Of a stretch of DNA of 64,000 bases, positions 1 through 64,000 are shown piece by piece (positions within the stretch are counted from its first letter, which is position 1; every line of letters begins with the position of its first letter). The DNA lies in the NCBI GenBank assembly GCA_011364925.1, contig RDOA01000004.1, positions 13,011 to 77,010 on the forward strand. The letters are read 5' to 3'. The translations under genes were made by a program, and so were the position numbers. The DNA is from Promethearchaeota archaeon. Lineage in GTDB: Archaea > Asgardarchaeota > Lokiarchaeia > Sigyniarchaeales > SOKP01. A model generated the notes under the pieces. It saw only the letters and a list, made by a program, of their open reading frames with translations, was not told where the DNA came from and did no database searches.

Positions 1-639
1 TCTAAAAATATCTGTTTGACCAGGACCTAGGGGACTAGTTAGAGCGGCTCCAAATTTTCTATTTGTTTCGATATCCAATGGACCTGCTGCTTCTCCCGTT
101 CTGAATATTTCTCCATTACCAAATACAACCTCCATACATAACAACGGATCCGAAATATCCCATTGCTTTTTAGCTATTAAATGGGGTTCACGGTCTAAAA
201 CAGAAGCGAGAACTGATTTTCCTGGTCTTGGGAGAAAAGGTGCTAATGGCCTAAGTCCATGCTCTTTAAGTTTGGGAATTAGTTCTGCCCATGTTACCCC
301 CGGTTCTACAACACAGACTCTATTTCTTTTATTAATGAAAGGAATTTTTTTCATATCATGTAAATCTAAAATTACCGTCCTGTCATAACAGATGGTGTCG
401 TTTAGGAATTTAGGGGAAGTCGTGCTGCTTATAATCACTACATTTATATTATTTAAAGTTCTGAAATATTGAATTAGTTTTGATATCTGGTCAGAATTCT
501 CTGGTAAAATACTTATAATTGGGGTATCGCTTGTCTTTTCTAATATTGGTTTACAATAAAGTTCTCTAAGTGAGTCTGAATCAGTAATTACTTTTTTTTT
601 ATCGATAATTTCATATAGTTTTTCAAAATTAATTGACAT
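1..639 (-). CDS. FAD-binding oxidoreductase (GlcD/FAD_binding_4-like), 3' end runs off the window
   Basis: Not in ORF track. Hand translation from ATG at 639: MSINFEKLYEIIDKKKVITD...VILDLHDMKKI...VCVVEPGVTWAEL...MEVVFGNGEIFRTG...GPGQTDIFR. VEPGVT and EVVxGNGxIxRTG fit the PCMH-type FAD-binding fold. Confidence 0.75.
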   Translation of the reverse strand, partial: MSINFEKLYEIIDKKKVITDSDSLRELYCKPILEKTSDTPIISILPENSDQISKLIQYFRTLNNINVVIISSTTSPKFLNDTICYDRTVILDLHDMKKIPFINKRNRVCVVEPGVTWAELIPKLKEHGLRPLAPFLPRPGKSVLASVLDREPHLIAKKQWDISDPLLCMEVVFGNGEIFRTGEAAGPLDIETNRKFGAALTSPLGPGQTDIFR

Positions 640-747
640 TTTAACTCATTCACTTAATTTTCCAATAAGTTTTAATTTAATTTATATGATTTATTTATAT
701 ATGCATCGTCGCATATAAATATGCATTAAAGTATATTTATCATAGTT

Positions 748-1632
748 TTGTATTTAAAGATATTGGTTGCAAAATTGAGCTCTAACGATTATAATGAAAA
801 AATTATCGATTGTCTTAACCAAAATAATTTTGGAATGACAATAATACAAATTTCAGAAGAGATAAATGGTAATAGAAATACAGTTTCTAAATACCTCAAT
901 AGGCTAGAATCAAAAGATATCGTCTATAAAAAGGAAATAGGTAAGGCATGTTTATATTTTCTTAAAGATATTGAGTCAAAAGTATTAAATTTTATAAATG
1001 AAAACCCATCAGGAGTTACAATAAAAGACATCTCATATGAATTAAAGCTAACAAGAGATTCGGTGAGAAAACATCTTATAACTCTTGAAAAACAAGATAA
1101 AATCTTTAGCACAAAATTGGGAGCATATACACTTTTTAAAAGTTCAGAAGCAAAATTTGTCCCAAAAAAATTTATGGTTTCCTTCTATAAAGCTCTCCTT
1201 AACGATTTAAAGAAAAAATTTCCGAATAACGAAAGCACATTCAAAGATATCGGACATAATATGTTTGATGATATAAAATTTCCAATTAATAAACTAATAA
1301 TAAAAAAATTGGAAGATTTTAAGACATCTCCTCTCAAACAATTACATTTTGAAGTATTCAAAGATGTATTTCCCTCTTATTATATTTTTGAACCAATCTA
1401 TATTTCAGATCCAAAAATTGACAGCTCAGGAAAGAAAGGTATTTTTAGATTTAAAAATTCAGAATTTTTAAATAATTCTGATTCTCTTTATCACTTTTAT
1501 TTAATATCGGGAATGATTGAAACAAAGATGTCAAATGATCTAGGGGTACCAATTAAATGTAATATCGAACAAATTCACATATCAGAAAAAAAAGAAAATT
1601 CTTATGTAGACATTTCTATAGAGTTCAAATGA
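748..1632 (+). CDS. Transcription regulator with two tandem winged-HTH domains and a C-terminal V4R-like ligand-binding domain
   Basis: Two repeats (GMTIIQISEEINGNRNTVSKYL..LE, GVTIKDISYELKLTRDSVRKHL..LE); C-terminal FKDIG...HFYLISGMIE pattern. True start may be slightly downstream of 748. Confidence 0.7.
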   Translation: MYLKILVAKLSSNDYNEKIIDCLNQNNFGMTIIQISEEINGNRNTVSKYLNRLESKDIVYKKEIGKACLYFLKDIESKVLNFINENPSGVTIKDISYELKLTRDSVRKHLITLEKQDKIFSTKLGAYTLFKSSEAKFVPKKFMVSFYKALLNDLKKKFPNNESTFKDIGHNMFDDIKFPINKLIIKKLEDFKTSPLKQLHFEVFKDVFPSYYIFEPIYISDPKIDSSGKKGIFRFKNSEFLNNSDSLYHFYLISGMIETKMSNDLGVPIKCNIEQIHISEKKENSYVDISIEFK

Positions 1633-1734
1633 TTCGTTTCTTATTTAGATTTTAACGAGTTATAAGATTGTTAAAAGTTTTTGGTTCTATTCAAATAAAT
1701 TTATAATATAATGAAACTTGAATAAATTTATGAT

Positions 1735-1778
1735 CTCTTCCCATGTAAGGTGAAATCGTGGGAACCTTTTGGGTAGAG
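1735..1778 (+). promoter_or_regulatory. Candidate structured 5' leader upstream of the 428-aa/aldolase-Fae operon
   Basis: GC-richer island in an AT-rich spacer with two alternative pairings (1738-1745/1757-1764, or 1735-1743/1770-1778 plus 1747-1751/1764-1768). TATA-like TTTATAATATA at about 1700-1710. Confidence 0.35.
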
Positions 1779-1825
1779 CTTAAAAATTTGGACATACTTC
1801 AAAAATTTTAAGAGAGACTGAAAAA

Positions 1826-3112
1826 ATGAACGATATAAGAAAAAAATTAGAAATCCCAAATTCGGCTTTGAATTCTATTAATCAATTTCTTTTAGATGAA
1901 ACTAACCCACTGATTAATGACTTGTTAAGTCTGTTGGATAATTATGGAGGAATAGAAACCATTAATAAAAAAGCCAAAGAAGCAAGTAAATTAGAAAATC
2001 TATTAGATAAATTGGAAAAGAAGAATCCCAGTTATGTAAAAGAAATTGAATGGTTAATCTCTGAAAGAGATAAAAAATCGTTTATTAGTGTAAAGGATTA
2101 TCGGAAGAAAATACTGGGTGAAAAATCCGAGCATGTAACTTTTGACGAGGATTTTGCTGTCACTTTAGAGCTCTCTGCGTGTCAATATTTTCCATTTTTT
2201 ATTGATATTGCGAAGGATGCAATTAAAAATCAGAAATTAGTACCCGGGAGGATAATTCGCGTAAGGAATATGAAAGAGCAGGAAGAAGATGGTGACCTGC
2301 TCGCGATGGCTGCTGCGATGCAGATTATTGGCTCCACCTGGGTAGAAACCCTTGACACGAAAGGCACAGCACCGGGTCCGGATGGAATGCCGGTAAATGT
2401 GCATCTAGGCGGTCCTGATACTATCACTGGATATTTTGGAGGCGTAGGACAACCAAATGAATACGCGCTTAAATGGGTTGATGAGTTTCTTTATTATTAT
2501 ACGAACTATGGTATCAAACAAGTTTTAAATGTGAATCCAGGAACGGTGCTATTAGGATATTTAATCTATAAGTTAGGAATTAATAACGAATTTAAAATTT
2601 CTGTGTATATGGGGAACGATAATCCCTATTCTTGCTTATGGACGCTAATGACAGCGAAATTATTTGCTCGAGAAGATGGAACCAGTCCGTTGATCGGTTT
2701 TAACTTGTCAAATTCAGTTAATAACAAAACGCTTGAACTTGCTGCTTATATACGAAAACCTTTTGGTTTCGAAGATGTTGTTAGGTTAGAGCACCATATT
2801 ACTGAATGTTGGAAAAGTATCGTGAGACAACCATACGATAGAAGGGATGAATTAGTTGAACTAGCTTCAAAAGTAAAGAATGTTAGTGCTAAACATGAGG
2901 GCGCAAATGTAGAAGTTGATAAAAATAGAGAACATCCAACTGATATCCTAGAATATTTTGCTCCTAAAAAAGATCTGATGGAAGCAGGACTTTGGGACGC
3001 CCTTCGAATTAATCATTTAGATCGAAATGATGCGGTTAATTCAACAGCTAAAGCCTTAACGGAAAAAGGCCTAACATTTATCGCAGCTAAGAATTTACAC
3101 TATTGGGAGTAA
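1826..3112 (+). CDS. Uncharacterised protein, probable enzyme, co-transcribed with the aldolase-Fae fusion
   Basis: 428-aa ORF with enzyme-like Gly/His/Glu-rich segments (LELSACQYFP, ETLDTKG, NVHLGGPDTITGYFGG, RLEHHITE, SAKHEG); 16-nt gap and GGAGG before the next gene. Confidence 0.6.
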   Translation: MNDIRKKLEIPNSALNSINQFLLDETNPLINDLLSLLDNYGGIETINKKAKEASKLENLLDKLEKKNPSYVKEIEWLISERDKKSFISVKDYRKKILGEKSEHVTFDEDFAVTLELSACQYFPFFIDIAKDAIKNQKLVPGRIIRVRNMKEQEEDGDLLAMAAAMQIIGSTWVETLDTKGTAPGPDGMPVNVHLGGPDTITGYFGGVGQPNEYALKWVDEFLYYYTNYGIKQVLNVNPGTVLLGYLIYKLGINNEFKISVYMGNDNPYSCLWTLMTAKLFAREDGTSPLIGFNLSNSVNNKTLELAAYIRKPFGFEDVVRLEHHITECWKSIVRQPYDRRDELVELASKVKNVSAKHEGANVEVDKNREHPTDILEYFAPKKDLMEAGLWDALRINHLDRNDAVNSTAKALTEKGLTFIAAKNLHYWE

Positions 3113-3128
3113 ATAGGAGGATTGTATA

Positions 3129-4619
3129 ATGGGAAAATTTGATTTTAGACCGACGGGTGTTATGCCAGCTTTAGTAACTCCCTTTAATAAGGAGGATGAA
3201 TCCATTAACGAAGAAAATCTTAGAAACTTAGTCAATTATCTCATAGAACAAGGAGTTACGGGACTTGTACCTGTAGGAACGACCGGAGAGTTCGTAAATA
3301 TGACGTTTGAAGAGCGCTTAAGAGTCTTGGAAATAGTGGTAGATGAAACAAACGGAAGAGTTCCAGTAATCGGTGGAACGGGAGAGACAGGAACTAAAGT
3401 TGTGATTGATGCAACCAAGGCGGCAACAGACATAGGCTGCGATGCCGCATTAATAGTAACCCCTTACTATTTAAAACCAAAAGCGAAGGGATTATACGAT
3501 CATTATTTCACCATAGCAGAACAAACAGACATTCCGTTAGTGTTGTACAATATTCCAGCGTGTACAGGTGTTGAATTACCGTGGACGGTCGTAGAAGATC
3601 TAGTTGACATCGAAAATATCGTAGCGATCAAAGATTCGAGCGGTGATTACAAGTATTTTTCTGCGTTATTAGAAAAAGTTAGCGACAAAATATCAGTTTT
3701 AATTGGTTGGGACGAAAACGTATTAGGTGCCTTAGCCGGTGGTGCTGCAGGATGTATCCTCGGTTCGGCAAATGTTTTTCCGAAGATATGGCTTGAAATT
3801 TACGATCATGTGAAGAATAATCGCTTAACAGAAGCTCAAGTTCTTCAGAAGAAAGTTCAAAAAATCGCTCGTATGCTTATCAATTCTGGAGCTTTAGGTG
3901 CTAAATCCTGTCTGAACATGATGGGCGTTCCAGTTGGTACAACAAGGCGTCCCATCATTTTAGGAGATGCGCTTTCGTACGAATTTCAAGATGAATTTCG
4001 CGTTGAGTTAGAAAAACTCGGATTAATCGAAAAGAAGGAGATCAAGTTTGAAATTGGTGAGAAAGAACTAACTAGTCGATTTTATGCCGTAGGAGTAACT
4101 CCTGAGAAAATCTCTGATTTTAGGCTAAAAGTTGGGGAATCGCTCGTAGGGAATAGAGCAGAGCTAGCTCATATTGACCTTCTTTTAGGAAGTAAAGGTG
4201 GACCTGTAGGTGATGCCTATGCTCGAGCGTTGACTCATCCTGCAAAAGGTCGTGAAGGATTACAAGTCATTCTCGAACCTAATATGCAGGTTAAACCCCC
4301 AACAATCATGATTCCAACAGTGAAAGTAACATCCCTCCGACACGCGAGCCTAACTTACGGTCCAGCTCAAGCAGCTGTTGCTAAAGCTGTTATGAAGTGC
4401 GTAGAAGACGGAATAATCCCTAAAGAAGCTACAGATGATATCGTAATCGTCGTGAATGTGTTTGTTCACCCTAGCGCAAGTGCTCGGAAAAGAATTTTTA
4501 TCAATAACTATAAAGCGACAAGAAATGCCATTCGAAAGGCGATGGAAGGGTTGCCTACCGTGGATGACGGTATCGAAAATGCTGAAAACGCTCGTCATCC
4601 CTTTAGGAACGATCCTTAA
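3129..4619 (+). CDS. DapA/NanA-family class I aldolase fused to formaldehyde-activating enzyme (Fae)
   Basis: N-terminal PALVTPF, GTTGEF, TPYY, LYNIP, Schiff-base IKDSSGD. From about 4125: VGESLVG..ELAHIDLLLG, KPPT, GPAQAAVAKAV, VFVHP, NYKAT, matching Fae. Confidence 0.9.
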   Translation: MGKFDFRPTGVMPALVTPFNKEDESINEENLRNLVNYLIEQGVTGLVPVGTTGEFVNMTFEERLRVLEIVVDETNGRVPVIGGTGETGTKVVIDATKAATDIGCDAALIVTPYYLKPKAKGLYDHYFTIAEQTDIPLVLYNIPACTGVELPWTVVEDLVDIENIVAIKDSSGDYKYFSALLEKVSDKISVLIGWDENVLGALAGGAAGCILGSANVFPKIWLEIYDHVKNNRLTEAQVLQKKVQKIARMLINSGALGAKSCLNMMGVPVGTTRRPIILGDALSYEFQDEFRVELEKLGLIEKKEIKFEIGEKELTSRFYAVGVTPEKISDFRLKVGESLVGNRAELAHIDLLLGSKGGPVGDAYARALTHPAKGREGLQVILEPNMQVKPPTIMIPTVKVTSLRHASLTYGPAQAAVAKAVMKCVEDGIIPKEATDDIVIVVNVFVHPSASARKRIFINNYKATRNAIRKAMEGLPTVDDGIENAENARHPFRNDP

Positions 4620-4624
4620 TCGAT

Positions 4625-5245
4625 TTATTTCTTCTTTTTTAAGAACTTTTTTTTTATTTCAACACTTTTAGTAAACAAATGAATCCCGAAATAAACCATA
4701 ATTACTCCTATCATTAACCAAAAGAACGATAGAAAAATCGGTAGTTCCCATATTGTTACAAGCAATGCAATAAACGCGATAATATTGACAAGCCCAATTG
4801 CGATTGCGATGATACCTAATATTTGATTTGCTCGTTTTTTTAAATTCTCGCTATCTATGTATATATCAGCGCTTATTAAAAATACGCCATAAACAACAAG
4901 AAAAATACCCGCTAAAGTTAACGGGAGTAAAACCAAGATTCTCAATTCATTAATCACATCAAGGCGAGAATCGGTCATTGCGTATATTGAAGAAATGATA
5001 GGAATTATTCCATCTATAATTGAAATTAAACCTGTTATTTTCACGCTTAATTTTGCTTTTATAATTAAGTAAAATGCGAAAAGTATCATAGTAAAGCTAA
5101 ACACCATTAACGGGATCGATAAGATAATCAATATTGCGTTAGAAACATGGTAATCAAAAAACATGCTCCAGATTGTTACTAATGAAATCCCTAAAAAGAT
5201 GACACCCAACGCCACTAAAAATATTCCTACGCTCTTCTTATCCAT
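4625..5245 (-). CDS. Hypothetical multi-pass membrane protein (about 6 TM)
   Basis: Six hydrophobic segments, Lys-rich C-terminus. Confidence 0.6.
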   Translation of the reverse strand: MDKKSVGIFLVALGVIFLGISLVTIWSMFFDYHVSNAILIILSIPLMVFSFTMILFAFYLIIKAKLSVKITGLISIIDGIIPIISSIYAMTDSRLDVINELRILVLLPLTLAGIFLVVYGVFLISADIYIDSENLKKRANQILGIIAIAIGLVNIIAFIALLVTIWELPIFLSFFWLMIGVIMVYFGIHLFTKSVEIKKKFLKKKK

Positions 5246-5353
5246 TTTAAAACTCTCTAAGATAATTAATTTATATTTTATTAACCTTTGAAATTTCTAG
5301 GAATAATAATTAATAGAACCATTTTAATCCTTTTATAATTGATAATCTGAACA

Positions 5354-5917
5354 TTGAAATTCTTTTCATTAGATTTTATAATTATAATCGATTTAAAATC
5401 CAAAAATTTCAAGGAGTTGAATATGATGACAGATAATATTGTTGAATTAAAGGTTGGTGATCCTGCACCCGACTTCTGTCTTCCAGATAAAGACAATAAG
5501 GAAGTATGTCTTAAAGATTTTAAAGGAAAATATATGATTGTTTACTTCTATCCTGCTGATAATACTCCTGGGTGTACCACAGAAGCAATAGGCTTTACTG
5601 ATATTTTGCCAGAATTTCAAAAACTTGACGCAATTGTACTCGGAGTTAGTCCGGATAGCCCGCAATCACACGCGAAATTTATTGAAAAGAAGAATTTGAA
5701 AGTGACTTTATTAAGCGACGAAAATAAAGATGTATTAAAAAACTATGGAGCGTGGGGTCCTAAAAAATTCAGAGGTAAATCATTTATCGGAGTGATTCGA
5801 AGCACATTTTTAGTGGATCCAGAAGGAAAAATAGCACATATTTGGCCAAAAGTAAGCGTTAATGGACATGCTGAGGAAGTAAAAACTAAACTTACCGAAT
5901 TGAAAGCTCAAAGTTAG
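5354..5917 (+). CDS. bcp: Peroxiredoxin, BCP/PrxQ family
   Basis: VGDPAPDF, YFYPADNTPGCTTEA, GVSPD, RSTFLVD. Real start probably the ATG ATG near 5423. Confidence 0.9.
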   Translation: MKFFSLDFIIIIDLKSKNFKELNMMTDNIVELKVGDPAPDFCLPDKDNKEVCLKDFKGKYMIVYFYPADNTPGCTTEAIGFTDILPEFQKLDAIVLGVSPDSPQSHAKFIEKKNLKVTLLSDENKDVLKNYGAWGPKKFRGKSFIGVIRSTFLVDPEGKIAHIWPKVSVNGHAEEVKTKLTELKAQS

Positions 5918-6169
5918 TATCAAAATAAGATAAAAAATAGATAAAATTAGATTGTTAGGTTTTTTTTGCATCTAGATTTTTATATATAATTATTTTGGTT
6001 TAAATTTTCTACTTTTTATTTTATTTATAATTTTTTAAGTTTAGATATTATAAAATTAAACGCCATTATTCAATTTCTAATAGAAATTAAGCAGTAAATT
6101 GATATTTTCTCATTTATATCCTTATCTTGAATAAGTAATTTATCACAAATTAATGAGGCGATAAAAAAG

Positions 6170-6751
6170 ATGAATGTTAAAAAGGCAATAGAGAAAAGAC
6201 GCGCTTATAGATCACTAAAACCGATTAAGATTAACGATAGTCTAATAAAAGAATTAGCACATGTTGCTCAAATCGCTCCTTCTTGTAATAATAATCAGCC
6301 ATGGCGTTTTATATTTGTATATGATAAAGTACAATTGCAAAAATTATTCACAACATTAACCAAGCATAATAATTGGATTGAAAAAACATCAATGATGATT
6401 GCTGTCTATTCAACTCCTAAGAACGATTGTATAATAAAAGAAAGAGAGTACTACTTATTTGATACTGGATTAGCAGCAGCTTTCATTATATTGAGAGCAA
6501 CAGAATTAGGACTTGTAGCACATCCCATCGCTGGATTTGATGAAGAAAAAGCAAAGGAAATATTAGATATTCCCCCAGAGATGAGATTAATTACATTCAT
6601 TAATATAGGAAAGCATTCGAAAGAAGTGAATCCCGTACTTAGTGAAAACATGAAATTGGGTGAAAAACAAAGGCCACCTCGCAAACCGCTTTCTGAATTA
6701 ATGTACATAAATAAATATGGAATCAAATTTCCTGAAAATCAAAATTCTTAA
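6170..6751 (+). CDS. Nitroreductase family protein
   Basis: IEKRRAYR, APSCNNNQPWRF, DTG..A..L.A.ELGL. Confidence 0.9.
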   Translation: MNVKKAIEKRRAYRSLKPIKINDSLIKELAHVAQIAPSCNNNQPWRFIFVYDKVQLQKLFTTLTKHNNWIEKTSMMIAVYSTPKNDCIIKEREYYLFDTGLAAAFIILRATELGLVAHPIAGFDEEKAKEILDIPPEMRLITFINIGKHSKEVNPVLSENMKLGEKQRPPRKPLSELMYINKYGIKFPENQNS

Positions 6752-6770
6752 AAAAAATTAATAAAAGGGA

Positions 6771-7337
6771 TTAAGTTTTCATTTTTTTGAGCACATATGC
6801 AAAATTTTTGCCTAGATTTTTAAATGTTCGAATTCCTTCCTCATCTTCTAATACTTCTCCCGGTTTCCTTCCAATTCCCATATTCCAGTATGTACTGCCT
6901 ACTACAATCATTTCTTTGATCAAAAAGAAATAATTTATACTCGAAAAAACTTGGTTAGAACCTGCTCTTCTAACGGCTACTACAGCAGCACCAATTTTAT
7001 TTTTCAAATGTCTAGATGTTGCAAAACCAGCACGTTCAATCAACGCCTTTGTACTCGTTGATAAGTTTGAATAATATGTTGGAGAACCAATAATTATCCC
7101 ATCAGATTCAAGCATTTTTTCAATATATTCATTCATTTTATCTCCTTTTAGAACACACCTTTGATCATCATTATCAACACATTTATAACATGCAGTACAA
7201 CCTTGTAATTTATCCATACCAATCCAAACATAATCGCAATCGATTCCTTGAGCCGTTAATTCTTCCATCACAATATTTAAGCACTGATATGTGTTTCCTT
7301 CTTTTCGGGGACTACCATTAAATAATACAACCTTCAT
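6771..7337 (-). CDS. Iron-sulfur flavoprotein (Isf)/flavodoxin family
   Basis: GSPRKEGNT, CTACYKC-x7-C cluster motif, GSPTY, RRAG. Confidence 0.85.
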   Translation of the reverse strand: MKVVLFNGSPRKEGNTYQCLNIVMEELTAQGIDCDYVWIGMDKLQGCTACYKCVDNDDQRCVLKGDKMNEYIEKMLESDGIIIGSPTYYSNLSTSTKALIERAGFATSRHLKNKIGAAVVAVRRAGSNQVFSSINYFFLIKEMIVVGSTYWNMGIGRKPGEVLEDEEGIRTFKNLGKNFAYVLKKMKT

Positions 7338-7519
7338 TTTCTTGACCCTTAGGGGTTTTTTTATTTTAACTATAGTTTCAAAATTATAATTTATAGAATA
7401 TTATAATTCTTATTTTTTATCTTTTGAATCCTATGAACTACAAAGTTTTCTTTCATGAATTATAACCATCATTTTGATATAAGTTCAATATATTTAATAT
7501 TTAGAATGGTGAAAATACA

Positions 7520-9592
7520 GTGAATAATATATCAGAGATAAAACATAATAAATTAATCAAGGAAAAGAGTCCATACTTATTACAGCACGCGGATAATCCT
7601 GTTAATTGGTATCCATGGGGAGAAGAGGCTTTTAATAAAGCCAAAAAAGAAAATAAACCAATTTTCTTATCAATAGGGTACTCTACTTGTCATTGGTGCC
7701 ATGTAATGGCACATGAAAGTTTTGAAGATCCGTATGTAGCCAAATTATTAAACGAAAGTTTTGTTTCTATTAAGGTTGATAGAGAAGAGCGTCCAGATAT
7801 AGATAAAATTTACATGATGGTGTGTCAACTTATGACTGGTTCTGGAGGGTGGCCATTAACAATTATCATGACTCCAGATAAAAAGCCTTTTTTTGCGGGA
7901 ACGTATTTTCCTAAAGAAAGTCGATTTGGGAGAATTGGTCTAATTGATTTGATAAATCGAGTAAGTAATTTATGGGTAAATGAAAATAAACAATTAATAG
8001 AATCAGGTGAAAAGGTAACATTTGCGGTGCAAGATGCAAGTTCGGAATCACCGGGTAATAGTTTAGACGAGAGAGTTTTAAAGAGAACTTATTCCCAATT
8101 GCTAGGAAGGTTCGATGAAAAAAATGGTGGTTTTGGGAATGCCCCTAAATTTCCAACTCCACACAATTTACTATTCCTATTGCGATATTGGAAAAGAACT
8201 GGCGAGAATCAAGCACTTGAAATGGTTGAAAAAACTCTTAAATATATGCGGATGGGTGGTATCTACGATCAGATTGGCTATGGATTTCACCGTTATTCAA
8301 CTGATCCTGTATGGCTTGTACCTCATTTTGAAAAAATGTTATACGATCAAGCATTATTGACTCTTGCGTACTTAGAAGCGTATCAAGCGACTGGTAAGGT
8401 CGAATATGCTAATACGGCAAGAGAAATCTTAACTTATGTTTTACGCGATATGACTTCTAACGAAGGTGGTTTTTATAGCGCTGAAGATGCCGATAGCGAA
8501 GGCGTAGAAGGAAAATTTTATGTCTGGTCAATAAGTGAAATCAAGGAAATACTCGGGGAAGAAAATGCTAAAACATTCTCTAATAATTACAATGTTGAAT
8601 TGGCTGGAAATTTTTTAGAAGAAGCAATCAAAAGAAAAACTGGTAAGAATATCCTGCATTTAAGCATAAAGGCTAACGAGGAAAAAAACTCAGATCTTGA
8701 GTTACTTAGAAGAAAATTATTTGAAGCCAGGGAAAAACGAATTAGACCTCATAAAGACGATAAAATATTAACTGATTGGAATGGGTTAATGATTGCAGCG
8801 TTTGCTAAAGCCGGTTACATTCTAGATGAACCGAAGTATATTTTCATTGCTAAAAAGGCTGTGGATTTTATCTTTAATAACATGTTGAACTCTGAAGGGC
8901 GACTTTTACACCGTTATGGCAAAGGAGGAGCTGATATCCTTGCGTTCGTTGATGACTACGCGTTTCTAATATGGGGCTTACTCAATCTTTACGAATCCTC
9001 ATTTGAAACACTATATCTTGAAAAAGCGATTAAATTGACAGAAGAACAGGATAAATTATTTTGGGATACTTCCATAGGGGCATTCTTTTTTACTGCTGAA
9101 GACGCAGAACCATTAATCGCTCGCCAAAAAGAAACGTACGACGGAGCAATCCCCTCGGGTAATTCCGTTGCAATGCTAAATTTACTAAGATTATCTCAAT
9201 TAACCGGAAATAATGATTATGAAAAGAAGGCTGATCGCTTAGGGCGAGTGTTTGCAGAAAGTGTTAAAGCTAACCCAATCGCCTATAGTTTAATGATGGT
9301 TGCCGTCGATTTTGCGGTTGGTCCAACATACTCATTAGTAATCGCAGGAGATTGGGGAAAGGAAGATACGATTTCAATGTTAAACGAAATCAGGAAACAA
9401 TTTTTACCAAATAAGGCGCTAATTTTCCGTCCTACAAACGAAAATAATCCAGAAATCGACACTTATTCTAATTTTATTCAATTTTTTGATAAGTACGAGG
9501 GAAAGGCTACAGCTTTTGTTTGTATTAATAAAACTTGCAAAGCACCAACAAACGATATAATCGAAGCCATACAATATTTAAACGCTATGTAA
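7520..9592 (+). CDS. YyaL/SPATA20-like thioredoxin-domain protein (DUF255 plus alpha-barrel)
   Basis: [53 protein letters not shown]. Confidence 0.92.
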
Positions 9593-9603
9593 TTACAACT
9601 TCG

Positions 9604-10359
9604 TTATATAATGGGAATCTTTCCCACTGGGGCAATTAAAACCACAAACTCATTTTTTCCATCTAATCCTAGCAAAGTATCGAACTTTTTTTGCTCATAA
9701 TACCCAATAGCAACCGTGCCTAAATCTAGTGCTTCGCAGGCGAGGTATAAGTTTTGAGAAACATGTCCTAAGTCTATGGCAATGAATTTGTGAGCAAGAA
9801 TAGTGTATCGCCACTCCGTTCGATAAGGAACTGCTACCCAACAGAACACTACTGCTCCTTTTCCAACAAACTTTTGATCGTAAGCTAATTCTCCAATTTT
9901 CTGTTCCGAATTTTCAATATTTTTTATAAATAATAGTCGGTGTTTAAAAGAAATATAACGATACAAACCTGGATCGATTCCTTCTACGCGATTAATTATA
10001 AGGTAAGTCTCGAATGGACTTTTTGCACCAGCGGAAGGAACGGTTCGCATAACTCCTGCTCTTTTTTTAAAAGCTCTCTTTACTCCTTGCGTACACCAGA
10101 GTAGAAATGATAACTCCTCAAGTGTTATCGGTTCATCTGTGTAGTTTCTTCGACTCATCCTACGATTTACTAGCTCTAAAAATGATATGTTCCCAATCTC
10201 AAACTTAGTAGGAGGGATTAAATCAATTAACTTCCCAGTTTCGTTGTATGGCTTTTGGAATAATGGAAATGGTTTATTCTTACTTTCATCTGATTTTGGT
10301 ACTACTTTCGCATAGTCGTTTTTATCAAAAAAATGCAAAAATTGTCTATTTTCTTCCAT
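9604..10359 (-). CDS. SagB/ThcOx-type nitroreductase-family flavoprotein
   Basis: RRMSRRNY, LSFLLWCTQG, RTVPSAGA, GLYRY, DLGHVSQNLYL. Confidence 0.85.
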   Translation of the reverse strand: MEENRQFLHFFDKNDYAKVVPKSDESKNKPFPLFQKPYNETGKLIDLIPPTKFEIGNISFLELVNRRMSRRNYTDEPITLEELSFLLWCTQGVKRAFKKRAGVMRTVPSAGAKSPFETYLIINRVEGIDPGLYRYISFKHRLLFIKNIENSEQKIGELAYDQKFVGKGAVVFCWVAVPYRTEWRYTILAHKFIAIDLGHVSQNLYLACEALDLGTVAIGYYEQKKFDTLLGLDGKNEFVVLIAPVGKIPII

Positions 10360-10441
10360 AGAACATTACCTAAATAAAAGAAAATTGGCTACTTCATAAG
10401 TTTATTCTATTATTGTTAACAAGAACTTTGAGCTTTACAAA

Positions 10442-11080
10442 TCATTTCTCTTCTAACGCAAAAATCTTATGCGCATCCTTCAGTCTTAAAAGAGCAGTTA
10501 GAAAGACTAATACTGCAAATATCCACAGAATTTCAAAAAGCCACGGAATTAAGAGAATTAAAGCTATTAAAAACAAAAAAGTCTCAGAACGCTCGATGAG
10601 CCCACTCTGATACATCATTACTTTTGAAGTTTTTCCCGACTCATTTCTTTTCATAACTCCGCCAACAATAAGAACCATAGAAGTGCACAAGACAATCGCT
10701 GCTAAAGAAAACACTCCTGGTATTGAAAGGTTCGATGGATCGGTTGCCACAATTGCAATTATTATAGATACTTCAACTAAGCGATCACAAAAAATATCTA
10801 AAATACCTCCAAAGATTGTATAACCTTCAATTCGAGCAATAGGACCATCCATTGTATCAATTACGAAAGAAATAATCGTAAATGTTAAAGAGAATGCAAT
10901 GAATAATCCTGTGAAATCTATATATATGCAGCTTGAATATGCGCATACCGCACCAATCAGTCCTGTAACTAATCCTAAAACAGTCAGTTGATTAGCAGAA
11001 ATCCTATTTTGCAAAATTCTTCTGATAAACTTCTCGTAATTTTCCTTAAATTTCGTTCTAGAAAGCCACTTATCTATCAT
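10442..11080 (-). CDS. CDP-alcohol phosphatidyltransferase
   Basis: ANQLT and signature DxxDGxxAR-x7-GxxxDxxxD (DTMDGPIARIEGYTIFGGILDIFCD); multiple TM segments. Confidence 0.88.
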   Translation of the reverse strand: MIDKWLSRTKFKENYEKFIRRILQNRISANQLTVLGLVTGLIGAVCAYSSCIYIDFTGLFIAFSLTFTIISFVIDTMDGPIARIEGYTIFGGILDIFCDRLVEVSIIIAIVATDPSNLSIPGVFSLAAIVLCTSMVLIVGGVMKRNESGKTSKVMMYQSGLIERSETFLFLIALILLIPWLFEILWIFAVLVFLTALLRLKDAHKIFALEEK

Positions 11081-11682
11081 ATTGAAATACCACTTTTTCT
11101 CAATTCTTCTCGTAAATTTGTTTCTGGTTTATTCCAAATAGTTTTCATACCGAGCTTTTTAGCCGGCTTTAGGTAAAATAAAACATCGTCGATGAACAAA
11201 CTCTCTTCAGGAATAAGATGGTAACGATTAAGTAATATTAAATAAAGCTTTTTTTCAGGTTTGATAGCCTTTTCGAATCCAGAAATAATCTGTCCGTCAA
11301 ATAAATGAAAAATATCATACTTTTTCTCGATATAAACATAAGTTTCCTTTATAAAATTAGATAAAACAAAGATTTTAAAACCTATGTCTCGTAATTCCTT
11401 TACGATTTTCATATTTTCTTCGATAGGTATAAGCATTTCCATCCAATGTTCAAAAAACAACCGTAAAAAAGCCTCTTCACCAGGATATTTAGCTATAAAG
11501 GTTTTTTCAGCGTTCTCTAAAGAAATTGTTCCCCGATCTAGCTCCACCCATACGCTACTTCGAAAGATTTTAGCGATAAATTCATTAATGTATTCAGCAT
11601 CGTTGGTGAATCTTAAAAGAAATTCACTTGGTTGGAACTTTAATAGAACATTTCCTAAATCGAAAATGATGTTCTTTATCAT
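11077..11682 (-). CDS. HAD-superfamily phosphatase (YihX-like)
   Basis: IIFDLGNVL, LSN, KP, FIDD; ATGA overlap with the downstream gene. Confidence 0.88.
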   Translation of the reverse strand: MIKNIIFDLGNVLLKFQPSEFLLRFTNDAEYINEFIAKIFRSSVWVELDRGTISLENAEKTFIAKYPGEEAFLRLFFEHWMEMLIPIEENMKIVKELRDIGFKIFVLSNFIKETYVYIEKKYDIFHLFDGQIISGFEKAIKPEKKLYLILLNRYHLIPEESLFIDDVLFYLKPAKKLGMKTIWNKPETNLREELRKSGISI

Positions 11683-11735
11683 CCTACACTAAATAATAAA
11701 ATTAAAAGAAATAAAAATTAATATCAAAAAGTAGG

Positions 11736-12575
11736 TTAATATTCGTTTGGCATTTTTTTGAGTTCTGCCAGTGAAAATACAGGTCCGTCTATACACACAT
11801 ACTTGCTTCCGATATTACATCTTCCACACTTTCCAATCCCACATTTCATCCTCATCTCTAAGGAATTGAGAATCTGCTCGTCTTTCCAACCAATTTTCAC
11901 GAGCTCATCAACAGCGGTCCTAATCATAATTGGAGGACCACAGATAATTGCTACTGCGTTATCCGGAGAAGGAGCAACTTCTTTAACTATTGCGGCTACA
12001 AATCCTACTTTTCGCGTCCACCCTTCCTCCTCGCGATCAATCGTCAAAACTACATCAATATCGTCTCGCTTTTCCCACTCTTCGAGAACATCTCGATAAA
12101 GAACCTCTCCCGAATCTCTATTCCCATAGATTACAGTTACGTTTCCATAATCTTTTCTATGTTTCTCATCTAGAATATACAAAATGAGGGATCGTAATGT
12201 TGAGAACGCAAATCCACCGCCAATTACCACAATGTTTTTTCCTTTCAGTTCCTCGATTGGCCACCCGTTCCCTAACGGCCCTCTCACGCCAATTGTATCT
12301 CCAATATCACTTCTATGGAACATAGAAGTAACAGTTCCCATTTTCTTAATCGTAAATTTAATACTACCTTCTTCAGTAGGAGACGATGCGATCCCAATCG
12401 GACATTCTCCTTTACCTATAATGCTTATTTCTGCAAATTGACCTGGAATATAATCAAAACTTTTGTAATCGTCTTCTTTTTGGAACTGTAATTCAATCGT
12501 TTTAATGTCATTAACTTTATTTTCTGAAATTATTGATTTTACTTTTGTAAGTATTGGGATGTAAGGATTAGGCAT
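11736..12575 (-). CDS. flxA: FlxA-like FAD/NAD(P)-binding [2Fe-2S] subunit (PyrK/AsrB family)
   Basis: PGQF, GPLGNG, GGG, CGPPIM, MKCGIGKCGRC...VCIDGPVF. Start placed at ATG 12575 (MPNPY), overlapping the upstream stop; ORF track extends to 12623. Confidence 0.85.
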   Translation of the reverse strand: MPNPYIPILTKVKSIISENKVNDIKTIELQFQKEDDYKSFDYIPGQFAEISIIGKGECPIGIASSPTEEGSIKFTIKKMGTVTSMFHRSDIGDTIGVRGPLGNGWPIEELKGKNIVVIGGGFAFSTLRSLILYILDEKHRKDYGNVTVIYGNRDSGEVLYRDVLEEWEKRDDIDVVLTIDREEEGWTRKVGFVAAIVKEVAPSPDNAVAIICGPPIMIRTAVDELVKIGWKDEQILNSLEMRMKCGIGKCGRCNIGSKYVCIDGPVFSLAELKKMPNEY

Positions 12576-13629
12576 TTGCCTTCTCACCCTCTTCTTTTTG
12601 TTCAATTTCAAGGATTTTATCAATAATTAATCGAAGCTCGTTATTAACTGGACAGGCTACGATACACCTACCGCATCCAACGCACCCTAAGCGGTCGTAA
12701 TTGGAAGGATAATAGCTAAATTTGTGCATAATGCGGTTTCTACATCGTTGGATCTTTTCTGGGCGAGGGTTGTGACCGCTCGTTTCCAGCGTATAAAGAC
12801 ACGATTGGCAGGTGTCCCAAATCCGTATCCGCCTGCCTCGATGATTGTATTCGTCGTTTTCGTCGATCACATCAAAACATGTACAAGTGGGGCATAAGAA
12901 CGTACACGAACTGCATCCGATACAGCTTTCAGCGATCTCCTCCCAAACGGGATTTTCGAAGTTCTCGTCTAATACTTTTGTAACTAAATCAAAATTAAAT
13001 TTAGTGGTAAATGACTCCTCTGCTTGCTTTGCCAGCGCTTTAGACTTTTCTACATCCCCCTTTTTCGCGTCAGTAAGCCAGGATAATTTTTTAACCAGAT
13101 CTTTACCTTTTTCCGTAATAGTTTCAACTAAATAATAATCCCCTAAATCTGAGAGAAAGACATCAGTCGATTCTTTTTGGTATGGATGACCTCCAACAGA
13201 CGTACAAAAACACGACTGCCTTGGTTCATTGCATCCTATACCGATAATCGTCGCATTCTCTCGCTTCTTTAGAAACACATCGTCTTGAAATTCACCGAAA
13301 GCAAAAAAGTCTTCTAATAGTTTAAAACTATAGGCGTCGCAAGGTCGAACTCCAAAGATTAATAGCTTATCCTCTAAATCTTTCCGTTCATCGATTATGA
13401 CGTCTTTCCCCTCGTAATGATACTCAAAGATCGTTTCTTTTTGAGGAAATAATACGTCTTTCGGGGGAACTTTCGAATTAAGGTAATCTAACTCGATCTC
13501 TTTCGCGTCTGAGATCAATTCAAAGGAGATATTACCCCTCACCTTTTTTGGGGCATAAAAATTATATTCGTCTTTAACTTCATTAAATAACTTGCTAATA
13601 TCGCTCTTCTTTAATAACTTTTCATCCAT
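12568..13629 (-). CDS. flxB: FlxB-like 4Fe-4S protein (AsrA family)
   Basis: GVRPCD, CFC, CIGCSSCTFLCPTCTCF, WDTC, CVGCGRCIVACP. Confidence 0.85.
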   Translation of the reverse strand: MDEKLLKKSDISKLFNEVKDEYNFYAPKKVRGNISFELISDAKEIELDYLNSKVPPKDVLFPQKETIFEYHYEGKDVIIDERKDLEDKLLIFGVRPCDAYSFKLLEDFFAFGEFQDDVFLKKRENATIIGIGCNEPRQSCFCTSVGGHPYQKESTDVFLSDLGDYYLVETITEKGKDLVKKLSWLTDAKKGDVEKSKALAKQAEESFTTKFNFDLVTKVLDENFENPVWEEIAESCIGCSSCTFLCPTCTCFDVIDENDEYNHRGRRIRIWDTCQSCLYTLETSGHNPRPEKIQRCRNRIMHKFSYYPSNYDRLGCVGCGRCIVACPVNNELRLIIDKILEIEQKEEGEKANA

Positions 13630-13631
13630 AT

Positions 13632-14663
13632 CTAATCCTCCTCTAACATAAATTCTTCTGCGTCCTCCATTTTAAAATCTGTCATCGGCGGTAACGTGTC
13701 AGGATCGAGGCCTGAAGTAAAATCGAATCGTTGTTTCACAATTTTTTCCAACTTTCTATTGATAAAGTTGAGATCGATTCCCATTGGGCAGACTAACGAG
13801 CAAGCACCGCAAGCCACGCACCTCCCTGCCATGTGCATCGCGCGGATCAAGTGATATACGATAATGTCTGGCATGTCCGTCGTTTTCCCGAACCAGATCG
13901 GCTTGTTCTGGTCCACAAAACAGAGGTTGCAATAACACATAGGACAGGCTTCTCGACACGCGTAGCACCTCGTGCACACGCTTAAAGCGTCTTGGATATA
14001 TGCCCACTTTTCTTCTGGAGATTTCGCCTCGAACTCCGCGATATCGTCAAATTCGTCTACAATACTTGCATACTCCTCGCACGCACCAACGTGCAGATCT
14101 GGAAACTTGGAAACTAAAGGAGGACTCCTAATCTTGCACTGTTTGCATAACTCGTTCATATATTCATCGAAAGGAAACTCCTTTTCAAAGTTTTTCCCTT
14201 TCACGACGATGTTATTTCCGGACGCAGTAACTTCGAGAATTTCTTTTTCGCCAATTTCCATCTCGATCCGTTGCCGGTTAATAACACCGTTGCAAGGAAT
14301 TCCTATAATCGTAATCTCGTCTAAATTAATTCTATTTTCAGATGCTAAGTGAATTAACGCTCTCCCCACGCATCCCTTAGCCACCACGCCCACTTTAAGA
14401 TTGCCTTTTTCGGGATCCACGAATTTTGCAACCCTTGGGACGAGATACTTCGCTAGATTTACGTAGCAAGTATTGTTCCATAGCAATTTGTCTACATCTT
14501 CCTCCTTGTCGATGATAATTGGTTGAGACATCATCGGTAGCGTTCCTTTTTTATACCCAATTATCACGTCTACTTTCTTTTCTTTGAGCAAGCCTCTTGC
14601 AAGTTCTCGCATATTGCTCTCTATCTCTTTATTTTCTTCTTCAAGTCCCACGATCATCACCAT
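13632..14663 (-). CDS. flxC: FlxC-like 4Fe-4S protein
   Basis: CTRCYACREACPMCYC, H.AGRCVACGACSLVCP; lies between mvhD and flxB. Confidence 0.8.
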   Translation of the reverse strand: MVMIVGLEEENKEIESNMRELARGLLKEKKVDVIIGYKKGTLPMMSQPIIIDKEEDVDKLLWNNTCYVNLAKYLVPRVAKFVDPEKGNLKVGVVAKGCVGRALIHLASENRINLDEITIIGIPCNGVINRQRIEMEIGEKEILEVTASGNNIVVKGKNFEKEFPFDEYMNELCKQCKIRSPPLVSKFPDLHVGACEEYASIVDEFDDIAEFEAKSPEEKWAYIQDALSVCTRCYACREACPMCYCNLCFVDQNKPIWFGKTTDMPDIIVYHLIRAMHMAGRCVACGACSLVCPMGIDLNFINRKLEKIVKQRFDFTSGLDPDTLPPMTDFKMEDAEEFMLEED

Positions 14664-15115
14664 TTCTTCTCAAATTTTTTGTTTGGTCCCAATTTTTTCA
14701 CGATTTCGGTTGCTTTCCGAATTAACACGGCGAAACGCTCGCCTTCTGCGGCGGAAGCCCACATAAAGTTAACTCTTCCGGGTTCTATGCCGAAAAACTC
14801 TAACAGTTCTTTCAAAATCGCAAACCTTCGACGGGCTACCAAATTTCCACTAATATAGTGGCAATCGCCGGGATGACATCCAGAAACGACGACTCCATCC
14901 CAACCATCGGTTAAACTCTTAATAATGAAATAAGCGTTAATCCTTCCCGAGCAAGGAACTCTAACAATCCTTATATTAGGAGGGTATTGGATTCTACTTA
15001 CGCCCGCTAAATCGGCTCCCGCGTAAGAACACCAATTACACAAAAACGCAATAATTTTTGGCTCCCATTTTTCACTTTCAGTCTGTTTTTCAATAGCTTG
15101 TTCTGTCATTTTCAC
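14657..15115 (-). CDS. mvhD: MvhD/FlxD [2Fe-2S] subunit
   Basis: FLCNWCSYAGADLAG, RVPCSGR, GCHPGDCHY. Confidence 0.92.
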   Translation of the reverse strand: MKMTEQAIEKQTESEKWEPKIIAFLCNWCSYAGADLAGVSRIQYPPNIRIVRVPCSGRINAYFIIKSLTDGWDGVVVSGCHPGDCHYISGNLVARRRFAILKELLEFFGIEPGRVNFMWASAAEGERFAVLIRKATEIVKKLGPNKKFEKKW

Positions 15116-18100
15116 AACCTCCCAGTTATCATAGCATATATTTGTTCAGATGTAAACCCTGCTACATCTATTGCAGCACACCTACAATTTCCTGAACAAG
15201 CACCACATCCTTTACAAAGTGCTTGATTAATAACAGCAACGGTACCAAATCTTCGATCCTCTATCAATTCTATCGCATTATATGCACAATTATCAATACA
15301 CATACCGCAACCGCTACATCTAGAAGGATCGACAGAAGCAATCTTGCCCTCGGCTTCTATTTCATCTTTTGAAAGAATTGTACACGCTCTTGAAACTGCA
15401 GCATTAGCTTGAGAAATTGAATCTTCGATTGTTTTCGGACAATGGGCTAATCCAGCGACAAACACTCCTTCAGTTGCAAAATCAACAGGTCGTAATTTTA
15501 CATGAGCCTCTAAAAAGAAATTATCGTCATTTAAAGGTACTTTTAGCATTTTACCAAGTTCTTCATTCTCCTCATGAGGTGCAACAATTCCAGCACTTAA
15601 TACAAGTAAATCTGTGGGTATTAATAGATTGCCTACTTTTTTGGCTTTGACATCTACCTTTAAGGAAGAACCATTTACAGTAACTTCAGGGGGATAATTT
15701 TCGTCAAATCGAAGGAAAATAACTCCTGCTTCTCTTGCTTTTCTATAATATGTTTCTTTAAACCCATAAGTTCTAATATCTCGGAATAAAATTATTATTT
15801 CTTTTTCTGGATGTAGCTTTTTTACTAATAACGCATTTTTTATAGCTTCAGCGCAACACATTTTACTACAGTAAGGATGATCATCGTTTCTAGAACCTAC
15901 ACACTGTATCATTACAATAGTATTTTTATCTTTTATAGCTCCATTTGTATTTAGAATTTTTTCAAATTCTGATTGTAAAATTACATTCTTATTTTGACCA
16001 TAAAGATATTCTTTAGGTTTATACTCTTTAGCTCCTGTTGCAACAACAACGACTCCATGCTCAAATTCTACTCTATCTTTATTCGGACCGTGTAATACTG
16101 TTGTTTTAAAATTGCCTATATATCCGTTTATAGTTTCAATCTCAGCGTCAAGATAAACATGAATAAATTTATTTGAATTTATTTTTTCAATTAAATTTGA
16201 CAGATAAGCTTGGACATCCCCGCCCTCAAGCGTATGATATATATGATTAGCAAAACCACCTAATTTTGACTCATTTTGAACTAAATGAGTTTCAATTTCT
16301 TGACTTGCAAAATTTAGAGCTGCAACCATGCCAGTAATCCCTCCACCGATAACCATGGCCTTTTTTGTGACTCCCAACTTTATCCTGTCTATCGGAGCAA
16401 TTCTACGAGCTTTATTAACAGCCATTCTCACAAGGTCTTTTGCTTTCTCTGTAGCTTTTTCAGGTTGGTTCATATGGACCCATGAGCACTGATCTCTAAT
16501 ATTAGCCATTTGAAACAAGTATCTATTTAATCCTGCTTCCCGTATCGTTTCTTGGAATAGGGGTTCATGAGTTCTTGGTGTGCATGAAGCTACAATAACA
16601 CGATTTAAATGATATTCTTCAATTTTTTCTTTAATGATCCCTTGAGTGTCCGCTGAGCATGTATACAGATTTCTATCGGACATAACTACATTTGGAAGAG
16701 TAGCTGCATAACGAGTTACTTCTGGTACATCTACATATCCACCTATGTTAATTCCACAATGGCATATAAATACTCCGATTCTTGGAGGTTGACCTGCTAC
16801 AAAAATTTCAGGTGGTAAGGTTTTTTCTGTAATTAATTTACCTCTTTCAGAAAATAGAATTTGATCAACACATCCAGCGGCTGCACTTGCTTGAGTAACT
16901 GTTTCAGGAATGTCTTTAGGTTGGGAAAAAGCTCCACAAGCAAAAATTCCAGGTTTGGTCGTTTGTACTGGATTAAAAATATCAGTTTCAGCAAAACCGT
17001 ATGGGTTTAATTTTATTCCAAACTTGTCAGCAAGATGTTGTGCGTCACGTGGAGGATTTAATCCAACTCCCAATACTACCATATTATAGACTTCTTCTAT
17101 AACCTCTTCATCTTCATTTTCATATCTTAAGATTAGATCTTTTGTTTTATGATCTTCATCTATAGAAGAAATGCGACTTCTAATATACCTAACACCGTAT
17201 TCTTCTTGAGCTCTTATAATATATTTATCAAAGTCTTTTCCATAGGCTCGAATATCCATGCTAAAAATGGTAGGTTTTACTTCATGTTGATGTTCATGAG
17301 CGATGACAGCTTCTTTAGCCGTATACATGCAACAAACAGAAGAGCAATACGGTTGACCTTCTCCTGTATAGTCCCGTGACCCTACGCATTGAAGAAAAGC
17401 AACTTTTTGTGGAATATCACCATCAGAAGGTCTTAGAACTCTTCCCGCATAAGGACCACTCGCACTTAATATACGCTCAAATTCAATGCTAGTAACAACA
17501 TTTTTGAATTTACCAAAACCATATTTATTAACCTCTGGAGGCAAATATTCATCGAAACCGGGGGCTAATATTATAGCACCAACATTGATATCAATAATTT
17601 CATCTTTTCTATCGTATTCAACGGCTTTAGCTTTACAAACTCCCGCACATACTCCACAACCTATACAATAATCTTTATTAATAGCATATACAAGCGGAAC
17701 TGCTTGTGGATATTTCACTGAAGTTGCAGCGTATTTTGCTAAACCTTCGTTGAATAAATCTATTGCCTCAACTGGGCAGTTTCGTCCACAAACACCGCAT
17801 CCAGTACATTTATCTGGATTAATATATAATGAATTCTTTTTTACCTTAACAGTGAAGTTTCCGGCTTGTCCCGAGACCTTTAAAATCTCACAATTAATAT
17901 TTAAATCAATATTCTGGTGACGTCCAGTTTCTACAAGCTTTGGACTTACAATACACATAGCACAATCATTTGTGGGAAAAGTTTTATCAAGTTGTGCCAT
18001 AACTCCACCTATACTTGTACTAGATTCGATTAAAAACACTTTTAACCCAGAATCACCTAAATCTAGCGCGGCTTGGGAACCCCCAATTCCAGCGCCTACA

Positions 18101-18126
18101 ATCATAACTGCACCTACTTTTTCCAT
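15112..18126 (-). CDS. hdrA: Heterodisulfide reductase subunit A-like, long form with two FAD modules
   Basis: GAGIGG, QLDKTFPTNDCAMC, QCVGSR..YCSSVCC, CHCG, CTPRTHE, second GGG and QCVGSR..YCSKMCC, C-terminal 2x[4Fe-4S]. Confidence 0.92.
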   Translation of the reverse strand: MEKVGAVMIVGAGIGGSQAALDLGDSGLKVFLIESSTSIGGVMAQLDKTFPTNDCAMCIVSPKLVETGRHQNIDLNINCEILKVSGQAGNFTVKVKKNSLYINPDKCTGCGVCGRNCPVEAIDLFNEGLAKYAATSVKYPQAVPLVYAINKDYCIGCGVCAGVCKAKAVEYDRKDEIIDINVGAIILAPGFDEYLPPEVNKYGFGKFKNVVTSIEFERILSASGPYAGRVLRPSDGDIPQKVAFLQCVGSRDYTGEGQPYCSSVCCMYTAKEAVIAHEHQHEVKPTIFSMDIRAYGKDFDKYIIRAQEEYGVRYIRSRISSIDEDHKTKDLILRYENEDEEVIEEVYNMVVLGVGLNPPRDAQHLADKFGIKLNPYGFAETDIFNPVQTTKPGIFACGAFSQPKDIPETVTQASAAAGCVDQILFSERGKLITEKTLPPEIFVAGQPPRIGVFICHCGINIGGYVDVPEVTRYAATLPNVVMSDRNLYTCSADTQGIIKEKIEEYHLNRVIVASCTPRTHEPLFQETIREAGLNRYLFQMANIRDQCSWVHMNQPEKATEKAKDLVRMAVNKARRIAPIDRIKLGVTKKAMVIGGGITGMVAALNFASQEIETHLVQNESKLGGFANHIYHTLEGGDVQAYLSNLIEKINSNKFIHVYLDAEIETINGYIGNFKTTVLHGPNKDRVEFEHGVVVVATGAKEYKPKEYLYGQNKNVILQSEFEKILNTNGAIKDKNTIVMIQCVGSRNDDHPYCSKMCCAEAIKNALLVKKLHPEKEIIILFRDIRTYGFKETYYRKAREAGVIFLRFDENYPPEVTVNGSSLKVDVKAKKVGNLLIPTDLLVLSAGIVAPHEENEELGKMLKVPLNDDNFFLEAHVKLRPVDFATEGVFVAGLAHCPKTIEDSISQANAAVSRACTILSKDEIEAEGKIASVDPSRCSGCGMCIDNCAYNAIELIEDRRFGTVAVINQALCKGCGACSGNCRCAAIDVAGFTSEQIYAMITGRL

Positions 18127-18138
18127 ATTTCATCCTCC

Positions 18139-18900
18139 TTATATTCTTTGAAACATTGGAGTAATTCCAACTATTTCTCCAAAATCAACTTGACCTCGAG
18201 CCTTTAAAATTGTCATATGTCCTAATACAATACTTGGATCTATTTGTAATTCGACTGCTAAGGCTTTTACGGATTTTCTATCCTCTCCTAATGAAATTAA
18301 TATCTGAGCACGTTCAAATTCTTCGACAATAGCACTATTAAAAATTTTCAAAAAAGTCTCCATATCTGTCTTTTCTCCATAAACATTTTCTTCTTCAGTA
18401 ATTTTTCTTTGTCTTCCAACTAGCTCTCGCATTCTTTCACCACTCGCGGCTACTTTTATTGCTTTTAATTTAGTAAGCATTGTTTGATCTGGATTATCAC
18501 TTCCCGTGGGTGCAGGGCCTAACGATTTAATATGCTCGGTAAATTCTGTTACAACTGCCCCATATCGGGCACCTTCAGAAGCAGAAACCCATTCTAGTCG
18601 AATTCTATTATCCATCCCAATAAGTTTAAGAAATTTCTGTACCATAGCAAATTTTTTTTCAGCTTCATAGTTTCCTTCGAGATAGTGACAATCTCCGATA
18701 TGACATCCCATAACAATAACACCATCAGCACCTACTTCAAATCCCTTAAAGATAAATGCAGGATCAACTCTACCACTGCACATAACTCGAATCACTCTAA
18801 TATTAGGAGGATACTGAACCCTACTTACGCCTGCCAAATCTGCACCTGCATAAGAACACCAATTACAAAGAAATCCTAATATTTTTGGTTCAAAACTCAT
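18139..18900 (-). CDS. mvhD: MvhD-like [2Fe-2S] subunit with a C-terminal extension ending in a winged-HTH-like segment
   Basis: LCNWCSYAGADLAG, VMCSGR, GCHIGDCHY; extra ~120 aa ending KSVKALAVELQIDPSIVLGHMTILKARGQV. Confidence 0.85.
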   Translation of the reverse strand: MSFEPKILGFLCNWCSYAGADLAGVSRVQYPPNIRVIRVMCSGRVDPAFIFKGFEVGADGVIVMGCHIGDCHYLEGNYEAEKKFAMVQKFLKLIGMDNRIRLEWVSASEGARYGAVVTEFTEHIKSLGPAPTGSDNPDQTMLTKLKAIKVAASGERMRELVGRQRKITEEENVYGEKTDMETFLKIFNSAIVEEFERAQILISLGEDRKSVKALAVELQIDPSIVLGHMTILKARGQVDFGEIVGITPMFQRI

Positions 18901-18902
18901 TT

Positions 18903-20594
18903 TTATTTACCTCCGAAGGCATCAATTTCAGCCATAATTTGTTCATCTGTGAAATGTCTAATAACAATAGCATGATTTGAACAAGTAGCTCCACAGACTC
19001 CACAACCTTTACATAAAACTTGAGTTATCACAATTTCATCATCTTCATTCTTACTAATTGCCTTATAAGGACAAACGGTAATACAAACTTCACATCCAGT
19101 ACATAAAGCTTTATTGTATTCGGGTAAAGATGAAGTCGCCCCTTCCACTTCAAGAGTATTATGAGATAAAATAGTACTTGCTCTTGAAGCCGCTGCATAT
19201 CCTTGAGTAATAGATTCTGTAATATCTACGGGCCACTTAGCTGAGCCGCTGAGATACACTCCATCTGTGGCAAAATCCATAGGTCTAAGTTTAACATGAG
19301 CTTCTAAGAAGAACCCATTCTCTTCCAAAGGTACCTTAAGCATTTGAGCAAGAGCTTTATTTTCAGCATTCGCTACTAAAGGTACTGACAACACCAAAAG
19401 ATCGTAGGGAATACTTATTTCTTCCCCAATATATTCATTAAAAACTTTGATCGTATCTTTTTCAACTTTAGGAGCTTTTTCAGGGTTATAATAGATGAAG
19501 ACAATCCCTTTCTCTCTTGCTTTTCTATAATACTCTTCATAATATGAACCAGGAGTGTATAAATCTCTGAAAAGAATTGTGATATGGGTGTTAGGATTTT
19601 TTTCTTTGATGATTAAAGCGTTTTTTAGAGCTGTCATACAACAAACATTGGAACAATACTTTCTTTCTTCAATTCGAGCTCCAACACATTGAATCATGAC
19701 AATCTCATTTTCATTTAAAGTACCACTTTTTAACTTAACTTCTAATTGACTTTGAGTTATCCGTTTTTCTCCATCGTATCCATAATATCCTTCAGGAGTA
19801 AATAATGATGTACCGACTGCGACAATAATGCAACCTATTTTAAGTGGTATTATATTTTTTCCTTGTTCTACTTCTATTTCGTAATTTCCAACAAATCCCT
19901 CGATATTTTTAACTGTCGCCGAAGTATATACTTTTAATCTGGGATTATTTTCAACTTTTTTCTTCAAAGCGTCAAGCAATTCTGAAGATTCTTGGTCTTT
20001 TGGGAAGAGCTTGTATAATCCATTAAGTCTTCCTCCCAATCGATTATCTTTCTCAACTAGATGGGTTTCAAATCCTTGGTTACTCAAATTTAGTGCAGCA
20101 GTCATCCCTGCTACACCTCCTCCAATTACTAATGCTGTAGGAGTAACATCTACAATAATTTTATCTAATGGCTCGAGTTTTTCAGCTTTAGCAACACCCA
20201 TCCGTACTACATCATTTGCTTTTATAAATGCTTTATCCGGAACTTTCTGATGAACCCATGTGTCTTGATCTCTAATATTTACAAAGTTAAATAGATAAGG
20301 ATTTAAACCTTCTTCTTCAATACATGCTCTAAACAATGGTTCGTGAGTCCTTGGGGTACAAGATGCAACAACAACTCGGTTCAAATTATGTTCCCTTATA
20401 CCTTTTTTAATTGCTGCCAATCCCGTCTCAGAACATGTATATAAATTATCTTGTGTAAAAACAACATGAGGTAACTTTTTTGCTCTTTCTGCAACCTCCT
20501 TACAATCAATAAATCCACCAATATTTGAACCACAATGACAAATAAAAACTCCAATTCGGGGTTCTTCTTCTTCTTTCTTTTCTTTTTTCGCCAT
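18903..20594 (-). CDS. hdrA: HdrA-like protein, corresponding to the C-terminal half of the 1004-aa HdrA
   Basis: PRIGVFICHCG, CTPRTHE, GGGVAG, QCVGAR..YCSNVCC, EAHVKLRP, terminal ferredoxin motifs. Confidence 0.88.
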   Translation of the reverse strand: MAKKEKKEEEEPRIGVFICHCGSNIGGFIDCKEVAERAKKLPHVVFTQDNLYTCSETGLAAIKKGIREHNLNRVVVASCTPRTHEPLFRACIEEEGLNPYLFNFVNIRDQDTWVHQKVPDKAFIKANDVVRMGVAKAEKLEPLDKIIVDVTPTALVIGGGVAGMTAALNLSNQGFETHLVEKDNRLGGRLNGLYKLFPKDQESSELLDALKKKVENNPRLKVYTSATVKNIEGFVGNYEIEVEQGKNIIPLKIGCIIVAVGTSLFTPEGYYGYDGEKRITQSQLEVKLKSGTLNENEIVMIQCVGARIEERKYCSNVCCMTALKNALIIKEKNPNTHITILFRDLYTPGSYYEEYYRKAREKGIVFIYYNPEKAPKVEKDTIKVFNEYIGEEISIPYDLLVLSVPLVANAENKALAQMLKVPLEENGFFLEAHVKLRPMDFATDGVYLSGSAKWPVDITESITQGYAAASRASTILSHNTLEVEGATSSLPEYNKALCTGCEVCITVCPYKAISKNEDDEIVITQVLCKGCGVCGATCSNHAIVIRHFTDEQIMAEIDAFGGK

Positions 20595-20598
20595 TTTG

Positions 20599-21915
20599 TT
20601 ATCCTCCTTTTACTAATTCTGCTGCTCTCGCAGCCGCTCCGCTTGCTTCTGCTACTGAACGCGGGATATCCATAGGTTCTCTGGCGCACCCACAAGTATA
20701 GATGCCCGGAACGCTAGATTCAATAGGAAAGAAGGGATCGGTTTTAATAAACCGATTTTTATCTAGATCGATACCTAGAATCTTAGCGATTTTTTCGTTG
20801 GATAATGAAGGAATGATACAGGTAGCTAAAACTACGAGATCAAATCTCATTTGTTTTATCTCTGCTGATTCTAAATTCTCATATGTTATAATTGGACTTT
20901 GATTTTCATCTACTTCGATATGAGAAATTTTACTTTTAATATACTTAATATTATATTCCTCTGCTCCTCTTAGGAGAAATTTTTGAAATCCTTTCCCTCC
21001 AGCTCGTAAATCAATATAGAATACATAAGATTCTAATTCATTATCATGTTCATAAGCAACCATAGCTTCTTTTGTTGTATACATACAACAGACAGAAGAA
21101 CAATAATCCTGAGTACGATCATTTCTTGAATCAATACATTGTAGGAAAGCTATTTTTTTTGGAGTTCTTCCATCAGTAAGAGTCTTCAAATGACCTTGCT
21201 GTGGTCCTGAGGCACATATTAATCGTTCAAACTCCATTGCTGTGACCACATTATCATATTTTTGGTATCCATAAACATTTAAAGTATGAATATTTTCTGC
21301 TAAATCCACTCCAGTTGCTACGATTATTGCTCCTACATTCTCAACAGGAATTACTTCTTCTTTTTGGGTAAAATCGATAGCATCCGCACCACAATTCTGA
21401 TAACATAAACCACATATGCCATAATTTAAATATAAACAGACGTCTGGATTAATCCTATACACTGGAGGAACCGCTGCCGGAAATGCAATCTGTGCCGCAG
21501 ATTGAGTAACCAAATCAGCATCAAAAAAGTTTGGCACTCCTCTAACTGGACAAATACTTCCACAGTCTCCACAATTAGTACAAACACCCTCTTTTACATA
21601 CCTTGGATGTTTAAGGACTTCTACAGTAAAGTTACCGGCTGAGCCTTCTATTTTTTGAACCTCTGCCAAGGTATAGAGTGTTATATTAGGGTGTCTATAA
21701 CATTCTGAAAGTTTTGGAGCAAGAATACATATTGAACAGTCAAGCGTAGGGAATGTTTTATCTAATTGAGCCATTCTACCTCCAATACAAGGTTCTTTCT
21801 CAACGAGGTATACTTTTATACCCATATCTCCCAAATCTAAAGCAGCTTGTATCCCTGCAATTCCCGCTCCAATAACTACCACGGATTTTGAATTATCTCC
21901 CAATTTTCTCACCAT
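20599..21915 (-). CDS. hdrA: HdrA-like protein, corresponding to the N-terminal half of the 1004-aa HdrA
   Basis: GAGIAG, QLDKTFPTLDCSIC, ferredoxin insert, QCIDSR..YCSSVCC. Confidence 0.88.
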   Translation of the reverse strand: MVRKLGDNSKSVVVIGAGIAGIQAALDLGDMGIKVYLVEKEPCIGGRMAQLDKTFPTLDCSICILAPKLSECYRHPNITLYTLAEVQKIEGSAGNFTVEVLKHPRYVKEGVCTNCGDCGSICPVRGVPNFFDADLVTQSAAQIAFPAAVPPVYRINPDVCLYLNYGICGLCYQNCGADAIDFTQKEEVIPVENVGAIIVATGVDLAENIHTLNVYGYQKYDNVVTAMEFERLICASGPQQGHLKTLTDGRTPKKIAFLQCIDSRNDRTQDYCSSVCCMYTTKEAMVAYEHDNELESYVFYIDLRAGGKGFQKFLLRGAEEYNIKYIKSKISHIEVDENQSPIITYENLESAEIKQMRFDLVVLATCIIPSLSNEKIAKILGIDLDKNRFIKTDPFFPIESSVPGIYTCGCAREPMDIPRSVAEASGAAARAAELVKGG

Positions 21916-23037
21916 TTATGATTTATTTATTTTATTATTTGTCATTCTCCTAAGCAAATCTATTTTACTGGCTTTCCAATCCGAAATAGTAGATTTTGTA
22001 GGAGTAAATTTATCAATATATCCCGCAATTGTTACATCTCTAATGAGTTCTTCTCCTAGTTTTGTACGAATAATTACCATTGAGTTTTTTTGAACAGCTC
22101 CAGAACCACCAAAACTTATGTCTGCAAATCTGCTTGTGAACTCATCACAATCATGACAGTGATTTCTAACAGCATCATCAAATTTTTTAAGTTCAACTTC
22201 ATAGACTTTACCTTCTTTATTAGTTATGAAAAAATTCTTTTTGATATTCATTTTAGCTATATTTGTGGGATCCTCGTTAATCACTTTTTTTACAAGTTGG
22301 AATAATTTTTCATAATCATAGTTTTCCATACAAAATAGACCAAACACATACTTGATGACATGAGCAGGGCTTATATTTAAAAGTTGCATTTTTCGAATCG
22401 CTCTACACTGACAGGGTGTTCCAACAAAAGCCATTCGAATTTGATTAATATCATATATTTGATGATTTTTCTCAACGATTTTTTCGGCAATACTATAAAG
22501 ATCTCTAAGTGTTAAAATATTTGATGATATAGAATATCGAGTACCTGAGGATTTCAATAACTCTTCTTTACTGTATATTATTTTTGGTATGGGATTTAAT
22601 TTCTCATCATATTCAGAAACAATAGCGGCATCTATTTTATTAATATCAAATAAATATGTTAATAATGTAGTTACTAAACCTCCATCTTGTCCCATTTCCT
22701 TTATTTTTTCATCTGTTGTTTTAGCCGCAATAATGTCTTGAACAAATCCCATTTCATCCTTAATTTGATATTTTTCATTTAAGTGATTCATCAATGGGTC
22801 TGTCTGTGGACAAATATAGTAACATAATCCACACTCCTTACAATTGTCCACATTTGCATTTGATATAAACTGAGGAGTATAACCTTCCATTTTAATGACA
22901 TCAAACATTTGGCTTGAACAGTAAGCAACACATGCTCCACAAGCACAACATTTATTGGTTTTAATAATCTCTTCTTCAAGATCTTTAAAAATTTTAACAT
23001 CCTTTAATACAGTTTTTTTGAGTAATACATCTGCCAT
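21916..23037 (-). CDS. FrhB/FpoF-family F420-interacting subunit with N-terminal 2x[4Fe-4S]
   Basis: CCACGACVAYC, CKECGLCYYICP, GQDGGLVT, VGTPCQ, GLFC, ADISFG. Confidence 0.85.
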   Translation of the reverse strand: MADVLLKKTVLKDVKIFKDLEEEIIKTNKCCACGACVAYCSSQMFDVIKMEGYTPQFISNANVDNCKECGLCYYICPQTDPLMNHLNEKYQIKDEMGFVQDIIAAKTTDEKIKEMGQDGGLVTTLLTYLFDINKIDAAIVSEYDEKLNPIPKIIYSKEELLKSSGTRYSISSNILTLRDLYSIAEKIVEKNHQIYDINQIRMAFVGTPCQCRAIRKMQLLNISPAHVIKYVFGLFCMENYDYEKLFQLVKKVINEDPTNIAKMNIKKNFFITNKEGKVYEVELKKFDDAVRNHCHDCDEFTSRFADISFGGSGAVQKNSMVIIRTKLGEELIRDVTIAGYIDKFTPTKSTISDWKASKIDLLRRMTNNKINKS

Positions 23038-23077
23038 AATTTATCATCATTTCCTCTAATTATTCCTATTTTTAATT

Positions 23078-23953
23078 TCAAATTGTAAAGTTTATGCTTT
23101 CAAATAAATTATCTGGCTTAATCCTGTGAAATTTAAATCCTAAATCGTCAGGTTTGAATCCAAAGGCTAACGCCACTAATTCTGAGAGATAAAAAATCGG
23201 AAAGTCATAATCGGTGTTGTTTTTTTTATTAAGTTCCCTTTGGTTAAATTCATATTGTTGATAACAAGCAGGGCACACAACCACAACACAATTAGCTCCT
23301 GACTTTTGTATGGCTTTAAATTTATTATCTATCATTTGTAAAGCCAAATCCTTATCAGATTTTTCAACAGGATTTCCACAACATTCCATCTTTAGATCGT
23401 AATCTACGGTTTCAGCACCAAGGCTTTTAACAAGTTCGTCTAGAGTAACGGGCTCGAACGGATCGTCCCATTTAATGATTTCGGACGGTCTTAAATAATG
23501 ACAACCATAATGAACTGCTACCTTAAAACCATTCAATGGCTTTTCTACATTACTTTTAACTTTATCTAGATTTTCGTATAATACCTGTGCAAAATGCTTT
23601 ACTTCTACTTTGCCATCGTAAGTTTTGTTCACTTTACTTAAATATTCATTTATCTCTTTTAGTGCATGTTCGTCTTTATTAAGGCTGTAATTAACGCCTT
23701 TTAATGTCTCAACGCATCCGGAACAAAAGGATATTATTCCACCATTACTATTGCATAGACTTAAGTTCCTTGCGCCTAAAGTCAACCAAGTTTTGTGATC
23801 TATTAGCTCGATCCCTGTGGGGTCAGGACAACAACTGAATCCATCTACATCGTGCAACTCAATTCCAAGCTTTTCAAAAATCTTTCTTGATGAAACTTCT
23901 AAATAAGGTAAACGTGCGGGTATAACGCAACCAAGAAATAAATCAAACCCCAT
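23078..23953 (-). CDS. hdrB: Heterodisulfide reductase subunit B
   Basis: LGC, CCPDP, CSGC, HYGCH, CCG, CPAC (two CCG domains). Confidence 0.92.
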   Translation of the reverse strand: MGFDLFLGCVIPARLPYLEVSSRKIFEKLGIELHDVDGFSCCPDPTGIELIDHKTWLTLGARNLSLCNSNGGIISFCSGCVETLKGVNYSLNKDEHALKEINEYLSKVNKTYDGKVEVKHFAQVLYENLDKVKSNVEKPLNGFKVAVHYGCHYLRPSEIIKWDDPFEPVTLDELVKSLGAETVDYDLKMECCGNPVEKSDKDLALQMIDNKFKAIQKSGANCVVVVCPACYQQYEFNQRELNKKNNTDYDFPIFYLSELVALAFGFKPDDLGFKFHRIKPDNLFESINFTI

Positions 23954-23954
23954 C

Positions 23955-24452
23955 TTATTTAATCCCCTCTAGAATGTTCTTTTCAAAATTTGTTGTCCGT
24001 AATAATGTTTTAATTTCATCAACTGGAGCAGTTTTAATCTCTGGAAGCCCGAGAGTTTTTCTTCGAGTAATAATCGCGTTCGAATATGGAATCGCTATAC
24101 TATTTTCAAAAACAGAGTGTCCCTGTGAATAAAAAGCTTCTGGATATTTATTCTTTTCAAAACATCTATTTTTTATCAATGTAAAAATTTCTGTTAATTC
24201 GACTTTTTGAGGACAAAGTTCAACGCATTTCTGACATGTTGAACATAACCAAGGATTTGGATCTTGGCGCTCCACTAATTTATCTTGAAGTCCTAATATC
24301 GCTTCTTCAATTATTTTTCTTGGATTATACTTTCCACTAGTTAGTAAAGCGACAGGACATCCCCCAGAACAAGTCGAACATTGATAACAATAACTTAACG
24401 ACGCGTTATGTTTTAGGACTTCGTTCCTAAATTCAAAGTTAATGACGCTCAT
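23955..24452 (-). CDS. hdrC: Heterodisulfide reductase subunit C
   Basis: CYQCSTCSGGCP and WLCSTCQKCVELCP. Confidence 0.92.
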   Translation of the reverse strand: MSVINFEFRNEVLKHNASLSYCYQCSTCSGGCPVALLTSGKYNPRKIIEEAILGLQDKLVERQDPNPWLCSTCQKCVELCPQKVELTEIFTLIKNRCFEKNKYPEAFYSQGHSVFENSIAIPYSNAIITRRKTLGLPEIKTAPVDEIKTLLRTTNFEKNILEGIK

Positions 24453-24578
24453 ATCAATACTAATTTCTTCTTTTCTTGTGTTTTGTAATTATATATCTAA
24501 TATAAATTTTAACGGACTTTTTACAATTTTATCGAAATTTAATTGCGAGATCACAAAATCGCTTTTCATCTGCTTTAT

Positions 24579-24857
24579 TTATTCGAGGTGTTTCTTGAGA
24601 TCGATATAAATCGGTATCTGTTGACCTTTACTCTCTATAACGACCCTTAAAAGACTTCCTTCAATAGAAGTGCTAATAAGTTTAAACTCTACCTCAAAAT
24701 CTTTTGAAATGCTACTTTCTTCAAGATATTTTGTTTTTGTCACTAAACACGTATGAGTTTCATCACAAAGAAAACAGTGGGAACAACAAAAGCCGATGGG
24801 TAAGTATCCTACTATAGAGCATTTATCATAACCGTCGCAATTACAGTTATTACACAT
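24579..24857 (-). CDS. Small protein with a Cys-rich N-terminus
   Basis: Nine Cys in the first 37 aa; ATG start; co-oriented with hdrC. Confidence 0.6.
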   Translation of the reverse strand: MCNNCNCDGYDKCSIVGYLPIGFCCSHCFLCDETHTCLVTKTKYLEESSISKDFEVEFKLISTSIEGSLLRVVIESKGQQIPIYIDLKKHLE

Positions 24858-25222
24858 TTTTTAAGTCTTTTTTTCAATTATTTTTAATTATGAAGTTTTT
24901 CTCACTAATTTTAGTCCATATTGTTACAAACAATTTATGACTGTTTATATATATTGATATTATCAAGATCATGCAAAATAGACTAAATCGATTATTAAAG
25001 ATCGAAAAAAGAAAAAAAATCAGCTAATTAACCCGATTCTAATAAAATTTCGAACTTGCTTGAATGTAACATTAAAAATTATTCTAAATCAAAATTGTGT
25101 GAACATTATCGATAAATTGAATTTATTAAATTCGTAATTTATTTAAATTATTTTTGCATATTTTGATCATATTATTTGAATAAATAATACAAAAATATAA
25201 CTATTTGAAAGGGTTCATTCAA

Positions 25223-25651
25223 ATGGCAACTATAGATCCAATTGATATTAAAATTTTAGAAGAACTCAAGAAAGACGGAAGAAAATCTTTCAAAGAGATA
25301 AGTGATATTATAGAAAAAACCGAAGCTACAGTTAGAAGAAGAGTTAATAAAATGCAAGAAGAAGGAACTATAAAACGCTTTACCGTGGAATACGAACTTG
25401 ACTCAAAACCTAAAACATCAGCGACCATTAAAGTTGAGCCAGATTTTAAAGATATAAAGCGAATTCTTCAAGAACTTATAAAAATTGAAGAAATAACATC
25501 GATTTGGAGGTTATCGGGAGATTGTGGACTCTTTATGAAAGTCGATATTCCATCTATTGAGCAATTTAATCCTCTTATAGAAGATAAAATCTCTCAGATT
25601 ACAGGAATAAAAATCGTTGAGACTTGCTTTATAACTGATATCATAAAATAA
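25223..25651 (+). CDS. Lrp/AsnC family transcription regulator
   Basis: IDPIDIKILEELKKDGR..F..I...TVRRRV...G.I..F and C-terminal RAM domain (LSGDCGL). ATG at 25223; ORF track starts at 25205. Confidence 0.9.
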   Translation: MATIDPIDIKILEELKKDGRKSFKEISDIIEKTEATVRRRVNKMQEEGTIKRFTVEYELDSKPKTSATIKVEPDFKDIKRILQELIKIEEITSIWRLSGDCGLFMKVDIPSIEQFNPLIEDKISQITGIKIVETCFITDIIK

Positions 25652-25700
25652 TGACTTAAAATTCTATTTATTAATCCTTGGTTTAATGGTAAAATGGAAC

Positions 25701-26384
25701 TCATATTCTTTTAGATATTGTCAACATTATGATATAATCAGCTACATCTTCAGCATTATCGCTTATGTTTTCGAGTTCGAAAATACAATCATGGATCTCT
25801 ATAGCGCTGAAAGGATTTATATTTGGATTATTTGATACAAGTAATCGATTAATTGCAAAATGTATTTCATCGCATTTATGCTCTAAACTGTTCACTTCTT
25901 CCCCCAATTTTTGTATCTCCTCCTCTTTAGCAGCCATTAAGTCGTTAACCATTAAGTTTAACAATTTAACAGCTTCTACAGAATTCTTTGCCATTTCTAA
26001 TGTTTTTACATGCACTTCATGATCCAAATTAAGAAAATCAGCATGATTCATATATATTAAAATTCTGGCACTGGCATTTGCCGCATTAGCAACATCGTCA
26101 ATTCGTTTGACTAGATGAGTTAAATTCTCGCGTACATTTGGAGTTAGCTCTGCCTTGGAAAGCATTTTAAGGATGTTTCTACGAATTCCGTCCGCTTGAT
26201 GTTCTAACTCGGTAACTCGGAAGAACACCTTTAACGCAAGGTCTACATTCTTTTCTTCAATGAGATAAGATAAACCTTTCTCAAATTCGACTACACACTC
26301 AAGAACTTTTTGCATATGGATAAGAGTTTTATTTATTGCACTTTCTTCATTTCGGGATTTGAACCATTCAAATAAAGAACTCAT
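25701..26384 (-). CDS. DUF47 / PhoU-like phosphate transport regulator
   Basis: Two repeats: LEHQAD...DDVA and LEHKCD...ENISDNAEDVAD. Confidence 0.85.
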   Translation of the reverse strand: MSSLFEWFKSRNEESAINKTLIHMQKVLECVVEFEKGLSYLIEEKNVDLALKVFFRVTELEHQADGIRRNILKMLSKAELTPNVRENLTHLVKRIDDVANAANASARILIYMNHADFLNLDHEVHVKTLEMAKNSVEAVKLLNLMVNDLMAAKEEEIQKLGEEVNSLEHKCDEIHFAINRLLVSNNPNINPFSAIEIHDCIFELENISDNAEDVADYIIMLTISKRI

Positions 26385-26418
26385 ATATTTATTTACCTCA
26401 TACTTTTCATTTTTTATA

Positions 26419-27642
26419 TTATTCTAATTTTATTACTTCATTTACAACTTTATTCCCGGGATGTTTAAATACTATACCTAATTCTTTTGGAAAGTAGATA
26501 GTTACTTCTAAATTTTCTTTAAATTTGTTATGAACTTCACTTGTAGCAGGAATAGTTACGACAACTGTTTTTTCTTGATTATTTATTCCAATAAGAACTT
26601 CAAAGCGGTAAAACACTCCCATAAATTTACGACGAATTATCTTTCCAAAAAATGAGTTTTTCTTTTGATTAAGGCGATTACCTAACCTAATTTTCATATG
26701 GTTGGCTCGAACAACTAATAGAATTTTATCCCCATGATTATATTCATTGCTCACATCATTCTTAATGTAAGCAGCAAACTGATCTCCTGTGTTTAAATCA
26801 ATTAAAATAGGGCTTGACTCTTCATGTATTTGGGTATAAAAATTATCCTTTTGACCAGACATCTTATAAATGTCCCATTTAGGGGATTCCTCTCTTATAC
26901 AAATACCATCAAAATAATTTATTTCACTCATAAAGTTCGCCACGAATAAATCTTTAGGATAATAATAAATATCATGAGGAGTACCCACTTGAACGAGTTC
27001 TCCTTGATTTATCACAGCAATTCTATCAGCAACCATCATTGCTTCTTCTTCTTCATTTGTAACATGAACAACTGTTAGCTCTAGTTGTTTAGATTTTGCC
27101 ATTAACAACAATTCTCTTCTTAAATTCATCCGTAATCCAGCATCTAGTGCTTTCAGTGGTTCATCTAATATTAAAAGCTTTGTTTGTTCAAGATTCAAAA
27201 GAGATCTGCACAGTGCTACTCGTTGTTTCATACCACCACTCAACTCTTCTGGTAACGCTTCATTTCGTCCTGTTAATAAAGTCATCATTAATACTTGTTC
27301 AACAAGTTTTTTTGTCATTTCAGGATTTCTAGCATTAACCCGACCACTATACGAGATGTTATCGACTAAATTCATGTGTGGAAATAGAGCATAATTTTCA
27401 AACATAAATCCAATATTACGCTCTCCCGGAGTCATCCTAGTAACATCTATATCGTCGAACAAGACTTCGCCGTCATCAGGTTTCACTAAACCAGAAATAA
27501 TCTTAAGTAAAGTTGTCTTACCCCCCCCTGTAGGTCCCAAAATTATGAAATACTCTTTATCCTTAACCTGAAGAGAGATATTTTTAAGAGCGATAAATTT
27601 TCCATACGATTTTGACACATTTTTAAGATCGATTTTTACCAT
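26419..27642 (-). CDS. ABC importer ATPase (MalK/PotA/CysA-like); H-loop His replaced by Asn
   Basis: GPTGGGKTT, LSGGMKQRVAL, LILDEP, HVTNEEEEA, C-terminal TOBE-like region. Confidence 0.9.
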   Translation of the reverse strand: MVKIDLKNVSKSYGKFIALKNISLQVKDKEYFIILGPTGGGKTTLLKIISGLVKPDDGEVLFDDIDVTRMTPGERNIGFMFENYALFPHMNLVDNISYSGRVNARNPEMTKKLVEQVLMMTLLTGRNEALPEELSGGMKQRVALCRSLLNLEQTKLLILDEPLKALDAGLRMNLRRELLLMAKSKQLELTVVHVTNEEEEAMMVADRIAVINQGELVQVGTPHDIYYYPKDLFVANFMSEINYFDGICIREESPKWDIYKMSGQKDNFYTQIHEESSPILIDLNTGDQFAAYIKNDVSNEYNHGDKILLVVRANHMKIRLGNRLNQKKNSFFGKIIRRKFMGVFYRFEVLIGINNQEKTVVVTIPATSEVHNKFKENLEVTIYFPKELGIVFKHPGNKVVNEVIKLE

Positions 27643-27656
27643 TCACTCACCTAACA

Positions 27657-28802
27657 TTAAGATAATGAAGTTTCATAAAGCATATCAGAGGGAGCTTTAA
27701 ACACATGAATGTCATCTATATGTATGCCTATTATTAAAGTTTCTCCTGGAACGAAATTTTCTTCGTAAGATCCTGGCTTTATTGATAAAAATTTATCTCC
27801 GTTATCTAAAAATAAGTAGAATCTTTTTGTAGCACCCACAAATCTCGAATCTTCCAAACTAGCCTTAAAAAATTGGACTCCTGACCAGTCATATACACTC
27901 TTTTCAAAACCGTAGTCTTCAGGAAAAAGGTATACATCTTCAAAACGGAACGCGATAACGATATTGTCATCTAAATCAAACTGTAAGTTTATATTATTAC
28001 AGGTAATTCTAGGGCCTCCTAATCTAATCCACATCTCCATTTTAGCGTCTTCAAGAAGTTTCAAAACAAATCCTTGAAGAAAATTCGTTTCTCCAAGAAA
28101 ATTTGCTACAAATATGCTATTTGGGGATTCATATAAATCATATGGTGTTCCCATTTGTAATATCTTTCCAGCTCGCATTATAATAATTTGATCTGCAATA
28201 GCCATTGCTTCCTCTTGATTATGAGTAACATGGATAGCGGTGAGACCTAAATCTTTTATTAAGTTTCTGAGCTCATGCCGAAAAACATTAGAAACTTTTG
28301 GGTCAAGGGAACCTAAAGGTTCGTCCATTATTAAAATTTTTGCTCCAGTAGCAATAGCTCTTGCGATTCCTAATTTTTGCAAACCAGGATTCCCAAATAT
28401 TGAAGGATATTCGTCAACATATTCTAATAGATCTACTGTGGTAAGTGCTTTCTCAGCTTGTTGGACGATGTAATCATCGTCATAACCACGCATTTCTAAT
28501 CCAAATGTTACATTTTCCCAAACAGTAAGATGGTCAAAAATTTCAAAATGCTGAAAAATAAAACCCATATCCCTATCTTCTGGAGGAATTCCCTTAACAT
28601 CCTTTCCATCGATAAAAACTTTTCCGTTGGTGGGCTCTTCTAACCCAGCAATCATTCTTAATGTAGTAGTTTTTCCACAACCAGTGGGTCCAAGTAAAAA
28701 GACATAATCTCCGTCGTTGATCTTAAGTGTAATATCGTCAACGGCGAGAACTTTTCCCTCATTAAAAGTTTTAGTAACACCTATTAACTCGATTGTTGGC
28801 AT
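27657..28802 (-). CDS. ABC importer ATPase with degenerate signature motif
   Basis: GPTGCGKTT, LIMDEP, HVTHNQEEA; FGNPGLQKLGIARA in place of LSGGQ.QR.A.ARA. Confidence 0.9.
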   Translation of the reverse strand: MPTIELIGVTKTFNEGKVLAVDDITLKINDGDYVFLLGPTGCGKTTTLRMIAGLEEPTNGKVFIDGKDVKGIPPEDRDMGFIFQHFEIFDHLTVWENVTFGLEMRGYDDDYIVQQAEKALTTVDLLEYVDEYPSIFGNPGLQKLGIARAIATGAKILIMDEPLGSLDPKVSNVFRHELRNLIKDLGLTAIHVTHNQEEAMAIADQIIIMRAGKILQMGTPYDLYESPNSIFVANFLGETNFLQGFVLKLLEDAKMEMWIRLGGPRITCNNINLQFDLDDNIVIAFRFEDVYLFPEDYGFEKSVYDWSGVQFFKASLEDSRFVGATKRFYLFLDNGDKFLSIKPGSYEENFVPGETLIIGIHIDDIHVFKAPSDMLYETSLS

Positions 28803-28804
28803 TT

Positions 28805-30472
28805 TTACTTACCTCCTCTTCTTCGTACTGCTCTTAATGCAAAAATTAGAAAAGCACTGAAAATTATGACTACTGTACTAGCAAATATTGCGCTTGAGTA
28901 TGCATTTGCTTCCACCCAGTCTACGATCAGGACGGGTATAGTTCTAATGCTCCCCATAACTACGATTGTTGCACCAGTTTCTCCTAAAGATCTCGTAAAA
29001 ACCATAATACATCCCGCTATTATTCCTTGCTTTATGCTCGGGAGAGTAATCTTTCTAAACACTGTTAAATTTGAAGCTCCTAATGTACGAGCAGCTTCCT
29101 CAACGCCCACATTTGATGATTCTAAAACTCCAATAATAGGTCTTACCATATATGGAAACGAAAAAGTTACATGAACAAATAGTATCATGAAAAATCCAGG
29201 TTGAAATAAACCTAATCCCGCAGGTCCCCAAAATAGGAATATTGCAAATCCTAACGCGGCTGAAGGAATCGCTATCGGAACATCAAGCATTGTATCTAAA
29301 AAAGTGATAATTTTACCCCATTTTCTTTTTGTGATAATAAAGGCGAAGGGTATTCCAAATATTAGATTGATAACAACTGCTAATGCACCTATTTGAATTG
29401 AAGCCATAAAGCTAACATACAAATAAGCCCATTTATAATCTTGACTAAACAACCCCTCTATAAAATTCCCTTCAGTTAATTGCCAAATAATAAAAAGTGA
29501 GGGTATTAAAATGATAATAACAAGGAATATAAGTGTGATTCCATCTCGGAAGTGTCTTAAGTATCTGTGACTTAAAAACCGCTCTAAATTTGGTAATACT
29601 CGCTTGACAGGAAAATTTCCTCTTCTTGTAAAAAACTTGATTGAAAACAAAAGAGCTATAGAAATTGCTATCAAAATTCCCGCTAGAAGTGAAGCAGCTG
29701 GTAACTCTAATTGTCTCCTAAAACCGACAATCAGTATAGGAGCAGTCTCAACTAATCCAGATAATATAAGTGTAGCTCCTGTTTCTCCAAGACTACGAGT
29801 AAATGCCAGAATAGCACCTGCTATTAATCCTTCTTTCATCATTGGGAGAGTAATTGTGCGAAAAACAGTAATTCCCGAAGCACCAAGTGTTCTAGCAGCA
29901 TCTTCGTACAATGTATCGGATTTTTCTAACACAATTTTCATATTACGGACAATATAAGGGAATGTAAATACAATGTGCCCTAATATTATTAATGGTATTC
30001 CGGGATTTATTCCAAAAATCCCCCAAAAAAGCAGAATTGAAAAACCGAGTGCACTTGTCGGCACTGCCATGGGTAAGTCAACTAGTGCATCCAGTATTTT
30101 CTTTCCTCTAAAATTATATCGGGTTAAAATGATAGATGTCGGAAAAGCTAGGAAAATATCCGCAATTACAGCAATCGTAGCAACGCTGAAGGAAATTCCA
30201 AGTGAATTTAAAATATTAATCCATTTAAGGTTGCCTATCAAATCATCTGCAAATACATCAGAGTAAATTGAAGGTAAATTTAGAAAAATTGTAGAAAAAA
30301 TGTTAATAATTGGTCCTACAACTACGAGAATAAAAAAGATAATAGTGATAGTATCCAATCCCTTTCTATAGACTGGTTTGGAAAAAAAGCGATCTATCTT
30401 TAAGCTTAGAGAAAGATTAGCTTCAACTTGTCGCGTAGTTTTTCCTATTTTAAAAGTATTTTCCTTCAACAT
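28805..30472 (-). CDS. ABC importer permease, two fused CysT/CysW/ModB-like domains
   Basis: Duplicated D.P.A.P..ALG, EDAARTLGAS / EEAARTLGAS (EAA loop) and FTRSLGETGAT. Confidence 0.9.
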   Translation of the reverse strand: MLKENTFKIGKTTRQVEANLSLSLKIDRFFSKPVYRKGLDTITIIFFILVVVGPIINIFSTIFLNLPSIYSDVFADDLIGNLKWINILNSLGISFSVATIAVIADIFLAFPTSIILTRYNFRGKKILDALVDLPMAVPTSALGFSILLFWGIFGINPGIPLIILGHIVFTFPYIVRNMKIVLEKSDTLYEDAARTLGASGITVFRTITLPMMKEGLIAGAILAFTRSLGETGATLILSGLVETAPILIVGFRRQLELPAASLLAGILIAISIALLFSIKFFTRRGNFPVKRVLPNLERFLSHRYLRHFRDGITLIFLVIIILIPSLFIIWQLTEGNFIEGLFSQDYKWAYLYVSFMASIQIGALAVVINLIFGIPFAFIITKRKWGKIITFLDTMLDVPIAIPSAALGFAIFLFWGPAGLGLFQPGFFMILFVHVTFSFPYMVRPIIGVLESSNVGVEEAARTLGASNLTVFRKITLPSIKQGIIAGCIMVFTRSLGETGATIVVMGSIRTIPVLIVDWVEANAYSSAIFASTVVIIFSAFLIFALRAVRRRGGK

Positions 30473-30486
30473 TCAACATCTTTTAA

Positions 30487-31614
30487 TTATGCCGTGGATT
30501 TGCATAGTAACCACAAATCTGGAATTTTCAACAATACATCCCCATCAGTAGGGGTTTTAAGCTCGGGAATACTAAGATTAAAAGAAATACCGTTAGTTTC
30601 ATAATTAAATACTTCTGGATCTAGCGGTATTGAAGAATTTATTGGTCTGAATCCGTATTCCATGGCGCTTATTACTGTTTCACGTTTATTAAGAAAAATT
30701 AAAAACTCATTTGCTACTTCTCTTTGTTTTGGAGTAATCCAATTAGCATTTAAGATACAGAAAGGATGATCACTATATAATGTACCTTCTTCAGGATACA
30801 CTGCTATAACTTTTCCGCCCACAGATGTACTTGAAATATCTCTTATTAAGTTTTCATACAAAAACGCGATGTTCAAATCTGTAGGACCTTGATTTTTCAT
30901 ATATCTTGCTAAAAAACCAGTAGATTTTCCATAAGTTATCGCACTTGATTCAAAATCTCTTAACCATTGTTGATTATCAGGGTTTGTGAGATCACTCATA
31001 GTTAAATTTTGGGTAGGTTTTCCCGACGCCGCAGCCACAGCCATAATTGTTGTCATGTAGCCTGAATTAGATAAACGAGGATCAGTATGAGCCATTTTTA
31101 CATCAACAGATGGATTTAAATTTAACGCTCTCACATCTGCCAATCCATTGATATTATGAGTTCGGTTAAAAGATTCCCATGTAGCAATAACAATAGGAGA
31201 ATATATTATTTTTACAGCTTCTTCAACATTTACTATAGAAATCTCCTCACCAGTCAAGTCCCTCCATTTTGTGTTTAAGAATGTCATCCAAATAGAACTT
31301 GCGGGGCTCCATATTGTTGGGAAAATTTCTCCATTAAGAATTGCGATAATTGAATCAGAAGAACCATAGGGATGCATATCAATCTTAATCTCAAAGTTAT
31401 CAGGATTAGATCTCCAATAATTAAGAAAATTAGTGTAGGCTATTGTCATCCAGCTAGCCTTTTCTGAACTATATATTATTGTAATGTGTGTTGCTTCTTC
31501 CCCACTTGTTATTACAATACCTGTTAAAAGGCTTCCAATAAGGAATCCTGCAAAAAATATTATAACAAAATTCGTCTTGCTTCTTCTTCCTACTTTGCGT
31601 TTGGGACTTGTCAT
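30487..31614 (-). CDS. Membrane-anchored substrate-binding protein
   Basis: N-terminal TM; YSSEK, WSPASS.W, SPIVIA.W, HTDP..SNSG, YENL, YP.EGT..SDHP, GFRP. Confidence 0.8.
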   Translation of the reverse strand: MTSPKRKVGRRSKTNFVIIFFAGFLIGSLLTGIVITSGEEATHITIIYSSEKASWMTIAYTNFLNYWRSNPDNFEIKIDMHPYGSSDSIIAILNGEIFPTIWSPASSIWMTFLNTKWRDLTGEEISIVNVEEAVKIIYSPIVIATWESFNRTHNINGLADVRALNLNPSVDVKMAHTDPRLSNSGYMTTIMAVAAASGKPTQNLTMSDLTNPDNQQWLRDFESSAITYGKSTGFLARYMKNQGPTDLNIAFLYENLIRDISSTSVGGKVIAVYPEEGTLYSDHPFCILNANWITPKQREVANEFLIFLNKRETVISAMEYGFRPINSSIPLDPEVFNYETNGISFNLSIPELKTPTDGDVLLKIPDLWLLCKSTA

Positions 31615-31645
31615 AACATAGAGTACACGTACATACTGTATTTCT

Positions 31646-31744
31646 TTAAATAAATGATCGTATAAAATTATCTAAAAGCATAAATAAAATTCCTACAATG
31701 ATTCCTGCAATAAAGATAATTAAAAATAATATTCTTCGATTCAT
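31646..31744 (-). CDS. Putative 32-aa single-TM microprotein
   Basis: Hand translation MNRRILFLIIFIAGIIVGILFMLLDNFIRSFI*; ends 31 nt before the SBP gene; below the ORF-track cutoff. Confidence 0.45.
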   Translation of the reverse strand: MNRRILFLIIFIAGIIVGILFMLLDNFIRSFI

Positions 31745-32033
31745 TACTCAATTTTCGTTCCAAAAGAGCGTTTTAATGTTTTAATTCTGAACTCAAATTT
31801 AATTATTTAATTATCAGATGAACTCTACTTAAATCTTCCTATATATTATATAGAGGTAAAAATTGATTTGGCTCCGATACCCGTAAATACTATTAGAATC
31901 ATTATGGAGAAGGAAAAAGTCCAAGAAATTAATAATTTCTCACACTCAATTTTTTTTAATTATTTTGGGATAGTATAACGGACATAAAAAAATTGTATTT
32001 TTCTTTAAAAATTATAAAAAGTTGGTACATATC

Positions 32034-32198
32034 ATGATTAGTGATTTAAATGCAAATCTCGAGAGGAGTATTTTGTCGTGCCCTTTTTCACACAAGTGTT
32101 CTCTTCCCAAGATAGAAAATTTATGCAATTTTCCTGATTATAAAATCTGTCCAGATTATTGTTCTAATTTAAAAAGAATAAAAGTTTCTATGCAATAG
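32034..32198 (+). CDS. Putative 54-aa Cys-rich microprotein
   Basis: Hand translation MISDLNANLERSILSCPFSHKCSLPKIENLCNFPDYKICPDYCSNLKRIKVSMQ*. Confidence 0.5.
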   Translation: MISDLNANLERSILSCPFSHKCSLPKIENLCNFPDYKICPDYCSNLKRIKVSMQ

Positions 32199-32267
32199 TT
32201 TACCTTTGAATCCCTTTATAGGTTCTATTTCAAACTCCTATTAATATGCATTATTTTTAACCAATTT

Positions 32268-33455
32268 TCATACATATTCAATTGTTGCTGGAGGTTTAGG
32301 GGTAATATCAAAATATATATCTTTAGTCTCAGAGTACTCTAACAGTTTATATTTCAATTCCTCAATTAAGTCTATGGGAAGCTTCGTGACACTTGCTGTC
32401 CTCGCATCTATGCTATTGATTGAACGAATAATTACGTCATAAATACCTTCATGGCTTTCATGGAGTTCGTAGAGAATTCTAGCGTAACCCTTTATTTGGG
32501 AAGCGAAGCGAACTAATTTTTCAAATTCCCATTCACCTTTAATTGATAATGGAACTTCATAAGTTCTTTGACCATTAATAATCCCCGTTACTTTTCTTAA
32601 AAGTACGTCCGTAGTTATTGCCGCAAATGCTTGAAAAGGTTCTTGTTCTCCTTTATCATTAATAATCATGGATTTTCCAAACTTTCCAATATAATAATCG
32701 TTGATAACAGATTCTACAACATCGTGGACTTTTTTCTCGAATTTTAAATTTTCAAGTGTAACAGGACCGATAATCCTTGCCGATAGAGCGGGTCCTGGAA
32801 AAGCCTTTCTATAAACTAACTCGTTCGGCATATTAAAGAACTCAAGTATCTTTCTCACCTCAGGTTTGGTCAGACTTGCTACTGGTTGAATTGTAGCTTC
32901 TACATCGTATTCAATCTCTAAATTATGTTGACTTTTTACAAAACCTTGAATATTTCTATCTTTCAACAAAAGTTCTTCTTGCAAGGACATTGTTTCTTTC
33001 AAATCTGATATTTTTACTCCAAAACTCTCCTCAATATCTGGCAAAATAGTGCCATCCGCTAACAATTGGCAATTTTCTTCTCGAATAACTCTACTTATAG
33101 TGTCGGAATAAGCCTTTTTAAATAATTTCCTTTTACTTTCCGCATCTCCTTCCCCTAAAATCTTAAGGAGAAATTCATCTCTTATATCAACGATTAGCAC
33201 ATCAGGAAAAAGCTCTTTTAAATGTTCCCTTTCTTCTCTACCCCTAATTATTCGCATAAGTCCATGATCAATGAAAACCGGAATTGTCTCGATTTTCGCT
33301 TCTTTGAGTAGGAGATAAGTAGTAGAACTATCGATACCACCCGAAAGTGCACAAAATACTTTTTTGTTCTCAGCATGTTTTTGTAGAAATTGAACTGCTC
33401 TCTTTACAAATTGCTCCGGCTCTCTTGGTGGATCTATTAATCGATGATTTAACAT
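32268..33455 (-). CDS. guaA: GMP synthase subunit B (ATP pyrophosphatase plus dimerisation domain)
   Basis: ALSGGIDS PP-loop, IDHGLMR, GTILPD.EES, KSQHN, FPGPAL..RI, DITPKPPATIE; no glutaminase domain. Confidence 0.9.
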   Translation of the reverse strand: MLNHRLIDPPREPEQFVKRAVQFLQKHAENKKVFCALSGGIDSSTTYLLLKEAKIETIPVFIDHGLMRIIRGREEREHLKELFPDVLIVDIRDEFLLKILGEGDAESKRKLFKKAYSDTISRVIREENCQLLADGTILPDIEESFGVKISDLKETMSLQEELLLKDRNIQGFVKSQHNLEIEYDVEATIQPVASLTKPEVRKILEFFNMPNELVYRKAFPGPALSARIIGPVTLENLKFEKKVHDVVESVINDYYIGKFGKSMIINDKGEQEPFQAFAAITTDVLLRKVTGIINGQRTYEVPLSIKGEWEFEKLVRFASQIKGYARILYELHESHEGIYDVIIRSINSIDARTASVTKLPIDLIEELKYKLLEYSETKDIYFDITPKPPATIEYV

Positions 33456-33579
33456 AAAATATTCTAAGCTTGTTAATAAAAAAAGGGTATTTATTAATTG
33501 GTTATGATTAGCTTAATTTTTTAGGTTAGTTCTAAATTACTATCTCTAATTGTCAGGTTTCTTAATTATTTATTAAAAG

Positions 33580-34050
33580 TTATAGAGAAAATACCGATTT
33601 TTTGTTTTTTTCGTGATACTTTTGATGATATTCTTCCGCTCTATAGAACTCCTTAAAGGGAACTATTTCAGTTACAATTGGTTTGGAATACTTTCCAGAT
33701 TTATCAAGCGTATCTTTTAATTTGACAGCAGATAACCGCTGACTCTCGTCCTTATAAAACACAGCAGACCTATACTGGGTTCCAATATCCCATCCTTGGC
33801 GATTAAGTGTAGTAGGATTGTGGATATCCCAAAAGGTTTCTAATAATTCCTCATAAGAGACAATTGAGGGATCAAAGGTCACCTTTACCACTTCAGCGTG
33901 CCCAGTAGTGTTAGTACAAACATCTTTATAAGTAGGATTTTTTGTAGTCCCTCCAGTGTAGCCTACCTCTGTTGAAAGTACCCCTTTAACCTTTCCTAAT
34001 TTGTACTCAACTCCCCAAAAACAGCCCGCACCAAAAATAGCTTCTTCCAT
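33580..34050 (-). CDS. msrA: Peptide methionine sulfoxide reductase A
   Basis: GCFWG, GHAE, RQG.DIGTQYRS, AEEYHQ.Y. Start placed at ATG 34050; ORF track extends to 34125. Confidence 0.95.
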   Translation of the reverse strand: MEEAIFGAGCFWGVEYKLGKVKGVLSTEVGYTGGTTKNPTYKDVCTNTTGHAEVVKVTFDPSIVSYEELLETFWDIHNPTTLNRQGWDIGTQYRSAVFYKDESQRLSAVKLKDTLDKSGKYSKPIVTEIVPFKEFYRAEEYHQKYHEKNKKSVFSL

Positions 34051-34192
34051 AGTTAATACTATCAAAATAGAGACGCTTAAAAAAAATATTGATAATTGTT
34101 CATAAAAGAATTGAAATAATACCAATTAATTATAATAAAAAAGGGGGAATATCTTTAATTGACAAAGATGAGAGTTATTTAAAAAGAATTAA

Positions 34193-35833
34193 TCATTTTT
34201 TAAGTGCTTCTAAATCCTTCAGTTCTCTGTGTAACACTTTCCCAACTATCGTTTTTGGGATCTCATCAATAAATTCCACAAATCGGGGATACTTATCAAA
34301 AGCCATGTTTTCTTTGGCCCAACTGACGATATCTTGTTCAGTAATTCCTTTATCTTTATACTCTTCCTTTAGTACTACATACGCCTTTATGTTTTCCTTA
34401 CTTTCGTCATCGATTATTCCTATGACACCACATTCCTGAATCGCTTCATGGTAATACAAGAGATCTTCAACTTCAGTAGGGTATACAGAATGTCCTTTAT
34501 ATTTGATTAAGTTTTTTAACCGATCCTTAATAACGAAAAAGCCATCTTCATCCATAAAAGCTAAATCCCCGGTCCAAAGCCATCCATCCTTTATAGTATT
34601 TTTTGTCTCTTCTTCGCGTTTATAATATCCTTTCATCATTTGGGGACCTCTTGTTACTAGTTCTCCAACTTCTCCAATTCCTAGAGTTTTACCATTAGAA
34701 TCGCAAATTTTTACATCTGTATTAGGGAAAGGCATTCCAATCGTTCCTGGTTTAAATTTACCTTCAAAAGGGTTTGCCGTAACAGCAGGCGACATCTCAG
34801 TCAACCCGTAAGCCTCACGGAGTTTTGACCCTGTTAGATTTTCAAACGTTTTTCTTACATCATCAGGTAATGGTCCAGCCGAGCTTAAACAATACTTAAT
34901 ACTTGACATGTCATGGTTTTCTATGCCTTCATAATTATTTAGATTATTATAAATCGCAGCTACTCCGGGAAAAACAGTCACTTTTGTGGCTTCAATTACC
35001 TCGATGATTTCATGAGCTTCCCGTGGGTTGAAAACGCACGCTAAATTCCATCCATTACGGATGCACATGTTCATCATAAATCCCATATATATGTGGTAAA
35101 AAGGTAAAGCTGCTAATAGTACTTCTTTGCCTAATTCCTTCTCAACAAACCATGATTCGGCTTGAAAAATGTTAGCAGCAATGCTTCCATGAGTTAGCAT
35201 CGCCCCTTTAGGAAATCCAGTTGTTCCTCCCGTATATTGCAATTGTGCCAAGTCTTCCTTGTTAATCTCAACTTTAGGGGGATTTGGTGGTGTTTCTCGT
35301 ACTAAATCCTCGATCATTGGGTCACCTCCCGTAGGAAATTCAGGAGGAGCCATAGGATCATTTGATAAATATGGCGATAAATTGCTATAGAACTTGTGCA
35401 TTACACCAGTTTCAGCAATTATGGGATCTACTAATCCTGAAAATCCCTCCCAACCAATATAAGCCTTTGCGTCACTATCATTCAGTTGTCTTTTTATTTC
35501 AAGCTTTTTGAACAATGGTGATATGGGTGTAACTACTCCTCCAATTTTTAAAATACCATAATAGTAAGCGATAAACGCTGGATTATTAGTAAATTGGATT
35601 GCTACGCAATCACCTTTCTTTAATCCAATATCAGTTAATTTTTTTGCTACACGATAAACAATGTCAAGTAATTTAGAATATGTTAATTCAAATCCCATAA
35701 AATAAGTTACGACATTATTAGGATATTCTTTCGCAGAATCTTCGAGAAAATCTACTAAATTCTTATCTGGAATCTCGACTTCTTTTGGAACTCCTTCTGG
35801 CCAATATTTGTAGTATATTTTTTGATCTGACAT
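34193..35833 (-). CDS. Long-chain fatty acid--CoA ligase (AMP-binding)
   Basis: YTGGTTGFPKG, YGLTE, TGD, DRLK, PKTIVGK. Confidence 0.9.
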   Translation of the reverse strand: MSDQKIYYKYWPEGVPKEVEIPDKNLVDFLEDSAKEYPNNVVTYFMGFELTYSKLLDIVYRVAKKLTDIGLKKGDCVAIQFTNNPAFIAYYYGILKIGGVVTPISPLFKKLEIKRQLNDSDAKAYIGWEGFSGLVDPIIAETGVMHKFYSNLSPYLSNDPMAPPEFPTGGDPMIEDLVRETPPNPPKVEINKEDLAQLQYTGGTTGFPKGAMLTHGSIAANIFQAESWFVEKELGKEVLLAALPFYHIYMGFMMNMCIRNGWNLACVFNPREAHEIIEVIEATKVTVFPGVAAIYNNLNNYEGIENHDMSSIKYCLSSAGPLPDDVRKTFENLTGSKLREAYGLTEMSPAVTANPFEGKFKPGTIGMPFPNTDVKICDSNGKTLGIGEVGELVTRGPQMMKGYYKREEETKNTIKDGWLWTGDLAFMDEDGFFVIKDRLKNLIKYKGHSVYPTEVEDLLYYHEAIQECGVIGIIDDESKENIKAYVVLKEEYKDKGITEQDIVSWAKENMAFDKYPRFVEFIDEIPKTIVGKVLHRELKDLEALKK

Positions 35834-36077
35834 AATTTTACTTTTATTCTAAATGTTATTTATTATTTTTCTTCTAAACGATTGCTTTATGAGTTTCGAA
35901 GGATAATTGGTCTACATATTAGAAGACTTTTTTATAAAGAAGCTAAAATTATATTTAATATAAAAAAAAATTAATGTTAAAAATAGGACATTACATATAA
36001 TATCAAATATTTGATCTTTATCTAGAAATTTAACGAAGAGAAAATATAAAAAAATTTTATTAAAATAGGTTTTAATA

Positions 36078-36608
36078 ATGACAGATCGAGAAGGAGCGTT
36101 CAAATTATGCATTTTTGGAGATGGAGGAGTAGGAAAAACAACTCTTGTTAATAGATATCTCACAAAGGTTTTTGATGAAGACATTAAAATGACCGTTGGG
36201 GCAGATTTTTATGTTAAGGAGTTAGAAATTGATGGAAAGAAAGTTGTAATTAGGATATGGGATTTTGGAGGAGAACAACGGTTTAAAGTCTTGTTGCCTA
36301 GCTTTGCTAAAGGTGCTGACGGGGGAATTTTCATGTTTGATATAACTCGATATACAAGTTTAAAAAACATTGATGAATGGCTTTCGATTTTTGAGAAGAA
36401 TGTCAGAGAAGAAATACCTATTATTATGGTAGGAGGCAAATTAGATTTACAAGATAAACGATCTGTTGAAACTGAGGATGCTGTTGAATTATCTAAGGAG
36501 TATAAGTTACAAGGCTATTTTGAGTGTTCTTCTAAAACTGGTTATAGAGTAGAAGATGTATTTGAATCTGTTACTCGAAAAATGATGGAATCTACGGGTT
36601 TATTATAG
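36078..36608 (+). CDS. Rab-like small GTPase (Ras superfamily)
   Basis: GDGGVGKT, TVGADF, IWDFGGEQRF, GGKLD, CSSKTG. Confidence 0.92.
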   Translation: MTDREGAFKLCIFGDGGVGKTTLVNRYLTKVFDEDIKMTVGADFYVKELEIDGKKVVIRIWDFGGEQRFKVLLPSFAKGADGGIFMFDITRYTSLKNIDEWLSIFEKNVREEIPIIMVGGKLDLQDKRSVETEDAVELSKEYKLQGYFECSSKTGYRVEDVFESVTRKMMESTGLL

Positions 36609-36613
36609 TTCTC

Positions 36614-37150
36614 TCACTCAGAGGTTCTTCTAATAACTTTAACTAGTCCTTTCTTTCTCAATTTATCTAACATATCTTCGATCATATCAACGGGTTCCTG
36701 CATAATCTCAGCACATTGTTCAACTGAATTCATTCCATCGCACACTTTTAATAGTTTATATTCATCCATCGAAATCATTCCTAGTTGGACACTCATTGGT
36801 TGAACTTCCTTAATTACAATAGGTATTCTCACTTCTCCTCCTGGTTTGATGCTTGGTCCTCCAACCTCACTCATGCTTGGAGAATCCCCAAAAAACGATC
36901 TAACTCCGGTAATGTCGTAATTATCATCTATGTAAATATAGATTGTATGCTCTTGACCGGAGATATCATCGACATCCTCAGGATCTGGATATGGATTAAT
37001 ATGTTTGTGTTCTTTTGTATAAATCCCCATTTTCAATCCAGCTTTAATTTCGTCTTTATCTACCCTAATATTAACCATTTCGGTACATATATCGCACCAA
37101 GCCCATGCCTCTATTAGGCTAAAATATTTCTTCACTTTATTCTCTGGCAT
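36614..37150 (-). CDS. Hypothetical protein with putative Zn-binding N-domain and C-terminal winged-HTH
   Basis: CDIC...HKH...EH..YIYID; DG.NSV...A.........MLDKLRKKGLV. Confidence 0.6.
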   Translation of the reverse strand: MPENKVKKYFSLIEAWAWCDICTEMVNIRVDKDEIKAGLKMGIYTKEHKHINPYPDPEDVDDISGQEHTIYIYIDDNYDITGVRSFFGDSPSMSEVGGPSIKPGGEVRIPIVIKEVQPMSVQLGMISMDEYKLLKVCDGMNSVEQCAEIMQEPVDMIEDMLDKLRKKGLVKVIRRTSE

Positions 37151-37346
37151 CGTGTTTTACCAAATAGTAGCATTTGTATAAAATAAAATGAGCTTTATAA
37201 TTATTATGTTGTGAAGTAATTTAAATATTGATTACAAATAATTTCTCCTTTATATAGCTAAAAATTAGTATCTAAAATCGAAAATAATTAAAGTCATAAG
37301 ACATTCTATTATCCATTACAGATAACTAAGACTAATATTGATAACA

Positions 37347-37523
37347 ATGTCAAGTTATAAAAAAAATATGTGTTTCTCTTGTGGACGACCTATTGCTCCA
37401 TATGAAGCAGCAGTTCACTTTCCCTGTCCTCAATGTGGAGATGTAACCATTTGGAGATGTGAACGTTGTAGAACTATGGGAAACACTTATAAATGTCTTC
37501 GCTGTGAATTTGAAGGGCCTTAA
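37347..37523 (+). CDS. Small double Zn-ribbon protein (DUF1610/HVO_2753-like)
   Basis: CFSCG, F.CPQCG, RCERCR, Y.C..C.FEGP; sits directly upstream of aEF-1beta as is common in archaea. Confidence 0.88.
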   Translation: MSSYKKNMCFSCGRPIAPYEAAVHFPCPQCGDVTIWRCERCRTMGNTYKCLRCEFEGP

Positions 37524-37540
37524 ATAACACACTAAAGAGT

Positions 37541-37816
37541 ATGAATAAGATGGGAGAATTTGTGGCACTTATTGATGTAGTTCCAGAAGATATTGATGTG
37601 AATTTTGAAGAATTTGTGTCAAAATTAAAAAACGTACTACCAGAAGAAGCTGTTATAGAGCACTATGATATTAAACCTGTAGCGTTTGGTTTGAAAAAAG
37701 CAAGAGTTCGGGTTAGATATCCAGAAGAATGGGGAGGCACTGATAGAGTAGAGAAATTATTTGGACAGGTAGAAGGCATTCAAGGAATTGAAGGAATAGC
37801 GTTCAGTAAAGCGTAA
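37541..37816 (+). CDS. ef1b: Archaeal elongation factor 1-beta
   Basis: V.PE, PVAFGLK, GGTD.VE; gene context. Confidence 0.9.
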   Translation: MNKMGEFVALIDVVPEDIDVNFEEFVSKLKNVLPEEAVIEHYDIKPVAFGLKKARVRVRYPEEWGGTDRVEKLFGQVEGIQGIEGIAFSKA

Positions 37817-37869
37817 TCAAATTCTTCACTTGCATTTTAATTTAGTTTTATACAAAGAATAATTTTATT

Positions 37870-39714
37870 TTACACAGTTCTTTTGAATATTTTATCTAAT
37901 TCTTTAAAAGAAAAGAATTTAAGAGTAGGTCTTCCATGCGCGCAATGAAATGAATCCTTACAGTGTGCTAGATCAATTAGCAATTTCCTAATCGACTCAA
38001 GAGACAAGTCGTCTCCGCCTCGAATACTTTTATGACACGATAGATAATTTATAATTTCTTCCAATTTTTCTGAAAAGCTTTTATCTTTCCCGATCTCCGT
38101 TATATCGCTAATTATTTCTTTAATTAGTTCTAAATTAGGAGTTTTACCCATTAATATAGGAACTGCTCTTAAAACGAAGGTGTTGCCTCTAAAATGCTCA
38201 AAATCAAAACCTAATCTAATAATTTCATTCATATTACTTTGTAAGAAAAATTTTTCACTAGGACTTACTTCAATCGTAAGGGGAGTGATTAATATTTGTT
38301 TCGACTTTTTTGAGTTTTCATAATAATCGTAAAAATACTCCTTGTTCACTCGTTCTGAAGCTGCGTGTTGATCTAATATGTAAAAACCACTCTCACCGTT
38401 TTCATTTATCCCTTCTAATAGAATGTAAGTCTTATTACTTAATTGACCGGTTTTTGATATTAATCGCATCTTAGGAAAATTTTTCAGATCTATATAATTA
38501 CCTCTTAGAAGTGTGTCTGCAGAGGATAGATCAGCATCATTATCAACAACATCTCCGTCTGTAAGGTTTAATTGTATCGATTTATCCAATTCATCGCTAT
38601 ACGCTTCATTTAATTCTTTCACTATTTTTTTAGGATCTTGGAAAATTGTTTTTTGATTGTCAGAATCTACACTACGCGTAAAATTACTGATTTCAGAATA
38701 AATATTAGTATCTTCTTTTTCTATAAATTTTTGTTCAACAAACTTGCGAACGATATTATACACTTTATTGAAGATATACTCTTCATCTTCAAATCGGATA
38801 TAAAGTTTTTTTGGATGAACATTAAAATCAATAATAACGGGATCTAATTCTAAGTTTAAAATAAAGAACGGATGTTTTCCTATCATCAAAGTTCCCTTAT
38901 AGGTTTCCTGAACTGCTCTGAATATGAGGTCACTAATCACATAACGCTTATTCAATATTAAGCTTGAGTATGATCTATTATCTTTTGAAATTTCACTGTG
39001 GCCTAGTAATCCGTGGATACTGATTTTATCTTCACTATAATTTATAGGCTCCATTAAATTCGCTACTTTTTTACCGTAAATGTGAAAAACTGTTGTTCTC
39101 AAATCATTCGAAGCTGGACAATTAAGAATAGTTAAATCATTATGTGTATAAATAAAATGTAAATGTGGGTAAGCCAGGGCGTAACGTTGTATGATGTCAG
39201 TGATGTGTCCCAGCTCAGTAGTGTCTTTCTTTAAAAACTTTAATCTAGCTGGAACATTGTGGAACAAGTTTTTAACTTTAATATCTGTTCCTATTTGACA
39301 AAAAACATTCTTTTTCTCTTTTATTACTCCATACTCCAGAATCAACTTCACTCCTTGATCATTTTCTTTTGTTCGTGAAGTTATTTCAACTTGACTAACT
39401 ATAGCAATACTCGCTAAAGCTTCCCCTCGAAAGCCTAAAGTCGTCAATCTTTCTAAATCTTCAATTCTATTAATCTTACTACTAGTATGTCGTTCGAACG
39501 CTATATCAATCTCATCTGGAGGTATACCTATACCGTCATCAATGATCTGTATTAACCCTTTTCCAGCCCTTTTCACAATTACTCTTATCTCTTTCGCTTC
39601 AGCGTCGATACTATTCTCTAGCAACTCTTTTACGACATTTGACGGTCTCTCAACAACTTCTCCAGCCGCTATCTTTTCAGCATCAAATATTTTCTTAATT
39701 TTGTTCCGTTTCAT
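37870..39714 (-). CDS. mutL: DNA mismatch repair endonuclease MutL
   Basis: IAAGEVVERP..VVKEL.ENS.DA, DDGIG, TLGFRGEAL, DFNVHP.K, DQHAASERVNKE, CAHGRPT. Confidence 0.95.
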   Translation of the reverse strand: MKRNKIKKIFDAEKIAAGEVVERPSNVVKELLENSIDAEAKEIRVIVKRAGKGLIQIIDDGIGIPPDEIDIAFERHTSSKINRIEDLERLTTLGFRGEALASIAIVSQVEITSRTKENDQGVKLILEYGVIKEKKNVFCQIGTDIKVKNLFHNVPARLKFLKKDTTELGHITDIIQRYALAYPHLHFIYTHNDLTILNCPASNDLRTTVFHIYGKKVANLMEPINYSEDKISIHGLLGHSEISKDNRSYSSLILNKRYVISDLIFRAVQETYKGTLMIGKHPFFILNLELDPVIIDFNVHPKKLYIRFEDEEYIFNKVYNIVRKFVEQKFIEKEDTNIYSEISNFTRSVDSDNQKTIFQDPKKIVKELNEAYSDELDKSIQLNLTDGDVVDNDADLSSADTLLRGNYIDLKNFPKMRLISKTGQLSNKTYILLEGINENGESGFYILDQHAASERVNKEYFYDYYENSKKSKQILITPLTIEVSPSEKFFLQSNMNEIIRLGFDFEHFRGNTFVLRAVPILMGKTPNLELIKEIISDITEIGKDKSFSEKLEEIINYLSCHKSIRGGDDLSLESIRKLLIDLAHCKDSFHCAHGRPTLKFFSFKELDKIFKRTV

Positions 39715-39913
39715 TCTCTTATTAATCTATTTTTAATGATTGAATTAAAAGTCTTAATATGTACAATAAAATTATCAAATATAAAATAAAACTCTATTAA
39801 GATTTAAATAATTACCGTCCAATAAAAAGAGTAAGAGCTACAACAAAATTCTTTTAAACCTCGATAAATACTAAAAATTAATCACTTCAAATAATTAATA
39901 ACTTGGCTACATT

Positions 39914-40834
39914 ATGGAGAAAGAAGTACACCACACTGTACACACCAATATGGTCTATTTTTTAATTGCGAATTTTGTCATTCTTTTTCTTTCCAGAGTG
40001 TTAGTTAATTTCTTCGATTTACCACCGTTTTTGGAAGGTTCACGGGATATTGATTTTAGAATTCTCCTTTTAGGTTTAAAAAATGGATTAACTGATTTTT
40101 ATAATCCTGTTGTCGTGCCACAAGGAGTACCCGATTGGCCCCCCTATTACCTTTACTTTTGGTATTTCATTTTTTTTCCTATGGGCTTAGTACCCTTCGA
40201 AATTGGAATACAAATATGGGATATTTTAAGGCTAATATTATCTTGTTATATTGTTCTCAAAGGATACAAGATCATTAAAAATAGAACAAATCTGCTGTGG
40301 TTTTATTTTACTATATGGGTGGGATTCATTATTGATAGCTGGTATAACAATTGTAATTTCTTAATAATATTCTTCTTAATAATGTCCTACAACTATTTAG
40401 AAAAGAGTAATATGTGGTTATCGGGGATATTTTTTGCTCTTTCGACAATTAAAATAAATTCGGTTTTGTTTATCCCAACTTTATTACTCATTAGGAAAAT
40501 TAAATTCAAGGATTTAGTTTATTACATTGTTCCTTTCGTTGTCTTATGCTTACCGTATATGATTTTTCCGGATTACCTCCTCCAAATGCTAAATAATTGG
40601 TCCAACAGTACTCCTGGTATTCAAGGACTTACGCCACTTGATCCAATAATATGGAAAATGGTCCAACCATCTCACTTGATGTTTTTGGGATTTATGCTTA
40701 TATTGTGTTTTGAGTATCTTGAGCGATTTGAGAAGGGACATAAAATTAGAACTATAATTGTTTCGATCTTAATATTGTTTTATATATATATCAGTATTAC
40801 AGTTTGGATTTTACCACTTATATTCATTTATTGA
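39914..40834 (+). CDS. GT87/DUF2029-like (GT-C) membrane glycosyltransferase
   Basis: DF motif after the first TM, PPYY.Y, NN.N, SG..FAL..IK, about 8 TM. Confidence 0.6.
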   Translation: MEKEVHHTVHTNMVYFLIANFVILFLSRVLVNFFDLPPFLEGSRDIDFRILLLGLKNGLTDFYNPVVVPQGVPDWPPYYLYFWYFIFFPMGLVPFEIGIQIWDILRLILSCYIVLKGYKIIKNRTNLLWFYFTIWVGFIIDSWYNNCNFLIIFFLIMSYNYLEKSNMWLSGIFFALSTIKINSVLFIPTLLLIRKIKFKDLVYYIVPFVVLCLPYMIFPDYLLQMLNNWSNSTPGIQGLTPLDPIIWKMVQPSHLMFLGFMLILCFEYLERFEKGHKIRTIIVSILILFYIYISITVWILPLIFIY

Positions 40835-43745
40835 TGTCTGCGAATTTTTCTTTTAAAGCTATAAGCTTTTGCATTGCCTCAATTGGAGTTAGAGAGTTTA
40901 TATCAATTTCAGCAATAATATTCGCTAAATCTAAAATATGTTCATCATTTACGCTTTCTTTTATTATTTTTGGTTTAAAAAAAGTAGTTTGCACATATTT
41001 TTTCTCCCTTTCGCTATTGGGACGCAATTTTCTGCTGTGGACAACTTGAGTGCTTGTAGCTTTTTCAACTTCAATAGTTTTTTCAGCTAATAATTTTTGA
41101 ATCTTATCTATTTCATCCTCAATCTGATTTAACTTTTTTTCTTTCGAATCTATATTTGAATTTAAACGATCTAGTGCAGATTCTTTTTCTTGGAGAATCT
41201 TATCGTAGTATTTATCTCGAACCATTTCATTTCCATTTTCTTTAACTGTAGCTTTAAAAGGATCCTTTTCTTCAATTTGGTCTAAGATTTCAAACGCTCT
41301 GATTATAACATCATCCGGAATGCCCGCTAATCGTGCTACATGAATTCCATAAGACTTATCTGTGCTTCCAGGTTTTAATTTGCGAATGAAATTGATGCTA
41401 CCATCGTCATTTTCAATAATATCGAGGTGATAATTTTTAATTCGGGGTAAACTAATTTCAGTTAATTGGTGATAGTGAGTACTAAAAAGAGTTTTTGCTT
41501 TCAATTTATGGAGTTTCTCCAGAGTTGCAAACGCAATACTCTGACCATCACTCGTACTCGTCCCTCGTCCTAATTCGTCTATAATTATAAGACTTCTTTC
41601 AGTAGCAAAATTCAAAATTTTAGCAGTCTCAGTCATTTCAATCATAAAAGTACTTAATTTTCTTGCTAAATCGTCAGAAGCACCGATTCTAGTGAAAATC
41701 TTATCAATTATTCCTAAATTCGCTGATTTAGCGGGCACAAAACACCCCATCTGAGCGATAATGCAAGTTAAAGCAATTTGTCGAATGTAAGTACTCTTCC
41801 CTGCCATGTTTGGCCCCGTAATGATTAGAATTTGTTCTTTGTTAGGATCTAAATAACAATCATTAGGGATGAATGGATCAGATATATTGATTTGCTCAAT
41901 GACAGGATGACGCCCTTCCTTGATTATAACTATATCTTCATTATTCATTTTAGGTCTGCAATAATTATACTTTTCTGCTATTTCCGCAAAACAGGCTAAT
42001 ACGTCGATATAAGCGATATTTCTGGCAGTTTCTAAAATATTTAAAGTTTTTTCAACAACTTTTTCTCTAATTGTGCAAAATATTTCATATTCCAATTCAT
42101 TTACTTTATCTTCTGCGTGAACAATTTTTTCTTCAAGTTTTTTTAGTTCGCTGGTTGTATATCTCTTTGCATTTTTCAATGTCTGGCGTTCTATGTATTC
42201 ATTTGGTATATTTGGGATTTCTTTTAATGTTCTTAGAGTAATTTGGATGTAGTAGCCAAGGATATTATTGTGTCCAACTTTTAAACCAGAATTTAGGTTC
42301 CATCTCTTCTTCTGGGATTTCTCATAGTCAAGAATATAGTTCTTACCATTCTGTAGGATGTCTCTTAAATCATCGATCTCCTCATTGAAACTTGATTTAA
42401 TTAATCCTCCCTCTCTAACTGTGATTGGAGGATTTTCTTTGATTGAGACCTCAATTAATTCTTGTACTTCTCTAAAATCCTCGATTTTGTGGTTGAATGT
42501 TGAAATTTCTGGAATTTTTGCGTTTATTAATATTTCCTTAATTTTAGGGATTATTTCTAAGGCATGCTTTATGTTAATTAAATCCCTCGCATTAGTATTC
42601 CGGGAATAATTGATTCGGTTTACATATCTTTCAAGGTCTCCTATGACTTTTAATTCTTCCCTTAATTCTGATCGCAAGAAAACATCATCTTTAAACTTCT
42701 GAACTATATTGATCCTCTGATTTATTTCATCTAGATCTGTTAATGGCTGGAGAATTATTTTCTTTAATAAACGGGCACCCATAGGAGTATGTGTTTGGTT
42801 GAAAATAGAGTAGAGAGAAGTGTCTTTGCCTTTTTCCCAGAGAGAACTGACTAACTCTAAATTCCTCTGTGTGATATAATCAAGATGTAATACATTTTCC
42901 TCGCGAATAAGGCTTATCTTAAACAGGTTCGGAATCACATCTCTTTGTGTTTCTTTCAAAAAAGCTAATAACCCTCCTGATGCCCGTATCGCTAGATCAT
43001 GATTTTCTAAGTCCAAACTATCCAAGTTGGAAATTTTAAAGTGTCTTTTGATCAAATTAGTTGTTTCATCGTATTCAAATGCTAAATCTTCGTAAGTTTT
43101 AATTAGAGCGTCATTCAAATCAGTTAATAACATGAAGAGATTGTCGTCTTTTTTTAAATCAGTAGGAACGATCACTTCAACCGGATTATATTGCGAAAAA
43201 ACGCTCAATAATTTCTCTAAAGCGTCTTGGTCAACTTTTAAAAATTCAGCAGTAACAAACTCTCCGGTAGAGAGATCAACAAAGGCAATCCCAAAACCTT
43301 TCCTTTCCTTCACGATCGAGCAGATATAGTTATTTTCGTTAGACTTTAACATATCTAATTCAGTAATCGTTCCAGGAGAGAGTATTTGAACGACTCCTCG
43401 CTTTACTATTCTTCCTTTTACCGTAGAAGGATCCTCTAATTGATCAACAACTACAACAGTTTGTCCTAAATTTACTAAATTCTTTAAGTAATTCCCAGCA
43501 TGGTGAGGAATTCCCGCAAGAGGATACGCGTCATTTCCTACTTTTCGTTTTGTTAATGTAATTCCTAAGAGTTTAGAAACTCTTACAGCGTCGTCATAAA
43601 AGAACTCGTAAAAATCTCCCATTCTATAAGCTATTAAATGGTTTGGGTACTTTTCTTTATAAGTCTCCTTCACACTGAACCAGTGTTTCATCATAGGAGT
43701 TAAATCTTTGAAGTTCTTGATCTCATTAGATTCTTCGTAAGACAT
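40824..43745 (-). CDS. mutS: DNA mismatch repair protein MutS (MutS1)
   Basis: TPMM, RMGDFYEFF..DA, ITGPNMAGKST, STFMIEM, DELGRGTS, STHY, SYGIHVA. Confidence 0.96.
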   Translation of the reverse strand: MSYEESNEIKNFKDLTPMMKHWFSVKETYKEKYPNHLIAYRMGDFYEFFYDDAVRVSKLLGITLTKRKVGNDAYPLAGIPHHAGNYLKNLVNLGQTVVVVDQLEDPSTVKGRIVKRGVVQILSPGTITELDMLKSNENNYICSIVKERKGFGIAFVDLSTGEFVTAEFLKVDQDALEKLLSVFSQYNPVEVIVPTDLKKDDNLFMLLTDLNDALIKTYEDLAFEYDETTNLIKRHFKISNLDSLDLENHDLAIRASGGLLAFLKETQRDVIPNLFKISLIREENVLHLDYITQRNLELVSSLWEKGKDTSLYSIFNQTHTPMGARLLKKIILQPLTDLDEINQRINIVQKFKDDVFLRSELREELKVIGDLERYVNRINYSRNTNARDLINIKHALEIIPKIKEILINAKIPEISTFNHKIEDFREVQELIEVSIKENPPITVREGGLIKSSFNEEIDDLRDILQNGKNYILDYEKSQKKRWNLNSGLKVGHNNILGYYIQITLRTLKEIPNIPNEYIERQTLKNAKRYTTSELKKLEEKIVHAEDKVNELEYEIFCTIREKVVEKTLNILETARNIAYIDVLACFAEIAEKYNYCRPKMNNEDIVIIKEGRHPVIEQINISDPFIPNDCYLDPNKEQILIITGPNMAGKSTYIRQIALTCIIAQMGCFVPAKSANLGIIDKIFTRIGASDDLARKLSTFMIEMTETAKILNFATERSLIIIDELGRGTSTSDGQSIAFATLEKLHKLKAKTLFSTHYHQLTEISLPRIKNYHLDIIENDDGSINFIRKLKPGSTDKSYGIHVARLAGIPDDVIIRAFEILDQIEEKDPFKATVKENGNEMVRDKYYDKILQEKESALDRLNSNIDSKEKKLNQIEDEIDKIQKLLAEKTIEVEKATSTQVVHSRKLRPNSEREKKYVQTTFFKPKIIKESVNDEHILDLANIIAEIDINSLTPIEAMQKLIALKEKFADINK

Positions 43746-44037
43746 TATATATACGAAATCAATTTTCAGAATTAAATATTACAAGACTATAAGTTTTTAA
43801 AAGAAATTTATAGTATTTATTAGAAAATTAATAATATGTGGTTTCACTAAATCCACGGTGTTATGTCCAATGTCTGAATCCATGGCTTTGGGAAATCAAA
43901 AAATTCAGGATAATATTTGTAGATTTCAGTAAAAATTAATTTGAATATAAACAATATGTCAATTTTAAAGTAGGATGCAAACTATATTCCAACCAATTCA
44001 CTAAACCTTTTTATTTCTTATACCATGTTTAAATCCT

Positions 44038-44823
44038 ATGAGCAATCAAGAATTAATCTTGTATGAAGTTGACAATCGCATAGCGACAATTACTATTAAT
44101 CGTCCAGATAAAGCACACGCTTTTAACATTGAGATGCTTCAAATGATGCATAGCCGGTTATTAGAGGCAGATGAAGATGAATCAGTGAAATGTATTTTAA
44201 TCAAGAGCACCGAAGAACGTTTCTTCTCAGCAGGATACGACCTAAAAGAAATCCAAGGTGCTCCTGAAAAAATGTCGCAAATTAAAGAGTGGGGTAGAAA
44301 AGTAAATGAAACAATGCTACTCTTAAAGAAACCGATTATAACGCAAGTTAAAGGAATAGCTGTGGGTTTTGGAGTATTGATGATATTAGCTTCCGATCTT
44401 AGAATTTTTGCTGAAAGGCCAAAGGAGGAACTATATCTAAGGCTACCAGAGATTGCTATTTCAGCATTTCCTCAAACAGGAGCAACTCTTTTACCTCTAT
44501 TAGGTTTTGGACTTACATACGCTAAAAATATGTTGTTTACTGCTGATAAAGCGGGTTTAGAGGATCTCAAAAATATTAATTTTCCAACTCGCGTTTTTCC
44601 TCTCGAGACTATTGATTTGGAAACAAGAAAGTTCCTTAAAATCTTGACTAAACATCAAACGGAATTTCTATTCTTTATAAAATCCATGCTAACAATTATG
44701 AACAAAGCTTATATTAAATCTTGCTTCGATTTAGAAGATGAGTGTGGTAAATTAGCGTTTGCGAAAAAATCAATGAAAGAATTAGACGATTTTATAAAAG
44801 CTTTGCACAAAAAATTTCCATAA
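44038..44823 (+). CDS. Enoyl-CoA hydratase/isomerase (crotonase) family
   Basis: ATITINRP, FSAGYDL, KPII..V.G.AVG.G, LPE. Confidence 0.85.
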   Translation: MSNQELILYEVDNRIATITINRPDKAHAFNIEMLQMMHSRLLEADEDESVKCILIKSTEERFFSAGYDLKEIQGAPEKMSQIKEWGRKVNETMLLLKKPIITQVKGIAVGFGVLMILASDLRIFAERPKEELYLRLPEIAISAFPQTGATLLPLLGFGLTYAKNMLFTADKAGLEDLKNINFPTRVFPLETIDLETRKFLKILTKHQTEFLFFIKSMLTIMNKAYIKSCFDLEDECGKLAFAKKSMKELDDFIKALHKKFP

Positions 44824-44852
44824 ATAACTCGATGAATTTTTTTATAACTGGT

Positions 44853-45695
44853 TTATTCCTTCTGATGTTTTTCTAGCCATATAAACATATCTTGAAACAC
44901 CTGCGCTCTACTCTTTTCAATCCATAATTCGTGAAGTAAACCATCATATTCCTTGTATGTTTTATCTTTAGCTTTCACATTTTCAAAAAATTCTTTAGTC
45001 GCTTCTTTATCGACGATTTTATCGTTTTGGGCTTGTATAATCAATGTTGGACAGAGTAAGTTTGCTGCATGTTCCATAGTCCATTTCATTGAACTTTCCA
45101 TTTCCGCCGCGGAACTAAAAGTTATTACTTCAGTTTTGTTTTTATCAGAAATGAGCTTTCGTAGAATCTTAACATCGCTAGTTAAAAGGTTTTGTTTTAT
45201 TTTCATATCAATAGTTTTATTAGGAGAGATTTTAGAAATAGATTTTTTACCCAATTTTTTACTTAAAGAGAAGTTTTTAGAATATCTCAATAAGGGGGAT
45301 GATGCAATAACTCCAGGTATGCTCGGATGATTAATCGCGAAAATTAAGGAAATCAGACCCCCAAAAGCTTGTCCCATTATAAAAATCTTTTTGTTATTGG
45401 CGTTTTCTTTTATCAGATCCATAAATAATACTATATCTTTCTGGATATGGTCCATGCTATCAATGTGTCCAGGAGTATCGCCTGCATTTCTCCAATGACC
45501 TCTAATATCAAATGCGTAAATAGCGTACCCATTTTCCGTGAAATACTCGGCTGGTACTTCCATTCTATCGGAATGGGAACCCCAACTATGTAGAGCTAAT
45601 ATGTAAGCGCTTACTTTGTTAGATTCGGGTAACCAATATTGATAAAACAGCCTTTTAGTTTCTCTTCCTTCAAAATAGCCTTTTTTGTTAATCAT
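44853..45695 (-). CDS. Alpha/beta hydrolase (monoacylglycerol lipase-like) lacking the nucleophile Ser
   Basis: YAFDIRGH, GQAFGG at the G-x-S-x-G position, PTLII...D.IV, Y.GL.HE. Confidence 0.8.
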   Translation of the reverse strand: MINKKGYFEGRETKRLFYQYWLPESNKVSAYILALHSWGSHSDRMEVPAEYFTENGYAIYAFDIRGHWRNAGDTPGHIDSMDHIQKDIVLFMDLIKENANNKKIFIMGQAFGGLISLIFAINHPSIPGVIASSPLLRYSKNFSLSKKLGKKSISKISPNKTIDMKIKQNLLTSDVKILRKLISDKNKTEVITFSSAAEMESSMKWTMEHAANLLCPTLIIQAQNDKIVDKEATKEFFENVKAKDKTYKEYDGLLHELWIEKSRAQVFQDMFIWLEKHQKE

Positions 45696-45878
45696 AAGAT
45701 TTAGCTCATCGAATAATTTTCAAATGGATACACATATTGATGAAATATACTCTTTATACTTTTCAATATATGAAAGTTGTTTGATGGCATTTACCTTAAA
45801 TTAGCAAAAATTTTTAATTTTTTAGAGAACTCTTTAAGAGTAAGTTTCATCCCAAAAAATTAAATTGATTTTAATCAG

Positions 45879-46475
45879 GTGTATAATATGAGTGAGTTGG
45901 ACTTAATAAAAATAATTTTGCTTGGTAGAGGTGGTATGGGAATCGTAACTGCTTGTGAAATAATAGCTGAAGCCGCATACTTAAGTGGTAATTTTATTGA
46001 TGTTCAAGCATATCCTTCCTTTGGAGCAGAAAGAAGAGGAGCCCCAGTCCAAGCATATGTAAAATTATCTAGAACTGAAAAAGTATACGATCGTTCTCAA
46101 ATTGAAAATCCTCATATCCTAATCGTTTTTGATGACAGTGTATTAACCGAAGAGATTGCTAACTCGTTAGAAAGAAATGGAATATTTATCGTAAATTCTG
46201 ATAAAAATCCTGAACATTTTGTTGCAAAATATAATCTTGATGAAAGTGTTAAAGTTATCGTGGCAGATATTAATAACTTAGCTCTTGAGAAAAATCTCAC
46301 TATAGACGGAAATCCTGTAATTAACACGCCAATATTAGGCCTCCTCTCAAAAGCTTTACCCGATTTACATTTGGAAAATTTAAAAGATGTATTATTAAAC
46401 AAAATGGGAGAACAATTAGGAAACCTTAACTATGAATTGATTGAGAAAGGTTATAGTATAGCAAAACTATTGTAA
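45879..46475 (+). CDS. porG: Pyruvate/2-oxoacid:ferredoxin oxidoreductase gamma subunit
   Basis: GRGGMG.VT, SFGAERRGAPV, NT.ILG. Confidence 0.9.
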   Translation: MYNMSELDLIKIILLGRGGMGIVTACEIIAEAAYLSGNFIDVQAYPSFGAERRGAPVQAYVKLSRTEKVYDRSQIENPHILIVFDDSVLTEEIANSLERNGIFIVNSDKNPEHFVAKYNLDESVKVIVADINNLALEKNLTIDGNPVINTPILGLLSKALPDLHLENLKDVLLNKMGEQLGNLNYELIEKGYSIAKLL

Positions 46476-46498
46476 ATTTGAGTTTACCTTAATGTTGG

Positions 46499-48751
46499 TT
46501 ACGTAATTGGCAACTTGACTACAAATGTACTTCCTTTATTCCTACCGGCAGACTCAGCTCTGATTTCTCCATTGTGTGAATCAACTATCTCTTTCGAAAT
46601 ATAGAGGCCTAATCCCGATCCCTGAATGTCGATGTATTCATAACCTTCGCCATATCGCTCTAATTTACCAAATCTTGTGAATAACATATCCATTTCCTCT
46701 TTAGATATACCGATACCTGTATCACTTATTGACAATTCTGCAGAATCCTCATTCTTTTTTAACTTTACAAGTATCTCTCCATTTGGTGGTGTATTTTTAA
46801 TTGCGTTTGTAAGTAGATTTACGATTACTTGCTCAATCCGAACTTTATCCACTTTAATTTGAAAAGAGTCTGGAATTGCGAGCTTTAATTTAATATTTCT
46901 TTCTCTTATTAAATATATCAGTTCATGTGAAATCTCTCGTATTATAGCACTCAAATCATTTTGTTCTTTCATTAAGTGAAATTTGTCGTATTCGATTCGA
47001 GAGATATCGATTAGATTATCAACTAAATGTTTCAATCTTTTACCTCCTTTTTTAATTAGTTCTACGATCTCTAATTCATCTTTGCTCAATTTTCCCCCAT
47101 GTATTGTTAACAGAAGTTCGCTCCCTCCAGTCACGGAAACTAGAGGGGTTTTTAACTCATGAGATACTCTTGAAATTAAGTTTTTCCGGAGTTTATCTAG
47201 CTCTTTTAATTTCTTAACTTCTTCATTAATTAAGAATTCCGCTTCTTTTTTAACCGTGATATCTGTAAATAGCGCTTGGACAAACGTTTCATCATTAATT
47301 TTTAATAAAGCTGCTTGCAGATTCGTCCAAAAGATAGTCCCATCCTTCTTCTGAAGCTTTACATCAATTCTATGCATTTCCTCCCCCTTTATGAATCTTT
47401 TAAAGAGGTCAAGAATTTTATTTAATTGATCTGGATGTATAACTGAAAGATCCATAAATTTACGACCAAGAGCTTCTTCAAGAGAGAAACCAAACATATG
47501 TTCCGCTTTAGGGTTCAGATCTATTACTTCTCCTTGAGTATTGATTAATACGACAGAAAATGGAGTATTATCATAAAGATTGCGGTACTTTTTCTCTGAC
47601 TCTCTTAACTTCTTTTCTAAATTATATTTCTCTGTAATATCGATGAATGTACCTTCAATTCCATAAGGAATTCCTTGTTTGTCTAACATTAAATGAGAGT
47701 TCAACTGCACTGTTATCTTTTTACCTCGTTTTGTTAAGGAAGGGCAAATGTAATTTTTAGCATGACCATCTCTTAATATCTGTTCAATGTATTGTTCTCG
47801 ATCATCAGGAAATTGCCAAAATTCAGTAACCTTCTTACCAATGAGACTTTCTGAATCTTCATACTCTAAAATTTTATTATGAGCGGGATTATGATTTAAC
47901 ATAATACCTTCGAGTGTCACTTGATAAAATCCAACATCTAGATTATTAATCATATCGCGATATTTAAGTTCGGAATCTTTCAATTGCTCTTCTGCTTTCT
48001 TTCTTTCAGTTATGTCTTCAGTACGCACAATTATTAAATCTGGATGAACGTAACCGTAGTTAACAAGGAAGTATTTATCTTCATCAGAGAATTGAAATCT
48101 ATATTTCATTTCTCGTTTAAGATGCTTTTTTTCCGTTTGACATTGATGTAAATCATTTAAAATATCTAAACGATCTTTGTACATCTCTGATGCCTTGTTT
48201 CCAACAAAGTTAATAACATTTCCTTTAGATATATCTATTGCTGCGTTGTTAAAATCAATTAAAACAAAATCGCCATCTACTTTTTTCCAAATATAAGCAG
48301 GTATGGATCCCTCTTTAAATAGTGCTTTGAACATAGCAGTTGATGCGCTCAACTTTTTTTCCGATTTCTTCCGTTCTGTTATATTTTTTGCTATTCCTAA
48401 TATAGCATATATCTCACCGTTTTTCTTTAGTGGTATCCCATATGTTTCCAAGTAAAGATAATCGCCCGTTTTCGTTTTAACTTTATATTCGCTTTGAGCC
48501 GATTGTTTTCCTGTTTTTCTTATTTCTTTAGTAATTTTATACGCTTTGACTAAATTATCTCTATCTAAAAGATCTATAAAAGTAAGATTAGGGATTTCTT
48601 CTCTATCAAAACCTAAAGCAATTAATGTTAAATCACTAGCATCAAGGAAATTTCCATTCAGATCGTTCACATAAATCAAGTCTAACGAGTGTTCAAATAG
48701 CTCTTTGTACTTTTCTCTAACCTCTTCTCTATTATACATTTTTTTTTTCAC
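46499..48751 (-). CDS. Cytoplasmic sensor histidine kinase with four PAS domains
   Basis: Four PAS/PAC repeats (NITERK, DITERK, DITEK, DITVK), SHELKTPL, NLLTNAIK, DTGIG, GSGLGL; no TM. Confidence 0.92.
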   Translation of the reverse strand: MKKKMYNREEVREKYKELFEHSLDLIYVNDLNGNFLDASDLTLIALGFDREEIPNLTFIDLLDRDNLVKAYKITKEIRKTGKQSAQSEYKVKTKTGDYLYLETYGIPLKKNGEIYAILGIAKNITERKKSEKKLSASTAMFKALFKEGSIPAYIWKKVDGDFVLIDFNNAAIDISKGNVINFVGNKASEMYKDRLDILNDLHQCQTEKKHLKREMKYRFQFSDEDKYFLVNYGYVHPDLIIVRTEDITERKKAEEQLKDSELKYRDMINNLDVGFYQVTLEGIMLNHNPAHNKILEYEDSESLIGKKVTEFWQFPDDREQYIEQILRDGHAKNYICPSLTKRGKKITVQLNSHLMLDKQGIPYGIEGTFIDITEKYNLEKKLRESEKKYRNLYDNTPFSVVLINTQGEVIDLNPKAEHMFGFSLEEALGRKFMDLSVIHPDQLNKILDLFKRFIKGEEMHRIDVKLQKKDGTIFWTNLQAALLKINDETFVQALFTDITVKKEAEFLINEEVKKLKELDKLRKNLISRVSHELKTPLVSVTGGSELLLTIHGGKLSKDELEIVELIKKGGKRLKHLVDNLIDISRIEYDKFHLMKEQNDLSAIIREISHELIYLIRERNIKLKLAIPDSFQIKVDKVRIEQVIVNLLTNAIKNTPPNGEILVKLKKNEDSAELSISDTGIGISKEEMDMLFTRFGKLERYGEGYEYIDIQGSGLGLYISKEIVDSHNGEIRAESAGRNKGSTFVVKLPIT

Positions 48752-49018
48752 CTAAGGATATGACCTTTATCTATAGCAGAAGGTGACCTATTGAGATAAT
48801 GAAAGGGGTGAATATAAATTTCTTTCGATTTCAAAACATCAGAATTCACAACTTTCTTTTTGGATTCTCATATATTAAGCTTTATGTCAGTTAAGAAAGA
48901 ATAACGATATTTTATATAATTTTTGGTGCATTTCCCTATTTAAATTAATAGGAAGAATTTTATTTTAATAGGTATTAGTTTTTATATTGATCATTATTCC
49001 TTAATTTGTGAAATATCT

Positions 49019-49318
49019 ATGGTAGATGCAAAAAAAGACTTTCAAAAAATCCTAGGTTCTGTTCAAAAACCCGTTAAAGGTGAAGCTGGAAAAACAGGCA
49101 CTTGGAGTTCTAAAAAACCTATAATAGATCTAGAGAAATGCATTCCTGTAAAATCTGGGAAGCCAAGTTGCTTTAATTGTTGGTTGTATTGTCCAGAAGC
49201 AGTAGTAACAAGGACTATTCCTCCAAAAATAGATTTAGAATATTGTAAAGGATGTGGGATATGTCAGATGGAATGTCCTGTAAAAGCAATTTCTATGGAA
49301 GAGGTGAAAATTGAATGA
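49019..49318 (+). CDS. porD: 2-oxoacid:ferredoxin oxidoreductase delta subunit
   Basis: TGTW...P, C...C..CWLYCPE, YCKGCGIC...CP. Confidence 0.9.
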   Translation: MVDAKKDFQKILGSVQKPVKGEAGKTGTWSSKKPIIDLEKCIPVKSGKPSCFNCWLYCPEAVVTRTIPPKIDLEYCKGCGICQMECPVKAISMEEVKIE

Positions 49319-50613
49319 CAATATCCGAGAAAAGCGAGAAAATTAGAGATTTAAAAACAAAAATCTTAACTGGAAACCACGCCGCAGCACATGCGTTAAG
49401 ACAAGCTAAAGTTGGAGTTATAGCTGCTTATCCAATAACTCCACAAAGCCCTGTTGTAGAAAAAATTGCAGAATTCATATCTAAGGGAAAATTAAACGCC
49501 CGATTTGTAAAAGTAGAGTCAGAACATTCTGCTCTTGCTGTATGTTGTGCGGCTTCTGCAACTGGGTCTAGAGTTGGGACTGCAACTTCGTCACATGGAT
49601 TGATGCTAATGTATGAAATGCTACCTTGGGCATCTGGAAATAGATTACCAATTATTATTAACTTAGCAACTCGAGCTACTGGTGCACCATGGTCCGTTTG
49701 GACAGATCATCAGGATTTTATAACAATTCGTGATGTGGGTTGGATTCAGATGTTTTGTATGGATAACCAAGAGATTTACGATACAAATTTACAAGCCTTT
49801 AAAATAGCAGAAGATCCACGGGTTTTTCTTCCAGCGATCGTTGCTTATGACGGCTATATTTTATCTCATACAATGATGCCAGTATCAATAGAGAAACAAG
49901 ATGAAGTTGACAATTTTCTACCTCCATTAGAACATCATTACAACCTTTCTGACATTTCAGTTGTAAAGGGGATAGATCCAGTTACTACACCTTATTTAAG
50001 AGATAGAAGTTCTGAAGGTATAGCTCCAGGGTACTTTGAGTATCGCTATGCAATGCAAAAAGCTCTTGAAAATTCAATTGAAATTATTATGAAAGTACAT
50101 GATGAATTTTCAGAAAAATTTGGGCGTTCCTATGGAAATGGTATTTATAAAACATATTTAACTGAAGATGCTGAGGTTATTATATTCGCAATGGGATCAG
50201 TCGCGTCACAAGCAAGGAATGTTATCGGTCAGCTTCGGAAAGAAGGAATGAAAGTCGGATTAGTAAGTTTAAAACTATTTAGACCTTTCCCTGCTTCACA
50301 GTTGCGAGCTTTATTAAAGGGTGTAAAACTAGTAGTTGTGTTTGATCGAGATATCGGATATGGTTATGAGGGCGTTCTATCGTACGAATTGAAGGCAGCT
50401 TTGTACGGTTTAAAAGAATCGCCTTTTATTAAAGGATTTATTGTGGGATTGGGTGGTAGAGATATAACCGATCAACATATAAAGAAAGGAATAACCAAAG
50501 CACTCAAAGAATCAGAAAAAGGTATTATTTCTCACGAAACTGATTTCATAGGTACACAATTGGAGTTGTTAAGTGAATATGATGAAAAAGAATATTTTAA
50601 AGGAGGCTTATGA
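49315..50613 (+). CDS. porA: 2-oxoacid:ferredoxin oxidoreductase alpha subunit
   Basis: AYPITPQ, VESEHSA, TATSS.GL, FRPFP, GLGGRD. Confidence 0.92.
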   Translation: MTISEKSEKIRDLKTKILTGNHAAAHALRQAKVGVIAAYPITPQSPVVEKIAEFISKGKLNARFVKVESEHSALAVCCAASATGSRVGTATSSHGLMLMYEMLPWASGNRLPIIINLATRATGAPWSVWTDHQDFITIRDVGWIQMFCMDNQEIYDTNLQAFKIAEDPRVFLPAIVAYDGYILSHTMMPVSIEKQDEVDNFLPPLEHHYNLSDISVVKGIDPVTTPYLRDRSSEGIAPGYFEYRYAMQKALENSIEIIMKVHDEFSEKFGRSYGNGIYKTYLTEDAEVIIFAMGSVASQARNVIGQLRKEGMKVGLVSLKLFRPFPASQLRALLKGVKLVVVFDRDIGYGYEGVLSYELKAALYGLKESPFIKGFIVGLGGRDITDQHIKKGITKALKESEKGIISHETDFIGTQLELLSEYDEKEYFKGGL

Positions 50614-51515
50614 AAATGGTTAAAACGATGGATCTTCCCGAAGAAGAATATATTCTTCCTGGAACCAGAGCTTGTGCAGGATGTTCTATGGCGCTAATTT
50701 ACAGGATAGCCTTAAAAGCATTAGGTCCAAACACGATAATTACTGTTCCAGCATCGTGTTTAACTGTACTCCATGGAATGCAAGGATTTTGTACAACCAA
50801 AGTTTCGGTACTTCACACCCCTTTTGCCACTACAGGCGCATCAGCATCGGGTATCGTAGCGTCTCTTGAAGACAAGGGATTAGCAGATGAAATTAATGTC
50901 GTAGCGTTTGCAGGTGATGGAGGTACGGTTGATATTGGAATCCAAAGCTTAAGTGGAGCGGTTGAACGAGGTACAAATTTTATTTTTGCATGCTACGATA
51001 ATGAAGCTTATATGAATACAGGAGTTCAGAGGAGTGGAAGTACCCCGCCAGGAGCTTTTAGCACCACTACGCCAAATGGGAAAACGGGGTATAAGAAAAA
51101 TATGGCTAAAATTCTAGAAGCTCATGGTATACCATATGTAGCAACAGCAATATCCTCTTACCCTCTTGATTTATATCAGAAATTTAGAAACGCGGTAGAA
51201 ATTAAGGGTCCAAAGTACATCCACATTCTCGCTCCATGTCCTCCTGGTTGGGGGTATAATCCAAAAGACTCAATTGAAATCGGGAGACTAGCGGTTCAAA
51301 CTGGTTTTTGGCCTTTATACGAAGTTATCGAAGGAAAATTTATCTTATCAAAAGATAGTCAAAAATTTATAGATCCTGCTAAGCGAAAACCTATTACTGA
51401 TTATTTAAAAGCTCAAAAAAGGTTTAAGAGTATATCTGATAAAGAAATTAAGCAATATCAGAATTATATAGAAGCACAATGGAATGAAATTGAAAAAAGA
51501 ATTAAAAATGAATAG
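50610..51515 (+). CDS. porB: 2-oxoacid:ferredoxin oxidoreductase beta subunit
   Basis: ACAGC, GDGG..DIG, YDNEAYMNTG.Q.S, PCP.GW. Confidence 0.92.
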   Translation: MKMVKTMDLPEEEYILPGTRACAGCSMALIYRIALKALGPNTIITVPASCLTVLHGMQGFCTTKVSVLHTPFATTGASASGIVASLEDKGLADEINVVAFAGDGGTVDIGIQSLSGAVERGTNFIFACYDNEAYMNTGVQRSGSTPPGAFSTTTPNGKTGYKKNMAKILEAHGIPYVATAISSYPLDLYQKFRNAVEIKGPKYIHILAPCPPGWGYNPKDSIEIGRLAVQTGFWPLYEVIEGKFILSKDSQKFIDPAKRKPITDYLKAQKRFKSISDKEIKQYQNYIEAQWNEIEKRIKNE

Positions 51516-51634
51516 CGTAAATAACTATTAATTCCTTCTTAAAATTCTTTAGGTACATTTATCTACTTCTAACAAATTAGTTAAGAGATAGAAAAGAATA
51601 TAAACTAATTAAAGTTAAAAATACTTGATTCTAT

Positions 51635-52420
51635 ATGCTAAAGACATATATTTTCGACGATGCTAATAAGAAATGGATTGAAGAGGATAAAAGCCTATTG
51701 TACCACGATCTCTGTGCAATTTTAGATGAAGAACATAACATTATTTATGTATGGAATGGACCAAAAAGTTCTCAAGAAAGGTTAAAAAGGGGATATGAAC
51801 AATTAGAAAAGTTAATGTCCACTTACCCTACAATCAATTTTCAATTATCTATATTAAAAAAAAAAATCCCAAAGCACATTCAGGATAAAATTGACTTAAT
51901 GTTAGGGGAAATTAACCAAAAGGAAGATAAAGAGTTTTATAAATTTAGCCGTTTTTCGACTTTAAGATTGTATTTAATTTTATTATTGATCTCAACAATT
52001 TTACCTTTTTTTTTGCTTTTAAACTTAACATCATCACTATCATGGTATAAAATTGGGATGAATTTTGAGATTGGAGCAGATGAGTATAATATATGGTTAA
52101 CAATATCCTCTATATTAACAATCATTATTCTAATCTCTTTCAGTATTATGATAATTATAGGTATAATTGAAATAGAGTACCAAGTTATAGTTTTATCCTC
52201 ATTAGGCACACTTGTTTGCATCGGTTTATCTATTTATTTTCAGCAGGGAATATTTTTGTTTCTGTTTCAAACGGGATATTCCTCTTCAATTTATTACATT
52301 AGCCAAAAAGATATCATTGAGTTTTTAATTATAGTTTCTTTAGGAATATTTGTTTTTGAAATTCCAAATATTTTAAAACTTATTTCATTCTTAAGAATTT
52401 ATAGGAATTTCGTTTTTTAA
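51635..52420 (+). CDS. Gelsolin-like N-terminal domain fused to a four-helix membrane domain
   Basis: L..HDLCAILDEEHNIIYVWNGPKSSQERL resembles the gelsolin-repeat core; four hydrophobic segments in the C-terminal ~150 aa. Confidence 0.6.
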   Translation: MLKTYIFDDANKKWIEEDKSLLYHDLCAILDEEHNIIYVWNGPKSSQERLKRGYEQLEKLMSTYPTINFQLSILKKKIPKHIQDKIDLMLGEINQKEDKEFYKFSRFSTLRLYLILLLISTILPFFLLLNLTSSLSWYKIGMNFEIGADEYNIWLTISSILTIIILISFSIMIIIGIIEIEYQVIVLSSLGTLVCIGLSIYFQQGIFLFLFQTGYSSSIYYISQKDIIEFLIIVSLGIFVFEIPNILKLISFLRIYRNFVF

Positions 52421-52472
52421 AATAAAATTCAAGACTATATTAAACACAGAGAATATATTTTAAGATATCAAC

Positions 52473-53354
52473 ATGGCAGAAGCAGCAGAAATTCTTCCAG
52501 AGCTGGAAAAAGAAGATTTGAGAATTTTAATGGCAATTGAAATAGGAATGAAAAGATCCGAATATGTAACAGTAAATAATATCAAATTCTACTCTAGATA
52601 TCCAATGGAAGAAACTTTATTTCGCCTTAAAAGGGTTCATAAGTGGAATTTAACAGTTCGAGACTCTTCTAAAAACGAAATTGCCTATACACTTAATTCA
52701 ATTGGATATGATGTGCTAGGACTTCATACATTGGTCGAAAAAAATGTAATAAGTCAATTAGGACCATTAATTGGTAAAGGAAAAGAATCAGATGTTTACG
52801 GATGCATGGATGAAAATAATAATATATACGCTTTGAAAATCTATAGGATAGGTAGGACCAGTTTTAAAAATATTAGAAAGCTTAGAAGTTTTCAAGGAGA
52901 AAGGAAACACATTTCTTGGTTATACGTTAATAGGCTAGCCGCTAAAAAAGAATTTAAAGCTTTAGGTAAAATATACAAACTTAAATTAAATACCCCCAAA
53001 CCCATTGGTTTTAATAGACATTTGATTGTAATGTCTTATTTGAGAGGAAAAGAATTAGCTTATATCCAACATTTAAGAAATCCAAGTAAAATTTTTAATA
53101 GGATCATTAAACAGATGAAAATTATTTATCAGAAAGCGAACATGATTCATGGTGATCTTGGAGAATTTAATATTATCTTAGATCATAAAGAAAAGATATT
53201 AATTATTGATTGGCTTCAATGGATTCCTTCAGATCATCCAAATGCTAACTCAATTTTGGAAAGAGATGTCGAGAATGTATGCAATTTCTTTAAAAAAAAA
53301 TACAATGTGGAAAGTAACCCTACCAAAATTATTCAATCATTTTATAAAAAATAA
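52473..53354 (+). CDS. rio2: RIO2-type Ser/Thr kinase
   Basis: N-terminal wHTH, GYD, GKGKESDVY, R.GRTSF, IHGDL.EFNI, IDW.Q. Confidence 0.92.
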   Translation: MAEAAEILPELEKEDLRILMAIEIGMKRSEYVTVNNIKFYSRYPMEETLFRLKRVHKWNLTVRDSSKNEIAYTLNSIGYDVLGLHTLVEKNVISQLGPLIGKGKESDVYGCMDENNNIYALKIYRIGRTSFKNIRKLRSFQGERKHISWLYVNRLAAKKEFKALGKIYKLKLNTPKPIGFNRHLIVMSYLRGKELAYIQHLRNPSKIFNRIIKQMKIIYQKANMIHGDLGEFNIILDHKEKILIIDWLQWIPSDHPNANSILERDVENVCNFFKKKYNVESNPTKIIQSFYKK

Positions 53355-53362
53355 TTAAAAAA

Positions 53363-53962
53363 TTAGTCTTTTTTTAAGTTTCCTTCTATGAACACATCCT
53401 CTAAATCTTCTAAAATAATGGTTTTAAGATTGATTGTATGGGAATCAAGAAAATCAGTCATTTCTTCTAATTCTAATTGTTTTTTAAGAATTGATAATTT
53501 CATAATTGTGCTCTTTTTACCTACTCTAAACAGCTCTTTTAATCCTTTATTTAACACTTGTAAATTCTGTAATGATGTGAAAGACAAAATAAGATTGAAT
53601 ACTCCCTCTCGAAATGGTAGATTTTCAATGTCTCCTAAAATTAGGCTAATTTTACCAAAGTAATTCCTCTTTTTTAATTTTTTAACAAACTCCTGAAGCA
53701 TTTTCCATGAGATATCTAAACCTATATACTGTACATCTTTGTGAAAATTTTCATCGTGTAAATTAGAAATAAATTCAAGTAGAAGGCCTGTACCGCACCC
53801 TGCATCTAGTATAGTGATATGCTTAAAATGAATATTTGATAGTTGAAAATTAAACTTCTCATTTTGGATCCTCCTATATCTCTCATCGTAAAAGCTAGAG
53901 GTTGAATTATATTTCTCAATAATTATTTTTTTCTTGTCTGAATCTTCATTTAAAGGTTTCAA
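53363..53962 (-). CDS. Class I SAM-dependent methyltransferase
   Basis: ILDAGCGTG, GLDIS..ML, GD.ENLPF. Confidence 0.85.
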   Translation of the reverse strand: MKPLNEDSDKKKIIIEKYNSTSSFYDERYRRIQNEKFNFQLSNIHFKHITILDAGCGTGLLLEFISNLHDENFHKDVQYIGLDISWKMLQEFVKKLKKRNYFGKISLILGDIENLPFREGVFNLILSFTSLQNLQVLNKGLKELFRVGKKSTIMKLSILKKQLELEEMTDFLDSHTINLKTIILEDLEDVFIEGNLKKD

Positions 53963-54056
53963 TATTCTTAGTAAGGTTTTAATTCGAAAAATGTTTTTCT
54001 TTAAATTATCTTTTCAATAATTATAATATTAATGTTTTTTTGATAAAGGTTATAAT

Positions 54057-54311
54057 ATGTCCAATCAAAACAATAGAAATAAAAACCCATTACATATTTT
54101 GCAAGCCGCACAAAACAGTGAAATATTGCTTAGATTAAAGGATGGAACGGAATATAGAGGATTATTAAAAGAGATTGACGCTTATATGAATATGATTTTG
54201 GAAAATGCCACAGAAATAATGGATGGTAGTCCTGTAGCAAAATATAATGAAATCTTCATTCGTGGTAATAATTTACTATTTATAAAGCCAGATGCTTCTC
54301 AAATTACCTAA
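54057..54311 (+). CDS. Sm-like (SmAP/Lsm) RNA-binding protein
   Basis: LKDG.EYRG.L...D.YMN..L (Sm1) and IRGNN (Sm2). Confidence 0.93.
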   Translation: MSNQNNRNKNPLHILQAAQNSEILLRLKDGTEYRGLLKEIDAYMNMILENATEIMDGSPVAKYNEIFIRGNNLLFIKPDASQIT

Positions 54312-54324
54312 ATGAGAACTGTTA

Positions 54325-54768
54325 TTGAAAGCAAGTAACTCAATGAGTTTAAATCTCATTCCAATTGTTGGTTATGGCACTTTCATAACTAAAAACCTCT
54401 GGATTGATAAAGCTAATATTGAAGTTTGCCTTGTTAAAAATTTTACAAGGATTTACCCTAAAGGATCATGGTTTCCATACGCTTTGAGATCAAATGGTTC
54501 TTTCAAAGCACTAAAATTCGATGTTAACAAACAAGAACTAAGAACCTTGGATTTAATTGAGGGAGTTAATGAAGGACTATTTGAAAGAGTATCTACCGAA
54601 ATATTTCTCAAAAATAATGTAAAATCATCTGCTTTTATTTATATACCCACTCCTAATACAATCAGATCAGAAAACTTAAGTTTGGAATTAGATACAACAG
54701 ATCGATGGTTGAAAGAAATTCAAAAGAGTCCTAAAGCCTTAAAAAGATTTCCTGAATTAATTACATAG
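54325..54768 (+). CDS. Gamma-glutamylcyclotransferase-like protein
   Basis: GYGT, LD..EG...G.FER, A.IY. Confidence 0.7.
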   Translation: MKASNSMSLNLIPIVGYGTFITKNLWIDKANIEVCLVKNFTRIYPKGSWFPYALRSNGSFKALKFDVNKQELRTLDLIEGVNEGLFERVSTEIFLKNNVKSSAFIYIPTPNTIRSENLSLELDTTDRWLKEIQKSPKALKRFPELIT

Positions 54769-55656
54769 TTAGTCAACTATTTTTGCTTCGACCAAGTCTT
54801 TTTTTATTATAGCGTATGATGCTGGATTCGTCGCCCTATAATTATCGGAAGAAAATATTGATAGTAATCTCTTGTTGAAAAACCATCTGTAACCTTCTGG
54901 AAATACTTCATGCGATCTGATTAAATAATTTAAATTATAATCTTTCATAAAGTCATCAAAAACATCTTCACCAAAGAATTTTATTCCAGGTCCTCGAAAA
55001 CTTTCAGAAAAGCCTTTTAATCCTGATTTAGGGTCATTCCACATAATTTGCATAAGAATCTTCGCTATAGATTTGAAAGTTAGAGCAATATCTTTTGGTT
55101 TCAAACCCTTTAATTTTCTCATAAATTCGATGTCCTCTGGAATACCACCATGTAAGCATAGAATAGAATTATTCACCAGAGCACAGAAAGGAAGTGCTAG
55201 ATATAAAGATAAAATTTCATCAAATTTCATTTGACCATAAAATTTTGACATAAATACAGAATAAAAACCATAATATTGGTTCATTTCTAATGTCTCGTGA
55301 TTACCCTTTAATATATAGTATTTATCAGGATATCGAATTTTTAACGCTAGTACCATTATTAAGCATTCTAATTGATAGGGACCTCTATCGACAATATCAC
55401 CTAAAAATATTACAAATCTGGGATTGGTTTGCTCAATAATCTCAACTAATTTTTGTAAACACCTCAAGTTTCCGTGAATATCTCCAATAACATATACCTC
55501 TCTCTCAATTTCCTTAACATTTAATTCCAATAGCAGTGGTTCTTCTTTCAATATATTCACAGCCTGATGGATAATTTGTAAAATACTGTGATATTCTAAT
55601 TTAGATATTTCATCTGGGTTAGCAATAAGGTCTTTTAAAAACGCTTTATCTATCAA
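54769..55656 (-). CDS. PPP-family Ser/Thr protein phosphatase (PP1/PP2A-like)
   Basis: GDIHG, GDIVDRG, GNHE, HGG, WNDP, RSHE, FSS.NY. Confidence 0.92.
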   Translation of the reverse strand: MIDKAFLKDLIANPDEISKLEYHSILQIIHQAVNILKEEPLLLELNVKEIEREVYVIGDIHGNLRCLQKLVEIIEQTNPRFVIFLGDIVDRGPYQLECLIMVLALKIRYPDKYYILKGNHETLEMNQYYGFYSVFMSKFYGQMKFDEILSLYLALPFCALVNNSILCLHGGIPEDIEFMRKLKGLKPKDIALTFKSIAKILMQIMWNDPKSGLKGFSESFRGPGIKFFGEDVFDDFMKDYNLNYLIRSHEVFPEGYRWFFNKRLLSIFSSDNYRATNPASYAIIKKDLVEAKIVD

Positions 55657-55823
55657 TTTTTAATCTTCTTTATATATGAAATTTGTTTTTCATCTGTACT
55701 AGTGATACTTTAATTTTTAAATTAGTATGTTATATTTAAATAGAAATAAGATTTGATTGAAAAAAAAGCGTAAAGTTCTCTAATTTAATTCGATTTTGAA
55801 TCCTAAAAATAATTTAAATAACG

Positions 55824-57869
55824 TTGAGTTATGTCATGATTTCAGCTTTGGAAAACCTAATTATCGCATTTGAAAATCAGAAACTTACAGAGAAAAACTG
55901 TAATAAAGATCGGGGCGTAATATATACACCTCAACCGATTGCTGATTTTATGGTTTTGAATGCTTTTCATATTTTTTTTGATGATTTCCCTCAAATTCAA
56001 AAAATCTTTCAAAATGATTACGACGAGACAAAAATGAAACAAATTTTTACAAGTAATAAAAGTTGTAAAGATCAATTTGAAATTAAAATTAGAAATATTA
56101 AAATATTAGATCCTGCTTGTGGTACGGGAAGATATTTAATTGCTATCGCTAATCTTCTTTTTAAAATTTATAAACTACTAAAGTCAGAGTTCTCGGATCG
56201 TGCAATTAAAAAAGAAGTAATTCAGAATCACCTCTACGGAATTGAAATCGATGAGGCAGCACTAATAGTATCAAAAATTCGTTTAATATCTTGGATTTAT
56301 TCTGAAGATGATACTCCCCATTTAGATGAAATTATTGATTTAAATTCAAATTTAAGCGAAATTAATCGCATTATTGATAAATTCAGTGTGAAATTTAATC
56401 TATTTAATGTTGATTATCTTATAGATTTTAATTCTGATGATATTGATATTATTATAGGAAATCCTCCCTATGTTGAAAATAAAAAGATTTTAGATTTAGA
56501 ATTCAAAAACAGAATAAAAAAAAAATTCGAGACTGCTTATGGTTTATATGATCTTAGTATTATTTTCATTGAAAAATCGATCGGATTATTAAAAAATGAA
56601 ACTGGTTGCTTATCCTTTCTAACAACTAATAAATTCTTATCGGCGGATTATGGTCTAAAAATCAGACAGATGCTAATGAGAGAAACAGAACTTAAAGAAA
56701 TTATAAATATCTCATCATTATCTGTTTTTCATAAAACTGCCGCTTATCCTATAATAATTACTGCCAAAAAGAGAACGGGAACTAATAATACAGTTATCAT
56801 AAAGAAGTTTAATCTTATTGAGGATTTTAATCGGTCTAAAAACGAGAAAGTTATGGAGTTTGCCCAAGAATCAATTAAAAATCTTCCTTCTTCTGTAATA
56901 CCCATATCCCATAATGTAAAATTGGTAAACCAATTGTATTCAACTTTCAGACCATTGAATCAAGTAATAAGGGACTTAAAAATTCTATATCGTCCTTTTG
57001 GATTTATTAATTGGGCAGAAAATGTTAAAAATATTAGTAAAAGTAAAACATCTGATAAAGATTTATTGCTAATTGGAACTGGAAATGTTCGGAAGTATCA
57101 TATTAATTTTAAGAAAAAAATTAAAATTGCAAAAACAAATCACGAAATAACTTATTTTAAATTTCATAATGAATATAAACAAGTTTGGACCAACCTTTCC
57201 AGTGAAAAATTAATTATTAGGGAAATAGCTAAAGATTTAACTTGTGTATATGATCCTGGAGTTTACGCTAATTTAACCGGATTATACTTTATACATGTAC
57301 CTTCGTTTGAAACTAAGGATTACTTTAATCTATTGACAATACTAAATTCAGATCTAATTAACTTAGTTTTTAAGACTCTATATGGAACTCTCCATATGTC
57401 TGGAGGCTACTTAAGGTTTAACGGAAGTTTCATAAAAAGTCTTCCTCTCCCAGAGAAAATTCCTCTCGCACTCTCATACATTGGCAAGATACTCCAATTT
57501 CTTTATCACCTAAAGTATGAAATGCAACAAAAAGCTGGTTATCATTCACCAAAAGGATTTGAAATGAAAGACATCCTATATCCCCTCAAATTTTACGAGA
57601 AATTATCCAACTCTTTGATAAACCAACTCTATTTATGTTTAAAGCCGTGTGATGAATTTTTTTCAATTCTAAACTGTTTATCTCCAATCCCTAATATAGA
57701 ATTTAAGTTCGTGAATCCAAGTTATAAACTACCGAATTATGAAACTTATACAAAAGAAGAAATAAAAGAACACTTAAACGAAATCAATAAAAGTTTTAAT
57801 CTTTTAAGAAATGAACAGAAACTGATTAATGGTATGAATAAATACTTAAAGTATCTGGTAAAAAATTAA
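55824..57869 (+). CDS. N6-adenine DNA methyltransferase (TaqI/Eco57I-like), no adjacent endonuclease
   Basis: GVIYTP, DPACGTG, GIEID, IGNPPY, C-terminal target-recognition-like region. Confidence 0.85.
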   Translation: MSYVMISALENLIIAFENQKLTEKNCNKDRGVIYTPQPIADFMVLNAFHIFFDDFPQIQKIFQNDYDETKMKQIFTSNKSCKDQFEIKIRNIKILDPACGTGRYLIAIANLLFKIYKLLKSEFSDRAIKKEVIQNHLYGIEIDEAALIVSKIRLISWIYSEDDTPHLDEIIDLNSNLSEINRIIDKFSVKFNLFNVDYLIDFNSDDIDIIIGNPPYVENKKILDLEFKNRIKKKFETAYGLYDLSIIFIEKSIGLLKNETGCLSFLTTNKFLSADYGLKIRQMLMRETELKEIINISSLSVFHKTAAYPIIITAKKRTGTNNTVIIKKFNLIEDFNRSKNEKVMEFAQESIKNLPSSVIPISHNVKLVNQLYSTFRPLNQVIRDLKILYRPFGFINWAENVKNISKSKTSDKDLLLIGTGNVRKYHINFKKKIKIAKTNHEITYFKFHNEYKQVWTNLSSEKLIIREIAKDLTCVYDPGVYANLTGLYFIHVPSFETKDYFNLLTILNSDLINLVFKTLYGTLHMSGGYLRFNGSFIKSLPLPEKIPLALSYIGKILQFLYHLKYEMQQKAGYHSPKGFEMKDILYPLKFYEKLSNSLINQLYLCLKPCDEFFSILNCLSPIPNIEFKFVNPSYKLPNYETYTKEEIKEHLNEINKSFNLLRNEQKLINGMNKYLKYLVKN

Positions 57870-57946
57870 ATTCTGAAAAATATATAATAATAAAAGCTAA
57901 ATTTTAGATTATGTTATATTATTTTTAAAAATTAAATAATATTAAT

Positions 57947-58273
57947 GTGAATTCAATGGCTAAAAAAAAGAATGTACCAGATGAAACTGAAGTGGAAGAC
58001 GTTCCAGATGGAAAAATGGATGAAGATGGAGACGAGATACTGGATTTATACGATGAAAGAGATAATCTTGAGGAAGATCTTGATTACGATCTGAGCGAAA
58101 TTGAGGATGAAATGTTAGCAGACGAGACTGAAGACGAAGAATTCGGAATGGAAGTTGATGATGTTGTTAAAATGTTGAGAAGTGTCAAGTGTGATCCATG
58201 TCCTGGTTTAAAGAGCAAACCAGGCTGTCAAATTGCTCACGATTATGGTTGTCCAAAACCAAATAAGCCATAA
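57947..58273 (+). CDS. Small, highly acidic protein with C-terminal Cys/His motif
   Basis: D/E-rich stretch of about 60 aa, then CDPC-x8-C-x3-H-x3-C. Confidence 0.7.
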   Translation: MNSMAKKKNVPDETEVEDVPDGKMDEDGDEILDLYDERDNLEEDLDYDLSEIEDEMLADETEDEEFGMEVDDVVKMLRSVKCDPCPGLKSKPGCQIAHDYGCPKPNKP

Positions 58274-58355
58274 ATTACAAAATTTATTTTCTTTCATTTT
58301 TTTTAAAATATTTTTAGTTTTCTTTTCCATAAAGGATAATATCTAGGGATATTCG

Positions 58356-59357
58356 ATGCTAACAAAAACTTATAAACGCGTTATCCTAGTTATTTTTGAT
58401 GTTTTATTTAGCGCATATATTTGGAATGTAAATGCCTCGTGGGGAAATACATTTGAAACTTGTTTAATTTTATCAACTACGACATTTTTAATTATATACA
58501 CGCCATTTGAGATATATTGGAGTTTTAGAGACATATATTTCGACAGATGGGCTGTAATAAAATTAAACTCGATAGAAACTATTAAAATAAAGATAGATGT
58601 TGGTGAAAACAAAAGAGGAAAGAATAGAAAACTGGTAGGCCTTTTAATTACTTCAAACAATAAGGAGTTCGTTGATTCTAAAAACACTTTAGTTGTTATC
58701 TGCCATGGATTTTCAGATTCAAAAGAAACTCTTCAATATTATTACATTCCACTTGCGCTTCAAGGATATACAATTTTAACATATGACGCTCGAGGAATGG
58801 GTGAATCGAAAAAAGTTGGAAGGAGAAGTCAATTTCTTAAAAGAATTGAAGATTTTAAAATTATTATTGCATGGATTAAGCAACAAGATCAGTTCAAAAA
58901 TTTTAAAGTAAATGCTGTTGGCTTCAGTATTGGGGCTATCACAGTTCTATGTGGAGGTTTTTCAAACGATTTTATAAAAAAGATCATAGCTATTTCTGCC
59001 ATGTCACACTACAAACAAAATATACCAAAATACAATCCAATCATTATGTTTAGTTACTTACTAAAGGGGGTAAAATTATTTCCAAATAAAGTAGAAAATG
59101 ATAAATTATCCCCTTATTTGGTGATTAAAAACTCTAAATATTCGCTTTCGGAAGAAATTTGGAAAAAACTCTCTGAAAGAGTTTTTCTTATTCATGCTAG
59201 AAACGATAAAGTTATAAAGATTAAAAATTTTGAAGAAAATGTGAATATTCTGAACTTACCAGAACAGAATACTCTCGTGTTGAATGGTGGTGGGCATACT
59301 CAAAAAAAAAATGAACTTTTAATAGTCGCAAGCTCTTTAAAGTTTTTAAATTCGTAA
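58356..59357 (+). CDS. Membrane-anchored alpha/beta hydrolase
   Basis: Two N-terminal TM segments, CHGF, YDARG.GES, GFSIG, H.RND, GGH. Confidence 0.85.
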   Translation: MLTKTYKRVILVIFDVLFSAYIWNVNASWGNTFETCLILSTTTFLIIYTPFEIYWSFRDIYFDRWAVIKLNSIETIKIKIDVGENKRGKNRKLVGLLITSNNKEFVDSKNTLVVICHGFSDSKETLQYYYIPLALQGYTILTYDARGMGESKKVGRRSQFLKRIEDFKIIIAWIKQQDQFKNFKVNAVGFSIGAITVLCGGFSNDFIKKIIAISAMSHYKQNIPKYNPIIMFSYLLKGVKLFPNKVENDKLSPYLVIKNSKYSLSEEIWKKLSERVFLIHARNDKVIKIKNFEENVNILNLPEQNTLVLNGGGHTQKKNELLIVASSLKFLNS

Positions 59358-59438
59358 TTACTTACTTTCAAAATGTTTTAAGGTTGAGTTTAAATAATTT
59401 AGTCTTAAATTATTCTAAATAGTTTCAGGTGAGGATTT

Positions 59439-59624
59439 ATTATAAAATGCCCAATATGTAAAGCTGAAATTAAACTTCAAAATCTTGAGAGTCATTATAA
59501 AATTACTTTGGGTGATATAGTCAATGGTAAGTTTTTGGGTAAAAACACACTATATTACCATAAAAACTGTTTATGTAATAAAACACACTATGATAAACAA
59601 ATAATATCCCCAATTTCAGAATAG
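59439..59624 (+). CDS. Putative 61-aa CxxC...HxxC zinc-finger microprotein with non-canonical start
   Basis: Open frame IIKCPICKAEI...LYYHKNCLCNK...SE*; AGGTGAGG at 59427-59434 followed by ATT/ATA; no in-frame ATG. Confidence 0.4.
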   Translation: MIKCPICKAEIKLQNLESHYKITLGDIVNGKFLGKNTLYYHKNCLCNKTHYDKQIISPISE

Positions 59625-59655
59625 TTAGAAGGATTGATCTATATTATCTGGTTTT

Positions 59656-61104
59656 CTAACCAAAAAAATCGTCCCAATCAGAAAATTCTACGATTTTATT
59701 ATAATTTTCTATTATACTCTTGAATATTACACATCCTATGCAAAAAACATTAACAAAATCCTTTAGTTTTAGACCCAATAACTTGCTATTTTTTTCTGAA
59801 AAACCAACACCTCTGTGAACTTCGATTTTACCATCAAATCCTGATAGATTTACTACAAATTCCTGCTTCTCTAAACCTTTAATAAAACTCCCTCTAGCAA
59901 TTCTTGCTAAACCTCCAATCGGGATTATTTTGTTTTCAGATTGAACTAAATATATCCGTAGATCAAACGTGTGCTTCTCACCTTCCCAATCGATAAGGGA
60001 AAAATCAGCTTTCTCTTGGATTGTGTAAGGAAAGGGTACCCGGTTTCTTGAAAATTTATTATAAAATTCTTCCGTGCTTAAATCCAAGATTTTCTTAATT
60101 CCTTTAACATTTTCACTCTTGAGAATTTGAATTACCCCTGCACCACCAGATCCACCACTTGGTTTTATTATATAGGATTTGTCATATTTCTTTATCAATT
60201 TACTTGCTTTTGAGATTAATTCTTCCTCAGTAAATGCTTTTGTGAATCGTAGATATTTTAAATTATACCTTTTAAGTGTGTTCTTCCTTAAAAAACTAGC
60301 AATATATGTGAGAGATTTATCATCAGTAATTCTGAAAATCGGATTAACAATTATGGTATTAATTTGCCGAAAATCTTTGCAAACTAACTCGTCAAATCTT
60401 TTATTGTGGAATCTCCGCGCTATACCGTCCCCTATCAGGACATTTACAGGCTCATTAAGAAACTTGATCCACGAATTAGAAAAAGATAATGCTTGTCTTA
60501 GCTGACCATAATCTGCTATAATAAATACGACTTTTGCCTTATGATCCTTGTCATAATTATCGAAATTAAAAATTTTTAGTGAAAATCCATCAGATTTAAT
60601 TCTTTTCCTTAAATATTCAACCATTATTACTTTTTCATGAATTAAACCATCATTTATTGGAACTCCTACTAACACCAAGATCTTCCTATGTTCTCTGCTA
60701 TTCTTATTAATTGCCTGAGATATAGCTTCGTAATACCCATCATATAGTAATGATTGCTGCTTTTTAGTAAGTATTGATAGCCCTCTATTCGATCCTCCGT
60801 TCGTTTCAAGAAGATAAAACTTCTTTTTCTTAGGATCTCTATTCACCATAAAATCAATACTTCCTGCATAAAAAGAATATTCGTTATTTACTACATTGTC
60901 ATTACGCTTTGATAATCTTTTAAGAGCCTTTTTTCTTGCGCAATCGATAAATTCATCTTCTTGGGAGGCTCGAAGTTCGGAAAAAGAGATTAAGTCTAAC
61001 CCTAATGATCTACCTAATGGAACTAATTCTAAATCAGACTCAGATATCTCTTTTGACATTAATTTTAAGAATTTAGTTAATAAATTCTCTACCAAGGAAA
61101 CCAC
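59656..61104 (-). CDS. Circularly permuted ATP-grasp ligase
   Basis: SIDF...YLLETNG near the N-terminus; DK, IIKPSGGSGGAGV, TIQE, FDLRIY, GLARIA, VVNLS in the C-terminal half. Confidence 0.75.
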   Translation of the reverse strand: MVSLVENLLTKFLKLMSKEISESDLELVPLGRSLGLDLISFSELRASQEDEFIDCARKKALKRLSKRNDNVVNNEYSFYAGSIDFMVNRDPKKKKFYLLETNGGSNRGLSILTKKQQSLLYDGYYEAISQAINKNSREHRKILVLVGVPINDGLIHEKVIMVEYLRKRIKSDGFSLKIFNFDNYDKDHKAKVVFIIADYGQLRQALSFSNSWIKFLNEPVNVLIGDGIARRFHNKRFDELVCKDFRQINTIIVNPIFRITDDKSLTYIASFLRKNTLKRYNLKYLRFTKAFTEEELISKASKLIKKYDKSYIIKPSGGSGGAGVIQILKSENVKGIKKILDLSTEEFYNKFSRNRVPFPYTIQEKADFSLIDWEGEKHTFDLRIYLVQSENKIIPIGGLARIARGSFIKGLEKQEFVVNLSGFDGKIEVHRGVGFSEKNSKLLGLKLKDFVNVFCIGCVIFKSIIENYNKIVEFSDWDDFFG

Positions 61105-61167
61105 TAAATTGCGGATTTATTAAATAAATCCTCGATTTTCTAATTATTATAATTATCTATTAAATAA

Positions 61168-62373
61168 TTATAAATAAAGATATCCTTGGTGATTACCTTT
61201 AATGCTTAGTCTTAAGCTTCCAAGTAAAATTTTCTTGATTTGTTTTTGTTCTTTAAAATTTAAGTCAGAAAATAAAAGAATGTAGTTCTTTTCTGTGTTT
61301 ATTACGAATAAAAGGCCAATTTTTATAAGTTTAGAATCATTTGTTAATAAAGCAACAATGACATAATGATAAGGGAGGTTTACCAGATTGTTAATATTTA
61401 TCTCTTCTTCTATTATTTTATCATCATCAGCATCATATTCTGCTTTTATAAACTTAATATCATCTAAAGGTATCGATATTTTTCGAAAATTTTCTAATAC
61501 TTTAGCAAATTGGCTCTGACGCAAAAATCTTCGTTCATCTTTATCTTTTTCGTAGAAATACTTATTTTCGTCCTTCAAATATAGTATTTTCCTCTTTTTT
61601 GATTTAGACGCATGTTTTTCAATTTTCTCTAATTCTTCGACTTCATCATCATGAAATATAATTAAGATATCAGGATCAACAGTTTCAATAAAAAAATTCT
61701 TATATACAATCCCTGCCTCAGTTTTTATCCATCCATCACTATCGATAAGAACAACATCCGTGTCTCTATGGTTTGAACGATAATTTTCAATCAATCCTTT
61801 ACAGGAGTGTGCTACAATAAATTTAAAATTAGCTTTAGGGAAAGTACTACCTATAAATACTGTCTCTTCAGTTTCGACATCAGCGCTAGTAATAATTTTA
61901 TCTTTTATTTCTCCAATATTTAATGTTGTTGGAAGGTATAACAATTGTTGTCCTAGATCCGAATCCAAAAATGATGCTTTTAGGCCTTCTTTAAGGATAT
62001 TGTTGGCTAAATACTTTATAAGAGTTGTTTTACCATTACTTAATCCTAATACCATGAGTTTTAGGGGCTTTTTATCTTCGTTTTTTCGAATTACACTAAT
62101 AACAGTGTCCTTAATCTTTTCCCATTCTTTATTTATGGTGTTTTCTTCGATAATTTTAAGGTTGTTTTTATTGTTTGTTAATATTTCTAGCTTTGATGGT
62201 TCTAAAGCATACAGAGGATAGTTATTAGCGCTTGGCACTATTATTACATTTTCATTCTCGAGTTTTTCTGGGATGAATACTTTACCAAAAACCTCTATTT
62301 TTCCCTCTAAAAGTTTAACCCTTGAAGGACCCTTTACTAAGAGAGTGTATTCTTTTTGAACTTCTTGTATCAT
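61168..62373 (-). CDS. Clp1/Nol9/Grc3-family polynucleotide 5'-kinase
   Basis: N-terminal LLVKGP..V.LLEG..EVFG, LGLSNGKTT, DSDLGQ, IDSDGW, ERR..R lid. Confidence 0.85.
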   Translation of the reverse strand: MIQEVQKEYTLLVKGPSRVKLLEGKIEVFGKVFIPEKLENENVIIVPSANNYPLYALEPSKLEILTNNKNNLKIIEENTINKEWEKIKDTVISVIRKNEDKKPLKLMVLGLSNGKTTLIKYLANNILKEGLKASFLDSDLGQQLLYLPTTLNIGEIKDKIITSADVETEETVFIGSTFPKANFKFIVAHSCKGLIENYRSNHRDTDVVLIDSDGWIKTEAGIVYKNFFIETVDPDILIIFHDDEVEELEKIEKHASKSKKRKILYLKDENKYFYEKDKDERRFLRQSQFAKVLENFRKISIPLDDIKFIKAEYDADDDKIIEEEININNLVNLPYHYVIVALLTNDSKLIKIGLLFVINTEKNYILLFSDLNFKEQKQIKKILLGSLRLSIKGNHQGYLYL

Positions 62374-62493
62374 GTATTTCTCAAATCATCCTTTATAAAA
62401 AATAATAACTATTTCTTAACGTACATTTATACTTATTAACTAATAGAAATATACTTTTTCTTTCTGATTTTGAAATTTTTGGTTGTGAATAAT

Positions 62494-63021
62494 TTACTGT
62501 TTAAATTCTTTATAACACGGGATACACATAAGTTGACCTTGATAGTTCATCATGCGGCTCTCCATCGTAAGTTCACCACAAATACTACACGGTACTGATT
62601 CTTCGATTTGCGCCATTCCGGGAGGATCGTATTCTATTTCTCTTATATCAAAAGCACTTTCAGGTTCCATATTGAGAAGTTTTTGAATTTTCTCATCCCT
62701 TGAGAGTTTTTTATCATTTAGTAACGACTTTTTTAGTGACAACCGTATTCCTTTTTGATTTTTTCTACTATAGAAGTTATAATTATTTTTTCCATAATCT
62801 TTATGGATTAAATTACCTTTACCATAAGTTGTACCGAGTAAAGCTTGAAGCGCATCAACGCTACAATTATCTGTTTCGACAACTGCTACTAGTTCTTCGT
62901 CTGGGGAGTGCTCATAACCATGTTCTAACGCATATTTGGCAGCTAAAGCACCAATAGCTACACCTGGGCAAATATGTCCATGAAACATGGTAGCCTTTTT
63001 CATTAACTCTCTTATTTCCAA
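62494..63021 (-). CDS. fwdE: FwdE/FmdE family protein
   Basis: FHGHICPG, ETDNCSVDA.Q, GKGNL, C-terminal CSICGE...CIPC. Confidence 0.88.
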   Translation of the reverse strand: MEIRELMKKATMFHGHICPGVAIGALAAKYALEHGYEHSPDEELVAVVETDNCSVDALQALLGTTYGKGNLIHKDYGKNNYNFYSRKNQKGIRLSLKKSLLNDKKLSRDEKIQKLLNMEPESAFDIREIEYDPPGMAQIEESVPCSICGELTMESRMMNYQGQLMCIPCYKEFKQ

Positions 63022-63105
63022 TTTAAATCAGCATTATGTTTTAGATTTAATAAAAATATCAAATATATTAATTTTTTTAATGACTTAAATATAATTATTA
63101 TAGGT

Positions 63106-63597
63106 ATGAAATTTCTTACAGATGCAATGTTAGGGAAACTTACGCGATTCTTAAGAATTTTTGGTTATGATACGATATATGCAAGTGATCTAGTAGATTT
63201 TTATAATACAAACCCAGTTCCGGATGAAAAATTAAAGGAATATGCTATGCAAAGCAATAGAATAATATTAACTAAAGATTTACCCTTCTATAATAGAAGT
63301 AAAGAAAATACGATATTACTAGAAGGAAAAGGAGTATATAACTATTTATTCCAGCTTCAGCAAAAATTAAATTTAATCTATGAATTTAACGTTGAAAACG
63401 CAAGGTGTTCTGTTTGCAATGCATCGTTAAAGAAGGTTATTGACAAAGAAACAATAAAAAAGTCAGTTAAACACGGTACTTTTAAAACTTATAATGAATT
63501 TTTTCAATGTATTAATCCCAATTGTCAACAAATATTCTGGAATGGACCACATATAGCGGATATAATTAATAATTTAAAACGTAGGAAGGATTACTGA
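63106..63597 (+). CDS. Mut7-C RNase (PIN-like) domain protein
   Basis: F..DAMLGKL.R.LR..GYDT, R.ILTKD, RC..CN, C....C.QIFW.G.H. Confidence 0.88.
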   Translation: MKFLTDAMLGKLTRFLRIFGYDTIYASDLVDFYNTNPVPDEKLKEYAMQSNRIILTKDLPFYNRSKENTILLEGKGVYNYLFQLQQKLNLIYEFNVENARCSVCNASLKKVIDKETIKKSVKHGTFKTYNEFFQCINPNCQQIFWNGPHIADIINNLKRRKDY

Positions 63598-63830
63598 TTA
63601 TTGGTGTTTTTAAAAAATTTCATTTTAATTTCTTCAAATTTTGACTTTACCTTTTCCGCTTCATCTTTTGCTCCACCTTTTTCAAACATTCCATGTGCTT
63701 GAGACAGTAATTCGAGGCATTTCTTATATTCTTTATTCTTGAAATGGTTTTCTGAAAGTTCAACTAAGTAATGACCCTTTTTAACATAAAATTCAATAAA
63801 CTGAGCGGAGGTATCAATTTTTCTACTCAT
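63591..63830 (-). CDS. Small helical-hairpin (TPR-like) hypothetical protein
   Basis: 79-aa amphipathic helices (EYKKCLELLSQA..MFEKGG...EA). Confidence 0.5.
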   Translation of the reverse strand: MSRKIDTSAQFIEFYVKKGHYLVELSENHFKNKEYKKCLELLSQAHGMFEKGGAKDEAEKVKSKFEEIKMKFFKNTNNQ

Positions 63831-63892
63831 AATTAATATGATGATTTTTTTGTATATTTATCTAATAAAGGTAGAGTAAATAAAAATTTGTA

Positions 63893-64000
63893 TTATTCTA
63901 ATTTTCGATAGTCATCCATATTAACAACTTTTCCTTGCAATCGTGATTCATTGGCTGCAAAAGCCATGAGATGGCTTTCTAGACTATCATGAGCGTTCGT
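63893..64000 (-). CDS. C-terminal end of a probable Gfo/Idh/MocA oxidoreductase (partial)
   Basis: Hand translation ...TNAHDSLESHLMAFAANESRLQGKVVNMDDYRKLE*. Confidence 0.55.
   Translation of the reverse strand, partial: TNAHDSLESHLMAFAANESRLQGKVVNMDDYRKLE

Follow-up and report, generated by a model that had tools for sequence, protein, structure and literature searches.

The window analysed here, a stretch of 64,000 nucleotides from Promethearchaeota archaeon (GCA_011364925.1, contig RDOA01000004.1, positions 13,011-77,010 of the forward strand), carries an open reading frame, P0001, in which a DHDPS-family class I aldolase is joined to a full formaldehyde-activating (Fae) domain. It is preceded by a gene of unassigned family, P0122, and by a gene for a winged-helix protein. 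The coordinates in Table 1 are positions in this window.

Table 1. Genes, domains and motifs of the fusion locus.
Feature	Residues	Positions	Strand	Basis or remark
Double winged-helix (HTH) protein		748-1632	+	Pfam HTH_24, HTH_IclR, MarR_2
P0122, N-terminal helical domain and TIM barrel (about residues 105-428)	428 aa	1826-3112	+	AF2 model
Intergenic spacer, 16 nt		3113-3128	+	GGAGG ahead of the fusion ATG; read from sequence
Fusion ORF P0001	496 aa	3129-4619	+	one ORF, DHDPS-family class I aldolase and full Fae
DHDPS/NAL-family class I aldolase domain	8-277	3150-3959	+	Pfam PF00701
GTTGE	50-54	3276-3290		aldolase domain
TPYY		3459-3470		aldolase domain
YNIPACT	140-146	3546-3566		aldolase domain
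Catalytic Tyr140	140	3546-3548		within YNIPACT
Cys145	145	3561-3563		position of E. coli DapA Arg138
IKDSS	167-171	3627-3641		aldolase domain
Schiff-base Lys168	168	3630-3632		within IKDSS
GWDE		3705-3716		GDD in DapA
Linker, about 57 residues	278-334	3960-4130	+	between the two Pfam envelopes; variable in alignment
Fae domain	335-492	4131-4604	+	PF08714, TIGR03126
AHID	347-350	4167-4178		Fae domain
His348	348	4170-4172		within AHID

The fusion gene and its upstream partner

Pfam searches matched PF00701 to the N-terminal part of the fusion (E 7.8e-76, 255 bits, profile positions 2-272 of 289) and PF08714 to its C-terminal part (E 5.2e-57, 192.7 bits, profile positions 1-158 of 159). The latter domain also scored 191.2 bits against the NCBIfam model TIGR03126 (cut-off 118) and aligns without gaps to the Fae of M. 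extorquens (PDB 1Y5Y, E 8.7e-33). Part of the linker between the two domains is made up of the aldolase fold's C-terminal helices. The initial annotation had described a complete class I aldolase in frame with Fae, and this description holds; GTTGE, IKDSS and AHID all lie at the claimed places within a single ORF. The YNIPACT loop is likewise located exactly where it had been placed, with Cys145 at the position of the DapA arginine. In addition, TPYY is kept in the aldolase domain, and NVFVHP and the C-terminal ARHPFR tail are kept in the Fae domain.

The same architecture was found in hundreds of proteins of 495-496 aa and, at 35-51% identity, in roughly a dozen full-length clusters that are more divergent, which rules out an artefact of assembly. 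GTTGE, Tyr140 and Lys168 are conserved in the fusion protein and in most relatives at 35-95% identity, and the fusion aldolase domains carry the family-specific motifs PQ[CV]T and G[HW]DE. In one tandem pair (L008; P0249 and P0251), neither protein has the Schiff-base Lys, and further catalytic residues are lost as well, so the aldolase fold in that lineage cannot be a class I aldolase; the downstream copy retains the Fae His motif. The type-B fusion paralogues have degenerate Fae domains, suggesting structural roles for some copies. No account of a fusion between DHDPS and Fae turned up in a full-text literature search.

The short spacer with its GGAGG suggests that P0122 and the fusion are co-transcribed. 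The HTH gene is separated from P0122 by a gap of 194 nt, and its domain content makes it a possible candidate for the regulator of the P0122-fusion module. A promoter and terminator scan remained at chance level, and its models are bacterial and not applicable to archaea.

P0122 gave no match in Pfam (E up to 10), NCBIfam, PDB (sequence and profile searches) or the ESM Atlas (features and shape). Two AF2 models were made, one of them with a pLDDT of 81.4, and the structure matches from Foldseek and VIA-align are generic or aldolase-like TIM barrels that are statistically tied. The Foldseek leaders are aldolases, transaldolase and DAHP synthase; the VIA leaders are BKACE/DUF849 and glutamate mutase E, with Z of 12-12.8 compared with 10.8 at rank 50. 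The possibility that P0122 is a diverged copy of the type-B fusion paralogue was rejected (hhalign probability 0.3%). In families f14 and f20 the fusion is preceded by a gene of 315 aa, whose hhalign probability with P0122 was only 18.8%, a hint of a short relative.

Across the phylum, P0122 proteins are 62-100% identical. P0122 adjoins the fusion at three loci (L007, L029 and L037) and lies near it in L005/L006. Four genomes of the same genus (G083, G104, G231 and G261) are missing both genes, and the two were gained and lost together inside the family. The association is not obligate, since the fusion occurs without P0122 in f14, f15 and f23 and is not linked to it in f9. The predicted complex between the fusion and P0122 scored 0.00, which speaks neither for nor against binding.

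Separation from the lysine-synthesis enzyme

In E. coli DapA, Arg138 binds the carboxylate of aspartate semialdehyde. Every fusion relative has C, V, T or L at the corresponding position; the separate DapA encoded by this genome has Arg there. This canonical dapA (YNVPSRTG, with the Arg kept) was found elsewhere in the genome, at G000:C45, beside dapB and lysA. In the aldolase-domain phylogeny, which was built with FastTree only and carries SH-like support, the fusion domains form a single clade (SH-like 98), and the genome's canonical DapA falls in a different one. Moreover, DapB_C was not detected in any genome of five fusion-carrying families (f9 0/76, f14 0/19, f29 0/11, f15 0/3 and f23 0/3).

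The fusion nevertheless scores 234.8 bits against TIGR00674, the dapA equivalog, which exceeds the cut-off of 206.15, and the closest solved structures to its aldolase domain are true DHDPSs (e.g., PDB 3PUD, 2YXG and 1DHP; E 1e-52). Secondary NCBIfam matches to NanA and HpaI-like models are all far under their cut-offs. Taken together, the separate clade, the genome's own dapA-dapB-lysA genes and the families without detected DapB give good support to the earlier view that this is not a lysine-synthesis enzyme, and to its assignment as a DHDPS-family aldolase other than DapA. Public databases label the protein DapA, a name carried by hundreds of such proteins, and lysine prototrophy may thus be misassigned to lineages where DapB was not found.

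Distribution and homoserine-type contexts

The distribution of the fusion was sampled across 301 genomes with Mch as the H4MPT marker; the compared genomes are related, and the counts are not independent. Within this sample the fusion is restricted to Mch-positive families (f1 67/68, f9 73/76, f14 18/19 and f29 11/11). A search of the Mch-negative families f7 (0/28), f24 and f16 (0/11) gave no instance of it. The same pattern appears inside one order, where genus g11 has both Mch and the fusion and genera g10 and g13 have neither. The genome studied here encodes Mch (at C26) and also Fae-Hps (positions 1480-2763 of L003). This distribution gives good support to the initial use of the Fae domain as a pointer to formaldehyde and H4MPT.

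The initial annotation had further proposed that the enzyme interconverts pyruvate plus formaldehyde and 4-hydroxy-2-oxobutanoate (HOB), linking it to homoserine-type metabolism. This putative substrate and the homoserine link both gain independent, though indirect, support from the contexts of P0122. In the Mch-negative families f7 and f24, P0122 is the first gene of an operon P0122-aminotransferase-Homoserine_dh-AOR-aminotransferase, in which AOR is aldehyde:ferredoxin oxidoreductase, and P0122 and Hom lie on the same strand, 1.5-9 kb apart, in about 28 genomes. The order of this operon is collinear with the series HOB <-> homoserine <-> aspartate semialdehyde <-> aspartate <-> oxaloacetate. 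Among four f7/f24 genomes searched, a DHDPS gene was missing in three and Asd in all four. In the Mch-negative genus g10, P0122 follows a stand-alone DHDPS-like gene with the Tyr, the Lys and a PQIT motif, and at least 20 genomes of f9 carry a ThrC-like gene at a distance of about 2 kb from P0122.

Hom is mostly absent from fusion-bearing families (f9 3/76, f14 0/19 and f29 0/11), in which ThrC is frequent (f9 71/76 and f14 15/19), and Asd/ArgC-family matches in f9 stand at 15/81. Families f17, f19 and f22 have ThrC-like matches and neither Hom nor the fusion, so the complementarity between the fusion and Hom is imperfect. ThrB was found in none of the five Asgard genomes searched, and hom, thrB and thrC were not found in the genome carrying this fusion. 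A role of the fusion in replacing Hom for threonine is therefore ruled out in the present genome, where ThrC and ThrB are also missing; in other families, the fusion may act as such a substitute. P0122 was also considered as the missing homoserine kinase. However, the same four relatives that lack P0122 have a hom-thrC operon, and P0122 cannot therefore be the general kinase.

Proposed reaction and known systems

HOB alone is compatible both with a pyruvate aldolase that carries Fae and with an aminotransferase next to Hom. Our main reading, to which we give a probability of about one half, is that the fusion is a bifunctional enzyme catalyzing HOB + H4MPT <-> pyruvate + 5,10-methylene-H4MPT + H2O, with P0122 as the partner in its module. 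According to PMC8879981, aldol formation of HOB from pyruvate and formaldehyde is established for E. coli enzymes, and so is the conversion of HOB to homoserine, an amination carried out by ordinary aminotransferases.

In the proposed mechanism, a DapA-derived class I (Schiff-base) 2-oxo-acid aldolase, having lost its aspartate-semialdehyde site, would be joined to a functional Fae. Lys168 would form the pyruvate enamine or the HOB imine, with formaldehyde as the aldol partner, and the Fae domain would trap formaldehyde on H4MPT or release it from H4MPT. Free formaldehyde would be kept low by the Fae domain, and the aldol equilibrium would be coupled to the archaeal Wood-Ljungdahl methyl branch through its C1 pool. 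P0122 would make or remove the same C4 homoserine-skeleton compound as the aldolase; the structure matches of P0122 point to no one reaction, so that homoserine, aspartate semialdehyde or a different compound could be what the two enzymes share. We infer the substrate, the coupling or channelling and the direction of the reaction from context. The missing hom, thrB and thrC make cleavage of HOB, a catabolic direction, more likely in the present genome, and in families with ThrC and without Hom and Asd the module may supply homoserine instead.

The same architecture could also serve another donor or product with formaldehyde, such as 2-oxobutanoate, 2-oxoisovalerate (a PanB-like formation of ketopantoate from methylene-H4MPT) or hydroxypyruvate (giving 2-oxo-tetronate). 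The fusion to Fae specifies the C1 aldehyde alone, the PQ[CV]T and G[HW]DE changes could reshape the aldolase site, and sugar-nucleotide genes (UDP-glucose dehydrogenase, deacetylase and hexapeptide transferase) lie nearby in L005-L007. However, the Hom and ThrC-like contexts of P0122 indicate the unbranched C4 skeleton of homoserine, and we consider a different donor unlikely. The genome also has a normal PanB (369 bits), and replacement of PanB by the fusion was rejected as the main reading.

It is quite unlikely that Fae is the sole relevant catalyst, acting in formaldehyde detoxification or activation, with the DHDPS fold serving mainly as an oligomerisation scaffold or regulatory domain. 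Such a role would suit the L008 pair, where the Fae His motif outlasts the Schiff-base Lys, and the peroxiredoxin and other stress genes nearby, and the degenerate type-B copies also suggest structural roles. On the other hand, the aldolase residues are conserved in the fusion and most relatives, Fae-Hps is already encoded in the genome, and P0122 has a stand-alone DHDPS-like gene as its neighbour where Fae is absent.

The RibD_C, MoaA/MoaC and radical-SAM genes beside some tandem pairs (L008 and L012), together with the confinement of the fusion to H4MPT lineages, could instead point to the Fae-like domain as a pterin- or H4MPT-binding module, the aldolase substrate being, for instance, an H4MPT-bound or pterin-biosynthetic intermediate in place of free formaldehyde. 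These neighbours vary between loci, however, and the Fae domain is canonical end to end, which makes this highly improbable. The chance that the public annotation is right, and the protein a genuine 4-hydroxy-tetrahydrodipicolinate synthase (DapA) to which Fae is an accessory, is very slight, because its TIGR00674 score, its nearest solved relatives and its database name are set against the replacement of Arg138 in every family member, the separate canonical dapA beside dapB, the separate clade and the occurrence of the fusion in families where DapB was not found.

If the proposed HOB reaction is true, a dedicated archaeal enzyme would join the H4MPT one-carbon pool to pyruvate via a C4 keto acid, and in Asgard archaea the archaeal Wood-Ljungdahl methyl branch would gain a new entry or exit point. 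Reconstructions of Asgard carbon and amino-acid metabolism would then change. Asgard archaea are the closest prokaryotic relatives of eukaryotes. The analysis also brings out gaps in Asgard threonine synthesis (ThrB, and in many genomes Asd or Hom), and the fusion offers a concrete handle on the very conserved orphan family of P0122. A further reading, which we regard as doubtful, is that the fusion and P0122 are the natural H4MPT-linked counterpart of a step in the engineered "homoserine cycle", with pyruvate + methylene-H4MPT -> HOB -> homoserine as the main homoserine/threonine route in Asgards that have ThrC and are without Asd, Hom and a canonical homoserine kinase. If so, a new amino-acid biosynthesis would branch directly off the Wood-Ljungdahl methyl branch, and the P0122 family would catalyze a so far undescribed step on the C4 skeleton.

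Among known systems, the archaeal Fae-Hps (NF009833; 5,6,7,8-tetrahydromethanopterin hydro-lyase / 3-hexulose-6-phosphate synthase) also joins Fae to a formaldehyde-releasing or formaldehyde-fixing aldolase, so that C-C cleavage is tied to the H4MPT C1 pool. Fae enzymes are characterised by a homopentamer with H4MPT bound between subunits and by condensation activity. Unlike Fae-Hps, the fusion has a DHDPS-family class I pyruvate-type aldolase as partner instead of the OMPDC-fold Hps, and this aldolase is N-terminal to Fae, whereas Hps is C-terminal; the predicted carbon skeleton is a 2-oxo acid rather than a sugar phosphate. Accordingly, NF009833 scores 157.6 bits on the fusion against a cut-off of 274, with the Fae part alone matching.

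DapA (TIGR00674) is the closest relative in sequence and shares the fold, the Schiff-base Lys, the catalytic Tyr and GTTGE, but the fusion differs in Cys for Arg138, GWDE for GDD, its separate clade, the absence of a dapB link and the attached Fae. NanA, KDG aldolase, HOGA and YagE/YjhH resemble the fusion as class I pyruvate aldolases without the DapA Arg that cleave 4-hydroxy-2-oxo acids; to our knowledge, none of them carries a Fae domain, and none is known to release formaldehyde. PanB (PF02548) is an analogy for the proposed chemistry, in that it moves a methylene unit from a pterin onto C3 of a 2-oxo acid, yielding a 4-hydroxy-2-oxo acid, but it is unrelated to the fusion, metal-dependent and single-domain, and uses 2-oxoisovalerate.

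A chemical counterpart is E. coli RhmA, whose HOB aldolase activity (pyruvate + formaldehyde <-> HOB, followed by transamination to homoserine) has been used in a synthetic homoserine cycle (PMC8879981). In that work, HOB is termed a non-native metabolite, and the compound is currently treated as non-natural by metabolic engineers (PMC8879981). RhmA is a promiscuous, metal-dependent class II enzyme that uses free formaldehyde, whereas the fusion would be a dedicated class I enzyme coupled to H4MPT.

Architecture and family assignment of the fusion

As proposed in the initial annotation, the fusion is a single ORF that joins a DHDPS-family aldolase domain to a complete Fae domain. Pfam and NCBIfam agree on both parts, as the protein exceeds the cut-offs of the Fae model TIGR03126 (191 bits, cut-off 118) and of the dapA model TIGR00674 (234.8 bits, cut-off 206). 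Among solved structures, true DHDPS enzymes come closest to the N-terminal part, and the Fae part aligns without gaps to the M. extorquens Fae structure 1Y5Y. The annotated motifs were all found in place: GTTGE, Tyr140 in YNIPACT (nt 3546-3566), Lys168 in IKDSS and His348 in AHID. The claimed loss of the DapA Arg also holds, with Cys145 at the position of E. coli Arg138 in the fusion-family alignment A2; this Arg is absent from all family members (motif YNIPQ[CVTL]T), and the GDD position of DapA reads G[HW]DE across the family. The architecture is no artefact, because it is shared by hundreds of Asgard MAG proteins of 495-496 aa (85-98% identity) and by about 12 more full-length clusters recovered by exhaustive search (35-51% identity), some of which are labelled Thorarchaeota or Korarchaeota/Thermoproteota.

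Alignment A2 contains two fusion subtypes. In type A, to which the window's protein belongs, the Fae His motif, NVFVHP and the C-terminal ARHPFR tail are all retained; in type B the Fae domain is degenerate, having lost both the His and the tail. In lineages other than that of the window, the two occur as tandem paralogues with the degenerate-Fae copy upstream, in 4/4 loci of the divergent clusters and also in family f9, and this gene arrangement suggests that the products may form a hetero-oligomer. In the pair of locus L008, the Schiff-base Lys is lost from both copies, which is the main evidence for reading the protein as a scaffold only in some lineages.

Exactly two DHDPS-family genes are encoded in the window's genome, which comprises 3.9 Mb and has an estimated completeness of 100%. 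The second is a 300-aa canonical dapA (YNVPSRTG) that directly adjoins dapB, with a lysA fragment close by. A FastTree phylogeny built from 99 aldolase domains places every fusion protein in one clade (SH-like support 98), apart from the clade with the genome's own DapA. In the phylum sample of 301 genomes, DapB was detected solely in the class containing the window's family and was not found in the fusion-carrying families f9 (0/76), f14 (0/19), f29 (0/11), f15 (0/3) and f23 (0/3). Because of this separate dapA, the distinct clade and the DapB-less carriers, the public name of the fusion proteins, "4-hydroxy-tetrahydrodipicolinate synthase", is very probably wrong. It is very likely that the fusion is not DapA, which supports the earlier view that it is not a lysine-synthesis enzyme.

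Fae domain, partner protein P0122 and genomic contexts

The H4MPT marker Mch is present in families f1 (67/68 genomes), f9 (73/76), f14 (18/19), f15 (3/3) and f29 (11/11) and was not found in f7 (0/28), f24 (0/21) and f16 (0/11). The fusion is restricted to Mch-positive families, in line with the earlier proposal that Fae points to H4MPT. Within the window's order, genus g11 has both Mch and a fusion (75% identity), and neither was found in genera g10 and g13. The Fae domain is likely to be functional and H4MPT-dependent. Since a normal Fae-Hps is also encoded in the window's genome, the fusion would represent a second, distinct formaldehyde-coupled function.

P0122, the operon partner of the fusion, has no sequence match in Pfam, NCBIfam or PDB and is strikingly conserved, with 62-100% identity across the phylum sample. 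In the window's family it shares its genera (g1, g2, g4, g5) with the fusion and was not found in the fusion-less genera g3 and g6-g9; four near-complete genomes (G083, G104, G231, G261) lack both genes despite belonging to genera that have them. The pair is therefore gained and lost together, even inside one genus, and acts like a single dispensable cassette. In a second AF2 model of P0122 (pLDDT 81.4), a helical domain at the N-terminus precedes a TIM barrel. The top Foldseek matches, with weak scores, were transaldolase, class II FBP aldolases and DAHP synthase, and VIA-align ranked BKACE/DUF849 and glutamate mutase E first (Z 12-12.8 vs 10.8 at rank 50); neither ranking allows a family assignment. 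Complex prediction for the products of the fusion and P0122 (score 0.00) speaks neither for nor against binding. Homologues of this orphan family, which has no Pfam or NCBIfam model, lie at L021-L029, L037, L042 and L043, and its invariant motif blocks include VETLDTKGT, NVHLGGP, FKISVYMGNDNP, LEHHITE and SAKHEG.

In the Mch-negative, fusion-less families f7 and f24, a P0122 homologue is first in a conserved operon, followed by a class I/II aminotransferase, homoserine dehydrogenase (Hom), aldehyde:ferredoxin oxidoreductase (AOR) and a second aminotransferase; about 28 genomes have P0122 and Hom on one strand, separated by 1.5-9 kb. Opp/Dpp-type ABC transporter genes adjoin the operon in f24. 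Among four f7/f24 genomes searched, no DHDPS-family gene was found in three and no Asd in any; ThrC-family matches occur in all four, above the cut-off in three, and in these Asd-less genomes AOR might carry out the conversion between aspartate and its semialdehyde. In genus g10, which is Mch-negative, a divergent, stand-alone gene of the DHDPS family comes before P0122; it retains the catalytic Tyr and Lys (the latter in MKDSSG), together with a fusion-family-like PQIT motif. In f9, an ECF S-component gene adjoins P0122, and a ThrC-like gene lies about 2 kb away in at least 20 genomes.

In fusion families without P0122, the fusion is immediately preceded by a 315-aa gene with no Pfam match, which resembles the P0122 barrel weakly but collinearly (hhalign probability 18.8%). 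Several families have an M20-family peptidase/amidohydrolase gene within a few kb of the fusion or P0122. In the window, the cluster at 11736-23037 resembles the electron-bifurcation-type modules that are typical of Lokiarchaeia, a peroxiredoxin adjoins the fusion also in L005-L007, and L005 and L006 carry a 198-aa unannotated gene at the position of the 206-aa ORF.

Coordinates of features in the window and in the compared loci (L-handles)
Feature	Location	Strand	Description
P0122	window 1826-3112	+	428-aa ORF; ends 16 nt before the fusion, GGAGG in the gap
Fusion	window 3129-4619	+	496-aa ORF
DHDPS-family domain	fusion residues 8-277		Pfam, E 7.8e-76
Fae domain, complete	fusion residues 335-492		Pfam, E 5.2e-57
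206-aa ORF	window 4625-5245	-	convergent with fusion; no family match
Redox and stress genes	window 5354-10359		downstream of fusion; AhpC/TSA peroxiredoxin, two nitroreductase-family, FMN reductase, 690-aa DUF255 thioredoxin-domain protein
Large cluster	window 11736-23037	-	HdrA-like flavoproteins, two MvhD (FlpD), FrhB-like F420 subunit, ferredoxin-domain proteins, NAD/FAD oxidoreductase
Tandem B-A pairs	L008 8544-11449; L010 6528-9479; L012 6715-9398; L014 6628-9479		also L048-L051, L054
P0122-AT-Hom-AOR-AT operon	L021 4078-10698	-	
P0122-AT-Hom-AOR-AT operon	L022 9337-15896; L023 9304-14759	+	
ACT-hom-SLOG/LOG-like-thrC operon	L030, L031, L033, ~7000-12500 each		in relatives
315-aa gene	L046 10713-11660; L047 10726-11715; L053 10729-11676	-	
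M20-family gene	L046 6762-8177; L047 6149-7480; L048 14690-15847; L049 12457-13638; L050 12157-13284; L014 10253-11380; L042 12981-14489		

Proposed reaction and its direction

The best single explanation, to which we give a probability of about one half, is that the fusion catalyzes HOB + H4MPT <-> pyruvate + methylene-H4MPT. 4-Hydroxy-2-oxobutanoate (HOB) is proposed because it alone could both be cleaved by a pyruvate-type class I aldolase with release of formaldehyde and be exchanged with homoserine by transamination. The operon contexts of P0122 lend indirect but independent support to this substrate, which the initial annotation had proposed: the genes P0122-AT-Hom-AOR-AT follow one another in the order of the chain HOB <-> homoserine <-> aspartate semialdehyde <-> aspartate <-> oxaloacetate. 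They suggest one intermediate with two alternative fates according to the presence of H4MPT: HOB would be cleaved to pyruvate and methylene-H4MPT in lineages with H4MPT, and would be oxidised via homoserine and aspartate in those without it.

In the window's genome, Asd is present, and Hom, ThrC and ThrB were not found by profile searches and tblastn with relatives' genes. In the Hom-bearing relatives, Hom lies within an ACT-hom-thrC operon. With these threonine genes missing, the module cannot serve threonine synthesis here, and catabolic HOB cleavage is the simpler reading for this genome. An anabolic role, in which pyruvate and methylene-H4MPT would yield HOB and then homoserine, fits the Hom-poor fusion lineages imperfectly. 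Fusion-bearing families show a marked tendency, in phylogenetically non-independent counts, to lack Hom (f9 3/76, f14 0/19, f29 0/11, f15 0/3) yet keep ThrC-like genes (f9 71/76, f14 15/19, f15 3/3); an Asd/ArgC-family gene occurs in only 15/81 f9 genomes, and in the window's family Hom is present in 18/21 fusion-less vs 16/47 fusion-bearing genomes. Against this fit, families f17, f19 and f22 have ThrC-like matches but neither Hom nor fusion.

Just upstream of the relatives' ACT-hom-thrC operon are AIR-synthase-related (PurM-like) and MtrH-like genes. Canonical homoserine kinase (ThrB) was not found in five ThrC-bearing Asgard genomes, and the PurM-like gene could encode this missing kinase.

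Comparison with known systems

In the accessible text of the literature searched, including a paper on Asgard C1 metabolism, no description of a DHDPS-Fae fusion was found. DapA is the nearest sequence family, from which the fusion departs in the defining residue and in pathway context. The HOB aldolase reaction proposed here is the same as that of RhmA, a class II aldolase that performs it promiscuously in the engineered homoserine cycle, where HOB was termed a non-native metabolite (PMC8879981). The nearest functional analogue is Fae-Hps, in which Fae is likewise fused to a formaldehyde aldolase, but with another partner fold, another domain order and another carbon skeleton. The fusion would be a further case of an aldolase coupled to Fae, and there is a real chance that it marks a new pathway.

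Follow-up and report, generated by a model that had tools for sequence, protein, structure and literature searches.

The gene considered here, paralogue A of its family, occupies positions 51635-52420 (+) of the window (the whole stretch of 64,000 nucleotides that was analysed), starts with ATG and encodes a protein of 261 aa in which a gelsolin-fold domain precedes four transmembrane (TM) helices. The peptide quoted in the initial annotation is exactly residues 20-57 of this protein. Upstream lies the last gene of a 2-oxoacid:ferredoxin oxidoreductase operon (50610-51515, +), which was identified by reading its sequence and is kept at this place in the same family of genomes, while the RIO2 kinase gene (52473-53354, +), the kept downstream neighbour, starts 52 nt past the stop codon. 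A scan for bacterial-type promoters gave results at chance level. Elsewhere in the window, an antisense gene for a multi-PAS histidine kinase (46499-48751, -) separates the gamma gene of the oxidoreductase operon from the delta gene, while the operon runs without interruption in L048, L050 and L055, and a highly acidic open reading frame of 108 aa with a four-Cys stretch at its end (57947-58273, +) has no Pfam match.

The assembly was examined through contigs of separate sequencing runs. Single contigs of runs X1 and X3, which come from different studies, cover the whole gene, and contigs of runs X2 and X7 cover the domain junction, with no frameshift in the gene; among these spanning runs, one may be the source of the window itself. 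Together with more than 100 intact full-length orthologues, these contigs show that the fusion did not arise by misassembly.

Fold and membrane topology

Residues 1-92 (51635-51910, +) form the cytoplasmic gelsolin-fold domain, with conserved W14, E16, H24, D25, D31, W40, G42 and P79. In the AlphaFold2 model of the window protein (mean pLDDT 90, whole-protein pTM 0.61), strands at 2-8, 13-16, 26-31, 36-41 and 70-73, a helix at 47-63 and another helix from residue 80 build the fold of the superfamily, a mixed beta-sheet onto which a long helix and a short C-terminal one pack. All 50 top rows of the Foldseek search were gelsolin-family chains, the best being ProGel of Thorarchaeota (7c2f_B, E 3.6e-5, TM 0.69 by target), and ProGel 7c2f was also the best match by VIA (Z 10.3, rmsd 2.6 Å, 85/88 residues aligned). 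The family profile matched villin and gelsolin chains at E values from 9e-12 (villin) to 1e-9 and ProGel 7c2f_B at 1.2e-5. The D-W-G motif (D25 and D31, W40, G42) is intact and 85-100% conserved. The Pfam model PF00626 matched 46/116 relatives, and the window protein at E 0.003-0.014, under the curated cut-off. This single-protein score would favour a chance likeness or an assembly artefact, but that explanation is refuted by the spanning contigs of independent runs, the intact orthologues and the profile and structure matches to the gelsolin family, and we give it practically no weight. The N-terminal domain is a true gelsolin-type domain and a member of the gelsolin-homology superfamily, and the gelsolin likeness proposed in the initial annotation was confirmed by the structure check that it had called for.

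The domain is followed by a charged linker (residues 93-106; 51911-51952, +) that ends in the conserved basic residues K103 and R106. Model confidence is lowest at residues 91-100 (pLDDT 58), which together with the whole-protein pTM of 0.61 suggests a flexible hinge. TM helix 1 (residues 107-136; 51953-52042, +) has its hydrophobic core at 112-132 and leads into outer loop 1 (residues 137-154; 52043-52096, +), a short beta-hairpin with conserved W137 and W154. TM helix 2 (residues 155-179; 52097-52171, +) and TM helix 3 (residues 183-203; 52181-52243, +), in which G197 and Y201 are conserved, precede outer loop 2 (residues 204-226; 52244-52312, +), where the hydrophobic motif GIFLFLF and a strand are conserved to the same degree as the gelsolin core. 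TM helix 4 (residues 227-255; 52313-52399, +) closes the protein with a short basic cytoplasmic end and no long tail.

The four hydrophobic helices first read from the sequence were recovered both by the model and by hydropathy, with segments near 112-132, 160-178, 184-202 and 232-250. Exactly four TM segments were counted in 107/116 family members, none of the 116 has a segment in the N-domain, and every full-length member carries the fusion to four TM helices. Hydropathy revealed no hydrophobic N-terminal signal in the window protein, and in 116/116 members Lys and Arg are commoner on the side of the N and C termini (mean 7.7) than in loops 1 and 3 (mean 1.7), a positive-inside bias that places both termini in the cytoplasm. 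The earlier expectation of a cytoplasm-facing domain without a signal peptide thus held.

Folded alone, the TM part gave four helices in an up-down bundle, plus small beta elements on the outer side (pLDDT 93.6, pTM 0.86). Searches with this module in Pfam, PDB sequences, Foldseek and VIA found no named family; there was no Foldseek match at E ≤ 0.001, the VIA rows were generic soluble or designed four-helix bundles, and the ESM Atlas returned nothing beyond the family's own cluster. An unmatched module is not proof of a new fold. The eukaryotic tetraspans (claudin/TARP, tetraspanin, MARVEL and connexin) share with the window family four TM helices, both termini inside and, ahead of TM2 and TM4, small beta elements on the outside, but neither sequence nor structure gave a significant match between them. 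To our knowledge, none of these tetraspans has a gelsolin domain.

Distribution, gene context and paralogue B

We found 142 homologues, full-length for the most part, and all the named ones are Asgard, mainly Lokiarchaeota/Promethearchaeota, in agreement with the Asgard origin assumed at the outset. Counting strong matches (E below 1e-18), the family (paralogue A or B) is present in about 128/153 other genomes of the order, across all four families; this distribution check, also proposed earlier, shows that the fusion is conserved across relatives. Outside the order we saw no genuine copy; the 19 weak matches inspected there, taken from a sample of 20 genomes, are proteins without TM helices. 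The lone strong match outside the order (G058, L045/L116) was rejected as a chimeric or mis-binned contig, since it is partial and continues into an EamA transporter that shares 61% identity with one of the window genome; on this 8-kb contig, binned outside the order, the partial gelsolin-TM sequence (L045:1829-3118, -) is in frame with the transporter. One homologue, P0121 (384 aa), has about 120 additional C-terminal residues with weak matches to membrane-protein families.

In the gelsolin-domain tree, the domains of both TM-fused paralogues split from the soluble gelsolins of the window genome with 99/99 support, though the alignment is short, the bootstrap rough and one soluble long-branch sequence falls inside the TM-fused branch. 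This grouping is consistent with one old fusion followed by duplication. A 278-aa four-TM protein of the window genome (C11:68030-68863) was rejected as a paralogue because its N-domain is different.

The orthologue in L. ossiferum is NEF87_002464, and P. syntrophicum has the orthologue DSAG12_00505 and the paralogue DSAG12_01827. Both genes of strain MK-D1 are transcribed (RPKM 157 and 176), and both are listed as hypothetical, without an ESP flag (PMC7015854); DSAG12_00505 was never flagged as gelsolin. The Pfam gelsolin model misses the cultured-strain genes even at E 1, which would explain their absence from published gelsolin counts.

The gene has also been lost. It is missing from G183 (99% complete), where porB and RIO2 are direct neighbours, and no match came from four genomes of genus g6 (89-100% complete); Lokiactin is present in the three gene-lacking genomes that were checked for actin. 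The gene upstream of RIO2 in genus g6, which encodes a protein with three to four TM helices, was rejected as unrelated to the gelsolin/four-TM family. This protein (L137:834-1361, +; L139:889-1362, +) has no Pfam match and fills the slot 5' of RIO2.

Paralogue A lies between the oxidoreductase operon and RIO2 in the family of the window genome, and between TFIIB and a DNA methylase in the cultured strains; at neither place does it have cytoskeletal neighbours, the flanking genes being metabolic or housekeeping. In 16/16 loci from three families (L043, L044, L047, L049, L051-L053 and L104-L112), paralogue B has a gene for a CDP-alcohol phosphatidyltransferase at most 4 kb away, and the transferase is annotated in MK-D1 as archaetidylinositol phosphate synthase. 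The orientation of paralogue B and the synthase varies, so this linkage may be inherited gene order. Paralogue B was not found in the window genome, which has the synthase/riboflavin-kinase block (G000 C11:1659-3058). Near paralogue B in family f4, L044:7861-9126 (+) and L051:1246-3642 (-) encode soluble gelsolin-domain proteins with long charged extensions.

Helix face, calcium sites and cytoplasmic tail

The long helix (residues 46-63; 51770-51823, +) has a conserved buried face, while its exposed face is charged and variable (Q47, E48, K51, R52, E55, E58 and K59). Helix positions were numbered from the Trp of the W-x-G motif. ProGel and the window protein align without a gap from W40 to P65, and ProGel has L, F, L and M at +7, +8, +11 and +12 where the window protein has Q47, E48, K51 and R52. 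We infer from PMC7444086 and from G1 that these ProGel residues contact the actin cleft. Among 115 close family members, 85% have a charged residue at +11 and 84% at +12, and large hydrophobics occur there in 1% and 5%, respectively. Large hydrophobics occupy both positions in 17/17 soluble ProGel-like proteins and in domain 1 of Thor 2DGel3, and position +11 in 16/18 soluble Asgard domains from other orders and in 6/9 other one-domain-type soluble gelsolins of the window genome. The entropy of the helix face is 2.3 bits, versus 1.2-1.3 for the strand core and outer loop 2, and in a comparison over a similar identity range it is 1.03 bits versus 0.29 in the soluble ProGel-like proteins. Conservation concentrates on W14, E16, H24, D25, D31 and outer loop 2. 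Basic residues are favoured at positions 44, 47, 49, 51 and 52 (46-79% of the family), and the net charge of the N-domain is not positive (family mean -1.6).

Domain 1 of Loki2DGel has Thr/Gly at +11/+12 yet binds actin, so the hydrophobic rule is not absolute; Lys or Arg at these positions was seen in none of the solved cleft binders that were compared. The positions that are small or hydrophobic in G1 presumably correspond to R52, E55, Q56, E58 and K59 here. Judged from these residues, the window protein has lost the canonical face that soluble relatives presumably use to hold actin. ProGel itself is an actin binder that also decorates filaments inside cells (PMC7444086), with weak, calcium-free binding, and the Asgard gelsolin types ProGel, 1DGelX and 2DGel all act on actin in the studies surveyed.

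Neither calcium site is complete. At the type II site D25 is kept and +9 is R49 (K/R in 85/90 close members), whereas the orthologues of L. ossiferum and MK-D1 have Glu at +9, and at the type I site M61 replaces the Asp at +21. The window protein has a single gelsolin domain, below the two or more of calcium-regulated gelsolins, and no LKKT-like tetrapeptide was found in it.

The window genome has two Lokiactin-type genes that are 82% identical (C16:85257-86399 and C32:45689-46828; L058 and L059), of which the second copy was seen again in several genomes of the genus, and three further, more distant actin-related genes; the N-terminus of its Lokiactin is acidic. A broad profile detected about 12 other gelsolin-like ORFs in this genome (G000; contigs C27, C31, C36, C38, C41, C47, C54, C55, C61, C90, C91 and C112) versus 7 by Pfam, and three of them (C38, C47 and C55) are likewise without a hydrophobic +11.

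Orthologues of the Promethearchaeum/Lokiarchaeum branch (L041:5517-6365, -; L042:6427-7284, -; alignment A8) carry a conserved C-terminal cytoplasmic tail, in which a short amphipathic stretch is followed by P[TS]IL[RQ]D...VELKEI, a pattern conserved in 19 sequences. The motif resembles the Asgard LKDV motif with a spacing longer than that of WH2, and the Pfam WH2 model (PF02205) gives no match to the tail. The window copy is without this tail, and a search of the window genome with the tail profile gave no convincing relative. As a lead, the WH2-like tail in the cultured strains may point back towards actin. In another branch the WH2-like tail is replaced by an amphipathic one rich in Trp and Lys.

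Possible roles and relation to known gelsolins

The window protein is closest to ProGel (7c2f chain B, PMC7444086), with which it shares a single domain of the same size and fold, 18% identity, the same helix register, the D-W-G motif and the lack of calcium sites; but ProGel is a free protein of 94 residues with L/F/L/M exposed, whereas the window domain presents Q/E/K/R and is fused to four TM helices. Like 1DGelX (PMC7444086), it has one N-terminal gelsolin domain and a C-terminal module that possibly sets location or function. The X of 1DGelX, however, is a predicted soluble coiled coil and the extension here an integral membrane bundle, and the 1DGelX-like proteins of the window genome keep F-I on the helix, unlike the window protein. 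With 2DGel (7c2g, 7c2h, 7whf, 7whg; PMC9433394) it has the domain fold in common, and the tail seen in orthologues from the cultured strains is similar to the WH2-like linker motif of 2DGel, but 2DGel has two domains and calcium sites and severs or caps actin, in contrast to the one domain, incomplete sites and missing WH2-like motif of the window protein. The window protein is therefore not ProGel, 1DGelX or 2DGel as defined. Sec23/Sec24 likewise place at membranes a gelsolin fold that is not known to bind actin, but they are peripheral multi-domain coat proteins without TM helices, and no Sec23/24 chain was among the top fold or sequence matches. The Asgard gelsolins described in the literature searched are all soluble, as were those known to the initial annotation, and a TM-fused gelsolin was not described there, though an earlier mention in an Asgard COG table is possible. 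The architecture is real and apparently undescribed.

We consider the gelsolin/four-TM protein a candidate actin-membrane linker of Lokiarchaea. The idea of an actin anchor put forward earlier is partly supported, while the helix face, calcium sites, gene context and gene loss run contrary to it. Our best reading, held tentatively, is that the protein engages actin weakly by a non-canonical surface, as a calcium-independent membrane adaptor. In the computed topology the four helices cross the membrane with two short conserved loops outside, and the ProGel-like domain sits in the cytoplasm on its probably flexible charged linker; there it would offer Lokiactin filaments beneath the membrane a calcium-independent contact of low affinity. 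Such a domain would lack the capping, severing or sequestering activity of G1, ProGel or 2DGel. The contact surface could combine the basic residues at which the long helix starts (44-52) with the conserved strand edge (14-31), and outer loop 2, which is conserved, together with polar residues of the TM helices might cluster the protein with itself or with a membrane partner and so provide avidity. In the Promethearchaeum/Lokiarchaeum branch the WH2-like tail motif may supply a second actin contact. The role would be accessory, not that of a sole anchor.

Several observations argue for this adaptor. Its fold and closest match are those of an actin-binding Asgard protein, ProGel; its predicted topology is cytoplasmic in all members counted; it forms one old, well-supported lineage (on a short alignment) that is kept in most genomes of the order and transcribed in MK-D1; basic residues are favoured at the helix start and the Lokiactin N-terminus is acidic; and the conserved tail motif resembles LKDV. 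Moreover, Lokiactin co-precipitates five gelsolin-domain proteins, in an assay which, according to its authors, disfavours membrane proteins (10.1101/2025.11.30.690169). Against it, the strand core, outer loop 2 and the corresponding face of soluble ProGel-like proteins are all better conserved than the helix face, the net charge of the domain is not positive, the gene is flanked by metabolic or housekeeping genes and near-complete relatives with Lokiactin have lost it, while the window copy has neither tail nor LKKT-like motif and the Pfam WH2 model misses the tail. A close rival, to which we lend somewhat less credence, is that the fold has been repurposed as in Sec23/Sec24 and binds a protein other than actin or the head groups of anionic inositol lipids, making the protein an accessory subunit, lipid sensor or signal relay within a membrane complex. 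The degenerate presumed actin face and the conservation of the strand residues and outer loop 2 fit this explanation, as do the lack of cytoskeletal neighbours of paralogue A and the constant proximity of paralogue B to the phosphatidyltransferase gene, and the Sec23a gelsolin domain is not known as an actin binder (PMC7444086). Yet every Asgard gelsolin type tested in the studies surveyed acts on actin, the synthase linkage concerns a paralogue that varies in orientation and was not found in the window genome, and the analysis identified no alternative partner. The arginine finger of the Sec23 type, which we take to lie near the C-terminal helix (residues 75-90 here), has no counterpart either, as no conserved Arg occurs in that range.

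A classical membrane-anchored capping gelsolin, the strong form of the original idea, is unlikely. The gap-free register with ProGel as best fold match, the intact D-W-G motif, the weak and calcium-free binding of ProGel itself and the Thr/Gly of Loki2DGel, by which large hydrophobics are not universal among binders, speak for it. They are set against the near absence from the window family of the +11/+12 hydrophobics found throughout the soluble ProGel-like proteins, the charged or polar residues at the G1-type positions and the missing type I and type II calcium ligands; the best sequence matches, besides, fall mostly on third and not on first repeats, those of gelsolin, villin, adseverin and CapG. 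More improbable still is that the protein forms a small oligomeric subunit of a channel or transporter, gated by the cytoplasmic gelsolin domain: the tetraspan form, with its polar helix residues N130, S158, E242, P244 and N245 and its conserved hydrophobic outer loop, would suit it, but the TM helices are just moderately conserved, and the TM part has no Pfam family and, among structures, resembles generic four-helix bundles only.

Lokiarchaea have actin-filled protrusions and crawl (PMC9834061, PMC13716822), and the literature surveyed names no protein that fastens Lokiactin to the membrane. A bolder extension of the adaptor reading, which we rate as rather unlikely, is that the family is a direct integral-membrane receptor of Lokiactin filaments that shapes protrusions, the gelsolin head and WH2-like tail of the cultured strains rebuilding the 2DGel arrangement; this would be an archaeal design of actin-membrane linker without a eukaryotic counterpart. 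The range within one order and the occasional loss limit the bearing on the eukaryotic ancestor. The analysis provides a named, testable gene in both cultured Lokiarchaeia (NEF87_002464; DSAG12_00505 and DSAG12_01827), and tests are feasible with existing antibodies, proteomes and actin assays. If actin binding is true, the family would be a membrane-embedded actin regulator of a design that we did not find described; if the protein does not bind actin, it would represent a prokaryotic gelsolin fold turned from actin to membrane work, like Sec23/24.
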